A stretch of DNA of 43,750 nucleotides from Candidatus Glassbacteria bacterium (lineage in GTDB: Bacteria; Gemmatimonadota; Glassbacteria; GWA2-58-10): NCBI GenBank assembly GCA_043805105.1, contig JAZDIG010000253.1, forward strand, positions 1-43,750, written 5' to 3'. The notes below the pieces were generated by a model. It did no database searches. It was not told where the DNA came from and was given only the letters and a program-made list of their open reading frames with translations. How positions within the stretch are numbered: the stretch's first letter is position 1; every line of letters starts with the position of its first letter. This document shows positions 1 through 43,750 of this stretch, one piece after another. The position numbers were made by a program, and so were the translations under genes.

Positions 1-1
1 T

Positions 2-1561
2 GCCGGACTGGAGTTCTATCAGCGAGATTCGGTTTTCTTCGGTCAGGTTCTCCGGCATTTTCGATACAATGTGGAACGTATGATCTCAGCCTGCAGAATG
101 GCTGGTATTCCGGTTCTTTTTTGCGAGCCGGTGGATAATATCAAGGATTTTTCCCCTTTTAAAAGTATGCCCTCGGCCAAACTCTCCGTCGAGGAAAGAT
201 ACGTGTTTCAAAGGCTGGTCGCCGAAGGAAAGTCACTGCTGGAGAGCAGCAGCCCCCAAAAGGCCATCGCGAAGTTCGAACAGACCTTGAAAAAAGATGA
301 ATCGGGAGCGGAAGTTCATTTCTTTCTGGGGAAAGCTTTACTTGAGACCGGTGACACCGTTCGTGCCGGAAGGGAATTTGTGGCGGCTCGCGAGCTCGAC
401 ATCTGCCCTCTACGCGCCCAGGAACCAATTCACCGGATTTTGCAGGAAACAACCGCAAGGGAGAATGTAGACCTTCTTGCCCTCCCGGAACTTTTCAAGC
501 TGAGGTCCGCTGGAGGCCTGATCGGCAACGAGCTTCTGCTGGATCATATCCATCCTTCACCGGAAGGCAATTTGCTGATAGCTCGTCAAATCGCCTTATG
601 GATAGAGCGGCAGCAGTTCATAGAAGGATTCGAGACCGCCGGGAACAAGGATATCGAAAAGCTTTACACTGAGGAAATGTCCAGGCTGGATGCGGATTAT
701 TTCAGTACCGGTCTGCTGAACCTGGCCAAGGTTCTTGTCTGGTCGAAGAAAATCAGGGAAGCCTATTCCATACTCAGTGCAAACCCGGGAATCGTCGAAA
801 GAATTGGAGAAGCCCGCTACCTGATGGGAGCCATCCAAGAGCAACTTGGCGACCGGGAAAAAGCAATCCACTATTACCGTGCGGCTCTGCAACTGATGCC
901 CGACCATAAAAACAGTATGACTTTTCTGGCCGGGCTCTACGAAACTACGGGGAGATTTGCAGAGGCTGAATCGACTTATCAGAATGCCCTTGAAAGTTAC
1001 CCCCACGATATCTATCTGCTTTGTAATTTTGCCATCATGCTGGCCCATCAGAGAAGATTCGGTGAAGCGACGCAGTATTTCAGCCGAGCTCTCTCCCGGG
1101 CTCCGCAATCGCCCACAGTCAACAATAATTTTGGCTTGCTCTATTTATTGAAAAAGGATTTTCCCGAGGCGATCGGCTTCTTCAAGAATACCCTCGCTAT
1201 CGATTCCCGCAATCAAAAGGCGCATAATTTATTAGGGTTGACTTATTTATTGATCGATAAGCCGGTGGAAGCGGAAAAGCATTTGACAGAAGCAACGCGA
1301 TTGAATCCGGAAGATGCTTCCTCCCGTGCCAACCTCGGTCACCTTTACCGCCAGACCGGCCGGATGAGCCAAGCCGAGGAGCAATACCGGCTGACTCTTT
1401 TCTTCGACCAATCCAAACCGGATAATTTCCTGAATCTGGCTCTCATCTACCGTGACATGGGTAACAAAGAATCAGCTGTAAAAGCCGCTCTGGCAGGCCT
1501 TGAACGTTTCCCCGAAGACCAGCAGCTGGTCAGATTGCGTTTGTCACTCGACGGTAAGTAA
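2..1561 (+). CDS. SGNH-hydrolase-like / TPR-repeat protein (5' partial)
   Basis: The frame of the 71..1561 ORF has no stop back to nt 2, so the true N-terminus lies outside the window. 'LLLDHIHPSPEGNLLIARQIA' resembles SGNH/GDSL block V. The C-terminal ~280 aa are repeated TPR-like 34-aa units (A..Y..AL...P pattern). Confidence 0.7.
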   Translation, partial: AGLEFYQRDSVFFGQVLRHFRYNVERMISACRMAGIPVLFCEPVDNIKDFSPFKSMPSAKLSVEERYVFQRLVAEGKSLLESSSPQKAIAKFEQTLKKDESGAEVHFFLGKALLETGDTVRAGREFVAARELDICPLRAQEPIHRILQETTARENVDLLALPELFKLRSAGGLIGNELLLDHIHPSPEGNLLIARQIALWIERQQFIEGFETAGNKDIEKLYTEEMSRLDADYFSTGLLNLAKVLVWSKKIREAYSILSANPGIVERIGEARYLMGAIQEQLGDREKAIHYYRAALQLMPDHKNSMTFLAGLYETTGRFAEAESTYQNALESYPHDIYLLCNFAIMLAHQRRFGEATQYFSRALSRAPQSPTVNNNFGLLYLLKKDFPEAIGFFKNTLAIDSRNQKAHNLLGLTYLLIDKPVEAEKHLTEATRLNPEDASSRANLGHLYRQTGRMSQAEEQYRLTLFFDQSKPDNFLNLALIYRDMGNKESAVKAALAGLERFPEDQQLVRLRLSLDGK

Positions 1562-1813
1562 CAGCCTGTGCTTTTGATTCCCCCGGGAAAGCCTGTGGCT
1601 AATAAGGATTGAATGCAGGACGGATCGAGCGTCACCTCGAATTTCGCCGTTCAAAAGGGGATAACTGGAAATTTTTTATTGAAATAAGGTTTTGAATCGG
1701 ATAGCATTCAATAAGCATCAACGGTACGATTACAGATTATTGTATATTTTATAAACTCTCCGGATCCGGCGCCTCTTTCAGTTTTTCATATTCACTTAAT
1801 CAAAACACCGCAA

Positions 1814-3205
1814 ATGTCTCAATCGACACTGAGGATTAATTTTCGCGGCGGAACCTATGTAAGCGTAATACCAATTGCGACCTTCATCCTCCTCACCATT
1901 GTACTGGTGATAACCGGAGAAGCAGGGGTTAAAAGCATGATCATAGCCGCCATGTTCGGCATCTCTCTTGGCATGCCATTCGCAACGAACGTGGCGGATT
2001 ACAATGAAAAAGTTTTTGCGTTGATGGCGAATAGTGTCGCCGGCGTCGCCGTTATCTGCTGGCTCTGGACCGGAGCGTTTTCGGGAATACTCGCGGACTC
2101 CGGTCTGGTCGAGGCGATAGTCTGGCTGGGATGGAAAGCCAACATCGGCGGGGAGCTGTTCATCCTGGCCGTTTTTATTCTATCTTCGCTGTTTGCAGTT
2201 TCTGTCGGCAGCGCTTTTGCGACAGTCGTCGGTTTTACGACAGTCATGTATCCCGCGGGCATTCTCCTTGGCGCTCCTCCCGGGCCCCTGGTGGGTGCCA
2301 TCTTAAGCGGAGCTGCATTCGGTGACAATCTGGCGCCGGTTTCTGATACGACCATATTATCCGCCGCGACTCAGGAAACAGATGTCGGCGGCGTAGTACG
2401 CTCAAGATTAAAATATTCCCTGACTGCCGCAGTTATTTCTGGTTTCCTTTTCTACATTTTTGGAGGAGGCGCTTCGACAATCGATCCGCTCAAAGCCGGT
2501 CAACTGCTTTCGGAGATTGCCGATCCGGCCGGCCTGCCGATGTTCATCCCGGCCGTGATAGTATTCGTCACTGCCATACGCGGATATCATTTTCTGCTGG
2601 CAATAAATTTAGGCATCGCCTCGGCGCTGATAATCGGAAACTATACCGGCGTTTTCCCTTTCGGAAAAGTTTTTTCCTTCTCGAGTGATAATTCGTTTGG
2701 CGGGTGTGCAGTAAATGGGGTAATGGCGGTGCTTCCGATTTCGATTCTCGCTCTATTACTTGTCACCGTGAACGGATTGATGGAAGCTGGCGGCTTTTTC
2801 GACCGGTTATTAGTCACACTCGACCGGATCGCGGTCAAGTCCGTACGAAGAGCGGAAACCGCAATCGTCGTTTTAGTGTCGCTGGGGAATCTGTGCGTCC
2901 CCGGTAATACGTCTGCCATGGTAACCACCGGTCCGCTGGTCAATCAGATTAGAAAAAGACATGGAATACATCAATATAGAAGTGCGAACCTCATGGATTG
3001 TATCTCTTGTTCATTCCCCTTCCTCCTGCCTTATGCAACGGTTATTATCGTTGCAATAGCGGTGCAAAAAGAACTGCAGATCCGGTACGGGTTCATTCCC
3101 GTCTTATCCTGGTCCGATATCTGGCCGTATGTCTATTACGGGATCGTGCTTTTCCCGCTGATGATTGTATCGGTAATAACCGGTATTGGCAGAAGTAAGG
3201 GTTAG
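1814..3205 (+). CDS. NhaC-family Na+/H+ antiporter-like membrane transporter
   Basis: 463 aa with many hydrophobic spans. 'GAAFGDNLAPVSDTTILSAA' resembles the conserved NhaC-family motif (GD..SP.SDTT.LS). Confidence 0.6.
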   Translation: MSQSTLRINFRGGTYVSVIPIATFILLTIVLVITGEAGVKSMIIAAMFGISLGMPFATNVADYNEKVFALMANSVAGVAVICWLWTGAFSGILADSGLVEAIVWLGWKANIGGELFILAVFILSSLFAVSVGSAFATVVGFTTVMYPAGILLGAPPGPLVGAILSGAAFGDNLAPVSDTTILSAATQETDVGGVVRSRLKYSLTAAVISGFLFYIFGGGASTIDPLKAGQLLSEIADPAGLPMFIPAVIVFVTAIRGYHFLLAINLGIASALIIGNYTGVFPFGKVFSFSSDNSFGGCAVNGVMAVLPISILALLLVTVNGLMEAGGFFDRLLVTLDRIAVKSVRRAETAIVVLVSLGNLCVPGNTSAMVTTGPLVNQIRKRHGIHQYRSANLMDCISCSFPFLLPYATVIIVAIAVQKELQIRYGFIPVLSWSDIWPYVYYGIVLFPLMIVSVITGIGRSKG

Positions 3206-3264
3206 GCCGGCCTGGAACTTCGAGCCGAGATAGCTCCCGCCGTCCAATAATTGACCGATTCCGG

Positions 3265-4185
3265 TCAGGATACCCAGGGCCGTTCCCTCTGGATATCGCT
3301 GGAGAGGATCTCTTTTACCAGGGCGACATCGTCTCTGACCTGCCAATCGAACATTCCTACGGCGATAAAATCGGCTCCTTTTTCGAAGGCCTGGATGAAG
3401 CCTTTCTCCGGTTTATCCCTGCCCGCTCCCAGGACTTTGAAGGCAATCCAGGGTCTGGTTACCGTCTTCATGAATGCCTGTATCTCTTCGGGATCGCTTG
3501 TCTGGTATCCCACCGCGTTTACAGTATACATGTAATAATCGGGGGCCAATCCGGCTTTTTCACAGGCTTTGATCGTCTCCAGGCGATGACCGCCGACTCC
3601 TGAGAAAATGCCGGTTTTTTTCATGCCTTCCAGGACTTTGCCGACCTCTTCGATCTTGCCTGACTGCACCAGCCTGTCACTCACGCCGCCATGGAGATAG
3701 ATTGCGTAAGCTCCGTTATCCCGGGCCATTTTGGCGTTTTCGACCGGGTCGCCCTGTTCGGGGGCGGACTGAGCGAACCAATGCAGCCGGCCCCCGTTCT
3801 TGAGGTAAATCTTGTAGTTTTTTACAATGTGTGAATCAGCCCTCATCAGGCTGGCGTTGATCCCGTTCTGCTCGGCGATGGCCCAGGTTTCCCGGATTTT
3901 TTCATCGGTGAAATAGTGAGTCATCAATGCGGACTGGTAGAGCAGGTCGCCGGCGTGGGCGGAGCCGCTGATCAGGTTCCCCCCGATAATGAGCCGTGAT
4001 ACTTCCAGCTTGCCGAACTTGCCTTTCTGCAAGCCGCTCACCGGTTCCTGAACCTTGTCATATTCCGACCTGTCGACCAATTGAGCAAACAGGGCCTGAT
4101 GCTCGAAGCTCAGTCCGGCCAGCACACTGGCGGAGATGCCGATTGAACTTTTCATGAACCGACGGCGGTCAGGATTCTCGCGCAT
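3265..4185 (-). CDS. Tat-signal secreted protein, function unknown
   Basis: 306-aa ORF with an ATG start. The N-terminal twin-arginine signal is 'DRRRFMKSSIGISASVLAG'. No family recognised. Confidence 0.6.
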   Translation of the reverse strand: MRENPDRRRFMKSSIGISASVLAGLSFEHQALFAQLVDRSEYDKVQEPVSGLQKGKFGKLEVSRLIIGGNLISGSAHAGDLLYQSALMTHYFTDEKIRETWAIAEQNGINASLMRADSHIVKNYKIYLKNGGRLHWFAQSAPEQGDPVENAKMARDNGAYAIYLHGGVSDRLVQSGKIEEVGKVLEGMKKTGIFSGVGGHRLETIKACEKAGLAPDYYMYTVNAVGYQTSDPEEIQAFMKTVTRPWIAFKVLGAGRDKPEKGFIQAFEKGADFIAVGMFDWQVRDDVALVKEILSSDIQRERPWVS

Positions 4186-4376
4186 AGATTCTTAACTCCT
4201 TATAAATTTTTGCCTTTAAGTTTACTTCAGGCCTGTTCCTATCTGACAATCTTCCGGGAAAGCGTTTTTGAAAAGAATTCGTCTTCCTTCACCTGGGAAA
4301 TCGATCATTACAATAACCTTTATCCGTCTTCCTGAATTGAAGTTCGGATATTATTCCTGGAACACTCCCATTTCTG

Positions 4377-5900
4377 TTATCTGGAAACCAGCAGCCTCAG
4401 CAGTTCCGGCAGATCGCATGTGTTAACTTTGTTGTCATAGTTGAGATCTGCAGCCCAATCCCCGGCGGCTTGCCTGGCGATGGCTTTCAACATGAGCAAC
4501 AGATCATTGAGGCTGCATTTGCCATCGTTGTCCAGATCGCCTTTCATCGGTAGACCGCCCCGGCGTTCGACGAGTTCGTGGGCCAGCCGGTTGCAATAGT
4601 CTTCGATGGCTGTGTACCCGGAATCCATGACCGTGTTGTAATCACTGCTGTCCCGACTGTTCAGCCCCTTTGCCCGTTCCCAGGAATCGGGCAGGCCATC
4701 GTTGTCACCGTCAAGGGAGCGGGGGTGAGGCGCAAGCCCGCTCATGAGGTTTCCCGGATCGTGACGCCCCCACGAGCCGCCCCTCGTTCTGACCTCTTCA
4801 ATGGTGCGGCGGGAAACCGTATCGCGGGGGAAGCAGCCGGCCTGATCCAGAACCAGGTCGTAGGCTTCCTGGGGCCGGTGCGTGGTTACGCAAGGAACAT
4901 CGTACTCCCGTTCCGCTTTAACACCCTTGCCGGCATAATATTTCAGGCCGTAGAGACTGTCCGCTTCGGCCCAGGGGTCCTGAATCATCCCGGAATAGGT
5001 TTGAGGCGGGCCTTCAATATAATTGTCTCGAAGATAATATGATACGTCGGGCACGAAGCAGAAAGGGAAAATATTGTTATCGCTGGGACCTGCCTTGTAA
5101 TAGTTGGCGATTATATTGAAGCCGAGGTTGTTCGGGACGTGTCCTTCGTGGGATAAGCCGTCCCGGAAGTCGTAAACCAGAATGTTGCGGATATCGGAGG
5201 GCCCGTGGGCGATGGCGGGACAGCGGCGCCGGTGATGGGCAAATAGGGTATGGTGCAGCGAAATCCTCCCTCCCCCCGGGCCGTTTATCATCCCAAAATT
5301 GTGCGCTACCCGCTTGGAATGTCCAGTGCTGTCCGATTCCTCGATCGCGCACCATTGAATGGTGACGTCGTGGGCATTGTAAATATCGATTGTTTCATCG
5401 TTCGCCCAGGCGGCGGAGACGTGATCGATGACGCAATTCTCGACTCTGGAAAACTGTATGGCGTCCCCGCTGGCCCCGGTGGTAGGGTCCGGCCGTACGC
5501 GCAGGAAGCGTACAACGATATCCTGGTACCTTTTCTCGCCGTACCTGGTCAAAAGCTTGCCCTGAATGGTGATTCCCGCGCCGGGAGCGGTCTGTCCCAT
5601 GATCGATATCTGCCCATGCTCGATAACCACGTCTCCCCGGATTACACCGCTGGTGTCGAAAACCACTATCCTGGGTCCCTCCGCCTGGCAGGCCTCCTGG
5701 AGACTGCCCGGCCCGCTCGGCTGAAGATTGGTGACCTTTATTACGCGGCCGCCTCTGCCGCCCGCAGCAGCCGCGCCGAAACCCTCCGCTCCCGGAAAGG
5801 CGGGTAGAGCCGCAGGTGGATCGTCTGCACCGGCGACGCCGCTTCTAACCATTGAGATAAAAAAGGTAACAAGCAGTAAGAGTGCTCCGATTCTATTCAC
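4377..5900 (-). CDS. Pectate lyase (PL1-like) with C-terminal dockerin-like repeats
   Basis: GTG start plus a signal peptide. 'FPGAEGFGAAAAGGRGGRVIKVTNL..GPGSLQEA....PRIVVFDTSGVI' is the typical pectate-lyase N-terminal signature. The C-terminus has 'DLDNDGKCSLNDLLLML' and 'DLNYDNKVNTCDLPELL', which are dockerin-type Ca-binding repeats. Confidence 0.75.
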   Translation of the reverse strand: MNRIGALLLLVTFFISMVRSGVAGADDPPAALPAFPGAEGFGAAAAGGRGGRVIKVTNLQPSGPGSLQEACQAEGPRIVVFDTSGVIRGDVVIEHGQISIMGQTAPGAGITIQGKLLTRYGEKRYQDIVVRFLRVRPDPTTGASGDAIQFSRVENCVIDHVSAAWANDETIDIYNAHDVTIQWCAIEESDSTGHSKRVAHNFGMINGPGGGRISLHHTLFAHHRRRCPAIAHGPSDIRNILVYDFRDGLSHEGHVPNNLGFNIIANYYKAGPSDNNIFPFCFVPDVSYYLRDNYIEGPPQTYSGMIQDPWAEADSLYGLKYYAGKGVKAEREYDVPCVTTHRPQEAYDLVLDQAGCFPRDTVSRRTIEEVRTRGGSWGRHDPGNLMSGLAPHPRSLDGDNDGLPDSWERAKGLNSRDSSDYNTVMDSGYTAIEDYCNRLAHELVERRGGLPMKGDLDNDGKCSLNDLLLMLKAIARQAAGDWAADLNYDNKVNTCDLPELLRLLVSR

Positions 5901-6059
5901 AATTCAGCCTTTCCTGGATGCAGATCTATCGATTGATTGGGTAGTAAGGGGAAATGCCGCTGGTGTATAAAGGATTCAACGACTGATTCTGATAGGTTCC
6001 CGGCCCCCGTCGGGGGGGCCGGGAACCCGATAATGATCCGCAGAGTCCGATCCCGTTAA

Positions 6060-7271
6060 CTAAAAACCGAAGCTAAGGGTGAAAAAGTTATCTGCGGATA
6101 ATCTGCCCTTGTTCCTGTAAGCATAACTGAACCGGATGTGCATATTGTCGATCTGACGCTGTATTCCGCCGCCGAAACTGAGCCCGCGCCAGGTGGGGTC
6201 ATCCCCGAGATAATCGAATCCGGATTGATCCATCCCCTCGGTGTACTCGTCCTGCTGTATCTGCCAGCCCATGCGCAGGGCACCGGAAATGAACGGGGTG
6301 AAATTGTAGTTCAGCTCCGTGCCCGTCGAGTATGCGATCGGAATGTAGCTGGGCCGCCAGAATTCGCCGGAGACCAGCCAGTTGACCTTCTCGCTGGTAT
6401 ATAGATTGTAGGCCAGGGCGATCTTCAGCAGGGTCGGCAGGCGGTAGGTATGGGTCTGCCGGTAAGCCAGGCGGTTATTTCTTTTCGAAAACTGCTGGTT
6501 GTCCTGTGACCAGTCCCTGTATCCGGTCGGGACGTTTCCACTCCTGTCCTCAGGCCCGATCTCTTCCAGCAGGTTGGAGCCCTCCATGGTGACATTGGTG
6601 CCCAGGTTCTGGATGTTGAAGGAGAACCTGACTTCCCTGTCCACCAGCTCGGTATGATAAATCACACCTGCATCAACGGCAAAAGCGTTGCCGCTCAAAT
6701 TGTTCCACATATCCTGGTGGACGTATTTCAGGTTCAGCCCGCCGATGAAACGGTCCGAAAGGTTATAGGCAAATGATCCGCCTACCTGAAAATCGTAGGC
6801 GTTATAATAATCGCCGGTTCCTTCCGGTGTCGCAATGGTGGTTATCTCGATATCCGGGACATCGAGATAACCGAAGAAGCCGCCCAGAACGACGCTGCCA
6901 TCGCCGATTGGTGTGGCGAAAGCCCCGTAGCTGTAAGTCAGATCGAGAGTATAATCCACCAGGGTCAGCATGACTTCCCGGTTCTGGATAAAACCCAGTC
7001 CGGCCGGGTTCCACCAGATCGAGGAGATGTCGTCGGCCACAGCCGAATAGGCGCTGCCCATGGCGATACCGCGCGCGCCGACAGGAATCGTGAGAAACTC
7101 GGCCGCCCGTACGCCCACAAAAGAGGCGTCGCTCGGCCGGCCGGCGGTAAGATACTTGTCCAGTCCGGTATAATCCTGGCGGGCGGTTCCCTGGGCCATC
7201 ACCGGCACGATGGTCCATGCCAGGAGGGTGAGAACCAGGGCCGGGACTCTTGAAAAGTTCTTTATCAACAT
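6060..7271 (-). CDS. PorV-like outer-membrane beta-barrel protein
   Basis: 403 aa with a signal peptide, an alternating beta-strand pattern and a C-terminal aromatic 'TLSFGF'. 'GARGIAMGSAYSAVADDISSIWWNPAGLG' resembles PorV/LptO-type barrels. It lies directly downstream of a CTD-bearing protein. Confidence 0.5.
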   Translation of the reverse strand: MLIKNFSRVPALVLTLLAWTIVPVMAQGTARQDYTGLDKYLTAGRPSDASFVGVRAAEFLTIPVGARGIAMGSAYSAVADDISSIWWNPAGLGFIQNREVMLTLVDYTLDLTYSYGAFATPIGDGSVVLGGFFGYLDVPDIEITTIATPEGTGDYYNAYDFQVGGSFAYNLSDRFIGGLNLKYVHQDMWNNLSGNAFAVDAGVIYHTELVDREVRFSFNIQNLGTNVTMEGSNLLEEIGPEDRSGNVPTGYRDWSQDNQQFSKRNNRLAYRQTHTYRLPTLLKIALAYNLYTSEKVNWLVSGEFWRPSYIPIAYSTGTELNYNFTPFISGALRMGWQIQQDEYTEGMDQSGFDYLGDDPTWRGLSFGGGIQRQIDNMHIRFSYAYRNKGRLSADNFFTLSFGF

Positions 7272-7333
7272 ACAATGCCTCCGTTATTCAATGTGAGAGG
7301 TACCGGTATCGGTAAAGCTCTATTGCCAGGCAA

Positions 7334-10300
7334 TCAGTTGATGATATAGAACTTGCCGGTATGCGCCTGTCCCCCCTCACCGGTGACATGGAAGAAGTAA
7401 AGTCCGCTGGCCACAGTCTGCCCGAAGCGGTTGCGCAGGTTCCAGGGCTCCGTTCCACTGTGGTTGTCGTAACCGGTGAATTCTCTCGGCTGATTGTCCG
7501 TCAGCCTGTCCCAGTCCGTGTAGTTTCCCCAGCCCTGGCGGCTGGCGCCGATATGGTTCAGCACGTTAACCAGGTTGCCGCCGAGCGAATAGATGCGGAT
7601 GGTGCAGCGGCTCGGCAGGTTGATGAATTCGATGCGCCGGTTGTTGGGCGACAGATCGAGGTAAGAGGAAGCAACATACGGATTGGGAACCACGCGGACT
7701 TTCGAAATCTGCACATCCTCTTCATTGAGCGTGGTCGGGGTGATCCTGAACTCCCAACTGTCACCGGGAAACGGAGGACCCGGTTCCTGGAAAAATACTG
7801 TCCTGTCGCTGTTCCAGGTGCCGAAAGCCATGTCGACGGTGAAAACGGCGCCGGCTGAAGGCATCCCGCTGATAACACTGTTGGTGCCGTACATGACCCA
7901 GAGGACGCCGTTGACCCAGATCCCGAACTCCTGGGTATTATCCGCCGGGAGAGTATTGACCATCTTGGCGGTGCGCTCGCTGAACGGCTTGTTTGCGAGC
8001 ATGTCATTGTACAAATTGCCCGGGCCGGTCCAAGCGTTGCCGAAAGCGGCAAGCGTTACGAAGCCCCAGCCATAGCCCGCATCGGGATACTCTACGAATG
8101 GCAGCGTATAGCCCCTGGTCTGGTCGACCACGTCGAGAGTCAGGCCGGCTTTCCAGGTCAGGGTGAAGCGCCCGTCGCGGAATTGTACCGGGATCGCAGG
8201 TGGAGCGCCTCCGCCCCAGGCATCACCGGACTGATTGCTGTCCAGGACCGGATTGGCGCCGGAATAGCCGCCAGTGTCAAAAGTCTTGAAAATTTTACTT
8301 CTGAAATCGCCGTTCGACATGTAGTCGAAACTGGCGGAGAGTGCATAGGATATGCCGTCGTCATCCACCGGCCCGCTGAATACCGTCGAGAAATTGAAGG
8401 CCCCGTTGCGGGCGCGGACTATCCCTGTCGGCGATTCCTGTACCGGAGTGGAGCCTTCGGTCAGCTTGAACACGGCTTCACTCTGATTGTTGGCTGTCCC
8501 AAAGCCTCTGAGGTTGCTCGTCACGTCGACGTGCAGCGTCTTAGGCGAGGTGATTCTCTCCGGGTTCACCGGCTCGAACTCGAAGTTGGCAATCGGTTTC
8601 AGATAGATCGGCGCTTCAGCCAGGGTGCCGTTGCCGTTTCCCCGGAGCTGATACTGGGTGAGGAATACCGGATCGCTACCTGCGAAAGGATGGAAAATGG
8701 CCTCGCCGTCCAGGCCGGCGCATTTGAAATCTGAGGCATTGCTGCGGGGCACTACCGTGTAGATGCTTTCGCCCGGCCTGTTCCAAGTCTTCGCGCTTTC
8801 AGGAAGCGGAAGACTGAACGATGTTCCCGAGACCACGTCGTAGTTTTTGTCGTATGGCACCACGGCATACCAGACCTTCATACCGTTGCGCATACGGCGC
8901 AGAGGATAGTCATCGTCGAGCTTATCGACGTAGTGGAATTGGAGGTTGCGGGTGGTGCGGTTGAAATCGGCCAGCAGCTCCGAGTGAGTGTCGTTGGGCC
9001 CAACGAAGCTCCGGTACACCCGGTAACCTTCGAAATCATATTCCTTGTAGCGGCCGTCGTGATCGAGTTCGTTATCCTGCAGGAAATAGTAGTAATGATC
9101 CGGGGTATTGACGTTGATGTCACCCCAGGTGATCGAAACCTGCCTGTCTCCCGGAATAATGGTCAGGGCGGGCGGCTGGGGTGTTTCCGGCAGCATATAG
9201 CCGCCGTTGTATACGATCCTCGCTACCTCCGCGTACCGCTCCGCCGGCGCCAGGCCTTGCTGGATGACCTGGGCATCTATGTTGGCGGCATCCAGCGGCG
9301 GCGGCGTAAAGGGAATAATCGCCGGGTAGACGAAATACATGACGTAGTCGAATTCGTAGGATTCCCTGGGCGCCACGTCGTGCAGCTCGCCGTAGCATCT
9401 ATCGGTGATCCACGGTCCGCCGCCGCCCCAGACCCACTGGTTGTACCTGGTGTCAGTGGGCTCCAGCTTGCCGGGCCAGGCGTTGTGATGCCTGCCGGTA
9501 AAGGGATTTATTACACCCTTCAAAAAATCTTCAGTATCCATGATGTTGCGGTACACTTTTGCCGGACTCTTCCCGCTCAGCGCCAACTGCAGCGATCCGC
9601 TGACTCCGAAACTGCCTCCCGCGGCATTGAAGTTGGTCAGCGTCATCGCTTCGCCGGTTTTGGTGTGGGTCGGCATTTTCAGCGGAGCGATACAGAAAAG
9701 GGCGTACTCCGGCGGATTCCATCTGGCCTGGGTGGGGCTCGTGTTGAACGTTACGTCAATATCCTTGGCGTAATGATATCCGAACAAATTATTCCAGGGA
9801 GAGGAACTGCCGCCCCAGGTAAAATAGCGCAACTGGTAGTAGGCCGCCGCGCCGATCCACGTCCAGCCGTCCGGCATAGCGGCTCCCATAGTCGCATAAG
9901 CCGGAGTTGCATTGTACTTGAGCAGCTCGGACATGTTGAAAGTCTCGGTTTCGACATAGACCATGTCGTTGCTTTCGCCGTAATTCAGGAAATAAAACGA
10001 GTTTTCCTGGTAGTACATTACCGGGTGGCCATAACCGTAAGTCCTTAACGCATCCCCGGTAGCGGTAAAAATAGTTTCGGCGCCGTGCCTGATGATTTCT
10101 CCCCCGGGGGAGCGTCCCTGCCGGCCGCCCACCGGCCAGTCGGTGAGGTCGTCGTCATCGAGGCTCGACCAGACCCGCCAGTGATTGATGTCAGCGGCGA
10201 TCGAGCCGGTGTTCTGCCCCGAGGCGAAGATAGCGGCGATTTCATCGACCGCTTCCGGGCCGCCCAGAAAGCCGTAGCAGTTTCTGCCGTCAGGTGGCAT

Positions 10301-10591
10301 CACCGTGTCTTCAGGCGCACCGTCGCCATTCAGGTCGCTCACCGCGCAGGGCATGAAGCCCATGGCGCCATGGCCCCAGGTGTTCCCGGAACCGGCCGGG
10401 AACATGTGCTTGGATTGCGTGGCAGTATAGTCATAATGGAAGGGGCCACAAGCGCCTGAAATGACGTGCACCTGCATGTTGTTGCCCTGACTTACCCTGG
10501 ACTGCAGCTTTTCGCCGGAGGCCTGGCTGGCCAGGCCGGCGACCAGGGCTGCAAGGGCAAAGAAGATTTTATAATATCTCAGTTGCAGCAT
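7334..10591 (-). CDS. Large secreted protein with T9SS-type C-terminal sorting domain
   Basis: 1085 aa with a signal peptide and an SD (GGGAG) before the ATG. The last ~90 aa, 'VVPNPY...IEFINLPSRCTIRIYSLGGNLVNVL...GLYFFHVTG..GQAHTGKFYIIN', look like a Por secretion tail / FlgD-Ig-like CTD. Confidence 0.6.
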   Translation of the reverse strand: MLQLRYYKIFFALAALVAGLASQASGEKLQSRVSQGNNMQVHVISGACGPFHYDYTATQSKHMFPAGSGNTWGHGAMGFMPCAVSDLNGDGAPEDTVMPPDGRNCYGFLGGPEAVDEIAAIFASGQNTGSIAADINHWRVWSSLDDDDLTDWPVGGRQGRSPGGEIIRHGAETIFTATGDALRTYGYGHPVMYYQENSFYFLNYGESNDMVYVETETFNMSELLKYNATPAYATMGAAMPDGWTWIGAAAYYQLRYFTWGGSSSPWNNLFGYHYAKDIDVTFNTSPTQARWNPPEYALFCIAPLKMPTHTKTGEAMTLTNFNAAGGSFGVSGSLQLALSGKSPAKVYRNIMDTEDFLKGVINPFTGRHHNAWPGKLEPTDTRYNQWVWGGGGPWITDRCYGELHDVAPRESYEFDYVMYFVYPAIIPFTPPPLDAANIDAQVIQQGLAPAERYAEVARIVYNGGYMLPETPQPPALTIIPGDRQVSITWGDINVNTPDHYYYFLQDNELDHDGRYKEYDFEGYRVYRSFVGPNDTHSELLADFNRTTRNLQFHYVDKLDDDYPLRRMRNGMKVWYAVVPYDKNYDVVSGTSFSLPLPESAKTWNRPGESIYTVVPRSNASDFKCAGLDGEAIFHPFAGSDPVFLTQYQLRGNGNGTLAEAPIYLKPIANFEFEPVNPERITSPKTLHVDVTSNLRGFGTANNQSEAVFKLTEGSTPVQESPTGIVRARNGAFNFSTVFSGPVDDDGISYALSASFDYMSNGDFRSKIFKTFDTGGYSGANPVLDSNQSGDAWGGGAPPAIPVQFRDGRFTLTWKAGLTLDVVDQTRGYTLPFVEYPDAGYGWGFVTLAAFGNAWTGPGNLYNDMLANKPFSERTAKMVNTLPADNTQEFGIWVNGVLWVMYGTNSVISGMPSAGAVFTVDMAFGTWNSDRTVFFQEPGPPFPGDSWEFRITPTTLNEEDVQISKVRVVPNPYVASSYLDLSPNNRRIEFINLPSRCTIRIYSLGGNLVNVLNHIGASRQGWGNYTDWDRLTDNQPREFTGYDNHSGTEPWNLRNRFGQTVASGLYFFHVTGEGGQAHTGKFYIIN

Positions 10592-10642
10592 ATAAATCTC
10601 CCGATTGAAGGAAATTAATCGCCGATATGAAAATATCGCTGT

Positions 10643-13600
10643 CTAAAAGCGAAACTCGGTGCCGAATCTTATCTGCCTGGCCATTCCCCACTGGCCCGCA
10701 TCCATCGTCGCTCTCATCATCTGGTAAGCTATCTCACCCTTAGTCGCTTCCAGCCTTGTCAGGAGACCATCACCGTTGAAATCCGCGTTGAACCTGACAT
10801 CCTCGATACGGTTTCTCCCCGGGATATCCCATCTCCAACCATCCACGGGTGCGTGGCCGTACTGATAGGTATCGTATCTGTAGGCTTTGGGATAACCGGT
10901 GTGGTTCTTACGGTTGGTGAGGTTGTAGATTTCTGCAAAGATACTGATACGACGTGAGCCGCCTGCGGGGAAGCTCTTGGTTAACCTGACATCGAGATTG
11001 TAGCCCCAGCGGCCACGGAACATCATGGCCCCGCCATAGGGCGCTCCGCTCTGAACGTTGAGAGCACCGTAAAGTCTGAGGTCGCTCAGAAGCAGGTTGC
11101 TGATTGAACCGGCCCTGAAATCCTCGGGGAACAGATAATTCACCCTGGTGGTGAACATGTGCGTCCGGTCTCCCTCGATCGGCCGCAGATCATCCGGATT
11201 AACCTGAGCTTCTCCGGTGGAGGGATCGTAGGCGAAGTTGTTGCTGAGGGCCTGGTTCGGTGCGCTTCCCGTTGTCCGGGAAAATTGCAAGGTGTAAATC
11301 CAGTCAAAGGAGAAGCTCTGCGAAAACCTCTTTCTCAGGGTGATGTCCATGCCTTTGATATTGCCATCGTCCCTGTTGGTATACGAGCTACCCCAGCCCC
11401 TGACTCTTCTTTCGCTGAAAAAGAGCCAGTAATCCCGGAAAGTTTCTTTACTGGCGATATTGCCTATTATATCCCGATAGTAGGCCACCATCTCCAGTAC
11501 GACATTTTCGGATGCTACGTAGCTCAAGCCGGCTTCGAAGGCGTCGGTGCGGGTGAAATCCAGAAATCCCTGATTGCCACCGCTGTACATGATAGACATA
11601 TTGGGGATCTGAGTGAACGTTCCGTAGGAAAAACGAAGCTGCGATCTGTCCGTGACCGGGAAGCCGACATCAAACCGCGGAGACCATTCCTTCTTTATTT
11701 GGGGGAAAGTCCCCTCTCCGCTCCGGTTCGTCTCAGAAAGACCCCAGTTCTCCCTGGGCCTGAATGAATCGAAACGCATTCCGTAATCAAAGACGAAATC
11801 TCCCAGATCGGTTCTGTTCTGGATGTAGAAAGCCATTATTCTGGGCGTGTAGTTGAACTCGTAATCGTATACCCTCGGAGCATTCCAGTTGCCGGGGTTG
11901 ATCTTGAGGTTGTCGAGAGCCGAATACTGGGCTCCGAATTTCGCCCTGTTCCAGCGGTCGATCTGAAAATCGAAATCCAGCTTGAAGTTATGCTGCCTTT
12001 CGCGGCCATAACGGTACTGAAGCAGGTAAAGGTTTTCCTCGAACATCCGGAAGGGAGTTTCGAAAAACCAGCCTTGATACCAGTATGTTACCCCATCCGG
12101 ATAGTACTGGCGTTTGGCATCCGTGGTCATCTGAACCCAGCGGTCGGGGTAGTTTTCCACCTCGAACTTGATGTCCTCCGGCGACCAGCTCATGATGGTC
12201 TTCCGCTCGAAATTGACCTCGAGGTTGGAGCCGTTAACGCTGGTGTTCATGAAATGGGTATAACGGAACTGAGCAGTCGCACTGCGCTGGGCGCTCTTCA
12301 GAAGGTCCCAGTCGAACCCGAAGAGAGTATTGTAGGTCTTGATCCTACGGGCCCTGGACTGAGGAATAACCGCAGATGTATCGGTCCCCCAGTTTCTATA
12401 GGGCAGTTGACTTTTGGTGACATAGCCGTTCAGGAAATAATTCCCGCTCGCCTCGCTCGGCCCATTCGGGTAAGCCCGCTGGTTTCTCGAAATGTTGTGA
12501 GTGCCGGTAAACTTCAGTCCCCTGAAAGGCGAGTAGCTTACTTTTCCCGCGCCCATGGTCCTGTCGCCCCAGTTTTCGCTGCGCCGCACCGGATTGGGCG
12601 GAGACCACAAGGAGGCGTTCTTACCGGTCTTGCTGGCATAGAACTCCCGCCCTATCCTGAACTCTTCCAGGTTGAATGCGTTTTCGGGGCTGCTTAAAAC
12701 TGGATCGTTTACCACCGAGGCGTTAAGCCGGTCGACAAATGTCTGGTTTACGCCGCGGAAACCCTCGTCCGCATGGGTCGGAGAGTTATCCGCCATGCCC
12801 TGCATTTCGCCGGAAAGGTGAAAGAACAGGTTGCCAAGAACCGGAATCGGTCCTCCGATCGAGGCAATGAGCTGGTTGTAGCCGAAATCAGAGGTGCGAG
12901 GGTTCTGCTGGTCGGTGGCATACCGGATGCTGCCCCTGTACTCGGGTCCGCCCTCGCGGGTGACGATGTTGATGATACCCGACTGGGCGTTGCCGTATTC
13001 GGCCTGGAAGCCGCCGGTTATGATGTCCACTTCTTCTACTGCGAGAGTGGAGAACTCGAGCGGGTTCGTATCCTGGCCGGTGAGCGCCTCGTTTTCATTC
13101 CGGGCGCTATGCCACCAGTTCCCGCCGCTCCAGGTGCCGTCGAACGGATCGGCCGTGTAATTGCGCATCATAACTCCGTCCACCACCATCAGCTCCTCAC
13201 CCAGTCTTCCGCCGCGGATGCGCAGCCCCTGGGCTTTTCCGCCGCCGCCGCCGATCTGCACACCGGCCTCGAGTATCATGAGGTCCTCAAGCTTGGTAGC
13301 CGGCGCCTCTGAGATATATTCGGAAGTCATCCTGCGCTTGGAAACAGTATTGTCCCGCGGCAGGAGCACTTCGCTTTCACCTTCTACTATGATTCCTTCC
13401 AGCTGCACCACGGTGGAGCTCAATTCGGCGTTCACCGTGGTGGTCTGGCCGGCGAGGATCAGTTGATTGGCTACGGTTGTCTTCTGGTAGCCCGTGTAGG
13501 TGAAAGTGATGTCCTTTTGCCCGGGAGGGATGTTGAGAATGAAATAGTAGCCGTCCGCATTCGTAACGTTGCCCAGGCGTGTGCCCTCGACGATTACCTG

Positions 13601-13759
13601 AACTCCCTGCATTGCCGTTCCGGTGTCTTTATCACGAATGACACCTTCGATCTTACCGGTGGCGAGCTGGGCGGTAAGGTCGGTTGCGATCGCCAGCAGA
13701 AGCAGTGCCACGGACATCGATATTGCCACTCCGGCTCGATAAAATACTTTTCGTTTCAT
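10643..13759 (-). CDS. TonB-dependent-receptor-like outer-membrane protein with CarboxypepD_reg-like N-domain
   Basis: Start moved to ATG 13759, which has GGAGG upstream and a signal peptide 'MKRKVFYRAGVAISMSVALLLLAIA'. 'TGKIEGVIRDKDTGTAMQGVQVIVEGT..TNADGYYFILNIPPG' is carboxypeptidase-regulatory-like. A long beta-rich barrel ends in 'RFGTEFRF'. Confidence 0.65.
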   Translation of the reverse strand: MKRKVFYRAGVAISMSVALLLLAIATDLTAQLATGKIEGVIRDKDTGTAMQGVQVIVEGTRLGNVTNADGYYFILNIPPGQKDITFTYTGYQKTTVANQLILAGQTTTVNAELSSTVVQLEGIIVEGESEVLLPRDNTVSKRRMTSEYISEAPATKLEDLMILEAGVQIGGGGGKAQGLRIRGGRLGEELMVVDGVMMRNYTADPFDGTWSGGNWWHSARNENEALTGQDTNPLEFSTLAVEEVDIITGGFQAEYGNAQSGIINIVTREGGPEYRGSIRYATDQQNPRTSDFGYNQLIASIGGPIPVLGNLFFHLSGEMQGMADNSPTHADEGFRGVNQTFVDRLNASVVNDPVLSSPENAFNLEEFRIGREFYASKTGKNASLWSPPNPVRRSENWGDRTMGAGKVSYSPFRGLKFTGTHNISRNQRAYPNGPSEASGNYFLNGYVTKSQLPYRNWGTDTSAVIPQSRARRIKTYNTLFGFDWDLLKSAQRSATAQFRYTHFMNTSVNGSNLEVNFERKTIMSWSPEDIKFEVENYPDRWVQMTTDAKRQYYPDGVTYWYQGWFFETPFRMFEENLYLLQYRYGRERQHNFKLDFDFQIDRWNRAKFGAQYSALDNLKINPGNWNAPRVYDYEFNYTPRIMAFYIQNRTDLGDFVFDYGMRFDSFRPRENWGLSETNRSGEGTFPQIKKEWSPRFDVGFPVTDRSQLRFSYGTFTQIPNMSIMYSGGNQGFLDFTRTDAFEAGLSYVASENVVLEMVAYYRDIIGNIASKETFRDYWLFFSERRVRGWGSSYTNRDDGNIKGMDITLRKRFSQSFSFDWIYTLQFSRTTGSAPNQALSNNFAYDPSTGEAQVNPDDLRPIEGDRTHMFTTRVNYLFPEDFRAGSISNLLLSDLRLYGALNVQSGAPYGGAMMFRGRWGYNLDVRLTKSFPAGGSRRISIFAEIYNLTNRKNHTGYPKAYRYDTYQYGHAPVDGWRWDIPGRNRIEDVRFNADFNGDGLLTRLEATKGEIAYQMMRATMDAGQWGMARQIRFGTEFRF

Positions 13760-13959
13760 AAATCCTCCGATGCAGAAAAATCTTTCGTCAGCCAAACCAT
13801 AATAACAAGATTCGTATATCATAGGCGGAACTCCTGTTAAGGTGAGACTGAAGGGCGAACTCCGTGAAAATTCCTGGCAATCCCGTTATACCTTCCAGAC
13901 TTGACCCCTGATTATTGAAGGAATATTTCGAGACAACTCAGTCATGAAAGTTTCAGCGT

Positions 13960-15540
13960 TCACAGATATTTCTCCACCAGCCGGCTTCTTATTTTTTCCA
14001 GGTAGCACGAGCTGATCGCCGGAAGGTTGGACCTTACCTCCTTCTCTCCAGATACGACTTCGGCGTAAGATTCGAGCAAACCGGACAGATTGGCGTCACT
14101 GACTTTTATATTTTTAATCCGGTCGAGATCTTTCACAGTCAGGCCGCCTGCAGCGATCAGTTCTACCGCGCCGGAAGGCTTGGCTGATCCATCCGGGTAA
14201 CGCGTCATGATGACATTCATCCCGGTTACGAAATTGTTCGTCGGGACACGGGCTATCTTTTCCGCCCAATCGCCGTACTCTCGGCCTTCCAAGGCCCGAA
14301 CCAGACCCTGCTGCATGGCGGGCAGGTAGTCTACCTGCATGAAACCGCCGATACACTTGATTCCACGGGCGAAAGCCAGAGCAGTAAAACTCGAAAACAG
14401 GCTGGGAATCAGCTCGCGTTTTTTCAAAGCGATTCCTATTTCCTGCGGGGTGAAGGGTATCGACATTTTCCGGCCGGGTGCAATTCCCACCAGAACCGGC
14501 TTCGAGTCGTTCTGGACCAGCAGGGCCGGGACGCGCCTTCCACGGCTGTCCACGAAACAGAAAAAAATGGAACCGCAGCCCCGGAACGCCTCGCTTCCAA
14601 GCGGATGCTCGTCTATACCGCTCAATAGATCGGTCAATTTCCGCCGGTCCCAGCAGCCCATTTTTCCATCGAGATTGTTGATCACCCTCTCCCGCAGGAG
14701 CGAATCGAAGAAAACGTTGTAAAGCAACGACCCCTGATCGCGCAAATCTTTTTCCAGCAGGAAAACGACAATCCGCTCCATTTCCAGGTACACGATTTCA
14801 GGTATTTCATCTCTCAGGTCGGGACCAAAGATTCTCCTCCAGATTCCACGGTTCAGAATCACGGCCTGGTCGGAATAATCGGTCTGGCCCAGGACTTCCT
14901 GGCGGTCATATTCTTCGTTCAAAAGGTCGAGAAGAACTTTTTTTTCTCCGGTCAGGAGATTCCCCAGGTTGAAATGTCTTGCAACGCTGCTCTTCGCTTT
15001 GTTCAGTTGTTGTCGATCCACAGGGGGTGCGAGGCTTACCAGGCAATGAGATTCTTTCTCGGGAATGAGCGGGATCTTCAATGAGGATGGTACCTTTTTT
15101 GCAAGAGAGACGGGTACCTCGATTTCCCTGGAAAGAACGATCCCCCTGGGAAAAGTACAATTGCATAACGGAACGATTCCGCAGGCCAGCACTGTCACCA
15201 CCGGCACTTCTGCACCGGCAGAGTTGCCTATCCTGGGCAGGGCAAAGATCAGTTCGCCCTGAAGTGTTATCGACTTGTAGCTGACTCCGTGATGATTGGC
15301 TGTCAGTGCGACCGGAGTTTCGCCAAAATATTTTTCGAGCAGCACAGCGGTCTGGCTGCCAAGCAGCCTCCTTGAATAATTGCCGGTAACTTCGATAAAG
15401 TCGTCGAGAGATTGAATGGGTTCAGCGTCGTAGGAAAAAAAATTCCTGGAAAATTCCAAAAGAGTAAGATGGCCCTGCTCTTTTGTGATTTTCGATATTC
15501 CCGGGAATTTTTCCAGAAGACTGCGATAAACCTTATCCAC
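13960..15540 (-). CDS. Hypothetical protein (526 aa)
   Basis: Long uninterrupted ORF with protein-like composition. No motif recognised: no Walker A, HD or HNH. Confidence 0.55.
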   Translation of the reverse strand: MDKVYRSLLEKFPGISKITKEQGHLTLLEFSRNFFSYDAEPIQSLDDFIEVTGNYSRRLLGSQTAVLLEKYFGETPVALTANHHGVSYKSITLQGELIFALPRIGNSAGAEVPVVTVLACGIVPLCNCTFPRGIVLSREIEVPVSLAKKVPSSLKIPLIPEKESHCLVSLAPPVDRQQLNKAKSSVARHFNLGNLLTGEKKVLLDLLNEEYDRQEVLGQTDYSDQAVILNRGIWRRIFGPDLRDEIPEIVYLEMERIVVFLLEKDLRDQGSLLYNVFFDSLLRERVINNLDGKMGCWDRRKLTDLLSGIDEHPLGSEAFRGCGSIFFCFVDSRGRRVPALLVQNDSKPVLVGIAPGRKMSIPFTPQEIGIALKKRELIPSLFSSFTALAFARGIKCIGGFMQVDYLPAMQQGLVRALEGREYGDWAEKIARVPTNNFVTGMNVIMTRYPDGSAKPSGAVELIAAGGLTVKDLDRIKNIKVSDANLSGLLESYAEVVSGEKEVRSNLPAISSCYLEKIRSRLVEKYL

Positions 15541-15779
15541 TTGAGTAACCGGGATGGGATTTTGCTGAAAACGTGGTATTATTCGGCTCTTATGCTTTAC
15601 CAGTCAAAACGGGTCGGCTTGTCTGAATATTGTAATATCAAATATTTAAACTACTTACGCGATTATTCGCTCTCAATGATTCATTCCCAATACAATAATT
15701 GTTCTTAATATATTAGGATGTTACTAATATTATAGTAATACTCGTAATAATTGTCAAGAGCGAATTTATTGGTAGGCAA

Positions 15780-15808
15780 TTGACAAGTGCTCGGGCGGGT
15801 GGTATATT
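15780..15808 (+). promoter_or_regulatory. Sigma70-like promoter (TTGACA-N17-TATATT) upstream of the XRE-cupin gene
   Basis: TTGACA at 15780-15785, a 17-nt spacer, then TATATT at 15803-15808, about 89 nt upstream of ATG 15897. The -35 element is one arm of a 7-bp inverted repeat, TTGTCAA (15751-15757) / TTGACAA (15780-15786), which could be an operator. Promoter consensus in this lineage is unknown. Confidence 0.35.
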
Positions 15809-15896
15809 GATTCCGGGCAAGGACTATTCACCGATTGATTTTCCCAAGGCGCTTACCATCGGCTTGGACGATTAAGGAAGCTTTCGGGAGGGGAGC

Positions 15897-16508
15897 ATGG
15901 ACTTTCGATCGGAGATGCTGGCATCCAGAGTAAGACGGCTTCGCTATTTCAGGGAGTTGAGTATCGAACAGCTGGCCAAGATCGCGCAGGTGGACAAAAA
16001 TACTATCGTCAGGATAGAGAAGGGGGAAGGCCGTCCCAATCTGAAAACCTTGGTAAATATCTGCAGTGCACTCGACGTGTCGGTCGATGAGTTGATCGAT
16101 ATGAAGACCAAGGAGGACAAGGACTTTTACGTATATCGACGGAAAAAACCCAGAGTCCACAGCCGCTCGGATACTAAAGAACCCGGCCTGCGGGTAGGTG
16201 ATCTGATGGCCAAATTGCCATTCGGCCACATGAACGCGGTGATAATTGAGGTAGATGGCGAGGGGCGGACTCGCAGCCATCCGGGAGAGGAGATCCTGTT
16301 CTGCCTTAAAGGCAGGGTGGGCATCCGGATCGGGAGTACTGACGTGGAACTCGAGGAAGGCGATTCGGTAATGTTTTTCGGCCGGGAGCCCCATCAATAC
16401 TACAATGCCGACAAAGGTAAGGATCCTGAAGCAGGAGTCGGATTAAGCGTCTGGTTGGATGAGGATATAGATCCCAAGACCGATTATTTTAAAACCTACC
16501 ATATCTGA
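15897..16508 (+). CDS. XRE-family HTH transcriptional regulator with C-terminal cupin domain
   Basis: 'LRYFRELSIEQLAKIAQVDKNTIVRIEKGEGRPNLKTLVNICSALDVSVDELI' is an HTH_XRE domain. 'HPGEEILFCLKGRVGIRIGSTDVELEEGDSVMFFGREPHQYYN' is cupin_2-like. GGGAGGGGAG SD precedes the ATG. Confidence 0.75.
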   Translation: MDFRSEMLASRVRRLRYFRELSIEQLAKIAQVDKNTIVRIEKGEGRPNLKTLVNICSALDVSVDELIDMKTKEDKDFYVYRRKKPRVHSRSDTKEPGLRVGDLMAKLPFGHMNAVIIEVDGEGRTRSHPGEEILFCLKGRVGIRIGSTDVELEEGDSVMFFGREPHQYYNADKGKDPEAGVGLSVWLDEDIDPKTDYFKTYHI

Positions 16509-16533
16509 TTAGATACTGCACTCCGTATCCATT

Positions 16534-18537
16534 CTATCGGGATTTTGCAAGACAATCCAGTAGGGATTCCGACAGCACGGAATTATCCAATCCGCTCTTC
16601 TCCAGAAAAAGTTCAAGCTCCAGAGGGACTTCACCGTAGATCCTCACTTTTTCGCTCATCAATCCGATCACCTCGGGGATGTCCGTAAATTTCAGAATGC
16701 CGAGATAGCAGGGTCCCTGCCTGTGGGAAGATGGGGGCGACTCGAGGATTACCCGCTCCCGGGCGCCGTCCAGGAGTCCGGCGTACAGGCCGTTGATTCC
16801 CACTTCTCCCTTACCGATAATCGTGATATCGTCCGAGTCCACCTCGGGCCGGGCCCTGAGAAATTCCAGCGCGCGAAGAATCTCGTAGACTTCCATTGAA
16901 TTGAGCGTTGTGCCGGCTACCATTGCCTGGCGCCTCATATGATGGACGAGGTCATTATCATTGAAGCTCCTCAGGTTTTCCTCCAGAGCCCGTCTGCCCC
17001 TGTCGAGAGTTTCGACTACCAGCACCGCGCGGTCTCCCCAGCGGTTTCCCTCCAAAAGCTGCTCGTTCCCCCAAACCGGAATTCCCCGGCGGTGATCCAC
17101 CAGAAGAACGGTAGGCATCCTGGTGCGGGACGCCGAAACAGCGGGCAGGGAATAGATACCCCGCACCCGCAGCTCAGCGAAGGAATTGAAGCTTACGCTC
17201 TGGACAGCACGACTCTGCAGAATCTTTTTATCCCCCCAGACCGGCTCCAGCGGGGCAGCCTTTTCAGGGAAATACCGGAAAACCTCGTTGCGCAATTGTC
17301 CGGTCAGTTCGCTTATCCTTACCTCCCGGGAATGTCCTGATAAAGTGTACGGGAGAAACTTATGGGCCGGTATCAACTCTTCGTCGATTCTGGATAACCG
17401 CTCGGTCAGCGGATAGCCGCTCTGCCAGCAGGTCAGTTGCTCGTCCGGCAGCGTGTTGACCGGTCCCTGTTCGGTTATGGTCGTGTCCTTCCCGAGAAAC
17501 TCTTTCAGGAAGAAGGCGTAGACCGGCAGCCGAATCACCTCGTTGTCCCCATGTCCGCCCGGGACGACCGCGGTACGCAGATTATCATCGGCGCCGTACA
17601 GCCGGTAGATTTCCCTCATCTTTTCCACCATCTCGTCGAACGAATCCATGGGGAAGCCGCGGTCGGCAGAGGCGTTGCAGAGAAGCTGGGCCCGGGGTGC
17701 GGTTAGAGCCCCGATTTCAGAGTAAAGCCGGCCGTAACTGTTTACCGGGTACTGGCAGTCGCAGTGCGCAGAAGAAAGGCTGTGCATTATCCAGCCTCTG
17801 CTGGAAAGTGCCCCGGATACCGGGGCGGAAGCCTTGACTCGCTGGTCGAGAGCGGCCAGGAAAAAGGTCGCCATCCCTCCGCCGGATACTCCCGTAGCAC
17901 CGATCCGGCTGCGGTCAATGTCCGGCCTGCTGCATAAATAATCCAGGCAGCGGCGGGCGTTCAACATTTCCACCGCCATTGGAGAAAAGCCCCGGCTGTA
18001 CCAGTGAAACCAGGCGTGGGCGTAGACCCCATGATGGGTGAACTCGATTTCTCCCATTTCGATATTATCCATTATCAGCACTGCGATCCCACGGGCGGCG
18101 AACCAGGCGCCATGATGTTTGAAAATCCTTTTATTGGCGTGGCCGCATTGATAGAGAACCACGGGGAAAGGTTTCCGGCCGCTGCGGGGAAGGTAGAGGT
18201 TAGCTGTAGAGTATACCTGCGGGGCGGTTTCGAGAATCAGGCATTCGAGCGTGTAATCCGGGTTTTCCACTCGTCTGGTAATTTCCACCGGAGGCGGGCT
18301 GTCCGGCCAGCTCCGATCGTGCCACAGCATCCGTCCGAGCTCGAGCCTGGACCTCTCCTTGCGTATCTCCCACTGTTCGATATTGCCGATACTGCTGAAG
18401 AGAGTATCGAAGCGTGCATTTATGACGCGTTCGAAATGAGATTTCAGGGCCTGGTATTGATCATTCTGTCCCGGCAACTGGGAAGTAATGGCCAGGCTTG
18501 ACAGGAGTAGCACGGTAAAAGCATGTAAACTCTTCAT
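16534..18537 (-). CDS. Secreted alpha/beta-hydrolase (acetyl-xylan-esterase / peptidase S9-like fold)
   Basis: 667 aa with a signal peptide. Nucleophile elbow 'GATGVSGGGMATF' (GxSxG). Exact family not determined. Confidence 0.55.
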   Translation of the reverse strand: MKSLHAFTVLLLSSLAITSQLPGQNDQYQALKSHFERVINARFDTLFSSIGNIEQWEIRKERSRLELGRMLWHDRSWPDSPPPVEITRRVENPDYTLECLILETAPQVYSTANLYLPRSGRKPFPVVLYQCGHANKRIFKHHGAWFAARGIAVLIMDNIEMGEIEFTHHGVYAHAWFHWYSRGFSPMAVEMLNARRCLDYLCSRPDIDRSRIGATGVSGGGMATFFLAALDQRVKASAPVSGALSSRGWIMHSLSSAHCDCQYPVNSYGRLYSEIGALTAPRAQLLCNASADRGFPMDSFDEMVEKMREIYRLYGADDNLRTAVVPGGHGDNEVIRLPVYAFFLKEFLGKDTTITEQGPVNTLPDEQLTCWQSGYPLTERLSRIDEELIPAHKFLPYTLSGHSREVRISELTGQLRNEVFRYFPEKAAPLEPVWGDKKILQSRAVQSVSFNSFAELRVRGIYSLPAVSASRTRMPTVLLVDHRRGIPVWGNEQLLEGNRWGDRAVLVVETLDRGRRALEENLRSFNDNDLVHHMRRQAMVAGTTLNSMEVYEILRALEFLRARPEVDSDDITIIGKGEVGINGLYAGLLDGARERVILESPPSSHRQGPCYLGILKFTDIPEVIGLMSEKVRIYGEVPLELELFLEKSGLDNSVLSESLLDCLAKSR

Positions 18538-18649
18538 GGCTCTGATCCCTCTTATGACGCTGTGCCGGTTTTAAAAGGCAATGGACGCGCTCCATCGGCT
18601 TAATTATAATCCCTGATCAAATTAAGAATAGAGTCAATTCTCTACACAG

Positions 18650-19200
18650 ATTAATGTCCCATTCGGGGAATGGGAGAAAATCCCTCGCCTTCAGGCGAAG
18701 ACTTTAGAATGCTTGCGGTATGGATAAGTACCGCAAAAGTAACCATACCGTTCATGATCTCAAATATCATATTGTTTGGATCACGAAATACCGCAAGCCA
18801 GTATTGCTTGGAGAAATATCCAAGCGTGTTCGGGATCTGATCCGAGAGATATGCAAGTCAATGGACGTAGAGATAGTCAAGGGGCATATATCTCGGGATC
18901 ATGTTCATCTGTTTGTCTCAGTGCCACCGCATATCTCGGTTAGTAAGCTTGTACAATCACTTAAGGGTAAAACCTCCCGCAAACTTATGACAGAGTACAA
19001 GAGGTTTAGCCGGGCCTTTTAGGGTCGTCATATCTGGGCTCGCGGGTACTTTGTCGTAAGCTCAGGTAAAGTGACAGAGGACGCCATCAAAAGGTATATA
19101 GAAGAACAGGGTAAAGGGCCTCCCGATGGAGAATTTCAAATAGAAGAATGATCGGAGTCGGCTTACAGCTGACCCAAAAAATCTACCGGCTTTAGCCAGT
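18650..19200 (+). mobile_element. IS200/IS605-family element (tnpA only), probably inactive; ends approximate
   Basis: Y1-transposase gene flanked by subterminal hairpins. Left: tcccatt-cgggg-aatggga (18657-18675) and tcgcc-ttca-ggcga (18685-18698). Right: gtcggct-tac-agctgac (19157-19173). No inverted terminal repeats, as expected for this family. Confidence 0.5.
18720..19151 (+). pseudogene. tnpA: IS200-type Y1 transposase TnpA interrupted by an in-frame TAG
   Basis: 'HDLKYHIVWITKYRKPVL...DHVHLFVSVPP..SVSKLVQSLKGKTSRKL' carries the HUH and Y1 motifs. TAG at 19020-19022 sits where the family has the conserved W of W-G-x-H-x-W-A-R-G-Y-F. The same frame continues 'GRHIWARGYFVVSSGKVTEDAIKRYIEEQ' to TGA 19149-19151. 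Confidence 0.75.
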
Positions 19201-19349
19201 AGTAGTTTAATCACAGGAAAGAAAGTGCTTGACAGAAACCCGCTTCGTGGAACATATATGAAATAATTCATAATAGACTAACTTATGAGAATAGTCAATG
19301 TTATTAATCTTGATATGAATAGACTGTTCAATTTGCTTTTGGAGCCGGT

Positions 19350-21521
19350 ATGAAAAGATACACGTTTTTTTCCACTATGCTGATGGTCCTGATTTTCCAG
19401 GCCGCTGGATTTGCCTATCAATTAGGGCCGCACCCGCGGGTATTGATCAGCCGGCAACAGTTACCGCTCCTGGCCGAACGGGCTATTGGAGTTTCATCCG
19501 GGGAATACCTGGCGCTAAAAGCAGCGGCTGAAAAAGCAGTCCGGGAGGGGGTGAAAAAGCCGGGGAGTCGTTTCCAGGCGCCTCTTGAGCTGGTCTGTCT
19601 GGGGCTCTGTTACCTTGTGGAAGGCGAACTGGGCCGGGAACCAGCGCGATATGCGGAGGCAGTCAAGCGTTACTGGGGGAACGGAGAAGTACTCGGCCTC
19701 GATGGAGATGGTGCTTTTGGATATCACAGCCTGATTTATGACTGGATTTTTGAATCACTTTCAACGGATGAGAAAAAAATCTACGGCGATTGCCTCGGCC
19801 GCTGGCTGCGCCATTATACCGGAGAACCAGAGATCACCCTCAAATCCGGCCACTGGTGGTACAATCAGACTTGGGGGCCGTCTCACCTTAATACTCCCCA
19901 CGCCCGGGATGCCATTACTTCCAAGCTGTTCATTTCGCTGGCATTAAAGGGCGCCGGAACGGTTCACGAGGCGGATGCGGCCCGTTTCCTGGATTCCTGG
20001 TCGGAACGAGTGCCCAAGGAATGCATTCCCGCATTCGATGAAATGGGAGGGGTCTGGTCTGAGAGCATGGGGCATGGGACGTACGGGCCTGTGGAGGTGA
20101 TTGCCTGGGCGTTCGAGGCCTGGCGCACGGCAACCGGAGAAGATTATTTCTCCCTTGCCGGCCCGGATGGTTTTCTGCGGGAGATGAATCTCTGGGCAGT
20201 GCACCTGACCGTGCCCTTTAACGGGCACACGGCCTGTATCGACGATAATGGAGGAGGAAAACCGAGGGTCTTCTCAAGGGTCGCTCCTTTATTGGCAGCC
20301 CGCTTTCGAGATCCACTGTCGAACAATGTCAGTGACCTGGGAGCCAGGGAGGGCTGGACGGAAGTTCCCTGGACGAGATTTATCTTCCACGATCCGTCGA
20401 TTACAGCTCGCACGCCGACAGAGCTTGGCATCCCGCTGGCTCACCTTTTCAAGGGCGCCGGGCACGTATATATGCGCAGCCGCTGGGACGATCCGAACGC
20501 CACCTGGGCCTTTTTCGGGGCCGGCCCCAAGTTCGCCGGCCACTCGCGGGATGACGAGGGCCATTTCCTGATCGCCAGGAAAGGCTGGCTGGTGATGCGC
20601 GCCGGCGGCCAGGGATCGAACGAAGACAATCTCTATGCCGGCGGTTCGCTGATGTTCAACCTGGTGACTGTCTACGACCCCGAAGAACAGTTCCGGCGCA
20701 CGGACAAGCCGCAGCGGCCCGACGGCCCGCAGGTGGTAAAAAACGAAAACGACGGTGGCCTGATCCGTCATGTATACGGTAGCAACACGAGAGACAACCG
20801 GGCCAGGATCGAATCCTACTACCACGACGACCGGATGACTTACGCCGCTGCGGATTTGACCGAGGGGTATTCAGCCAACAAGGTCAGCGAAGTTACCCGC
20901 CAGTTCCTGTATCTCCGGGGTGAAAGAGAGTTTTTCGTAATATTCGACCGCATCCAGTCCACCAACGACGATTTCCCCCGGACCTGGTTCCTGCACATGT
21001 CCGGCGAGCCCGCTGTCAGCGGGAAGGAATTGGTCCTGGTCCCGGGCCATGTATTCTCGTATAATGGTGACACCGCCACCTGGCTCTCGGACCCCGCCGG
21101 CCTGGGAGAGGTTAAGAGCACGGGCAGGTCACGGGCCTTTCTCAGGACCCTCCTGCCGAAAATGGCGACGATTGTCAAGCGCGGCGGCCAGGATTATAAT
21201 TTCTGGGGCAATCCCCACGAACCCACGGCCCAGTACAATCACGCAGAGGCCAACAGTGGCCAACAACCCCCGGTGGTGCCCTGGCGGATCGAGGTCGAGG
21301 GCCCGGGTGACGGTGAGCGCGGCTATTTCCTGCACGTGCTCGAAATCGGCGAGGAACTGGACGATAAGATGAGTGAAATCAGTTTGCTGGAGGAGAATGC
21401 TTTCGTGGGGGCCCGGATCGATGCCGCCGGGACCCCGGTGAACGTCCTGTTTTCAGCGCGGGGAGAACTACTGGCGAAAATAAAGATCGGCGCCGGTCCC
21501 GAGATGCTTATCGAGAAATGA
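19350..21521 (+). CDS. Heparinase II/III-like polysaccharide lyase family protein
   Basis: 723 aa with a signal peptide. 'FAGHSRDDEGHFLIARKGWLVMRAGG' resembles the heparinase II/III catalytic region. The family call is from memory only. Confidence 0.5.
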   Translation: MKRYTFFSTMLMVLIFQAAGFAYQLGPHPRVLISRQQLPLLAERAIGVSSGEYLALKAAAEKAVREGVKKPGSRFQAPLELVCLGLCYLVEGELGREPARYAEAVKRYWGNGEVLGLDGDGAFGYHSLIYDWIFESLSTDEKKIYGDCLGRWLRHYTGEPEITLKSGHWWYNQTWGPSHLNTPHARDAITSKLFISLALKGAGTVHEADAARFLDSWSERVPKECIPAFDEMGGVWSESMGHGTYGPVEVIAWAFEAWRTATGEDYFSLAGPDGFLREMNLWAVHLTVPFNGHTACIDDNGGGKPRVFSRVAPLLAARFRDPLSNNVSDLGAREGWTEVPWTRFIFHDPSITARTPTELGIPLAHLFKGAGHVYMRSRWDDPNATWAFFGAGPKFAGHSRDDEGHFLIARKGWLVMRAGGQGSNEDNLYAGGSLMFNLVTVYDPEEQFRRTDKPQRPDGPQVVKNENDGGLIRHVYGSNTRDNRARIESYYHDDRMTYAAADLTEGYSANKVSEVTRQFLYLRGEREFFVIFDRIQSTNDDFPRTWFLHMSGEPAVSGKELVLVPGHVFSYNGDTATWLSDPAGLGEVKSTGRSRAFLRTLLPKMATIVKRGGQDYNFWGNPHEPTAQYNHAEANSGQQPPVVPWRIEVEGPGDGERGYFLHVLEIGEELDDKMSEISLLEENAFVGARIDAAGTPVNVLFSARGELLAKIKIGAGPEMLIEK

Positions 21522-21654
21522 GCCCGGTTCAGTTTCTGCGGTTTCGCTACACTGATCCAGGCCTTTCCTGGTTCCAACACTTTCGAAGGCCGAGATAAAA
21601 TTTCCCGGAGTAAACAAAGCAATCACTTCCAATTCCAAACATGGCGGGTGCAAG

Positions 21655-23793
21655 ATGATGAGGAATGCGGTAATCGTATTGCTGTTTTCGGCATTTTTGT
21701 CCCGGGAATGCTCTGGCCAACCTCAATCAGCGCTCTGGTCTGTAGGAATCAACCTCATTCCCTCTCCCCAGGAAGTCAGGATCGGCGGCGATGATTTTCT
21801 TTTCGCCGGTCCAGTGACGATCGTGCTGGACGAAGATGCCACCAGCGCTGACAGGTTCGCCGCTGACGAGCTGTCGATACGGCTGAAAGAAGAATTCGGA
21901 ATCGAGGCCGGAACCGGCAACCGGGCCTCGGCCAAAGCAATCGTTCTCACCAGAAAATCGGCTGCCCCCGGGTTGGGGGAGCAGGGTTACGAGGTGGAAG
22001 TGGACAAGGATGCCATTACCATCCGGGCGGTCGGCGAGCCGGGGCTTTTTTACGGAACCCGAATCCTGCTGCAGATCATCCAGCCGGGAAGGACAGGCTA
22101 TCTGGTGAAAGCAATGGAAATAAAGGACTGGCCGGACATTCCCATCCGGGCGGTCCATTATGACACCAAGCACCATCAGGATAAGATGGAATACCTGGAG
22201 AGTTTCATCCGTGACCTGGCCGACTACAAAATCAACATGCTGATCTGGGAATGGGAAGACAAATTCGCCTACCGCAGCCATCCGGAGATCGGGGCGCCGG
22301 GGGCTTTTACCGCCGAACAGATCAGGAATCTGACCCGCTACGCCCGCGACCATCACGTTCAGCTCGTGCCGTTGATTCAGGGTCTGGGCCACGTGAGCTA
22401 TATCCTGAAGTGGCCGCAGAATGCCCACCTGAGGGAAGTGGCCGCTTCCAACTGGGAGTTCTGTCCCCTGAAGGAGGGTAGCTTTCGGCTGCTGTTCGAC
22501 TTGTGGGGTGAGGCTATCGAGGCCACGCCCGGCTCAGAATATCTGCATATCGGCTCGGATGAGACCTTCGAGCTGGGCAAGGGCACGGAGTGCAAGTGCG
22601 CCGAACGGATGAAGGAATTAGGGAATTATTCGTTTTACATGGATTTCATTAACCGCAGCGCCGATTTCGTCGTCTCTAAAGGCAGAAAATACATCGCCTG
22701 GACTCCTCCCTACGACCCCCGGCAGAAAGTGAAGCCCAATCGGGGCGGACCGCTGATGGCCGAATGGATGGACCTGGAAACCGCGAAAATAGGGCTGCGC
22801 GATGGTTATACCCACTGGGTTTATACGCCGAACCCTGGAATAGAACATCTGTTCCTGCCCTACTTTTACCGCGAAAACCAGCGTCAGCCGGGAACGACCC
22901 TGGAAGAGGCGTATATGACACTTTCCACCGCCTCGGAGTCCGGCCTTTTCGAGGGTATGATCTGCGCATCGTGGGATGACTCGGGCCTGCACAACCAGGC
23001 CTGGATGATGCGCTTCGTCAATGCCGCCGAGTACGCCTGGAGCGGGAAAGGCCCGAACCTCGCCGAATTCGTCGATAAGTATTTCAGCAACTATTACGGC
23101 CCCAATGCCAGGGACATGCTCGAGCTGTTCACCATTCTCAACAAAGGCGCCTATTATTTCATGGATTCTTTCGAGCGCAAGGTGTGGCACTGGGGTGAAA
23201 TAGGCAAGACCCACTTGCCCGATCTGCCGCGTGGAGACGCCATCGAGTACGATCCCTTCTGGAACACCGAATATGCCGCAATGGTCGGCCGCTCACGGGC
23301 CGAAATGAGGCAGATGCAGCGGGCCGAGCTGATCTGCCGCACTAACCTGAAGCTGGGTGTCAAACACAGCTACGACCTGGAGTTATTTCTCTCGATTGCC
23401 CGGCTGATCAACCACAATGCGCACACCTACCTGGCTTTGTCCGAACTGGAGAATTCGATCAGGGAAGCGAACCGGCAAAATTTCATCAGCCATCAGACAG
23501 CCTATGCCGGATTGGAGAAGGCGGCGGCGATAATAGAAGAAAGCCTGAAAGACCGGGAGAATGCATTCGGCTACCTGGTTGCCACTTGGGAAAAGACCCG
23601 TATGCCCAAAGGGATGTCGACTCCCGGGAAAACTTACCTGTTTCAACAGGACCGGGCCCGTCACTTCGCCAACCGCAGGCCGGACATGACCTATCTGATA
23701 TGTAACGAGCAGATGCTGGATTTGGAAAAATACCTGGAATCCCTGCATCAGTACATGAGCTGGTACAGGGAGACATATCTGGAGAAAAATTGA
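21655..23793 (+). CDS. GH20-like beta-N-acetylhexosaminidase
   Basis: 712 aa with a signal peptide. 'IKDWPDIPIRAVHYDTKHH' has the pattern of the start of a GH20 catalytic domain. 'LHIGSDETF' corresponds to the H-x-G-G-D-E catalytic Asp-Glu pair. Confidence 0.6.
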   Translation: MMRNAVIVLLFSAFLSRECSGQPQSALWSVGINLIPSPQEVRIGGDDFLFAGPVTIVLDEDATSADRFAADELSIRLKEEFGIEAGTGNRASAKAIVLTRKSAAPGLGEQGYEVEVDKDAITIRAVGEPGLFYGTRILLQIIQPGRTGYLVKAMEIKDWPDIPIRAVHYDTKHHQDKMEYLESFIRDLADYKINMLIWEWEDKFAYRSHPEIGAPGAFTAEQIRNLTRYARDHHVQLVPLIQGLGHVSYILKWPQNAHLREVAASNWEFCPLKEGSFRLLFDLWGEAIEATPGSEYLHIGSDETFELGKGTECKCAERMKELGNYSFYMDFINRSADFVVSKGRKYIAWTPPYDPRQKVKPNRGGPLMAEWMDLETAKIGLRDGYTHWVYTPNPGIEHLFLPYFYRENQRQPGTTLEEAYMTLSTASESGLFEGMICASWDDSGLHNQAWMMRFVNAAEYAWSGKGPNLAEFVDKYFSNYYGPNARDMLELFTILNKGAYYFMDSFERKVWHWGEIGKTHLPDLPRGDAIEYDPFWNTEYAAMVGRSRAEMRQMQRAELICRTNLKLGVKHSYDLELFLSIARLINHNAHTYLALSELENSIREANRQNFISHQTAYAGLEKAAAIIEESLKDRENAFGYLVATWEKTRMPKGMSTPGKTYLFQQDRARHFANRRPDMTYLICNEQMLDLEKYLESLHQYMSWYRETYLEKN

Positions 23794-23934
23794 GAGAACG
23801 GATTTACCCTCGTGACGGAAGCCCGGTCAGGTCGATCGGAGGATAAGAACCGTATTTAGGTGAATCCTCCTTCAATCGTGTACACCGGGTTGGTGAATGT
23901 CATCTGCCCCTTGCCTGATTATTCCTGATGGGAT

Positions 23935-26890
23935 CAGGAAGCTCCTGAGTGCGTGGGGAATACGGATATAAAGTTCCAACCTGCGTCCAGGGAAGCGGTT
24001 CACCCCCACGTGCGTGGGGAATACTTCGAGTTCATTCATCAGTTCACCGACCGATACGGTTCACCCCCACGTGCGTGGGGAATACAAGGTGAGCATGAAA
24101 AGATTTCTGGCAGTGAGCGGTTCACCCCCACGTGCGTGGGGAATACTTCAGCAGCAGTTATATAACCACTTTCTTATCCGGTTCACCCCCACGTGCGTGG
24201 GGAATACGTCCGCTGCAAAAGGATCGTCTGCCGCGATCACGGTTCACCCCCACGTGCGTGGGGAATACGTCGTGCCGGCAGAGCCGGCTCTGGATTCGGC
24301 CGGTTCACCCCCACGTGCGTGGGGAATACTTAACAATGAGCGGGATTTCCTCGCCCATTACCGGTTCACCCCCACGTGCGTGGGGAATACGTACGGAAAA
24401 ACCCTTTGAACTGAGGAAAGTCCGGTTCACCCCCACGTGCGTGGGGAATACTCTGCCAGGAGGTCCAGCCCAGGCCGGTGCTACGGTTCACCCCCACGTG
24501 CGTGGGGAATACGTGTTCGAAGATCATACCGTCTTTGCGCTTGACGGTTCACCCCCACGTGCGTGGGGAATACTCTTTCAGGACGAAATCCTTGAACAGC
24601 ATTTTCGGTTCACTCCCACGTGCGTGGGGAATACCAGTCTTTCTACTGGGGCCCTGGGGAATAGCCCGGTTCACCCCCACGTGCGTGGGGAATACTGCTG
24701 CGCCGTTAGGGCTGCTGTTGGCCCGCCCGGTTCACCCCCACGTGCGTGGGGAATACTCCGGGCGGAGTACGGTGAGTTTCTTGCACAGCGGTTCACCCCC
24801 ACGTGCGTGGGGAATACTCCACGTCCGCATGCGGAGCAAAGAGGGGAGACGGTTCACCCCCACGTGCGTGGGGAATACGTACTTGAAACTACTTTGGCAA
24901 GTCTTCCACACGGTTCACCCCCACGTGCGTGGGGAATACGTGAGTACAAGCAATGGACTCCGGTTTCAAAACGGTTCACCCCCACGTGCGTGGGGAATAC
25001 AGGTAGACGTCCACGCTGGCCCGGGTGAGCTGCGGTTCACCCCCACGTGCGTGGGGAATACGCTGGACGGGGCGGGCGTGCTGGCGGGTGGGCGGTTCAC
25101 CCCCACGTGCGTGGGGAATACGCCCTCGTCCTCGTCCTCGCTGTCGTCCTCGGCGGTTCACCCCCACGTGCGTGGGGAATACGTGAGCCGGGCCAGTTTC
25201 CGGCTCCGTGCAATCGGTTCACCCCCACGTGCGTGGGGAATACCTTGAGGCAAACTGTTCCTCGTTGATCGCGTACGGTTCACCCCCACGTGCGTGGGGA
25301 ATACCCGTTCGGCCAGCCAATATTTTCGGTAAATCCCGGTTCACCCCCACGTGCGTGGGGAATACGCTTCGAAGTTGGTATTGTCCGCCCCGTCCCACGG
25401 TTCACCCCCACGTGCGTGGGGAATACGACCGCGACCTTGCGGGGCATTAACCGAATACCGGTTCACCCCCACGTGCGTGGGGAATACTTGAGTTCCCGGC
25501 GTATCAGCTCGATCAGGAACGGTTCACCCCCACGTGCGTGGGGAATACGTGGCGTCAAGTTCCAGGGCGCGGGCCAGGGCCGGTTCACCCCCACGTGCGT
25601 GGGGAATACTAAAGGTAGCCGTGCGTCTTTTCCTGCGTCCACGGTTCACCCCCACGTGCGTGGGGAATACATCCGCGTAATCGCGACACCGGTCGAGAAC
25701 GGCGGTTCACCCCCACGTGCGTGGGGAATACGCCTGTGCCTGAGTAACCGCGACGCGAGACGGCGGTTCACCCCCACGTGCGTGGGGAATACATTTGTTC
25801 AACCATGTCCGTCGTGGTGATCCTCGGTTCACCCCCACGTGCGTGGGGAATACCTGTCACCGGCAGCTTGGAAAGCGCAACCACCCGGTTCACCCCCACG
25901 TGCGTGGGGAATACGAATCGCTCACCACGGTCACGCCCACCTTGATCGGTTCACCCCCACGTGCGTGGGGAATACTTCAGGAAAGCGTTTACTTCACCGA
26001 CCGCTTTCGGTTCACCCCCACGTGCGTGGGGAATACAAGCCCTTGCGGCGCCAGGCCGCATCGCGCGACGGTTCACCCCCACGTGCGTGGGGAATACCTC
26101 CGATTGTTTTCAGTTTCAGGTTAACTTCTCGGTTCACCCCCACGTGCGTGGGGAATACGCCAGAAAAAGCGAGAGAGGCTTTTTTAGAACCGGTTCACCC
26201 CCACGTGCGTGGGGAATACCAATCGCTATCCTGACGATGGCTGCCTGCGTGCGGTTCACCCCCACGTGCGTGGGGAATACTTGGGGGCTTCGGCCAGATC
26301 GGCGCGGACGGCCGGTTCACCCCCACGTGCGTGGGGAATACTGGACGTGGAAGATCTCTACCAGGAAGGCATCCGGTTCACCCCCACGTGCGTGGGGAAT
26401 ACAAGCGCAAGAATGAAATCCTCCAGGCGGGCGACGGTTCACCCCCACGTGCGTGGGGAATACCACTGAGCAGGATGCGCATCCTGTGATCTCCTCGGTT
26501 CACCCCCACGTGCGTGGGGAATACGATGCTGTTGACCCGCGCGGCGTCCGTGGCCCCGGTTCACCCCCACGTGCGTGGGGAATACGCTCCTCTGGAGGAT
26601 CCTATGACGGGGGAGATCGGTTCACCCCCACGTGCGTGGGGAATACCTGGGGAAAAGTTAGGACTTGGCCGGCAGGCGCGGTTCACCCCCACGTGCGTGG
26701 GGAATACCACCCTCTGGTATGTCGGCCCGCAGTACGCCTCGGTTCACCCCCACGTGCGTGGGGAATACCGATCAGGAAGTGCGGAAGATCCGCGAACAGG
26801 CGGTTCACCCCCACGTGCGTGGGGAATACAGAAAGGAACCATCGCCCAGCTTCTTGCACAGCGGTTCACCCCCACGTGCGTGGGGAATAC
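23935..26890 (-). CRISPR. CRISPR array, type I-E-like repeat, 49 repeats / 48 spacers
   Basis: The plus-strand unit CGGTTCACCCCCACGTGCGTGGGGAATAC (29 nt) recurs every 61 nt from 23996 to 26862. The only exception is one 60-nt step at 25033->25093, which gives a 31-nt spacer. The minus-strand form GTATTCCCCACGCACGTGGGGGTGAACCG has the I-E layout: CCCCAC/GTGGGG stem, 8-nt handle ..GTGAACCG. The repeat at 23935-23963 is degenerate (only the 15 nt ..gtgcgtggggaatac are contiguous), marking the old end. One variant repeat occurs at 24606 (cacTcccacg). The leader end abuts cas2. Confidence 0.97.
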
Positions 26891-26908
26891 TCTCGGAGAA
26901 TATTAGAC

Positions 26909-27184
26909 TTACGCCTTCGTTACCAGCTGAAGTCCCTCAAATTCCCTTACCTTCCGGCTGGTATCTCCCCAAGCGTCTATCTTGAAACCCTGCTCGTTAT
27001 TTGTGGTCCAGATCAGCATACAGGCACCACATTCACCAGACTTGTAGCGGACCTTATCCCATAATTTATCTCTGACCAGTGCGCTCAGATTGCCGATGAA
27101 TACTCCGCTCTTCGGCTCAATCATCCATCTGCTTAATTCTCCTTTCAATGATGGACTAACCCGTTCCAGGATCATCAGCACCAT
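26909..27184 (-). CDS. cas2: CRISPR-associated endoribonuclease Cas2 (I-E type)
   Basis: 'MVLMILERVSPSLKGELSRWMIEPKSGVFIGNLSALVRDKLW' aligns with E. coli YgbF '[41 protein letters not shown]'. ATG 27184 is preferred because GGAGGG lies just upstream. An alternative ATG is at 27196. The gene overlaps the cas1 3' end. Confidence 0.85.
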   Translation of the reverse strand: MVLMILERVSPSLKGELSRWMIEPKSGVFIGNLSALVRDKLWDKVRYKSGECGACMLIWTTNNEQGFKIDAWGDTSRKVREFEGLQLVTKA

Positions 27185-28157
27185 CTGTCCCTCCATCTTC
27201 TATTTCATCTGCTGATGGTTCCCCGCCATATCCCCTGCCCCCGGCTACCGGGCCGCGGTTTGGGTCCCACAGTCCTCCAGGGGCTGCCGGGTCGGTATCG
27301 AAATCCGGCTCGGCTGCATCATCCCGCGCCGGTGTGACATCCAGCGCGTAATCGATATCAGCCACAATCTTTTTCAGCAAGCCGCCGGCGGCGAAACTAT
27401 CACGGCAGCGGTAGCGAACTTCCCGTTCGAGGTTAGAGCTGCATTCTGCAGTGGTCTTGAATGCGACCGGTATTGTCAGGTTTACCTTGTACAAATCCGC
27501 TATGTCGTACACAAAAGACAGCTGCTTGCCCGTATGGATAAAGCCAAGTCCGGGAGAATAGCCGGCACTGATGATGGCAGCATGGCATATTCCATATAGG
27601 CAGCTGTTGGCAGCCGATAGCGCCCTGTTCACTCGGTCTGTCGCTTTCCAGTTGTTTCTCTCATAGCTCCTGCCGACCCAAGGCACGCCGGTTTCCCTGG
27701 AGGCGTTGGCATAGGCATCCCGGACCCGAACTCCTTCGCGACCCCTGATCTGCTCGATGGTCAGTGTCTCGGGCAGCGACTCCGGGAAGCGCATCCCATA
27801 CAAACGGCGTACCACCTCCAGCCGGGTGCTCCTGCGGCTGCTCAGGCTGGCTTGTTTGAGAAGGTTGTTGGCATGTCGAGTCTCACCCATTCCTGTTGCG
27901 TAAAATCTTATCCCTTGCTCGCCGCACCAAGCCACCAGGCAGCCGTTATCCGCAAGAGTCATCACTGCCGCGTGGGTTATTGTAGTACCAGGTCCAACCA
28001 TCAGCAGGCTTAGAGTAGCACAGGGAACAGGTGTAATTCCCTGCTGGTCGTGAATTGCGATGGCCTTTGTCTCCTGGTCCACCCGGCAATGCTCGATATA
28101 CATGAAGCTTAGCTTATCCCTGACCTTGGGCAGCTCGTGAAGGTCTTTTATTCTCAT
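27156..28157 (-). CDS. cas1: CRISPR-associated integrase Cas1 (I-E type) with acidic C-terminal tail
   Basis: 'LKDRVS/KVRDKLSFMYIEH', 'GPGTTITHAAVMTLADNGCLVAWCGEQGIRFYA', 'SAANSCLYGICHAAIISAGYSPGLGFIHTGKQLSFVYDIADLYK' and 'EVRYRCRDSF' match E. coli Cas1 block for block. Confidence 0.92.
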   Translation of the reverse strand: MRIKDLHELPKVRDKLSFMYIEHCRVDQETKAIAIHDQQGITPVPCATLSLLMVGPGTTITHAAVMTLADNGCLVAWCGEQGIRFYATGMGETRHANNLLKQASLSSRRSTRLEVVRRLYGMRFPESLPETLTIEQIRGREGVRVRDAYANASRETGVPWVGRSYERNNWKATDRVNRALSAANSCLYGICHAAIISAGYSPGLGFIHTGKQLSFVYDIADLYKVNLTIPVAFKTTAECSSNLEREVRYRCRDSFAAGGLLKKIVADIDYALDVTPARDDAAEPDFDTDPAAPGGLWDPNRGPVAGGRGYGGEPSADEIEDGGTDGADDPGTG

Positions 28158-28168
28158 GTTACCACCGA

Positions 28169-29095
28169 TCAGGAAGAAGGGCGGCTGGGCGCTACAGATA
28201 TCAGCCCAAATCCGAAGGCTTTGCCCGGACCGATTCCACGGATGAGGATCTCCTTCAATCGCTCGGGGTCGGTGACCCGGAGAATCCCCTCGTAGCGAAC
28301 GGAACGCGGGCGGGCCTCATCATACTTCCGTTTGTCTTCCCGCTCCTCTGTCGATCCGTTCCCCGGTTTCTTGAAATAGCTATATCCTGGTTGAACGGTG
28401 ATGAAATCCCTTTCGAGAGAGAACCCTGATATTTCAGCTTGGTGAGCAAGCCAATCAAGGAGCTTAGAGCAGATAAAGGTGCGCACATCTTCATTGGGAT
28501 TGTCGCGGTGCCATTTCTCAATCTCATCCACACTAGGCACTGGGATACGCTTGCCGTGACGTCCTTTGACTGCCCTAAGTTCATCTTTGGTATAGCCCAG
28601 GCGCTCCTTCTTTTTAATGGTGCCGATCTTTTTTGTCGGATTCGCCACAAACCGGAATCGAAGGCGCTGACCTTCAGTAAAGCAGGGATCGATTTCCTTG
28701 CACTCCCAAGGAGCCGCCAGAAGATGACTGGCGTTGTGAAAGGCATAATCCCAATCTGGTTTCTTGGCGGACTGCACGAGGATCACCACCCGGCCGCCGG
28801 GCTGCGGATCGATGCGAAATAGAAAGCCCCGGTCCACATCCCGTCGAGCGTGTACGTCCTTGAGTATTTCCTGCTCAACTTCCTTGGCGGATCGGTCGGC
28901 CAGATGCCGCTGCTCGGGGAAGTCCTCCGGGCAGTACGGAGACAGAAAGTCCCTGTCAGTGCTTTTGCGTGAATCAGACGGGAACCCCATGCACAGGCGC
29001 TGATGGACCCGGTAGAGGTTCCGCAGCCACAGCCGTCCGGGTCGTGGGCGGTCAGGGTTGTCGCCTACATCGATTGTAAGACGAGAAAGGAACAT
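28169..29095 (-). CDS. cas6e: Cas6e (CasE/Cse3) pre-crRNA endoribonuclease, enlarged (308 aa)
   Basis: 'MFLSRLTID....LRNLYRVHQRLCMGFP' and C-terminal 'YEGILRVTDPERLKEILIRGIGPGKAFGFGLISVAP' match E. coli CasE 'MYLSKVII..RDLYQLHQGLWHLFP' and 'FEGVLTINDAPALIDLVQQGIGPAKSMGCGLLSLAP'. The ATG directly follows the cas5 stop (TAAATG). Confidence 0.88.
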   Translation of the reverse strand: MFLSRLTIDVGDNPDRPRPGRLWLRNLYRVHQRLCMGFPSDSRKSTDRDFLSPYCPEDFPEQRHLADRSAKEVEQEILKDVHARRDVDRGFLFRIDPQPGGRVVILVQSAKKPDWDYAFHNASHLLAAPWECKEIDPCFTEGQRLRFRFVANPTKKIGTIKKKERLGYTKDELRAVKGRHGKRIPVPSVDEIEKWHRDNPNEDVRTFICSKLLDWLAHQAEISGFSLERDFITVQPGYSYFKKPGNGSTEEREDKRKYDEARPRSVRYEGILRVTDPERLKEILIRGIGPGKAFGFGLISVAPSRPSS

Positions 29096-30208
29096 TTATA
29101 ACTCCTTTCGCGCAGTTCTTAGCAATTTGCGCCGTTGGCCATAGCGTCGCTCTTTGAGATTGCGCTCTATCTGGCGACGTATCATCTGGCGTTGGGCCGG
29201 ATCCGAGGGATCGAGCCGCCGCCTCCGCATATCTCCACCATACTCCAGCATGGTGCAGGCATCGTGGCATGTCTTGCAAAGGGATCGAAGCCATTCATTA
29301 GTTTCTGGTTTCGAATAGTCAACATGATGCACATCTCTGGCTGGCGCCTTGCAGAATACGCAGAGGCCTTGATCGAGTTTCAGACGGTTACGCCGCGCAT
29401 CATCCCACTGCTGAGATGTATAATCGGGCCGTCGCAGATAGAGTTTGGTAGATAGATTCTGAGTCGCTTTTCCCACTGGCGCTGTGACTTGATTTGAGAC
29501 GATCCATCGCGGATCATAACTGTAGTAAAAGCCTAAAGCTCGTGGGACATCGTATGCAAGCCGTGCGCCAGTTGGAACAGAATTCCCCTTCGGGTGCTCG
29601 ATAAAAGTGTCGAGAATGACTGATGCATGCGACTGGGGGTTGTCAATGGCATCAATCCTCGGGTACCAGGGGATAGAGGAAAGAGCCTCAATAACAGTCT
29701 CAAAATGCCCGAGACCTGCAAAGACCGGCTCAGACGGGACGCAACACTTACGGCCGAGGAAGACCGGCCATTTAGGGTTTTTTACCCAATCAGCACAAGC
29801 GTTGACCGTGTCGGGAGAGCCGAGGAGCGTTATCAGAAAGGATGCATCGTACAGGTATTGGCGACGGGAAAGGAGCGTCTCGTATTCACGGGTCGATGGA
29901 GTCCTCTTGAGACCCCCGTCCTTGCCGTCTGCACGGCGTATGCCGATTTTGGCTCCAGCCGTTTGGTAATCCCAGGCCAAGCTTCCAGCACGGTCCACTC
30001 GGACTCCCATGAACAGTTCCGTAAGCGGCTTGAGATGTTGCGGAGATTCTTCGCGACTGATCCCCTTGGCACAAAGCAACATCCCCAATACGCCGGATTT
30101 GCTCGGATAGGCGTCAGTACGACGTAACTGGAAGCGTGACGAGGTTCCCCAGGACTGCATGGGACCAGCCAGGCGCAGGAACAGAGTATTGTTGTCATCT
30201 TTACTCAT
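29096..30208 (-). CDS. cas5: Cas5e (CasD) fused to a C-terminal HNH nuclease domain and Arg-rich tail
   Basis: Start taken at ATG 30208, which has GGAG 8 nt upstream and lies 4 nt after the cas7 stop. 'LFLRLAGPMQSWGTSS...YPSKSGVLGMLLCAKGI' and 'RRQYLYDASFLITL..PVFLGRKCCVP' match E. coli CasD 'LILRLAGPMQAWGQPT..FPTRSGLLGLLGACLGI' and 'REYLCDASFTVAL..TPYLGRRSCP'. After about 240 aa comes 'CVFCKAPARDVHHVDYSKPETNEWLRSLCKTCH', a CxxC..HH..N..CxxCH HNH motif. The protein ends with 'RRRRLDP..RRQIERNLKERRYGQRRKLLRTARKEL'. Confidence 0.88.
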   Translation of the reverse strand: MSKDDNNTLFLRLAGPMQSWGTSSRFQLRRTDAYPSKSGVLGMLLCAKGISREESPQHLKPLTELFMGVRVDRAGSLAWDYQTAGAKIGIRRADGKDGGLKRTPSTREYETLLSRRQYLYDASFLITLLGSPDTVNACADWVKNPKWPVFLGRKCCVPSEPVFAGLGHFETVIEALSSIPWYPRIDAIDNPQSHASVILDTFIEHPKGNSVPTGARLAYDVPRALGFYYSYDPRWIVSNQVTAPVGKATQNLSTKLYLRRPDYTSQQWDDARRNRLKLDQGLCVFCKAPARDVHHVDYSKPETNEWLRSLCKTCHDACTMLEYGGDMRRRRLDPSDPAQRQMIRRQIERNLKERRYGQRRKLLRTARKEL

Positions 30209-30212
30209 ACAA

Positions 30213-31484
30213 TTACTCCGCTCTTTCATGCGTGGATATAAGAACAGTGACTGAATGAATGAGATCATCCAGTGTGCCGACTCGTTCAGCGTTTTTGGAC
30301 TCGACCGAAGCTGGTCCTACGGCCAGAAGTACCCTGCGCATATCAGCCGGCGAGAAGGCCGCCGCGATAACCTCAACGTACTCCTTCATCGCCTTTGCGG
30401 ATTCAGTCATCAGGTTTCGATCAGTCCCGCCTTCCACAGGCTGAAGAAACGCATTGGCATAACTGAGCGGTCGCTTTGAGTTGGACACTTCGACGAGAAT
30501 TAGTTCGGGGATGGAGTGCGCGGCAAACCCACTTTGCTTCCCGGTGGGGGTTGCGTAACAGGCGGCATTAATCAGAACACCTGCCACTCGCGCGGCATCC
30601 TTGCTGCTCAGGGTTGGAAGGTGCTTCCTCAAAGCATCGACGTCAAAATTAAGATACTTATAATAAACCGCCGCGTTAAAGTACGTCTCGGTCTCACCAG
30701 AGCCGAGATACGCCGCACCGGATTTTTCAGTCTGGGTTGATGCATAACTGCTTTTCAAATCATCCATCGCAGTGAAGTAGTCGCTCTCGATAAACGTCTC
30801 GTGAGTGCTTATCGCGTGGGCAACCTGGCACGCCGCCTCAACGTTAACAACCAGATCGCTGGTTGTCATTCTTCCGAACAGGCCGATATCAACCGTTAGA
30901 GAATTGCTTGCGATGGACGCCTCCTCGATAAAATGCTTAATCGATTTATCAAGTGCCTTCTTTTCTTCCTTCGAGGGCTTTTTCCCCTGCTTGATGAACC
31001 AATCGTAGGCTGCGCGATTACTTTTTCTGAATTCGGCTATCAGCCCGGCAATGCTGTGAGCAAAGGGTGGGGGAAAGAAAACCAGTTGGGAAGTCTTACC
31101 GTCCTCATCGCCCACCGATGTCAATGTCTCGGGTTCGTCTTTTTCATCACCATCAGCCGGGGTATCCCCGGTGTCGCGGTCATCCCCCTTGAATTTCCCG
31201 GCCAATGCGTTCATGAGTTTATCTATCTCATCGCCAGGAACGCCAAGGTTCCCCTTTTTAAGTTCGTCGGCTACCATCCGCGGCAGGTATTGCGTTCTGA
31301 CCGCGAGGTCATCACCGAAAACTTCCTTGAACTGGGGTGACAGGCGAATGTTTCGCTTCAGGCATTGGCTGCTAATACGGCCACGAGTCACTCCCCCAAA
31401 CAGACATTTTTTCGGCTGTCCGGTTTCGTCACGGTTAAGATTGCCTGGCGGCATGCTCTGGAGCATATGAATCTGAACAAACAT
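30213..31484 (-). CDS. cas7: Cas7e (CasC/Cse4) Cascade backbone subunit, enlarged (423 aa)
   Basis: 'FVQIHMLQSMPPGNLNRDETGQPKKCLFGGVTRGRISSQCLKRNIR' matches E. coli CasC '[45 protein letters not shown]'. 'GLFGRMTTSD...HAISTH' matches 'ALSGRMATSG..HAITTH'. A strong SD (AAGGAGGAGG) precedes the ATG. Confidence 0.92.
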   Translation of the reverse strand: MFVQIHMLQSMPPGNLNRDETGQPKKCLFGGVTRGRISSQCLKRNIRLSPQFKEVFGDDLAVRTQYLPRMVADELKKGNLGVPGDEIDKLMNALAGKFKGDDRDTGDTPADGDEKDEPETLTSVGDEDGKTSQLVFFPPPFAHSIAGLIAEFRKSNRAAYDWFIKQGKKPSKEEKKALDKSIKHFIEEASIASNSLTVDIGLFGRMTTSDLVVNVEAACQVAHAISTHETFIESDYFTAMDDLKSSYASTQTEKSGAAYLGSGETETYFNAAVYYKYLNFDVDALRKHLPTLSSKDAARVAGVLINAACYATPTGKQSGFAAHSIPELILVEVSNSKRPLSYANAFLQPVEGGTDRNLMTESAKAMKEYVEVIAAAFSPADMRRVLLAVGPASVESKNAERVGTLDDLIHSVTVLISTHERAE

Positions 31485-31513
31485 GAGAACCTCCTCCTTT
31501 AGTGAGTGGAACT

Positions 31514-33139
31514 TTAAAGCAGTCGATCAAGGCTAAAACAGAGGCCCGCCCAGTCGACTTTTTCTGGCATTCGCCGACGCATATTACTGTCGAGGGCGCT
31601 ACGAAGAGCGGCTTCCAGTCTTTGGCCGCGCGGGAATGAAACCGGGTACGGTGAATGGAAAGTTCGGCCCTGGTGGCGCTCGTCAGGTTGTCGCCTCAGC
31701 AATGAGCGCAACAGACAGAAAGTAGCATCAGCACGAGGAATGCGGGCGCGAGAGGGTACAGCGGCCATGAGCTTTAACACCAGCCACGCCACGTTTGGCG
31801 AAGGAAGCCCTTTTACAGTCCGGCGCAGCGGCCAGAGCAGACCAGTCAGGATGTCGAAAGCCGCTGGAGATTCTTGCATCTCCAGGTATGCGGCGGATGA
31901 CAATACAACCCAATCCGAATGCATGAGATGCCGAACCGCCGACAGTACAAACCGCTCTGAACCAACAGAACGAGATTTCTGTAGTGGTATCTTCCATCCG
32001 TCGAATCCCGTGGGTTTGTTATCAGGTTGCTTATTGTGAAGCATGTCCAGGGAAGGGTTAGTCAATTCAAGCTGTCGATGATCAAATGTCTTGTTATCAC
32101 TACCTGTGCAGGGAATTACCAAGTACCAAGACTGGTGGTCAGGATTTTGCACACAAACAGCCGCTTTAAAATCCGCACCCGAAAAGAGCAGGTCGCAGTC
32201 TTTCACAGCCAGCTCCTCACGCGTGCTTTTCATCGTCTTATAAGGATTTCCTTCGGTGTAAAAGGCTGCGGGGTCTTTCCACATAAAGGACTTTTTATCT
32301 GGGGTCTTCTTTGTCTCCTCGTTCTTCATATACACTATCGACTCGACTACGCTGCCGGGTTGGCCGCATCCCCAGCAGATTTGCGTGTTTTGAGACAATG
32401 AAAGTCGGATGCGCCTGGGGTTCCATGTAAACGCCTCCATATAAGGAATTGCTCTATCCTTAGCGGTTGGCTTAAAATAACCAGTCCACATTGGAGTGCC
32501 TGCAACACCGGTAAGGGGAACGAGATTAAGGCCAAGCGTGTTCGCCAGGTTGTTCCCGGAGGCGATTGCCACTATCGGAGGAGCACCGTGTATGGAAGGA
32601 GTCAGTCCTTGGCCGCCTGATTGGGTCCACGGGACGATACGGAGCATGCCGATTGTCGCACACCGCAAGCAAAGGCGCATGTTTTTGTCGTCACCGTGAT
32701 GAAAATGAGCGATGTTGCTGCCAGTCGCGAACTCGGCGAACAATGAGCCGACTGACTTGATTGTCGAGGTTTTCCTTTGAGCAGAAGGGTCTTGCAGAAA
32801 TGGGGCTGTTTCATCAAACATTCTGAAGTAGCCTTCTTCTTTTTCAATGGACTCAAGGACTTCTTGCGGCACTTCATCCCTTAGCAGCGATCCGCGGACT
32901 TTTTGCACCCCTCCCGCTTCATCAGCCTTCCAATAAAGCAGTGTCAGAAGAAAACGGTGTGCAGAAAAAAAATCGAGGGGACTCGCGAAAGCAAGGCAGT
33001 GCATTTCTCTTGCCCTTCTCAATGCATCCAGTGGAGAGTAGACCATCTCCACGGCATATTGATTAATCAACTTCAACCATGGGCTGGTAAGAACATTCCA
33101 GTTCGCTCCCTGGCAGAATTCTTTCACTGTATCAGACAT
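31514..33139 (-). CDS. cas8e: Cas8e (Cse1/CasA)-like large subunit
   Basis: First gene of the operon, about 541 aa from ATG 33139 (GGAG 6 nt upstream; the track's TTG 33169 is less likely). The N-terminal 'NVLTSPWLKL....SPLDAL....ASPLDFFSAHRFLLTLLYW' follows the Cse1 N-terminal pattern (N-L-[IL]-x-x-x-W-[IL]-P-V ... hydrophobic LL..L). The remainder was not matched to a motif from memory. Confidence 0.7.
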   Translation of the reverse strand: MSDTVKEFCQGANWNVLTSPWLKLINQYAVEMVYSPLDALRRAREMHCLAFASPLDFFSAHRFLLTLLYWKADEAGGVQKVRGSLLRDEVPQEVLESIEKEEGYFRMFDETAPFLQDPSAQRKTSTIKSVGSLFAEFATGSNIAHFHHGDDKNMRLCLRCATIGMLRIVPWTQSGGQGLTPSIHGAPPIVAIASGNNLANTLGLNLVPLTGVAGTPMWTGYFKPTAKDRAIPYMEAFTWNPRRIRLSLSQNTQICWGCGQPGSVVESIVYMKNEETKKTPDKKSFMWKDPAAFYTEGNPYKTMKSTREELAVKDCDLLFSGADFKAAVCVQNPDHQSWYLVIPCTGSDNKTFDHRQLELTNPSLDMLHNKQPDNKPTGFDGWKIPLQKSRSVGSERFVLSAVRHLMHSDWVVLSSAAYLEMQESPAAFDILTGLLWPLRRTVKGLPSPNVAWLVLKLMAAVPSRARIPRADATFCLLRSLLRRQPDERHQGRTFHSPYPVSFPRGQRLEAALRSALDSNMRRRMPEKVDWAGLCFSLDRLL

Positions 33140-33170
33140 TTGACACTCCATCTGATTGATCACTGGCAAC

Positions 33171-33413
33171 CTAATTGCCGGTAAGTTTGCTTGTGCGGCC
33201 AGTTAAATCTCCTTCTCTGCATAAGTTATCTTTACACCAGTAGAGAAGCGCGAGCAGGAACCGGATAACCGCAAACCGGTCCATCGGATTGGACGCAGCC
33301 ACCTGCCGTATCCGGCCAGCTTGGGTGAGTGCCTCCATGATTCCCACCCTACTGTTCTTTCCATCGGCCCACAGAACGGGAATCCACTGCTCATCGAGCA
33401 AGTTGTAGCTCAA
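33171..33413 (-). CDS. 80-codon ORF encoding a second, more canonical Cas8e N-terminal segment (fragment or possible pseudogene)
   Basis: 'SYNLLDEQWIPVLWADGK..GIMEAL....ASNPMDRFAVIRFLLALLYW' is a canonical Cse1 N-terminus (compare Thermus 'FNLIDEPWIPV'). It aligns without gaps over 60 aa to residues of the downstream full-length Cas8e. TTG start with AAGGAG 6 nt upstream. It ends at TAG 33171-33173, in a different frame from cas8e. Confidence 0.45.
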   Translation of the reverse strand: MSYNLLDEQWIPVLWADGKNSRVGIMEALTQAGRIRQVAASNPMDRFAVIRFLLALLYWCKDNLCREGDLTGRTSKLTGN

Positions 33414-33840
33414 GAGGAACTCCTTTCTGGCCTGAAGGTATTGGATAAGAACTCAAGGTCTTAAATGAACAATCAAGGTCAACCTCTTTTCATTCGTCCT
33501 ATTCACCTCCTTATTGCCAGATCGCTTTCATTCAGGCCGGGTAGTCCAGCATTACGACTCAGCTTGCCGAGTGATTCCATCATCAAGAATGCCGGAAAAT
33601 AAGCGATTATCGATCAGGAGAAGTCTGAGGGGGATAATTTATTATATAACGTATATCGTGATAACGCTATGCCTTGCGATGGAAAGTCTACTGATTAGAT
33701 TAATTGTATGCCATTTGCTGTCTTTTTACACAGTCTTGCTTGATTTATATCTTAATAAAAAGAAGTTTGTTGAGAATAATTCCTTGTATTCGCTTGTTTT
33801 TTCCCCTGAAGCAAATAAATCAGCCAGCAAAGGACGAAAA

Positions 33841-34392
33841 ATGAACGCCAAACTATCAGTTGACCCCAAGAAACTGAAAGACGCATTAAAGAAGATCAAA
33901 CTGTCAGACCGCAGATTTTCAGTGGGAGAGGCGGCTTTTTCTTTCAATGATGGCTGGTTGGAATTACAGGCACAAGGAGTTTCAGTTCAAATCACTGCCT
34001 CTGGAACCTGGCCCGGAAGGGTGCGAGTGAGCTTGTACAATCTCAGACCAATGCTTTCACATCCGCCGAAGGAAAATCCTTTGCTTATTCGTTTCCAGGA
34101 CGACCTTTTGTTTTTCGGTTCGTACTCTGTTTCTGCCCAATGGGAGGATATCAGCCCGCAGCCAGAATTAATTCCGATGGGCCTGTCATGGGTAGAGCTG
34201 TTGAAGCTAAGGTTCGAGTATCCAGAAGCGGCACTGATAAGCTCGGGAATGGCCCCAAAAATCGCTATGGCCGAGAAAAAATTTGAAATCAGGATTTCCA
34301 AAGCTGCGGCTCTTCTGGTCGAGACGGGAGTTAAGGAACAGGATCTGATGGAATTGGTTGTAGGTAAATTGGGAGAATCAAAAAAACGTTAG
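33841..34392 (+). CDS. Hypothetical protein (183 aa)
   Basis: The track ORF 33514..34392 starts at TTG inside an AT-rich, low-complexity stretch. ATG 33841 ('MNAKLSVDPKKLKDALKK') is the first plausible start. No family recognised. Confidence 0.5.
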   Translation: MNAKLSVDPKKLKDALKKIKLSDRRFSVGEAAFSFNDGWLELQAQGVSVQITASGTWPGRVRVSLYNLRPMLSHPPKENPLLIRFQDDLLFFGSYSVSAQWEDISPQPELIPMGLSWVELLKLRFEYPEAALISSGMAPKIAMAEKKFEIRISKAAALLVETGVKEQDLMELVVGKLGESKKR

Positions 34393-34466
34393 AATTATTC
34401 GGGTCGAAAGATGGTATTTTCCGGAATTTTCGGACACCTTAAAAACACGCACGCGAGGGCCGTGCA

Positions 34467-34495
34467 TTGACGAGACCTCGCAAATTTTTGATATT
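34467..34495 (+). promoter_or_regulatory. Sigma70-like promoter (TTGACG-N17-GATATT) followed by a tandem 9-mer
   Basis: TTGACG at 34467-34472, a 17-nt spacer, then GATATT at 34490-34495. The tandem direct repeat GTTGAGCAA GTTGAGCAA (34514-34531) lies between this and the ATG at 34551/34560. Confidence 0.3.
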
Positions 34496-34550
34496 AAGGT
34501 GGTGTAAAGTTTTGTTGAGCAAGTTGAGCAACTGATTCCACTGTTGAAGG

Positions 34551-34991
34551 ATGTGCGCAATGAGCGAATTGCTGCGAGAAAACGAGTTGCCGGACAACCA
34601 GCGGGCCAAAGCACTGTACGAGAAGGCGACCAAGGGGGAGCGGCCCGACCCACGCTTCCTGTACGCCCTGGCCCTGGCGTTGCTCCCGGTGAACGAGGAA
34701 CTGGAGAAAATCAGCCAGCGCCTGGAGGACTTCCTGTTCAACGTCCTACTCCAGAAGTCGGAGGCGGACTACCAGGCGCTGATGTGGAGCATCCTGCTAA
34801 ACATCCCGAAGGACGAGGCGGGGGAACCGGGGCAGCAGGAGCCGTTCCTGGTAGACCCGCAGGAGAAAAACCCGTACACGGCGGCCTACAGCCTACTGAC
34901 GTTGGTGGCCGAGCGCCTGAAAAGCCTGAATCCGTCAGTAAACCCACACGTCTGGAAACGGGACGAGCTGCTGGAGCTGGGGCAGCGATAG
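34551..34991 (+). CDS. Hypothetical protein (143-146 aa)
   Basis: 'MSELLRENELPDNQRAKALYEKATKGERPDPRFLYALALALLPVNEELEKI' looks like a real helical protein. The overlapping 34544..35014 frame is Pro/Gly/Ala-rich and is judged an artefact. The start could be ATG 34560. Confidence 0.5.
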   Translation: MCAMSELLRENELPDNQRAKALYEKATKGERPDPRFLYALALALLPVNEELEKISQRLEDFLFNVLLQKSEADYQALMWSILLNIPKDEAGEPGQQEPFLVDPQEKNPYTAAYSLLTLVAERLKSLNPSVNPHVWKRDELLELGQR

Positions 34992-35126
34992 CCGAAGAAG
35001 AAACCGTGGAATAAATTAGCTCGCAATAAAACAAAGTCGCAGTCATAGTCTACCAAATACCTGATATGGCTGGCGGCGGAGTAGACAAACTAACCACCGA
35101 CACAGGATTTTAATTCCGCTGCTGCT

Positions 35127-35750
35127 CTACATTTGATCTTGAGCGCCATTTCTCACAATCTCCAATCCCTGCTTTTTCCGGTGGGCGTCCAGCCGCTGTT
35201 GAGCCAGCTCCAGTTGCTTGCCCAAGTCAGGCCGCTCTTCCTTGCGCGCCTTGTCGATAAACTTGCCGAGCACCCGGCCGTAGAGCTCCAACGCCTTCTC
35301 CTTGCTCGCGAATGACAGCTCCATGCGCTCTTCCACAGCCTCCCCGAGCTTGGTCGGGTAGCGCCGCACGGTACGCCGCACGCTCTTGATCGCGGCCGCC
35401 GTCTGGTCGTCGATGTCGGCGCTCGACTTGAAGGTCACGCCGGCATCCGTCCACTCGACGGCACGGCGTATATCGAACACGCACAGCCGGGCCAACTCCT
35501 GCATCCAGCGCTCAGAGTCCAGATCGATCTTTTTCAGTAGCTTGGTAGTCAACTCATTGATGCGCGCGCGAATCTCAGGTTTTTTCAGCAGTCTATTAGC
35601 AAGTGTCGCTGCCGAATTGCGTGCCAGATGCGACCGCAAATCCAAAGCAGCCACGGTTCCGTTGCGTTTCTGCTTGAGGTACTCGTGGCAGAATTCTTCC
35701 TCGAAACTACTCAATCCACACTTATTGGTTGCATGATCTTGCGTTGACAT
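35127..35750 (-). CDS. Phage terminase small subunit (Terminase_2 / P27-like)
   Basis: 'FCHEYLKQKRNGTVAA...SAATLANRLLKKPEIRARINELT....ERWMQELARLCVFDIR' matches the terS pattern F[C]xEYLxxxNxTxAA...A...LLxxPxIxxxI...vlxELaxIAFxD. ATG 35750 is preferred; the track's start at 35771 is a TTG. Confidence 0.75.
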   Translation of the reverse strand: MSTQDHATNKCGLSSFEEEFCHEYLKQKRNGTVAALDLRSHLARNSAATLANRLLKKPEIRARINELTTKLLKKIDLDSERWMQELARLCVFDIRRAVEWTDAGVTFKSSADIDDQTAAAIKSVRRTVRRYPTKLGEAVEERMELSFASKEKALELYGRVLGKFIDKARKEERPDLGKQLELAQQRLDAHRKKQGLEIVRNGAQDQM

Positions 35751-36125
35751 ATTTGCATCCCTTCTTATCAAATTTTAAGCGCCAACTTATCAAAACCTTA
35801 CCGGTTTTGGTAATTTCACCCTGATAGCTTAGTTATCTGAATGTGTACATCTTGATCTTTCTCTCTAATTCATGCAGTCTACATACTTCTGCCCCTTTTG
35901 TTCAATCTTGTAGGAATTGAAATTAGTAGTCGCAAATGTCGAACAAAGAATTAATTCAGTCTCCACAATAGACGATTACTTTGCCAGACCTTGCCAAAAT
36001 CCATGTGAATTCTTGGCAATCTTGTGAGTTCTTGACAATCGACCCGAAAACGAGCAAATGCGGCAGCCATGCGGCTTTGGGTTTGTTTTCAACAGGTTAC
36101 GAGTTTTCTAATAATACCATAACTA

Positions 36126-36175
36126 CACGCTTGACATGCAAGAGGTCACTGGTTCAAGTCCAGTATCGCCCACCA
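36126..36175 (+). pseudogene. 3' half of a tRNA-Val(GAC) (anticodon loop to CCA), not an intact tRNA; att-site-like remnant
   Basis: The segment reads cacgc-TTGACAT-gcaag-aggtc-actgg-TTCAAGT-ccagt-atcgccc-a-CCA. The T arm and 5-nt variable loop are perfect. The 7-nt anticodon loop is identical to that of E. coli tRNA-Val(GAC). Only 3 of 5 anticodon-stem pairs form. The upstream sequence is AT-rich, has no D arm, and lacks the 'gggcgat' needed to pair with the acceptor 3' strand. Confidence 0.7.
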
Positions 36176-36427
36176 TAGATTGACAAGGGCTTGCAAGGCT
36201 TTGCAGGTCCTTTTAATTTTCCGCCTGAACGGCTCCTCCGCGCTATTCCCCTCACAAACAGTTATCTTCAGAAGCAGTCCATCCCCGAGATTGCTATCCG
36301 GCGCCGGCCGGTATAATGTTGGATAAGAACCTCGAAGACCAGCCTGCCTCAGGATCGGAGGATTTTCAACCTCAAACCGGAGGATCGAAACTTGTTACCG
36401 TTCCAAAGACCAATACCCCATTCTCAA

Positions 36428-38794
36428 ATGCATTTTTTCCAGGGCGATAGGCTTGCCAGGCTGCTTTGTGCTATATTCCTGCTGTTCGTTTCCGCTCAGG
36501 GCACAGCCGCGCAAACCTCGGGGGCAAAACTGTCGGAGCGAGAAAAATACCTGGAAGAGCTTCTCGGCTTCCTCCCCCCGGTCCGCACGGACCGGGGCAT
36601 GGTCACCCGTTTCGACACCACCTGGCTCCAGTGGCAGAAACGCACCGGCGAACTTCCGCCCGATTTCGACAGGATGCCATCGCTACCGTTTCTTCCAGAC
36701 CCGCTCGTCCTAGATGAGGGCGGACAGAACATCCCGGTCAGGACCATCGAACAGTGGCGGGAGAAAAGGGCCTGGATCGAGAGCCAGGTCAAATACTGGC
36801 TGTCCGGGACTTTCCCTCCTGCGCCGGACAACCTGCTGGCCGAAACGCTCAGCGAGGAAACCTCGGGGACTGTCACCTCCCGGACAGTCGAGCTGCGGTT
36901 CGGGCCCGGGCACAAGGCCGGGCTGACCGTGGAACTCCTTATTCCGCAGGGGGAAGGTCTCTTTCCGGTTTTCCTCACCCAGTGGAGCCATCGCAACTGG
37001 GCCCTGGTGGCCGTGCGACGGGGATATCTCGCCTGCATCTACGCCGGCGCGGATGAAAAGGACGATACCGAGGGCTATGCCGAGCTCTGGTACCCGGAGT
37101 ACGATTTCACCCGGCTGATGCGCCGGGCCTGGGGCGCTCACCGGGCCGTGGACTACCTCTACAGCCTACCGGTCGTGGACCGGGAAAAGATCGCGGTCAC
37201 CGGGCACTCGCGTAACGGCAAGCAGTCGATCCTGGCCGGCGCTTTCGACACCCGGATTACGGCGGTCATGCCGATCAGCGGAGGGACAGGCGCGGAAGTC
37301 CCCTACCGCTACACGGATGACAAGTTCGCCAATGAGACGATCCTCGAAATCACCTCGAACACGCCCAACTGGCTGCATCCGCGTCTGCGCTTCTTTGTCG
37401 GCCGGGAACACAAGCTGCCGGTGGACCAGAACCTGCTCATGGCCCTGATCGCACCGCGCGCCCTGCTGGTCAGTTCGGCCCTCACCGAATACGGCGGCAA
37501 TCCCTGGGGTATCGAACAGAACTACCGGTCGCTCCAGCGGGTCTACAAATTCCTGGGGGCCGAAAACAAGCTGGCGATCGACCTGCGCTACGGGACGCAC
37601 TGCCCCTCCGCCGGCGACATCGAAAACAACCTCGATTTCCTGGACTACGTTTTCGGCCGCACGAGCCGGGCCCCGCAGAACACCCTCTATTACAACTACA
37701 CTTTCGAGGATTGGCGCAAGGCCAGCGGGGAACAAATCGATCCTCTCGCCTTCCCGGAAAAGGGCCTGGACGACCTGCTCACCGACAGCCAGGGACGGCG
37801 CTTCGATTCATTGCCGGCCTGGCAGGAGAAAAGGAAAGACGTAATCGGCCGGATAAAGCAAGCCCTGGGACATCAACCGCCGGCAGCGCTGAACCCGGGG
37901 CCGCAGCGGTTTTACTCCGGGGCGGACGACGACTGGCTGGGGATGGTGATCGGCAGGCCGGAAGCCACCGAGACCATGGGCCGGCTGGTGGTCCACCCCT
38001 ACGGCGGGTCATTCGGCGATGACCTGTTCGGCTATCTCTACTACCCGAACACCGGAGACGGCGGCCTGCCCAAGAACCGTCTGCCCGCGGTGGTCTTCCT
38101 GCACAATTTCGCTTACCCGACAGGCTTTTCCAGCCTGAACGACCGGTTCGTGGAAAATATGGTCAGGCAGGGATATATCGTCTTCGCTTTCGACATGATC
38201 GGGTTCGCCAGCCGGATCGAAGAGGGCCGGCGTTTCTACGAACGCTACCCGCACTGGTCCAAGATGGGCCGGATGGTGGCCGACGTCCGGGCTGCCGTGG
38301 ACCTGCTGCAAAACCAGCCGTTTGTCGACCCCGGCCGCATCTTCACGGTGGGCTATTCGATAGGCGGGACCGTGGCCCTGTTCAGTTCTGCGCTGGACGA
38401 GAGGATCGCGGGCGCGGTGTCGGTCTGCGGGTTCACCCCCCTGCGCCCGGCCGGGCCGGACAAGGGCCTGGAGGGAGTCCAGGTCTATTCGCACCTGCAC
38501 GGCCTGATCCCGAGACTGGGCTTTTTCGTGGGGCAGGAGAGAAGAATCTCCTTCGATTTCCACGAGGTGCTGGCCCTCATTGCGCCCCGACCCCTGCTGG
38601 TAGTGGCCCCGACCCTGGACCGCGACTCCTGTTTTGCGGATGTGAAGACTTGTGTGGACGAAGCGGGCAAGGTCTACCGGCTGTTCGGAAGAGAAAACAA
38701 CCTCGGCTTTTCCGGGCCGAAAGACTACAACCATTTCCATAACAACCTGCAGCAGGAAGTGCTCGAATGGTTGGCCGCAAATCCTGGGCGGTGA
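36428..38794 (+). CDS. Two-domain secreted esterase: CE15-like glucuronoyl esterase domain + second alpha/beta-hydrolase domain
   Basis: ATG 36428 gives the signal peptide 'MHFFQGDRLARLLCAIFLLFVSAQGTAAQ'. 'VTGHSRNGKQSILA' resembles the CE15 G-[CH]-S-R-x-G-K nucleophile motif. The C-terminal half has a second elbow, 'VGYSIGGTVAL'. Confidence 0.6.
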   Translation: MHFFQGDRLARLLCAIFLLFVSAQGTAAQTSGAKLSEREKYLEELLGFLPPVRTDRGMVTRFDTTWLQWQKRTGELPPDFDRMPSLPFLPDPLVLDEGGQNIPVRTIEQWREKRAWIESQVKYWLSGTFPPAPDNLLAETLSEETSGTVTSRTVELRFGPGHKAGLTVELLIPQGEGLFPVFLTQWSHRNWALVAVRRGYLACIYAGADEKDDTEGYAELWYPEYDFTRLMRRAWGAHRAVDYLYSLPVVDREKIAVTGHSRNGKQSILAGAFDTRITAVMPISGGTGAEVPYRYTDDKFANETILEITSNTPNWLHPRLRFFVGREHKLPVDQNLLMALIAPRALLVSSALTEYGGNPWGIEQNYRSLQRVYKFLGAENKLAIDLRYGTHCPSAGDIENNLDFLDYVFGRTSRAPQNTLYYNYTFEDWRKASGEQIDPLAFPEKGLDDLLTDSQGRRFDSLPAWQEKRKDVIGRIKQALGHQPPAALNPGPQRFYSGADDDWLGMVIGRPEATETMGRLVVHPYGGSFGDDLFGYLYYPNTGDGGLPKNRLPAVVFLHNFAYPTGFSSLNDRFVENMVRQGYIVFAFDMIGFASRIEEGRRFYERYPHWSKMGRMVADVRAAVDLLQNQPFVDPGRIFTVGYSIGGTVALFSSALDERIAGAVSVCGFTPLRPAGPDKGLEGVQVYSHLHGLIPRLGFFVGQERRISFDFHEVLALIAPRPLLVVAPTLDRDSCFADVKTCVDEAGKVYRLFGRENNLGFSGPKDYNHFHNNLQQEVLEWLAANPGR

Positions 38795-39275
38795 GGCGCT
38801 GTTGTGGAAATGGCGATGAATACTGGATATGCACTTGCTTTTCTACCTGTTAGCGATACACTTAAGTAGTAATTGATTCGACCGACAGAAAGGAAGAGCA
38901 TGCCTAACCGGTTTACCCATGAAGAAGCAGCGCAGTACATCAAGATAGGCAGGCGTGGCGGTTCTATTTGAATAAGTAGGCCTATGGCTCAGGGCAGGGA
39001 AGTTGGAGAAAAAGGCAAACAACACATATTAGGGAATGACTTATGAGCGAAGGAGCGAACATTAGGCAAGCCTGGAATGCCTTGAGAGCAACCTTCCAGA
39101 CACCAACTACCGATTTACTTTTAGAGTCATATATGATACGCTACTTCGAGAGGTAGGGACTCAACGTAATACCTCGTTTGGCTGTTCAATTCAACGTCAT
39201 TGATCGAAACAGCTTGGCAGCTTAATCGCAACTTAGCTAAATTATTGGAAAGTTTGATCAGAATGAGAATAAAGA

Positions 39276-39920
39276 ATGCCATTTCCCAAAATTGGAACAA
39301 TTGAAGCTTTTGCAATGATAGTTGATATAAATGGCTTTACGCCGATGGTATCAAAGTCGACAAAAAGTGACTGTGTCGCTCAATTTGTCAGAGATGTTCT
39401 ATCGGGGGGCGTTTGCATTGTTGAAAAAAACGGTGGTTTTGTCACTAGTTTCATGGGCGATGCCTTTTTAGGCATATTAGATAACCCTGATTCAGTTTTT
39501 ATGTCATGTGTAGGAATAGCTAAAGATCTTGATCGGCAGTGCGAATATATATCTAACCATCAGAAGGAATATCTCAATGATTTGCATTATGTTAAAGGTG
39601 GAGCGGGATTAAAAATCGCAATAGAATATGGTTGGATAGACATTTCAACTATCTATAGTGACCTGCTCGGAGAACAAAGGTTGCTAATTGGGCCACCTAT
39701 TAATTATGCAAGCCGGATTTTATCAGTTGGAGTAGGAAATAGGTGTCTCGTCGGACCAGAAGCAATGAATAATCAAGGGATGAATCAATGGAACAATAAT
39801 GGACCTTATTCTGTAATTGTTAAGCCAAGCGAAGGCGATTTACTATATTGGGAACTGGACTTAGGAGATATTTGGAGAGAAGGAATAATTGAGAATGATG
39901 AGGAAACATATTGGGGATAA
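39276..39920 (+). CDS. Stand-alone class III nucleotidyl cyclase catalytic domain (214 aa)
   Basis: 'AFAMIVDINGFTPM' supplies the first metal Asp, 'GGFVTSFMGDAFLGIL' the second, and 'IGPPINYASRIL' the Asn/Arg of the N-x-A-S-R motif. These occur in the order and spacing of adenylate/guanylate-cyclase-type domains. No sensor or TM domain. The gene sits in an AT-rich islet. Confidence 0.7.
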   Translation: MPFPKIGTIEAFAMIVDINGFTPMVSKSTKSDCVAQFVRDVLSGGVCIVEKNGGFVTSFMGDAFLGILDNPDSVFMSCVGIAKDLDRQCEYISNHQKEYLNDLHYVKGGAGLKIAIEYGWIDISTIYSDLLGEQRLLIGPPINYASRILSVGVGNRCLVGPEAMNNQGMNQWNNNGPYSVIVKPSEGDLLYWELDLGDIWREGIIENDEETYWG

Positions 39921-40005
39921 AGTGTGATCTTTCTAATCTAATACATCTGACTCAAGCTTTGTTGTACTTCACGCAATATACCTTAATTTAGAGGCTATAA
40001 CTACT

Positions 40006-40815
40006 ATGAATTTCTCAGAGATTGAAAAAGAAGTAATTTACTTAAGAGCCGTTAAGGAGATTGTGGACTCAATGGTGAATTATGAGGTGCTTAATTTAAT
40101 TGGAAATGATCCTGATTCAGAAATTAGATTTAAATCGAGTATACACCAGAAATTTTTCAATATTATTTTGGTGGATTTTTTTTCGTCCCCAGGTAAGAAA
40201 TTTATTATAAAACAGCAGCCATATTTAGAAATCCTATTTTTGATATGCCAGAAACCGAACTTCAACGAAAACGGGTCTATTAATAATCTTGTATTGTCAG
40301 TTGAAGAGTTTAAAAATTGGCTTGAGCAGGAAATTAAAGAGGAGATTTGGTTGCCTTCAATAGAAATGAATGGAGTCTTGTCACTAAAAAGAATTGAGTT
40401 TTTAAAAATATGCGGAAATATTTCAAAACATAATTTTACTAGATTGTCTATTGCAGTGAAGCAGCTTGAGCAGATTTTTAAAAGAAATAAGTTAAGTATT
40501 GATTGTGAAGACGCCTTGCTTATTCTTGATGAATTTTACGAGATATATCATACAGATATTTTCAATTATCTCGGTAGTACTATTGCTGAGTTTCTTAATA
40601 ATATTAGATGGGGTATATATTATTATCTCCAGCCAGAGTTTTCGCGCTCAATAAAATGGGAGAGTGGAGATCCGCCAAAATATAAGTATACATACCCAAA
40701 GGGTTTAATAAATAAGTTTGCAAAAAGTTGCTATTTGAAGTTGATGAATGAAGTACGTAGTGAACCATACATGAGAAAATTCAAAGTTACAGAGATATTG
40801 AAACTAAGATATTAA
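40006..40815 (+). CDS. Hypothetical protein (269 aa), partner of the cyclase
   Basis: AT-rich ORF 85 nt downstream of the cyclase on the same strand. No TM segments, TIR, cNMP-binding (FGE..RxA) or canonical HEPN R-x4-6-H motif recognised. 'ICGNISKHNFTR' is only HEPN-reminiscent. Confidence 0.55.
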   Translation: MNFSEIEKEVIYLRAVKEIVDSMVNYEVLNLIGNDPDSEIRFKSSIHQKFFNIILVDFFSSPGKKFIIKQQPYLEILFLICQKPNFNENGSINNLVLSVEEFKNWLEQEIKEEIWLPSIEMNGVLSLKRIEFLKICGNISKHNFTRLSIAVKQLEQIFKRNKLSIDCEDALLILDEFYEIYHTDIFNYLGSTIAEFLNNIRWGIYYYLQPEFSRSIKWESGDPPKYKYTYPKGLINKFAKSCYLKLMNEVRSEPYMRKFKVTEILKLRY

Positions 40816-41030
40816 GCTATAAGGATAGGGAAATTAAGTGTGCTTGACAGGCCTTAGTCTGACAGTTCATATTTGACTGGCTATATCAAATTTAGCATCG
40901 CTTACCGCTTCCCTCACAAAAACTTGTATTCTCTCAAAATTTATGGTATGATAATTAAAATCGGATTCATTCGGCAAGACGTTTTAAATGGCGTTATGCC
41001 TTACGCTTCAACAAGTTAAAGGTTTATTAT

Positions 41031-42284
41031 ATGAATCCGGAAAGCCTTTTGGGAAATTTCGAGCTGACCATCCACATCCGTTTCGCGATCGCCCTGGGCC
41101 TGGGCTTCCTGCTGGGCCTGGAACGGGAAGCCACCGGCCATGAGCTGAAACGGCAGGTGATCGCCGGCGTACGCACCTACTCGCTGATCAGCATGTACGG
41201 TTTCGGCTGCGCCTGGCTCTCCCAGCTCGGCATCGCTTTCGCCCTGCCGATCGGCCTGGTTTCGATCGCGACCCTGGCGGGACTGGAATACGTGGGGAGA
41301 CTGAAAGAAGGCCATCACGGCTGGACCGGCTCGGTGGCCGTACTGATAACCTACATAATCGGCGCGCTCACTTATCTGACTAATATCTGGGGGCCCCTGG
41401 CCCTGGGCATAATCAGCGCGATCCTGCTGTCCGAAAAACCCCATATCGAACACATGGTCGAAAGCCTCCAGAAGTTCGAAGTCTTTGCGATCCTGAAGTT
41501 CCTGGTGGTCACCCTGCTCATCCTGCCGCTATTGCCGGACAAGGAATTCACGCAATTCAACCTGAATCCAGCCAGCACCTGGAAGATAGTCATCCTGATA
41601 TCGACGATCGGGTTCACCGGTTATTTCATGGTCAAGAAACTGGGGAACCGCTACGGCCTGTGGCTTTCCGGGGTACTCGGCGGGATCGTCTCCAGTACAG
41701 CGGTAAGTATCGCGGTGGGAAGAATCGCGCAGCAGGCCCCCGAGATGAGCAAAAGAGCCCTGCGCAGCTCGCTTCTGGCCAGCTGCGTCATGTACGTCCG
41801 GATCCTGGTAATCATCTGGCTGGTGGGCCCGGTCTTTCTGCCTTATATCTGGTGGAAACTCCTTGCGCTGGCCACGATCTGCCTGGTCCTGGCGCTCTTG
41901 ATGGGAACCCATATCTCCGTCACCTCGACGAACGTCGCCTCGACTCTGACCAACCCCTTCGAACTCACTCCGGCAATGGTTTTCGCCGTGTTGTTCACCT
42001 CTTTCAAGGTCGTCACGATCCTGGTAAAAAGTTATTTCGGAAACGCCGGCTTGTTTATTTTATCCTTCATTGTCGGAGTTACGGATATCGATCCTTTCAT
42101 CCTATCCATCATCAATAATCCGGTCGTTTCCAAAATCATGGTGTCGGCAATCATTATCTCGATGATGGGCAATTCGCTGATCAAAGGGATTTACTTCGGC
42201 GGCCTGGCGAAAGCGGCGCGCAAGGAAACTTTCCTGCGCTACGGCCTGCTGACAGTCGCTCACCTGCCTTTCATCTTCCTTTGA
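41031..42284 (+). CDS. MgtC/SapB-family membrane protein with DUF4010-like C-terminal region
   Basis: 417 aa and polytopic. The N-terminal 'ALGLGFLLGLEREATGHELKRQVIAGVRTYSLISMYG' matches the MgtC-family G.ER....aG.RT motif. Confidence 0.6.
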   Translation: MNPESLLGNFELTIHIRFAIALGLGFLLGLEREATGHELKRQVIAGVRTYSLISMYGFGCAWLSQLGIAFALPIGLVSIATLAGLEYVGRLKEGHHGWTGSVAVLITYIIGALTYLTNIWGPLALGIISAILLSEKPHIEHMVESLQKFEVFAILKFLVVTLLILPLLPDKEFTQFNLNPASTWKIVILISTIGFTGYFMVKKLGNRYGLWLSGVLGGIVSSTAVSIAVGRIAQQAPEMSKRALRSSLLASCVMYVRILVIIWLVGPVFLPYIWWKLLALATICLVLALLMGTHISVTSTNVASTLTNPFELTPAMVFAVLFTSFKVVTILVKSYFGNAGLFILSFIVGVTDIDPFILSIINNPVVSKIMVSAIIISMMGNSLIKGIYFGGLAKAARKETFLRYGLLTVAHLPFIFL

Positions 42285-42303
42285 AAGCCTTTCCCTCTCC
42301 CGC

Positions 42304-42334
42304 GGGCGACCCCGTACCGGGTACGGGGTCGCCC
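42304..42334. terminator. Perfect 31-nt GC-rich palindrome 20 nt after the MgtC-family stop (hairpin without U-tract)
   Basis: gggcgaccccgtacc-g-ggtacggggtcgccc. No T-run on either side, so it could be a terminator-like or REP-like hairpin. Confidence 0.4.
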
Positions 42335-42618
42335 CGGCGAATACTTGCAAATCCTCAATTTTGTGTCAGTAACTCGAGCAGTGCAAAAACGTTTCTCATG
42401 TAGGGGCGCACCTTCAACCTGCATAGCGGCTTCCGCGTAGCAAGCGTGTGCGCCCGGATCAACCAGCAGTGGGCGGAGCACGCCGGCGAGCCTGGTGCTA
42501 CCGAAAACCGTCTCCCGCCCAGGTGCGAAAATCCTTTGCCGGGTGGAATGTCAGGGTTATAATAACTCATACGCAATTGACTTCAAATATAGAGAATGCA
42601 ATGAAGATTGATACGTTT

Positions 42619-42698
42619 AAATCCCCCCTGGCCCCCCTTTGCTAAAGGGGGGTGGGCCGCCTCCCCTTTCGCAGAAGGGGGATCGTGGGGGATTTTTT
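42619..42698 (+). repeat. Nested GC-rich palindromic element (outer 9-bp stem enclosing two CCCCTT/AAGGGG hairpins) followed by T6
   Basis: The outer stem aaatccccc (42619-42627) pairs with gggggattt (42687-42695). Inner hairpins are ccccccttt-gct-aaagggggg (42632-42652) and cccctt-tcgcag-aagggg (42663-42680). tttttt follows at 42693-42698. Confidence 0.5.
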
Positions 42699-42849
42699 CA
42701 TTCGTTCTTATTATTGCTTTAGTATCAGCCGGCTGAATACCGGATGTGAATAGTGAGTCGGCCGCGGACCGAGCGGTAATCCCCGGAGCCTGTTAAGCAT
42801 ACCCTGCCCGAAATAGAGCACCTGTTCCCGTTAATTCACGGAGGCCCTT

Positions 42850-43750
42850 ATGCGCGCGTGTGGAAAAATCACGCTCCGTAGTTTCATGCTTTTCACCCTG
42901 ATTTCGTGCCTGACGATTTCTGCCGCCGCTAATCTATCAGCAAAGCCCGAGCCGGCGGGCGCTGCGGCCTCTCTGGCCGGGCAGATAGTTTCCCTGGCCG
43001 GGACCGACCGGGGCGTGTGCTCCATCCTCGGCGCAAATGACCCGGCCCTGGCCTGCGCGCTGGCGGGAGAGGGGAAGTTCGTGGTCCACGTGATCGACCC
43101 GGACCAGTCCAGGGTCGAGTCAGGCCGCAAGACAGCGGACCAGCAGCTCAGCTACGGCCGATACCTCTGTATCGAAACCGGGGAATTCAGCCATCTGCCC
43201 TATGCCGACAATACGCTCGACCTGCTGGTCGCTTCGCACGACGAGGTTGCCGGCAAGCTGCCGAAAGCTGAAATCCTGCGGGTGCTGCGGCCCCTGGGCC
43301 GGGCGGTGATCCGGGGAGGGAAAGCCGGCAAGGGAGGACTGCAGGATTGGCTTACAGACGGCGGCAAAATCGTGGAGAAACCCGGATTATGGGCCGTGCT
43401 GATCAAGCCCGAGCCGGCAGGGATCGATGACTGGTCCCACTGGGAGCACGCCCCGGACAACAATCCGGTTTCGACCGACAAAGAGATCACCGCCCCCTAC
43501 CTGACCCAGTTTTTCGGCCTGCCCTACTACATCTCCATGCCGGCCATCACCACTGTAGCCGGCGGCCGGACGTTCACCGCGGTCGGCCATATCGCCCACC
43601 ACGAGCGGGAAGAGCCGTGGCTGAACACCCTGATCGCGCAGAACGGCTACAACGGGACCGACCTCTGGATGCGCAAGCTCCCGGACGGCTACCTGGTCCA
43701 CCGGTCGGCCTTCATCGCCACCGATGAGACTTTTTACATGATCGACCCCA
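42850..43750 (+). CDS. Secreted/lipoprotein-like protein with SAM-methyltransferase-like N-domain (3' partial, runs off window)
   Basis: My own translation from ATG 42850 gives 300 codons without a stop to the window end. This ORF is not in the supplied track. The signal is 'MRACGKITLRSFMLFTLISCLTISAAA'. 'VCSILGANDPALACALAGEGKFVVHVIDPD' and 'LPYADNTLDLLVA' resemble class I methyltransferase motifs I and post-II. Confidence 0.6.
   Translation, partial: MRACGKITLRSFMLFTLISCLTISAAANLSAKPEPAGAAASLAGQIVSLAGTDRGVCSILGANDPALACALAGEGKFVVHVIDPDQSRVESGRKTADQQLSYGRYLCIETGEFSHLPYADNTLDLLVASHDEVAGKLPKAEILRVLRPLGRAVIRGGKAGKGGLQDWLTDGGKIVEKPGLWAVLIKPEPAGIDDWSHWEHAPDNNPVSTDKEITAPYLTQFFGLPYYISMPAITTVAGGRTFTAVGHIAHHEREEPWLNTLIAQNGYNGTDLWMRKLPDGYLVHRSAFIATDETFYMIDP

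Follow-up and report, generated by a model that had tools for sequence, protein, structure and literature searches.

A probable type I-E CRISPR-Cas variant of the Cas5-HNH kind with a Cas8-Cas11 fusion in a Candidatus Glassbacteria genome

Introduction

The minus strand of a contig from a Candidatus Glassbacteria MAG carries the gene cluster cas8e-cas7-cas5-HNH-cas6e-cas1-cas2 and a type I-E CRISPR array of 48 repeats. The canonical type I-E signature comprises cas3 and a stand-alone cse2 gene, neither of which is found on the contig. The locus raises the question of how such a system would cut its target, and whether the nuclease domain attached to Cas5 points to a known lineage or to a separate origin.

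Cas5-HNH systems were discovered in 2023 and make precise double-stranded DNA cuts without Cas3 (Altae-Tran 2023, PMC10910872). Cryo-EM structures of a Cas5-HNH Cascade found in Candidatus Cloacimonetes bacterium ADurb.Bin088 followed in 2024-25 (Zhang et al. 2024; Liu 2025, PMC11794572; PDB 8YB6, 8YHA, 8ZLU, 9JXS). The analysis described below indicates, with good confidence, that the adaptive system encoded at the Glassbacteria locus is complete, a type I-E variant of this published kind that belongs to a sub-variant in which Cas8 and Cas11 are fused; by homology its effector would cut DNA without Cas3. The window analysed is the entire contig (43,750 bp, the whole record), which extends 10.3 kb upstream of a Cas8 fragment preceding the operon and 23.9 kb past the array.

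Organisation of the locus

All six cas genes are intact open reading frames on the minus strand, and Pfam and NCBIfam assign each of them to its type I-E family, namely Cse1, Cas7/CasC, Cas5/CasD, Cas6/CasE, Cas1e and Cas2e (Table 1). The operon order and positions given by the initial annotation are thus correct, as is the tight packing that it described, with gaps of 29 nt between the cas8 stop (31514) and the cas7 ATG (31484), 4 nt between the cas7 stop (30213) and the cas5 ATG (30208), and 0 nt between the cas5 stop (29096) and the cas6 ATG (29095). The cas1e and cas2 genes overlap by 41 nt. The start of cas8e annotated by NCBI is the ATG at 33139, and the reading frame continues upstream without a stop as far as a TTG at 33169. 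A scan for promoters and terminators returned no more sites than in shuffled sequence.

Table 1. Coordinates of the features of the CRISPR-Cas locus
Feature	Coordinates	Strand	Extent	Supporting matches and scores
CRISPR array	23935..26890	- (transcribed strand)	48 repeats x 29 nt, 48 spacers	
cas2e	26909..27196	-	95 aa	Pfam Cas_Cas2CT1978 E=1.8e-29; TIGR01873
cas1e	27156..28157	-	333 aa	TIGR03638 E=3e-114, 381 bits vs cut-off 216
cas6e (casE)	28169..29095	-	308 aa	Pfam CRISPR_assoc E=8e-40; TIGR01907
cas5e-HNH fusion	29096..30208	-	370 aa	8yb6_A E=6.7e-69; TIGR01868 E=1.5e-43
cas7e (casC)	30213..31484	-	423 aa, acidic insertion	Pfam Cas_CT1975 E=9e-92
Cas11 (Cse2)-like helical domain, fused to Cas8	31514..31972	-	residues 390-541 + stop codon	
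Cas8 linker, low-confidence	31973..32035	-	residues 369-389	AF2 pLDDT <50 at 369-379
cas8e N-terminal domain	32036..33139	-	residues 1-368 of 541-aa protein	Pfam Cse1 E=8e-30
Cse1 N-terminal fragment, 80-codon mini-ORF	33171..33413	-	Pfam Cse1 positions 1-57	E=2.6e-15

Just 18 nt separate the cas2 stop codon from the first repeat. The repeat, GTATTCCCCACGCACGTGGGGGTGAACCG, is 29 nt long and has the I-E shape, with the stem CCCCACGC..GTGGGG and the 3' handle GTGAACCG; 47 copies are perfect and one has a single mismatch, against a chance expectation of 0, and the terminal repeat, at 23963..23935, is degenerate. The 48 spacers are all unique, 47 of them being 32 nt and one 31 nt in length. The intact genes, the 47 perfect repeats out of 48 and the unique spacers argue against a decayed remnant, a condition that had been named as one that would refute the initial proposal.

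The spacers match nothing in the window outside the array, and gave no convincing match among 83 loci. Megablast of the full array against 50,697 GenBank phage records revealed no protospacer, nor did a search of IMG/VR with spacers 1-3 in which each sixth base was a wild card, and no PAM could be derived from these two protospacer searches.

Cas7e scores 242 bits against TIGR01869 (cut-off 178), and its PDB matches are a near-tie between 9uer_E (4.0e-45) and 8yb6_D (4.8e-45). The top PDB match of Cas6e is 8yb6_B, the Cas6 of the HNH Cascade (E=2e-48). The last 60 or so residues of Cas1e form an acidic C-terminal tail rich in Gly.

The Cas5-HNH protein and its lineage

The Cas5-HNH protein consists of Cas5 (residues 1 to ~255), a linker (~256-267) and an HNH domain (~268-345; 29407..29174). 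PDB entry 8yb6_A, the Cloacimonetes Cas5-HNH, aligns over residues 26-383 of the 390-aa ORF, covering Cas5, linker and HNH alike, and the linker motif RRPDY corresponds to R275/D277/Y278 of the Cloacimonetes protein. The HNH domain is barely detected by Pfam at E<=10 (E=0.56), while an HNH HMM finds it at E=8e-41. Counterparts of the catalytic histidines H310/H333 are present as H295 and H315, together with both CxxC zinc-finger pairs (C283/C286 and C311/C314); across 28 aligned homologues C283, C286, H294, H295, C311, C314 and H315 are all invariant.

The initial annotation had asked whether this is the reported lineage of HNH-bearing Cascades or a separate origin. Since the alignment with the Cloacimonetes protein runs through the whole of Cas5, linker and HNH (E=7e-69), the sequence comparison places the locus in the published Cas5-HNH lineage and not at a separate origin, in agreement with the best matches of Cas6 and Cas8 in the same complex and the near-tie of Cas7.

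One catalytic position departs from the pattern. Trp306 (codon TGG, 29293..29291) occupies the HNH "N" position and aligns with D324 of the Cloacimonetes enzyme, a residue reported as conserved and essential, for which the D324A mutation abolishes cleavage and D324N weakens it (PMC11794572). Mutations of HNH catalytic residues in general abolish activity of these systems (PMC10910872; PMC11794572). Among 118 close homologues, this position is Asp in 74, Thr in 36 and Trp only in the protein studied here; the Thr variants come after a 3-residue deletion. Since a change from GAY to TGG takes three base substitutions, a simple sequencing error does not account for it. The nuclease of this particular copy could thus be weak or dead, as judged from its residues.

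A Cas11 homologue fused to Cas8

The top PDB match of Cas8 is 8yb6_J, the Cas8 of the I-E HNH Cascade (E=1e-29). Foldseek searches with an AF2 model of the whole protein matched Cse1 structures with E-values down to 7e-17, with high rmsd, and alone could not tell a Cse1 C-terminal domain from Cas11; the C-terminal domain was therefore modelled and searched in isolation. This model has a pLDDT of 89, and its first Foldseek match is 8yb6_K, which is Cas11 (TM 0.6), the Cse1 C-terminal domain being absent from the matches. Pfam at E<=10 did not call the domain Cse2, and profile and structure comparisons were needed for its assignment. With phmmer, residues 390-541 match solely the Cas11 of 8YB6 (E=5.5e-6), and a family profile of the fused domain matches the same protein at E=2.2e-10. 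In hhalign comparisons the fused domain aligns with stand-alone Cas11 from related loci at 97.9% (E=5.9e-13, 144 columns), against 0.3% for the Cas8 C-termini of loci with stand-alone cas11. Two residues needed for activity of the solved complex, Cas11 W46 and R49 (PMC11794572), align with a Trp invariant in the fused domains and an Arg kept in at least 90% of them, respectively.

The Cas11 homologue is thus the C-terminal domain of Cas8, joined to the N-terminal domain by a linker of about 20 residues and replacing the usual Cas8e four-helix bundle. The contig indeed contains no stand-alone cse2 ORF, as had been noted at the outset, but the view that the operon lacks cse2/cas11 was in essence mistaken, since cas11 is present as a fusion to cas8.

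Among 80 genome loci surveyed, 35 close relatives show the six-gene layout with the fusion. A separate cas11 is retained in 22 Cas5-HNH loci that are more distant. The fusion is common to all 35 close genomic relatives, so the fused form accounts for 35 of the 57 Cas5-HNH loci that were classified as fused or stand-alone. The Cas5-HNH proteins of the stand-alone-cas11 loci, whose layout is of the Cloacimonetes type, are only 36-43% identical to the one described here (tblastn). Fused loci occur in Planctomycetota, Verrucomicrobiota, Chloroflexota, Acidobacteriota, Nitrospinota, Desulfobacterota and now Glassbacteria; fused cases were mentioned by the discoverers of the Cas5-HNH system (PMC10910872).

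Absence of cas3

Neither an HD nor a helicase domain turned up in Pfam scans of 20 long ORFs of the contig. A custom Cas3 HMM, for which ten I-E cas3 genes from related loci were used, had no hit at E<=1 among the six-frame ORFs of at least 50 aa. The absence of cas3 asserted for the 43.75 kb is thereby upheld for the contig. It extends to the relatives, since no intact cas3 lies within 10 kb of any of the 57 Cas5-HNH loci, contigs of 1-4 Mb included, and three have decayed cas3 remnants; the absence or remnants of cas3 at Cas5-HNH loci are likewise reported in PMC10910872. In canonical I-E loci, cas3 directly adjoins cas8 on its upstream side in 13 of 13 checkable cases, in two of which it is split over adjacent ORFs.

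Comparison with known systems

The Glassbacteria locus shares with the Cloacimonetes Cas5-HNH Cascade a Cas5e with a C-terminal HNH of common origin, the Cas5 linker motif, the zinc-finger and histidine residues of HNH, homologous Cas6e, Cas7 and Cas8 N-terminal domains, I-E repeats of 29 nt with 32-nt spacers, and the absence of cas3. It differs from it in that there is no separate cas11, the homologue taking the place of the Cas8 C-terminal bundle; Trp occupies the position of the essential D324; and Cas8 lacks about 60-70 residues by which the Cloacimonetes protein is extended at its N-terminus. With canonical I-E systems (E. coli, T. fusca, T. thermophilus) it has in common Cas8e, Cas7e, Cas5e, Cas6e, Cas1e and Cas2e, the gene order, the repeat shape and the 5'-handle sequence, whereas Cas3 and the free Cse2 dimer are missing and a nuclease is built into Cascade; the studied Cas5-HNH homologue cuts the double strand precisely, in contrast to canonical processive degradation.

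An analogous replacement of Cas3 by an HNH inside Cascade is known from the type I-F1 Cas8-HNH system of Selenomonas sp. (Hirano et al. 2024, PMC11459484). That system has an independent origin and belongs to a different subtype, its effector being four-gene and its HNH an insertion that takes the place of the helical bundle in Cas8f (PMC11459484). In the Glassbacteria locus the HNH is on Cas5e and all subunits belong to I-E families.

Proposed mechanism and alternative explanations

The initial proposal that Cascade itself makes the cut through an HNH grafted onto Cas5, without Cas3, is supported by homology to an experimentally demonstrated system (PMC10910872; PMC11794572). By this homology, Cas6e would cut the pre-crRNA and then be retained on the 3' hairpin, while the 5' handle would be capped by Cas5 and the 32-nt guide coated by about six Cas7 subunits. 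The PAM would be read by the Cas8 N-terminal domain, and once the R-loop is fully formed the HNH on the Cas5 C-terminus would nick both strands at the PAM-distal end, the Cas3 helicase-nuclease not being required. Cas6 and Cas11 flank the HNH in the inner belly of the solved complex. Here, the Cas11 unit, the partner of HNH in forming the substrate channel, would be the Cas8 C-terminal domain on its flexible linker and not a free subunit, and the belly would consist of two units (Cas11 domain and HNH) instead of three. Cas1e-Cas2e would insert new spacers at the end of the array nearest to cas2. The analysis shows the gene content, the homologies, the fusion, and the lack of cas3 on the contig and of an intact cas3 at 57 related loci; how the complex assembles, in what stoichiometry and with what cleavage activity, the two-unit belly included, is inferred.

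More tentatively, deletion of the Cas8e bundle and tethering of Cas11 to the PAM-reading domain of Cas8 in this widespread sub-variant might leave a belly of tethered Cas11 and HNH only, in which PAM recognition and R-loop completion are mechanically coupled, via one polypeptide, to the opening of the HNH-Cas11 channel. We consider this possible but somewhat doubtful. If true, the four-protein effector would be more compact than the solved five-protein complex and gated otherwise.

The Trp at the "N" position, unique among the homologues compared, would allow a different outcome, in which assembly and targeting are intact, the HNH is impaired, and the locus acts by binding or silencing or is on the way to decay. 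This explanation is unlikely: the position is not strictly conserved in the clade, as the frequent Thr demonstrates, the remaining catalytic residues and zinc ligands are intact, and the long array with 47 perfect repeats and unique spacers together with intact cas1-cas2 points to a system under selection. It is far less probable still that the locus is a canonical Cas3-dependent I-E system with cas3 on another contig of the MAG and the HNH as an accessory domain. The search for cas3 in this genome covered one 43.75-kb contig, but canonical I-E systems have the gene directly upstream of cas8, the 57 Cas5-HNH loci do not have it intact in their vicinity, and the homologous complex cleaves DNA without Cas3 (PMC10910872).

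The origin of the Cas11 unit has also to be considered. In types I-B, I-C and I-D, Cas11 is encoded in the 3' part of cas8 and made as a separate protein from an internal start codon; internal initiation in these types was reportedly described by McBride et al. in 2020. The Glassbacteria gene resembles these subtypes in having the Cas11-homologous sequence at the 3' end of the large-subunit gene, nested within cas8, and the domain is a discrete, confidently folded module after a disordered linker, so a free Cas11 produced by internal translation could restore the usual number of belly units. However, the 26 codons preceding the domain contain neither ATG nor GTG nor TTG, the nearest candidate ATG (codon 366) is without a Shine-Dalgarno sequence, and neither a conserved in-frame start nor a Shine-Dalgarno is found in the linker across 33 related loci. 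Internal translation of Cas11 was accordingly rejected as quite improbable.

Significance

The locus brings nothing categorically new. Cas5-HNH Cascades are of interest as compact and precise type I genome editors, and for diagnostics because of their collateral ssDNA cleavage. The four-protein effector with fused Cas8-Cas11 is the common layout among the relatives, whereas the five-protein form alone has been studied; the fused effector has one fewer gene to deliver and raises the structural question of how the belly is constructed when Cas8 lacks its helical bundle. Natural variants with W or T in place of D324 provide a ready-made test of the essentiality of D324.

Upstream region

PHROGs searches with the ORFs flanking the operon assigned no function except for a small terminase. 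The mobile-element debris previously supposed to lie upstream was not substantiated, this region containing instead the orphan small-terminase gene and unannotatable ORFs. The Cas8e fragment described upstream of cas8e is real, being the mini-ORF of Table 1, which starts with TTG and is preceded by AAAGGAG 7 nt upstream. It shares 62-68% identity with Cas8 N-termini in stand-alone-cas11 loci (L049, L046, L040) but only 31% with the resident Cas8, and an equivalent remnant occupies the matching position in two other loci (L006 and L012). These identities mark it as what is left of the 5' end of another cas8e gene, one like those of Cas5-HNH loci whose cas11 stands alone. The mini-ORF encodes the first ~50 residues of the displaced cas8; in three fragment-fragment pairs and comparisons with L046, synonymous sites are saturated and pN is only 0.15-0.29, the comparisons with L049 and L040 being set aside for a one-codon misalignment. 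The conserved mini-ORF might encode a functional peptide or serve as a translational-coupling leader instead of being debris.

Organisation of the cas operon and the CRISPR array

The window spans an entire contig (43,750 bp) of a Candidatus Glassbacteria MAG. The operon lies on the minus strand, and Pfam and NCBIfam both match each of its products to a type I-E family. The gaps of 29, 4 and 0 nt between consecutive genes from cas8 to cas6e, reported in the initial annotation, were correct on recheck, as was the Cse1 fragment located 5' of cas8; cas1 overlaps cas2 by 41 nt.

Coordinates of the cas genes in the window and of cas gene remnants in the window and in related loci (L-numbers, loci retrieved with a Cas5-HNH profile)
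Location	Feature	Position	Strand	Remarks
Window	Cse1 fragment	33413..33171	minus	80 codons
Window	cas8	33139..31514	minus	open ORF extends back to TTG at 33169
Window	cas7	31484..30213	minus	family match 9e-92 (Pfam)
Window	cas5-HNH	30208..29096	minus	Cas5e family match 1.5e-43 (NCBIfam)
Window	cas6e	29095..28169	minus	
Window	cas1	28157..27156	minus	Cas1e match 3e-114 (NCBIfam)
Window	cas2	27196..26909	minus	
L006	cas8 remnant	2119-2406		
L012	cas8 remnant	1648-1821		
L014	cas3 remnant	10-693		227-aa helicase-region fragment
L079	cas3 remnant	1734-3815		HD piece joined to Cas8 N-terminus
L047	cas3 remnant	5129-5371		80-aa HD piece

The array contains 48 copies of the repeat GTATTCCCCACGCACGTGGGGGTGAACCG and ends in a half-degenerate repeat (23963..23935). 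The I-E stem and the 3' ...GAACCG handle of the repeat indicate that the array has the same orientation as the cas genes. All genes are intact, 47 of the 48 repeats are perfect, the other having a single mismatch, and all 48 spacers are unique (32 nt in 47, 31 nt in one), which are signs against decay of the locus. No spacer matched the window outside the array, none matched convincingly in 83 loci, and no protospacers were found in GenBank phages (whole array) or IMG/VR (spacers 1-3).

The first repeat starts only 18 nt past the cas2 stop codon (gap 26891-26908), so that leader signals, if any, must reach into the 3' end of cas2. Both Cas5-HNH clades typically have gaps of 7-20 nt (L002, L007, L010, L011, L013, L048, L049, L053 and others), which are also seen in related canonical I-E loci such as L067 and L074, the remaining canonical loci having gaps of 57-210 nt. 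The sequence ...TTTTCAGT directly 5' of the first repeat is common to many loci and absent from the window. Cas1e carries an acidic, Gly-rich C-terminal tail extending about 60 residues past the Cas1e model (27156-27340, minus strand), and an acidic insertion of low complexity, ...GDDRDTGDTPADGDEKDEPE..., is present in Cas7 (about 31000-31200, minus strand).

Affiliation with the Cas5-HNH lineage

Whether the HNH-bearing operon belongs to a published lineage or arose separately was a question raised by the initial annotation. The window Cas5-HNH aligned with that of Candidatus Cloacimonetes (chain 8yb6_A of the solved Cascade 8YB6) with E=6.7e-69 over the Cas5 body, the linker and the HNH zinc finger CxxC...HH...CxxCH, and its linker motif RRPDY corresponds to R275/D277/Y278 of the Cloacimonetes protein. 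The best solved relatives of Cas6 (2e-48) and of the Cas8 N-terminal domain (1e-29) belong to the same complex, and for Cas7 there was a near-tie between 9uer_E (4.0e-45) and 8yb6_D (4.8e-45). These matches answer the question in favour of the published lineage and against a separate origin, and the Glassbacteria locus is a member of its sub-variant with fused Cas8-Cas11.

These systems were discovered in 2023 by Altae-Tran et al., who reported PAM-dependent precise cleavage of dsDNA without Cas3, together with collateral cleavage of ssDNA and the editing of human cells (PMC10910872). The complex was later solved by cryo-EM (Zhang et al. 2024; Liu et al. 2025, PMC11794572; commentary PMC11822464). 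In these structures HNH sits where a second Cas11 would be, flanked by Cas6 on one side and the only Cas11 on the other, and together with that Cas11 it forms the substrate channel. The mechanism proposed at the outset, in which HNH makes the cut and Cas3 is not needed, would by homology be right, and it has been known since the 2023 report. The locus adds one member to a known kind of system, and its points of modest interest are the replacement of a Cas8 domain, the W in place of D324 and the conserved remnant of cas8.

Absence of cas3

The reported lack of cas3 in the 43.75 kb was borne out by two scans. To another 20 long ORFs spread over the contig, Pfam assigned TPR, transporter, TonB-receptor, esterase, glycosidase, MgtC and small-terminase domains, and no HD nuclease or helicase. 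An HMM built from ten cas3 genes located directly 5' of cas8 in canonical I-E loci, bearing the motifs HDLGK, APTGEGKT and DEVH, gave no match at E<=1 among all six-frame window ORFs of at least 50 aa.

The same is true of the related loci: no intact cas3 lies within 10 kb in any of 57 Cas5-HNH loci, with fused or stand-alone Cas11, and three of them (L014, L079 and L047) retain cas3 remnants. The protein P0060, a Chloroflexi match to Cas8, contains Pfam PF18019 besides Cse1, in agreement with the HD-Cas8 fusion of L079. By contrast, cas3 abuts cas8 in each of the 13 canonical I-E loci where this could be checked, being split over adjacent ORFs in two. The three remnants are snapshots of cas3 loss, and the survey agrees with the progressive loss noted for Cas5-HNH systems (PMC10910872).

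A Cas11 domain fused to Cas8

The known Cas5-HNH system has a stand-alone cas11 gene, whereas the window has none and carries the Cas11 homologue within Cas8. The initial claim that cse2 is missing therefore holds for a separate gene but not for the protein, since phmmer, profiles and Foldseek all identify Cas8 residues 390-541 as a Cas11 homologue. Searched with phmmer against all PDB sequences, this segment matched only Cas11 of 8YB6 (E=5.5e-6), and a 24-member family profile of the Cas8 C-terminal domain likewise matched this chain (E=2.2e-10) and nothing else. AlphaFold predicted a confident helical domain (pLDDT 89 when modelled alone), preceded by a disordered linker (369-389). The top Foldseek match of the isolated domain was 8yb6_K, the Cas11 chain (probability 1.0, TM 0.6, 160/165 residues), followed by weak matches to Cse2 of T. 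thermophilus and M. ruber; the Cse1 C-terminal bundle was not among the matches.

Among 80 genome loci retrieved by the Cas5-HNH profile, 35 have the fused form, with Cas5-HNH identity to the window of at least about 47% (at least 52% except in L034) and Cas8 mostly of about 520-570 aa, a few reaching lengths of up to 767 aa. A further 22 have Cas5-HNH identity of 32-43% and the Cloacimonetes-type layout, and in these the same HMM matches a separate ORF of 145-219 aa immediately 3' of cas8. Profile-profile comparison of the fused domain with stand-alone Cas11 gave 97.9% (E=5.9e-13, 144 columns), versus 0.3% with the C-terminal part of Cas8 from stand-alone loci; for stand-alone Cas11 against that same part the value was 0.1%. 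This contrast indicates that the window protein consists of the Cas8e N-terminal domain and Cas11, the ancestral Cas8e helical bundle being gone, and the length of the protein suits two domains, not three.

Activity of the solved complex depends on W46 and R49 of Cas11 (PMC11794572). The counterpart of W46 is an invariant Trp in the fused domains and that of R49 is Arg in at least 90%; Cas5 linker residues contacting Cas11 are conserved too. From this conservation we infer that the tethered domain would play the same HNH-flanking role as the solved Cas11. Separate translation of Cas11 from within cas8 is argued against by the absence of a conserved internal start codon or SD ahead of the domain in 33 related loci and the window.

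A single sentence of Altae-Tran et al. mentions occasional fusion of cas8 and cas11 (PMC10910872), and the literature search found no paper characterising this form; the sub-variant is common but uncharacterised. The six-gene layout of the window also occurs in Anaerobaca lacustris, a 1.1-Mb metagenomic contig and MAGs of many phyla, and full-length Cas5-HNH proteins at no less than 59% identity form more than 120 protein clusters. Glassbacteria was not among the organisms named in the approximately 80 related loci. In L006, L015, L023 and L025, all of the fused type, the array directly follows cas6 without cas1-cas2, which makes them effector-only copies. Two Planctomycetes loci, L062 (3888-5810) and L064 (9980-11887), encode a Cas5-HNH of about 640 aa with some 260 additional C-terminal residues and have no detectable Cas11 homologue, fused or free; they may represent a further sub-variant.

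The HNH active site

The canonical HNH "N" position, four residues ahead of LC in LxxLCxxCH, is occupied by D324 in the Cloacimonetes enzyme, where D324A abolishes and D324N weakens cleavage (PMC11794572). Its equivalent in the window is Trp306 (ETNEW-LRSLC; codon TGG, 29291-29293, minus strand), and the window protein is the only one of 118 close homologues with W at this position. The others include 74 with D, 36 with T, two with N and two with E, those with T forming a subclade with a 3-residue deletion. The position thus appears to vary more in this clade than the published work implies, and the nuclease activity of the window copy may not be taken as assured.

A conserved cas8 remnant

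The 80-aa ORF upstream of cas8 does not duplicate the resident gene, to whose product it is only 31% identical; its identity to Cas8 N-termini of loci with stand-alone cas11 is 62-68%. Such remnants lie directly 5' of the fused cas8 in three of 33 related loci (the window, L006 and L012), differ in length, code for the N-terminal 50-90 residues of a Cas8 from the type with stand-alone cas11 and share the conserved junction ..ATGGAGTNNCCCATGTCYGATAC. They mark a replacement, in which the fused gene took over from a cas8 of this type.

In their first 50 codons, the three remnants show synonymous saturation (pS 0.70-0.95) with pN of 0.15-0.29, and dN/dS is about 0.09 in the single pair with estimable dS. 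This pattern is unexpected for debris from a single event, and the sequence looks conserved. Independent events could explain it, as could selection on a mini-ORF that serves as a peptide or as a leader for translational coupling. Among the best 150 matches in a scan of 1.8 billion representative proteins, 33 were short (up to 135 aa), each beginning with the same stretch of 50-70 residues and continuing into an unrelated tail, and by this count short remnant-like proteins appear common in metagenomes.

Flanking regions

An orphan phage small-terminase gene (35127-35771, minus strand; Pfam Terminase_2 2.6e-20, PHROG 51) lies 5' of the cas operon, at a distance of 1.7 kb. No further phage genes were recognised nearby, and the adjacent ORFs 33514-34392 and 34551-34991, both on the plus strand, had no Pfam or PHROG matches. 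The same was true of ORFs 39276-39920 and 40006-40815, which lie in a low-GC island at about 39000-41000 (GC 0.32-0.385, versus about 0.55 elsewhere) that is probably foreign DNA.

Follow-up and report, generated by a model that had tools for sequence, protein, structure and literature searches.

The window, by which we mean the whole 43,750-nucleotide stretch of a Candidatus Glassbacteria MAG that was analysed, carries a CRISPR-Cas locus on its minus strand in the order cas8(-cas11 fusion), cas7, cas5-HNH, cas6, cas1, cas2, CRISPR array. The effector and adaptation genes were assigned by their Pfam matches: cas8e (31514..33169; CRISPR_Cse1, E=8e-30), cas7e (30213..31484; Cas_CT1975, E=9e-92), cas6e (28169..29095; CRISPR_assoc, E=8e-40, and a phmmer match to PDB chain 8yb6_B, E=2.3e-48), cas1e (27156..28157; Cas_Cas1, E=4e-17) and cas2e (26909..27196; Cas_Cas2CT1978, E=1.8e-29), a 95-aa gene overlapping the end of cas1. 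The array (23935..26890) consists of 48 intact 29-nt repeats (GTATTCCCCACGCACGTGGGGGTGAACCG) and one degenerate terminal repeat, so that 49 type I-E repeats enclose 48 spacers; the repeats are almost perfectly uniform, and their hairpin has a folding energy of -11.7 kcal/mol. Since the array has a period of 61 nt, its spacers are 32 nt long. A comparison of the whole array with 50,697 phage records yielded no protospacer match, and no self-targeting spacer was found in the window at up to 4 mismatches.

A canonical type I-E locus is expected to include cas3 and a free cas11 gene for the small subunit. Across the 43.75-kb contig, a Pfam scan of ORFs 150 aa or longer that were neither antisense nor overlapping the array gave no cas3 or helicase match; because the contig is no longer than this, cas3 could lie elsewhere in the genome. 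Three related loci (L001, L003 and L004) have the same layout on contigs of up to 1.1 Mb, and no cas3 was found in their flanks, which span 8-10 kb at most and less at contig ends. The Cas11 small subunit is present solely as the C-terminal domain of Cas8: residues 25-308 match the Cas8 of Candidatus Cloacimonetes bacterium ADurb.Bin088 (hereafter Cc; E=3e-5) and residues 407-543 match the Cc Cas11 chain 8yb6_K (E=8e-6), and the 30-bp gap between cas8 and cas7 holds no separate cas11 gene. Fused Cas8-Cas11 forms have been mentioned previously (PMC10910872). Types I-B, I-C and I-D make a free Cas11 from an internal start within cas8; this route was considered here and is not supported: the sole in-frame ATG near the Cas11 boundary (M376) lacks an upstream Shine-Dalgarno-like sequence and is conserved in neither of the two homologous cas8 genes used for comparison.

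The third effector gene, cas5-HNH (29096..30208), encodes a Cas5e-HNH fusion subunit of 370 aa, followed by a stop codon, as identified by ORF, Pfam, TIGRFAM and phmmer analysis. The enclosing ORF (29096-30268) would give 390 aa if counted from its first ATG; translation more probably begins with the ATG at 30208, 5 nt past the cas7 stop (30213-30215), with which the 370-aa length given in the first-pass annotation is borne out. The N-terminal part (residues 1 to ~245; 29474..30208) is a Cas5e domain, scoring 149 bits against TIGR01868 (casD_Cas5e; cut-off 69) and matching the Cascade Cas5e chains 6c66_M, 5u0a_N and 4u7u_K in Foldseek. The earlier estimate that this part ends at about residue 240 holds approximately for the fold, as the final Cas5 strand of the full-length model comprises residues 234-245, but not for the Pfam match (Cas_Cas5d, PF09704; E=2.2e-37), which covers only residues 8-202. 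A linker follows (residues ~246-265; 29414..29473), delimited by the model and by BLASTP alignment to Cc; it has no regular secondary structure in the full-length model, and its residues R260, D262 and Y263 are the counterparts of Cc R275, D277 and Y278. Neither a stop nor a frameshift separates the Cas5 and HNH parts, and the in-frame fusion is genuine. NCBI annotates the protein as just 'Cas5/CasD'.

By phmmer, residues 6-363 align with residues 5-381 of 8yb6_A, the solved Cc protein, in one stretch (E=5.8e-69; PDB 8yb6/8zlu), a match well beyond chance, and full-length identity to this Cc orthologue (P0128) is 40%. At least 120 independent full-length homologues (352-395 aa) were recovered from NCBI, JGI, ENA and Logan assemblies. 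Among the best 150 cluster representatives at 50% identity, 42 are at least 290 aa long, most of them with the match at the C-terminus, and a Cas5 N-terminal domain was present in 7/7 of the long representatives scanned. The nearest sequence relatives outside Cas5 are short stand-alone proteins.

The HNH domain (residues 266-370; 29099..29413) is predicted by modelling and Foldseek to comprise a helix, a beta-beta-alpha core and two C-terminal helices. A domain-only AlphaFold model (pLDDT 86) places strands at residues 292-295 and 307-310 and a helix at 312-322, and superposes on the solved Cc HNH domain with TM 0.75-0.82 and rmsd 1.3-2.1 Å (TM 0.78-0.82 and 44% identity for 8zlu_B and 8yb6_A); the full-length model retrieves Cas5-HNH Cascade structures at E about 1e-25. 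The next Foldseek match, and the best outside Cas proteins, is the phage GVE2 HNH (5h0m; E=4e-3, probability 1.0; rmsd 1.5 Å over 72 columns, 30% identity), and further matches include McrA (6ghc), T4 endonuclease VII (1e7l), Cap5 and IscB, with a weak match (E about 1) to the I-F HNH 9siu_A. In the model, strand 1 ends with the general-base His and the helix bears the metal-ligand His, which supports membership of the beta-beta-alpha-metal superfamily, and the fold model and Foldseek results uphold the Cys4 zinc site and nuclease fold proposed in the first-pass annotation. The HNH-profile search that it had called for came out below threshold: the isolated domain scores 11.7 bits against Pfam HNH (PF01844; E=0.3), under the gathering threshold of 21.4. 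Because the Cc orthologue (23.7 bits) and two further proteins (P0131 and P0145) pass this cut-off, the link of the present protein to the profile is transitive. An NCBIfam search of the domain also gave no HNH model match. Since neither Pfam nor NCBIfam confirms the HNH domain by itself, it was assigned from its predicted fold and from its homologues of solved structure.

The HNH core (C283-x2-C286, H294-H295, N304-E305-W306, C311-x2-C314-H315) was examined in the sequence and in an alignment of 120 homologues. Its coordinates, 29264..29362, are exactly those first given, all eight residues then named (C283, C286, H294, H295, N304, C311, C314 and H315) are found in the 370-aa numbering, and the peptide quoted with them, RRNRLKLDQGLC...CHDAC, corresponds to residues 272-318 (29255-29395). 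The four cysteines C283, C286, C311 and C314 are invariant in the 120 homologues and correspond to the Cc zinc ligands C298, C301, C329 and C332, and H294, H295 and H315 show little or no variation. By phmmer and BLASTP, H295 (present in 120/120) aligns with Cc H310 and H315 (119/120) with Cc H333. In Cc, the four cysteines, H310 and H333 are all essential by experiment, and H310, D324 and H333 are the catalytic residues; the present protein thus keeps both histidines that have a demonstrated catalytic role in that orthologue. Counterparts of other residues tested in Cc are likewise retained (R260/D262/Y263, K287, M320 and R340). The CKHPA sequence of 8zp9 was considered as a catalytic-His mutant and rejected, as the wild type reads CKAPA, the same as in the window, and the catalytic residues lie elsewhere.

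The reading of N304 as the 'N' of H-N-H is doubtful, since phmmer, BLASTP and MAFFT all pair the essential Cc D324 with W306 (TGG codon, 29291-29293), and N304 stands opposite a Pro. The D324 position is occupied by Asp in 76/120 homologues, and in 36/120 a shorter loop ending in 'ET' ('PETLRSLC') has no Asp; W306 is the sole Trp at this position among the 120 closest homologues. The neighbouring E305 is shared with Cc (E323), and the same 'E-W-L' motif precedes the second Cys pair in P0168 and P0174, two related HNH proteins that stand alone. Apart from W306 and the lack of a separate cas11, the locus has no peculiarities of its own.

The C-terminal 45 residues (29099..29233) had been described as an Arg-rich tail with 15 Arg/Lys. 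Their basic character is evident, but the count is 17, and rather than an appendage they form two conserved helices of the HNH domain (337-354 and 358-369 in the models) that superpose on the solved domain. In this region R331, D333, P334, D336, P337, R340, R349, R355, R359, R360, L363 and R367 are nearly invariant, and it holds counterparts of Cc M338 and R358 (the latter being R340 here), which contact Cas11 and Cas6, R358 touching Cas6. On the partner side, residues 2-60 of Cas6e align with residues 3-61 of Cc Cas6, the N-terminal segment that contacts the HNH domain in Cc through D16/R17/P18, R33/R34 and H50/F51/K53.

Taken together, the ORF product is very probably a Cas5-HNH subunit, belonging to a CRISPR-Cas system of type I-E2 ('HNH-Cascade'). 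The gene structure, homology, fold, Cys4/His conservation and locus composition observed here include several features of that type: a Cas5e N-terminus with a homologous in-frame HNH domain retaining the Cys4 set and both His, a cas8e/cas7e/cas6e effector with an I-E array, a Cas11 module, and the absence of cas3 within the contig. As a system it is nothing new, and the novelty implied by the first-pass annotation is superseded: Cas5-HNH was discovered in 2023 (Altae-Tran et al. Science, PMC10910872) and formally named as variant I-E2 in the Makarova 2025 classification. The locus is a further member of this already known family. Cryo-EM structures of the Cc complex followed in 2024-25 (PDB 8yb6, 8yha, 8zlu, 8zm3, 8zol, 8zp7, 8zp9 and 9jxs), and papers on Cas5-HNH include Liu et al. 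2025 Nat Commun (PMC11794572), on Cc, and Zhang et al. 2024 Mol Cell, the latter as represented in PMC11822464 and PMC12669027.

The Cc and Glassbacteria systems are alike in their Cas5e, linker, Cys4 HNH and two C-terminal helices, in their zinc cysteines, both catalytic His and linker/Cas6/Cas11-contact residues, and in their I-E partner genes, lack of cas3 and 32-nt spacers. They differ in the residues ahead of and including the general base ('HH' here, 'QH' in Cc), in an inter-strand loop that is 3 residues shorter here, in W306 for the essential D324, and in the Pfam HNH score, which passes the cut-off in Cc but not here. Moreover, the effector comprises 4 genes here, with the Cas11-like domain as the Cas8 C-terminus, and 5 in Cc, and the cas1 and cas2 adaptation genes adjoin the locus here.

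The Cc orthologue is the only one whose HNH site has been shown to cut dsDNA precisely in a crRNA-guided, PAM-dependent manner, and complex assembly, geometry, cleavage positions and actual nuclease activity of the Glassbacteria system are inferred from homology to it. On this basis, Cas6e would process 61-nt repeat-spacer units, and Cas8(-Cas11), six Cas7, Cas5-HNH and Cas6 would assemble on the crRNA, the Cas5 domain capping the 5' handle. On its linker of ~20 residues, the HNH domain would reach into the belly, where it would lie beside Cas6 and the Cas11-like module. Once the PAM has been recognised and the R-loop is complete, the single HNH site would cut first the target and then the non-target strand slightly past the PAM-distal end, producing a precise double-strand break. 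H295 would act as general base, H294 and H315 would serve with an acidic or amide residue as metal ligands, and the Cys4 zinc site would provide structural support. HNH cutting would thereby take the place of Cas3, which is absent from the contig.

The non-significant Pfam HNH match is what might suggest that the extension is a zinc ribbon without catalytic function, or that the fusion was created by misassembly or a spurious frameshift. This reading is already refuted by the fold and homology results and has practically no probability left: the predicted beta-beta-alpha fold resembles solved HNH nucleases, both catalytic His are kept, the C-terminal placement of the match in most long representatives and their Cas5 domains speak for a true fusion, and an artefact is excluded because at least 120 independent assemblies share the architecture. 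The geometry envisaged in the first-pass annotation, in which the nuclease would remain next to Cas5 at the crRNA 5' handle and cleave where the R-loop begins on the PAM-proximal side, is very improbable. The Cas5 body does bind the 5' handle, in the Cc structure as well, but cleavage sites of the homologous Cc complex were mapped PAM-distal (PMC10910872), and cryo-EM shows the Cc HNH domain on a long linker in the 'belly', where it replaces the second Cas11 and lies between Cas6 and Cas11, up against Cas6. Cc R275, D277 and Y278 contact Cas11 and the DNA 5' end, and the linker and Cas6/Cas11-contact residues are kept here.

A third alternative accepts the family assignment and holds that this orthologue is catalytically attenuated or dead through W306, acting as a DNA binder or silencer, or decaying. 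In Cc, cleavage is lost in the D324A mutant and weakened in D324N, all three alignment methods put W306 opposite D324, the Trp is unique among the 120 closest homologues, and the Pfam HNH score is sub-threshold here and above the cut-off in Cc. Against this, all other catalytic and structural residues are intact, E305 adjoins W306 as the equivalent of Cc E323, the Asp is naturally missing in 36/120 homologues and hence not family-universal, and the stand-alone relatives share 'E-W-L'. The 48 spacers, near-uniform repeats and intact cas1/cas2 also argue for a live system. Attenuation or loss of activity is rather unlikely.

The I-E2 effector can be compared with other type I and HNH systems. 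Canonical I-E Cascade-Cas3 (E. coli, T. fusca; 4qyz, 5u07) has the same Cas5e, Cas6e, Cas7e, Cas8e, Cas1e and Cas2e families, 29-nt hairpin repeat ending ...AACCG 3' and 32-nt spacers. It differs in that the present contig has neither cas3 nor a free cas11 and that Cas5 here has ~125 additional C-terminal residues with a predicted nuclease domain; a precise double-strand break is expected here, in place of processive shredding there. In the I-F4 Cas8-HNH Cascade (Selenomonas sp.) and IV-A2 DinG-HNH, an HNH domain was recruited independently into a class 1 effector, replacing or complementing Cas3-type nucleases like Cas5-HNH, but inserted in Cas8f or DinG rather than in Cas5 and on another subtype backbone; I-F4 Cas8-HNH also cuts PAM-distally, as in Cas5-HNH (Hirano et al. 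2024, PMC11459484). Phage GVE2 HNH, McrA and T4 endonuclease VII share the beta-beta-alpha-metal fold and Cys4 zinc site, but are not RNA-guided and have neither the Cas5 domain nor the two C-terminal docking helices.

Because a separate cas11 is absent, the composition of the belly may differ from that of the solved complex. It is conceivable, if on balance unlikely, that the orthologue belongs to a large I-E2 clade (at least 120 clusters at 90% identity, with an invariant 'HH' and a four-gene effector with Cas8-Cas11) that is unrepresented among solved PDB chains or the I-E2 papers cited here. If so, the belly, with one Cas11-like module and the HNH domain, could be built unlike that of the five-gene Cc complex, and in this particular protein, with Trp for the essential Asp, E305 or N304 could take over in the active site, or the site could be attenuated by nature; in either case a variant way of building the active site or the complex would emerge that might be useful for compact genome editors.

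It is established for the family that Cas5-HNH makes a type I system a precise double-strand cutter rather than a Cas3-dependent shredder, and collateral ssDNA cleavage and human-cell editing have been reported for Cas5-HNH Cascades (PMC10910872). The 'Cas5/CasD' label in NCBI and a domain that Pfam HNH misses illustrate why variants of this kind are under-annotated, as the 2025 classification (Makarova 2025) likewise notes. To this family the locus adds modestly: an orthologue from Candidatus Glassbacteria that shares 40% identity with the characterised protein, a compact effector of four genes in which Cas8 and Cas11 are fused, and a natural Trp where Cc has an essential Asp.

The cas5-HNH open reading frame occupies 29096-30268 on the minus strand and encodes 390 aa if the first ATG is used. 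The ATG at 30208 gives a 370-aa protein (29096-30208), numbered as in the first-pass annotation, and the stop codon of the upstream cas7 ORF lies at 30213-30215. The in-frame Cas5e-HNH fusion proposed in that annotation is borne out, since the frame stays open through both domains up to the stop codon at 29096-29098. Every residue of its motif (C283-x2-C286, H294-H295, N304, C311-x2-C314-H315) is found in the translation, the core coordinates 29264-29362 match the codon span of these residues exactly, and the peptide that it quoted corresponds to residues 272-318. Its Cas5 boundary at about residue 240 needs a small correction, as the Cas5 fold reaches about residue 245 in the model, and the last 45 residues contain 17 rather than 15 Arg/Lys. 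NCBI labels the identical protein 'type I-E CRISPR-associated protein Cas5/CasD', from a Candidatus Glassbacteria MAG.

The Cas5e part alone was recognised by Pfam (PF09704, E=2e-37) and NCBIfam (TIGR01868, 149 bits). When all PDB sequences were searched, residues 6-363 aligned in one stretch to a solved 388-aa 'CasD' chain (E=5.8e-69; entries 8yb6, 8yha, 8zlu, 8zm3, 8zol and 8zp7). [quoted passage not shown] The whole-protein AlphaFold2 model (pLDDT 75, and ~90 or more across most of the HNH core) retrieved 8yb6-type 'CasD' chains with Foldseek (E about 1e-25). Modelled alone, residues 259-370 (pLDDT 86) form a helix, strands at 292-295 and 307-310, a helix at 312-322 and then two more helices. 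Foldseek matched this model to the solved Cc HNH domain (TMq 0.75-0.82, rmsd 1.3-2.1 Å, 42-45% identity) and to the phage GVE2 HNH endonuclease 5h0m (E=4e-3, probability 1.0, rmsd 1.5 Å), followed by McrA, T4 endonuclease VII, CBASS Cap5 and IscB/Cas9 HNH domains. As judged by homology and predicted fold, these matches rule out that the extension is a mere non-catalytic zinc ribbon. On the isolated domain the Pfam HNH profile scored 11.7 bits (E=0.3), below its cut-off of 21.4, which the Cc orthologue and others reach; the tie to this profile is transitive, and the profile by itself would have missed the HNH identity.

On the minus strand of the window, the gene order is cas8 (31514-33169), cas7 (30213-31484), cas5-HNH, cas6 (28169-29095), cas1 (27156-28157) and cas2 (26909-27196), followed by a CRISPR array (23935-26890, minus strand) of 48 intact 29-nt repeats with a period of 61 nt, closed by a single degenerate repeat. 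The repeat, GTATTCCCCACGCACGTGGGGGTGAACCG, carries the I-E hairpin and ...AACCG 3' end. No cas3 was detected on the contig among ORFs of at least 150 aa scanned against Pfam, and a separate cas11 gene is absent from the locus. The identical six-gene layout, without cas3 or cas11, recurs in three related loci: L001 (contig of 197 kb), L003 and L004 (contig of 1.1 Mb). The cas2 side of the array is leader-proximal, because the degenerate terminal repeat stands at 23963-23935. The cas2 stop codon (26909-26911, minus strand) lies ~18 bp upstream of the first repeat (26890-26862); this gap leaves no free-standing leader, so leader and promoter functions would need to share sequence with the cas2 3' end. 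Plus-strand 'ORFs' of 150-300 aa at 24132-27064, with repetitive translations ('HPHVRGEY...GSPPRAWGI...RFTPTCVGNT'), are artefacts of opposite-strand read-through of the repeats and not genes. Array spacers had no protospacers in the phage collection searched, and no self-targeting spacers were found in the window.

Cas8 (551 aa) has an N-terminal Cas8e domain, and residues 25-308 match Cc Cas8. Its C-terminal ~140 residues resemble the separate Cc Cas11 (Cse2) chain, not the Cc Cas8 C-terminal domain: residues 407-543 match chain 8yb6_K (E=8e-6), and the counterparts of Cc W46 and R49 are conserved. The cas8 gene showed no conserved internal start codon, leaving production of free Cas11 by internal translation unsupported. 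One Cas11-like module and the HNH domain may fill the belly of the complex encoded here.

The window locus is a correct rediscovery of the known Cas5-HNH system. This orthologue is uncharacterised; the family, mechanism, structure and fused-Cas11 sub-form are already published. Zhang et al. (Mol Cell 2024) reportedly dissected the system structurally. The variant's discovery is due to Altae-Tran et al. (Science 2023; PMC10910872), its structure was dissected by Liu et al. (Nat Commun 2025; PMC11794572), and the 2025 CRISPR-Cas classification places it as variant I-E2 (PMC12669027). The testable membership features were all found, with two exceptions: the Pfam HNH cut-off is not reached directly, and the middle catalytic residue is ambiguous, W306 being aligned with Cc D324.

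The Cc system performs RNA-guided, PAM-dependent dsDNA cleavage, demonstrated in E. coli and human cells as well as in vitro, which mutation of HNH catalytic residues abolishes (PMC10910872). It cuts PAM-distally, 3-4 bp past the protospacer on the target strand and 8 bp past it on the non-target strand, and also shows collateral ssDNA cleavage (PMC10910872). In the Cc cryo-EM structures, the Cas5 body occupies the crRNA 5' handle, and the HNH domain reaches the belly via a long linker and takes the place of the second Cas11, clamped between Cas6 and Cas11. H310, D324, H333 and all four cysteines are essential in Cc. H310 and H333 correspond to window H295 and H315, C298/C301/C329/C332 to C283/C286/C311/C314, K302, M338 and R358 to K287, M320 and R340, and the linker residues R275/D277/Y278 to R260/D262/Y263. 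At its N-terminus, the window Cas6 closely matches in alignment the segment that bears the HNH-contact residues in Cc Cas6. With the Cc counterparts kept in Cas5-HNH, Cas6 and the Cas11-like domain, the window complex would be expected to share the Cc architecture and to cut PAM-distally. This expectation contradicts the earlier idea that the nuclease sits PAM-proximally, where the R-loop begins. The supposed 'Arg-rich tail' is instead a pair of conserved helices within the HNH domain, whose Cc counterparts are part of the Cas6/Cas11 interface; their basic residues may add to the positively charged groove reported in HNH-Cascade complexes.

The essential Cc D324 stands immediately before the 'LRxLC' strand and pairs with W306 in a window loop three residues shorter than that of Cc; N304, formerly read as the motif 'N', pairs with a Cc Pro. 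Among the 120 closest homologues this position is Asp in 76, while 36 have the shorter loop ending '...PETLRSLC' and thus no Asp there; Trp is found only in the window protein. The W306 codon is TGG (29291-29293, minus strand), three base changes from an Asp codon, so a single sequencing error does not account for it. Replacement of an experimentally essential Asp could mean that the enzyme is attenuated or inactive, but this appears quite improbable: the remaining catalytic residues are all intact, E305 is common to Cc (E323) and the short-loop homologues, and the stand-alone HNH relatives P0168 and P0174 have the same 'E-W-L' motif. The long array of near-perfectly uniform repeats adjoining intact cas1 and cas2 also speaks against it. 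Cas5-HNH is probably catalytically competent.

Elsewhere on the contig, a sharp low-GC island (39000-41000; GC 0.32-0.385 versus about 0.55 elsewhere) is probably a horizontally acquired cassette, and holds two plus-strand ORFs lacking Pfam matches (214 aa, 39276-39920; 269 aa, 40006-40815). A phage small-terminase gene (35127-35771, minus strand; PF03592, E=2.6e-20) lies ~2 kb upstream of cas8, adjoined by a plus-strand ORF of 292 aa lacking a Pfam match (33514-34392); no other phage genes were seen among the contig ORFs scanned.

The best 120 database matches (clusters at 90% identity) are 352-395 aa long and 59-67% identical to Cas5-HNH at 91-100% query coverage. The underlying assemblies, from NCBI, JGI, ENA and Logan, represent Deltaproteobacteria, Planctomycetota, Terriglobia, Desulfobaccales and other taxa. 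The fusion is not an artefact, and it is not rare in metagenomes. Some relatives are much longer, such as P0131 (458 aa) and P0132 (532 aa), the latter with ~100 extra N-terminal residues and ~85 beyond the HNH match; its length suggests further fusions inside the family. The HNH domain alone, searched against 1.84 billion cluster representatives (50% identity), gave 183 matches at E of 1e-3 or better. Among the best 150 of these, 42 have a length of 290 aa or more, mostly with a C-terminal match, and all seven of these long proteins that were scanned have a Cas5 N-terminal domain. The others are mostly short (<290 aa), either fragments or small Cys4 HNH proteins that stand alone, and the HNH domain of Cas5-HNH probably derives from such proteins.

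Follow-up and report, generated by a model that had tools for sequence, protein, structure and literature searches.

Does the AT-rich islet at positions 38820-41020 of this contig encode a two-gene cyclic-nucleotide defence system, or two genes that happen to be neighbours? The first-pass annotation of the window (i.e., the whole 43,750-nucleotide stretch of Candidatus Glassbacteria DNA that was analysed) had proposed the former, pairing a minimal nucleotidyl cyclase (gene 1) with an uncharacterised partner (gene 2) as a candidate Pycsar-type antiphage system with a new effector.

The islet is the lowest-GC 2.2-kb stretch of the window, with a GC content of 0.361 compared to 0.548 for the rest (z = -5.5 relative to every other 2.2-kb window), and the two 60-nt lines originally quoted at about 30% GC (40141) and about 60% GC (37501) were measured at 0.30 and 0.60. 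It is bounded upstream by an esterase gene, whose stop codon ends at 38794, and downstream by an MgtC/DUF4010 gene, which starts at 41031, giving a span of 38,795-41,030. The GC3 values of gene 1 (0.30) and gene 2 (0.32) contrast with 0.76-0.79 for the flanking genes. The low GC and GC3 values are consistent with recent horizontal acquisition and back the earlier claim of foreign DNA. The features of the islet are as follows:

38795-39275, + strand: non-coding leader (GC 0.44) with two short unsupported ORFs and one sigma-70-like site
39214-39243: sigma-70-like promoter site within the leader, called by consensus match only
39276-39920, + strand: gene 1, 214 aa, minimal nucleotidyl cyclase of class III belonging to a PycC family (PADLOC, AF2, Foldseek and invariant residues)
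39921-40005, + strand: 85-bp spacer between the genes, in which neither a terminator-like hairpin nor a promoter-like site on the + strand was seen
40006-40815, + strand: gene 2, 269 aa, member of a stand-alone uncharacterised family (relatives, AF2 model and invariant core)
40816-41030, + strand: AT-rich non-coding tail reaching to the MgtC/DUF4010 gene start, free of attC-like sites and flanking repeats

The short ORFs previously listed ahead of the two genes (38900-38971 and 39043-39156) both exist, but neither matches a protein family or is conserved at a related locus, and they are therefore probably not genes. The leader resembles none of the related loci searched, and known RNA families were found neither in the leader nor in the rest of the window. 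The islet was also searched for direct or inverted repeats at its flanks and for a tRNA, either of which might mark an integration site; none was found, and no mobility gene is left there. A type I-E CRISPR-Cas locus lies 5.6 kb from the islet. CRISPR spacers gave only chance matches of 14-18 nt to the islet and to every fetched locus. An integron cassette origin was considered for both genes and rejected; attC-like sites numbered 20 in the loci of gene 2 relatives, compared to 17.7 in shuffled sequence and 20 on the opposite strand, which is background, and none was found in the intergenic regions of the islet, nor was an integron integrase gene found among the annotated window ORFs.

Gene 1 had been described as a bare class III cyclase domain, and that description holds. 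The metal-binding residues D17 and D62 and the motif N143-Y-A-S-R147 were confirmed and are invariant in 34 relatives, and no additional sensory or membrane domain and no TM segment was found. Its full catalytic set (D17, D62, N143, R147 and K183) is intact, is invariant across the 34 sequences and aligns with the equivalents in CyaC and BcPycC, i.e., two metal Asp residues, an Asn/Arg transition-state pair and a phosphate-binding C-terminal Lys. With the AF2 model (pLDDT 93.7), the best Foldseek match was CyaC (E = 7e-14, TM 0.71-0.78), and of 188 PDB matches at E <= 0.001 the best 50 are all class III cyclases. Gene 1 scored 15.7 bits against the Pfam cyclase model, under the gathering threshold of 21.9, and matched the PADLOC PycC model PDLC02367 with E = 3.4e-7; PycC models also matched 31 of its 34 relatives (best E = 6.4e-12), and the family profile matched BcPycC 7R65 (E = 9e-5). 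By these profile matches gene 1 is assigned to the Pycsar cyclase (PycC) family, and like the clade B-E cyclases it has a single domain (PMC11224242).

The Lys that specifies purines, four residues before the second metal Asp, is absent from gene 1. Position 58 is Ser in gene 1, S/G/N/A across the family, Lys in CyaC and Ala in BcPycC 7R65, so that gene 1 and BcPycC have the loss in common. Gene 1 does not conserve the base-selecting positions reported for Pycsar clades B, D and E (Y50/D94/R97; F60/K104/F109; F100/R142/Q144; PMC11224242) but has I15, S58, M60, A63 and L65 there, and the nucleotide product is therefore not assignable from sequence.

Compared to well-known class III cyclases (e.g., CyaC of Spirulina platensis, 1WC0/1WC1, and Cya2, 2W01), gene 1 has the same fold, metal Asp pair, Asn/Arg pair and C-terminal Lys, but it lacks a sensor or membrane domain, has S/G in place of the purine Lys, falls below the Pfam threshold and belongs to a defence or mobile context. 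This comparison bears on an ordinary role, in which gene 1 would be a housekeeping cAMP/cGMP signalling cyclase and gene 2 an unrelated cellular protein. The fold and catalytic residues are of the adenylate/guanylate cyclase type, and JGI labels the relatives of gene 1 'class 3 adenylate cyclase'. We nevertheless regard this as highly improbable given the missing purine Lys, the lack of a regulatory domain, the foreign base composition of the islet, the placement of cyclase relatives either within PycC-PycTM operons or within defence or mobile islands, and the patchy distribution of both gene families across phyla.

The relatives of gene 1 with 54-60% identity (loci L102-L104 and L105) carry a PycTM effector directly downstream, at a distance of 4-25 bp. 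By comparison, no PycTM, TIR or cyclic-nucleotide-binding protein adjoins gene 1, nor does a TIR or TM fusion of a cyclic-nucleotide-binding domain, and a tblastn search of the window for a PycTM remnant found none. Gene 1 is a Pycsar-family cyclase without a canonical receptor or effector beside it. In the 10 other distinct cyclase contexts that were compared, out of roughly 215 cyclase relatives, the neighbouring genes proved to be mutually unrelated, and the downstream gene varies even among close cyclase relatives. The contexts without PycTM are defence or mobile islands, and the dN/dS of the cyclase clade in these non-canonical loci is 0.12-0.20, i.e., it is under purifying selection. In one of them (L095), an unrelated 162-aa gene accompanies the cyclase in a composition-matched two-gene islet, which suggests that the clade may use unrecognised partners. 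A HEPN-like 144-aa gene of L088 is, with the 162-aa gene, a candidate for a recurrent partner. Elsewhere the GC3 of the downstream gene departs strongly from that of the cyclase (0.69 vs 0.37 in L088; 0.57 vs 0.34 in L091), and adjacency alone is thus a poor guide to partnership in this clade.

The selection data also bear on whether the islet is simply inert cargo, with an orphan cyclase whose effector was lost and with gene 2 as a selfish or neutral passenger, neither serving the host in defence. The window holds neither a canonical effector nor its remnant, the 480-bp leader is non-coding with only spurious short ORFs, and mobility genes and flanking repeats are gone, all of which would suit such a history. 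However, both ORFs are full length and intact with every conserved residue kept, the cyclase clade is under purifying selection where PycTM is missing, and the unameliorated GC3 points to a recent arrival that left little time for decay. We therefore consider inert cargo rather unlikely.

The check set beforehand on the proposed pair was whether the two genes co-occur in other genomes, and it came out against the pair. At 87 loci of gene 2 relatives, tblastn and a family HMM detected no class III cyclase, nor any cyclase of another kind (56 of these loci have at least 800 bp of sequence upstream and 60 at least 800 bp downstream). Reciprocally, gene 2 relatives are absent from all 10 of the other distinct cyclase contexts covered. 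With the closest cyclase loci (84% nucleotide identity) the match covers exactly 39275-39919, and with gene 2 relatives it covers about 40001-40823, so that similarity ends at the borders of each gene. A conserved operon of gene 1 and gene 2 across genomes was accordingly not found, and profile comparison revealed no domain common to gene 2 and the other genes downstream of cyclases. The PycC family of gene 1, the PycC-PycTM operons of its relatives and the defence-rich setting near CRISPR-Cas support part of the original proposal; a conserved module is not supported. Since gene 1 and gene 2 do not travel together elsewhere, they are probably neighbours and not a new two-gene defence system.

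Some further candidate observations were tried and discarded. A cryptic domain seemed to link gene 2 with the 237-aa protein of L088 (E = 0.061, over N25 and D57), but it was gone with a 19-sequence profile of the L088 family. P0158 and P0086, which appeared on one 2,626-bp contig, are from different sources, and the JGI twin of P0086 is on a contig of 2,603 bp; the shared contig is probably a coincidence. Locus L007 was considered as a cyclase-free version of the same chromosomal site, but its tblastx match to the esterase gene (E = 1.3) is noise.

These data weaken the specific claim that gene 1 and gene 2 form a new Pycsar variant. Such a variant, possibly unique to this genome, would have the cyclase make a cyclic mononucleotide on infection and gene 2, in place of PycTM, bind it and kill or arrest the cell; a guard-type form of the circuit would instead have the constant signal of the sensor-less cyclase keep gene 2 inactive. 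The canonical PycC-PycTM operons in the family of gene 1, the effector position of gene 2 with no terminator between the genes, their similar GC3, the purifying selection on the cyclase outside canonical operons and the change of downstream gene among close relatives, as effector swapping would predict, all speak for it. We still think it unlikely, given that gene 2 relatives have no detectable cyclase nearby and full-length homologues are cyclase-free in hundreds of lineages, that gene 2 lacks any cyclic-nucleotide-binding, TM or TIR module as well as any domain in common with other downstream partners, and that the downstream genes of L088 and L091 do not match their cyclases in composition. 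Besides the missing effector, gene 1 differs from known Pycsar systems in that its base-selecting positions are unlike those of clades B, D and E and its neighbour does not co-occur with cyclases elsewhere. In the reported guard-type systems, i.e., Panoptes (mCpol plus a membrane effector) and Panoptes-like diadenylate cyclase systems, a sensor-less minimal cyclase likewise lies beside a single second gene; however, the cyclase is Cas10-like or a DAC whereas gene 1 is class III, the effectors are membrane proteins whereas gene 2 is predicted to be soluble (no TM segment), and the gene 1-gene 2 pairing is not conserved.

Gene 2 had been called a 269-aa protein with no recognisable fold and without the cNMP-binding, TM or TIR modules of known Pycsar effectors. 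Both statements were upheld, the first by the lack of any match in Pfam, NCBIfam, PADLOC and PHROG and of any structural match in PDB or BFVD, the second by the lack of a Pfam or PADLOC match and of a TM segment. A search found 787 relatives, and the family comprises 601 clusters at 50% identity; nearly all members are single-domain, stand-alone proteins of about 270 aa, spread over hundreds of lineages in many phyla. The AF2 model (pLDDT 86.3, pTM 0.86) confidently predicts a mixed alpha/beta fold for which Foldseek found no match in PDB or BFVD, and a profile search of PDB also gave none. The family is thus absent from every family library searched, and its predicted fold is without a match among solved structures. 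Its invariant core consists of N25, D57, R129, K141-H142 and Y188. Gene 2 was considered as a HEPN RNase and rejected, as it has no R-x4-6-H motif (R129 and H142 are spaced 13 residues apart) and no Pfam HEPN match. Fusions were no guide to function; the one case, P0313 (711 aa), has an N-terminal R-N-F-C-A-H motif and no Pfam match, and may be a fused gene call.

The neighbourhoods of gene 2 relatives are more informative. The relatives are on average 9 GC points under their flanks and occur on conjugative plasmids and one phage contig. In the plasmid contexts, one relative follows an AbiEi/AbiEii pair by 22 bp, one is flanked by AbiH on one side and AbiV on the other, VapBC and integrase genes being close by, one adjoins an NTase gene with AbiEii, MqsA and an integrase near, and one belongs to a patch beside repABC that also carries an integrase and variable defence-like cargo. 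Metagenomic neighbours include MADS, retron PRTase, SIR2, Dnd/Pbe and R-M genes. No neighbour is recurrent; the biggest neighbour cluster covers 7 of 88 loci, and the plasmid neighbours (a 208-aa protein, NTases and AbiV) do not recur in other gene 2 loci beyond their own subclade. By this qualitative listing of neighbours, gene 2 is probably associated with defence neighbourhoods. Gene 2 resembles single-gene Abi genes (AbiV, AbiH and similar) in being stand-alone, about 270 aa long, more AT-rich than its host and patchy across phyla, and in the plasmid, phage, toxin-antitoxin and integrase company its relatives keep. It differs from Abi and other defence families in having no sequence or structural similarity to them in PADLOC, Pfam, PDB or BFVD, and in lacking the HEPN R-x4-6-H motif. 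The large unlisted family, the unmatched predicted fold and the neighbourhoods rich in Abi and toxin-antitoxin genes together make gene 2 a candidate single-gene defence system.

Our preferred explanation, to which we give a probability of roughly 55%, is that gene 1 and gene 2 are accessory genes independent of each other, each probably with a role in defence, that share a single acquired patch; the type I-E CRISPR-Cas locus is 5.6 kb away. The 2.2-kb patch would have been acquired recently, and the two genes would be adjacent through insertion at the same spot and not through co-evolution. Gene 1 would dimerise head-to-tail as other class III cyclases do and, once triggered, turn an NTP into a 3',5'-cyclic NMP of a base not readable from the sequence; the reader of this signal would be encoded elsewhere or be missing. 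Gene 2 would act alone as a self-sufficient module, most likely an abortive-infection-type or exclusion gene, with the N25/D57/R129/K141-H142/Y188 cluster as a candidate active or ligand site.

Several observations run counter to independence. Gene 2 occupies the exact slot that PycTM has in canonical relatives, on the same strand, 85 bp downstream and with no terminator between. The similar GC3 of the two genes would suit joint arrival, but the argument is weak, since AT-richness is general in both families. Purifying selection on the cyclase in loci without PycTM suggests that its signal is read by something, and a neighbour is the simplest candidate. The composition-matched islet of L095 likewise points to partners that may go unrecognised in this clade. 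A bolder proposal runs as follows: gene 2 founds a new single-protein antiphage or exclusion class with an unseen fold, the PycC clade has shifted from membrane effectors to diverse soluble partners without a recognisable cyclic-nucleotide-binding domain, and gene 2, autonomous in most genomes, was captured here and became cyclic-nucleotide-gated. We hold this combination to be speculative and quite improbable.

Two leads emerge. A Pycsar-type cyclase clade is under purifying selection in at least 8 distinct contexts without a recognised Pycsar effector; either cyclic-mononucleotide receptors exist that are not yet recognised or the role of the cyclase needs no dedicated neighbour, and either answer would extend knowledge of cyclic-pyrimidine signalling. 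Gene 2 offers a concrete and cheaply testable candidate for a new single-gene defence system, and the weakening of the pair claim spares effort on the wrong experiment. As a side observation, many gene 2 loci resemble arrays of co-oriented small ORFs, with 241 same-strand compared to 65 opposite-strand neighbours.

The GC profile of the window drops from about 0.62 to 0.30-0.39 between 38,800 and 41,030, and the resulting 2.2-kb islet has a GC content of 0.361 against 0.548 in the remaining window, the minimum among all 2.2-kb windows (z = -5.5). Its borders are sharp and coincide with the ends of the two flanking genes:

Stop at 38794: glucuronyl-esterase/alpha-beta-hydrolase gene (800 aa), upstream flank
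39276-39920, plus strand: gene 1, intact ORF
40006-40815, plus strand: gene 2, intact ORF, 85 bp after gene 1
Start at 41031: MgtC/DUF4010 gene, downstream flank

GC3 is 0.30 in gene 1 and 0.32 in gene 2, far below the 0.76-0.79 of the flanking genes, indicating that the islet DNA is foreign and little ameliorated. The horizontally acquired, AT-rich islet proposed in the first-pass annotation is therefore borne out, and the 60-nt lines sampled there were confirmed at 0.30 and 0.60 GC. The short ORFs it placed ahead of the gene pair do exist, but neither a family search nor a conservation comparison with related loci gave a match for them, and they are regarded as spurious.

The protein of gene 1 falls under the Pfam cyclase threshold (E = 0.012) and is better matched by the PADLOC models of PycC, the Pycsar cyclase (E = 3.4e-7), which also match 31 of 34 sampled members among its at least 215 relatives. 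AlphaFold models it with very high confidence (pLDDT 93.7), and the model aligns structurally with class III cyclases (CyaC, E = 7e-14; TM 0.71-0.78). D17, D62, N143, R147 and K183 are invariant across the family, and the first four uphold the earlier statement that the catalytic residues are intact. Decisive for the assignment was a Pfam PycTM gene, encoding the canonical membrane effector, directly downstream of several relatives: 25 bp downstream of those at 54% identity (L102-L104) and 4 bp downstream of one at 60% identity (L105). Gene 1 is thus a member of a bona fide Pycsar cyclase family. Four residues ahead of the second metal Asp, the gene 1 family carries S/G; this position is the purine-specifying Lys in CyaC and Ala in BcPycC (7R65), a Pycsar cyclase of clade B. 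Pyrimidine base-selecting residues have been described for Pycsar cyclase clades B, D and E (PMC11224242); the equivalents in gene 1 are I15, S58, M60, A63 and L65, from which its product cannot be inferred. Enzymatic activity is predicted, as is any product, and a role in ordinary cAMP/cGMP signalling is very improbable.

Gene 2 has no match in Pfam, NCBIfam, PADLOC or PHROGs, and no TM segment was found in it. A word-indexed search returned 787 relatives, and an exhaustive search found 601 clusters (50% identity), with E <= 1e-30 for 256 of these; this large, well-conserved family consists almost entirely of proteins with one domain and a length of about 270 aa. AlphaFold predicted the structure with confidence (pLDDT 86.3, pTM 0.86), yet the model had no structural match in the PDB (best E = 0.09, TM ~0.15) or BFVD, and a profile search of PDB sequences was empty, in agreement with the original view that the protein has no recognisable fold. 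Members at 31-51% identity share the invariant polar residues N25, D57, R129, K141-H142 and Y188, a set that fits an active or ligand site but corresponds to no known signature. P0313 (711 aa), the longest among the listed matches and one of the few above 330 aa carrying the gene 2 domain (residues 433-711), has an N-terminal part with an R-N-F-C-A-H motif and no Pfam match; it could be a genuine fusion or the product of two gene calls run together.

The two genes had been proposed as a Pycsar-type pair of cyclase and effector, to be recognised by co-occurrence across genomes. This was not borne out by tblastn, family HMM or neighbour clustering. Among 87 retrieved loci that carry gene 2 relatives (800 bp or more available upstream in 56 and downstream in 60), none held a gene 1 relative by tblastn or any class III cyclase by family HMM. 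Gene 2 had no recurrent neighbour, the biggest neighbour cluster covering 7 of 88 loci. Conversely, cyclase relatives were seen in 10 other distinct contexts; none had a gene 2 relative, the neighbours were mutually unrelated, and PycTM was present in two. At the nucleotide level, the nearest cyclase loci (84% identity) resemble the window over exactly 39275-39919, and gene 2 relatives do so only over about 40001-40823. Profile comparisons showed no domain common to gene 2 and other genes downstream of the cyclase; one weak profile lead of this kind was gone once a proper profile was used.

The most likely reading, to which we assign a probability of about 0.55, is that the patch would comprise two independent accessory genes, one a PycC-type cyclase lacking its canonical effector and the other a self-sufficient single-gene module that is probably defence-related. 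We infer both the defence role of either gene and their functional independence here. It is unlikely that the islet is instead a one-off Pycsar variant in which gene 2 serves as the effector, even though gene 2 sits in the slot held by PycTM in canonical relatives, no terminator lies between the genes, and the sole plus-strand promoter-like site of the leader is upstream of gene 1 (a scan which may not suit this host). The alike GC3 of the two genes is weak evidence, since both families are AT-rich everywhere. The same reading could draw on L095, where the cyclase shares a two-gene islet with an unrelated gene of 162 aa and the two match in composition (GC3 0.22 for both, 0.57-0.64 in the flanks), and on purifying selection on the cyclase in non-canonical loci (dN/dS 0.20 against L088 and 0.12 against L091). 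Against it, the downstream gene has a GC3 of 0.69 in L088 and 0.57 in L091 compared with 0.37 and 0.34 for the cyclase, making adjacency an unreliable guide in this clade. A cyclase kept under purifying selection without its canonical partner presumably has its signal read by something; that the islet is inert cargo is rather improbable.

For the preferred reading of two independent genes, the settings of the cyclase relatives are defence or mobile:

L088: integrase and HEPN-like gene
L091: CHAT, PIN and Y1 transposase
L096 (Spirosoma radiotolerans): restriction-modification operon
L097: MazE/PIN and transposase
L099: Gabija-like OLD/UvrD pair and AbiJ

In two of these loci the protein encoded upstream of the cyclase relative has an R-x4-H motif: RNDCAH in L088 (739-1173) and RNKAVH in L096 (3435-4307). 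The one from L088 gives weak matches to HEPN models of Pfam (E = 0.005), agrees with the cyclase in GC3 (0.32 against 0.37) and may be an alternative cyclase partner. The AT-rich islet at L095 5001-6181 mirrors the window architecture with a different second gene. L105 622-8263 encodes three Guanylate_cyc proteins (306, 214 and 261 aa), PycTM and an nSTAND2-like protein on one strand, which may be stacked Pycsar-type systems. In L102 (5001-8109) and also L103, a TIR_2 protein of 428 aa is encoded no more than 620 bp after a canonical PycC-PycTM pair, recalling the Pycsar-Thoeris co-occurrence described in NAR 2026 (PMC13069673).

Relatives of gene 2 average 9 GC points under their flanks. Their metagenomic neighbours, viewed qualitatively and with no background comparison, include housekeeping genes alongside MADS, retron PRTase, SIR2, Dnd/Pbe, R-M and IS genes. 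One relative (33% identity) is on a phage contig with a portal gene, and full-length relatives (32-41% identity) occur on 8 conjugative or mobilizable plasmids, including:

Phaeobacter plasmid: relative 22 bp downstream of an AbiEi/AbiEii pair
Sinorhizobium plasmid: relative flanked by AbiH and AbiV genes; VapBC and an integrase lie close by
Azotobacter plasmid: relative after a nucleotidyltransferase gene, with AbiEii, MqsA and an integrase near
Agrobacterium and Rhizobium repABC plasmids (L109, L111, L112, L113): conserved patch just after repC of a 208-aa divergent gene, the relative and a site-specific integrase

Beside this last patch is a slot with plasmid-variable, defence-like cargo (AAA ATPase plus HNH, DUF4238, SMEK/DUF2326), and the whole looks like a plasmid defence hotspot. 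Neighbours in L001-L087 were mostly co-oriented with the gene 2 relatives (241 same strand, 65 opposite), and runs of small unrelated ORFs were common (e.g., L064, L067, L082 and L087). The attC sites considered as a cause of these runs were not explanatory; in L022, one strong hairpin resembling attC (127 nt, perfect core, -48.6 kcal/mol) lies 93 nt past the gene 2 relative.

Elsewhere in the window are the following features:

6060-7271: PorV-like gene
10643-13822: SusC-like TonB receptor gene
16534-18537 and 36392-38794: two glucuronyl-esterase/acetyl-xylan-esterase-type genes
21655-23793: GH20 gene
23997-26890: type I-E CRISPR array, 48 repeats of GGTTCACCCCCACGTGCGTGGGGAATAC, 47 spacers of 32-33 nt
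27156-33169, minus strand: cas operon (Cas1, Cas6e-like, Cas5, Cas7, Cse1), adjoining the array
33514-34392: ORF, 292 aa, no Pfam or PHROG match
34544-35014: ORF, 156 aa, no Pfam or PHROG match
35127-35771, minus strand: small terminase subunit gene (Terminase_2, E = 3e-20)

The cas operon is 5.6 kb from the islet, and the 47 spacers gave no match to the islet or any fetched locus. The last three features listed fall in a second lower-GC patch (0.38-0.42) at 33400-35800, which separates the cas operon from the esterase gene and may be what is left of a phage or satellite. The esterase, SusC-like, PorV-like and GH20 genes suggest a polysaccharide-degrading host of Bacteroidota/FCB type.
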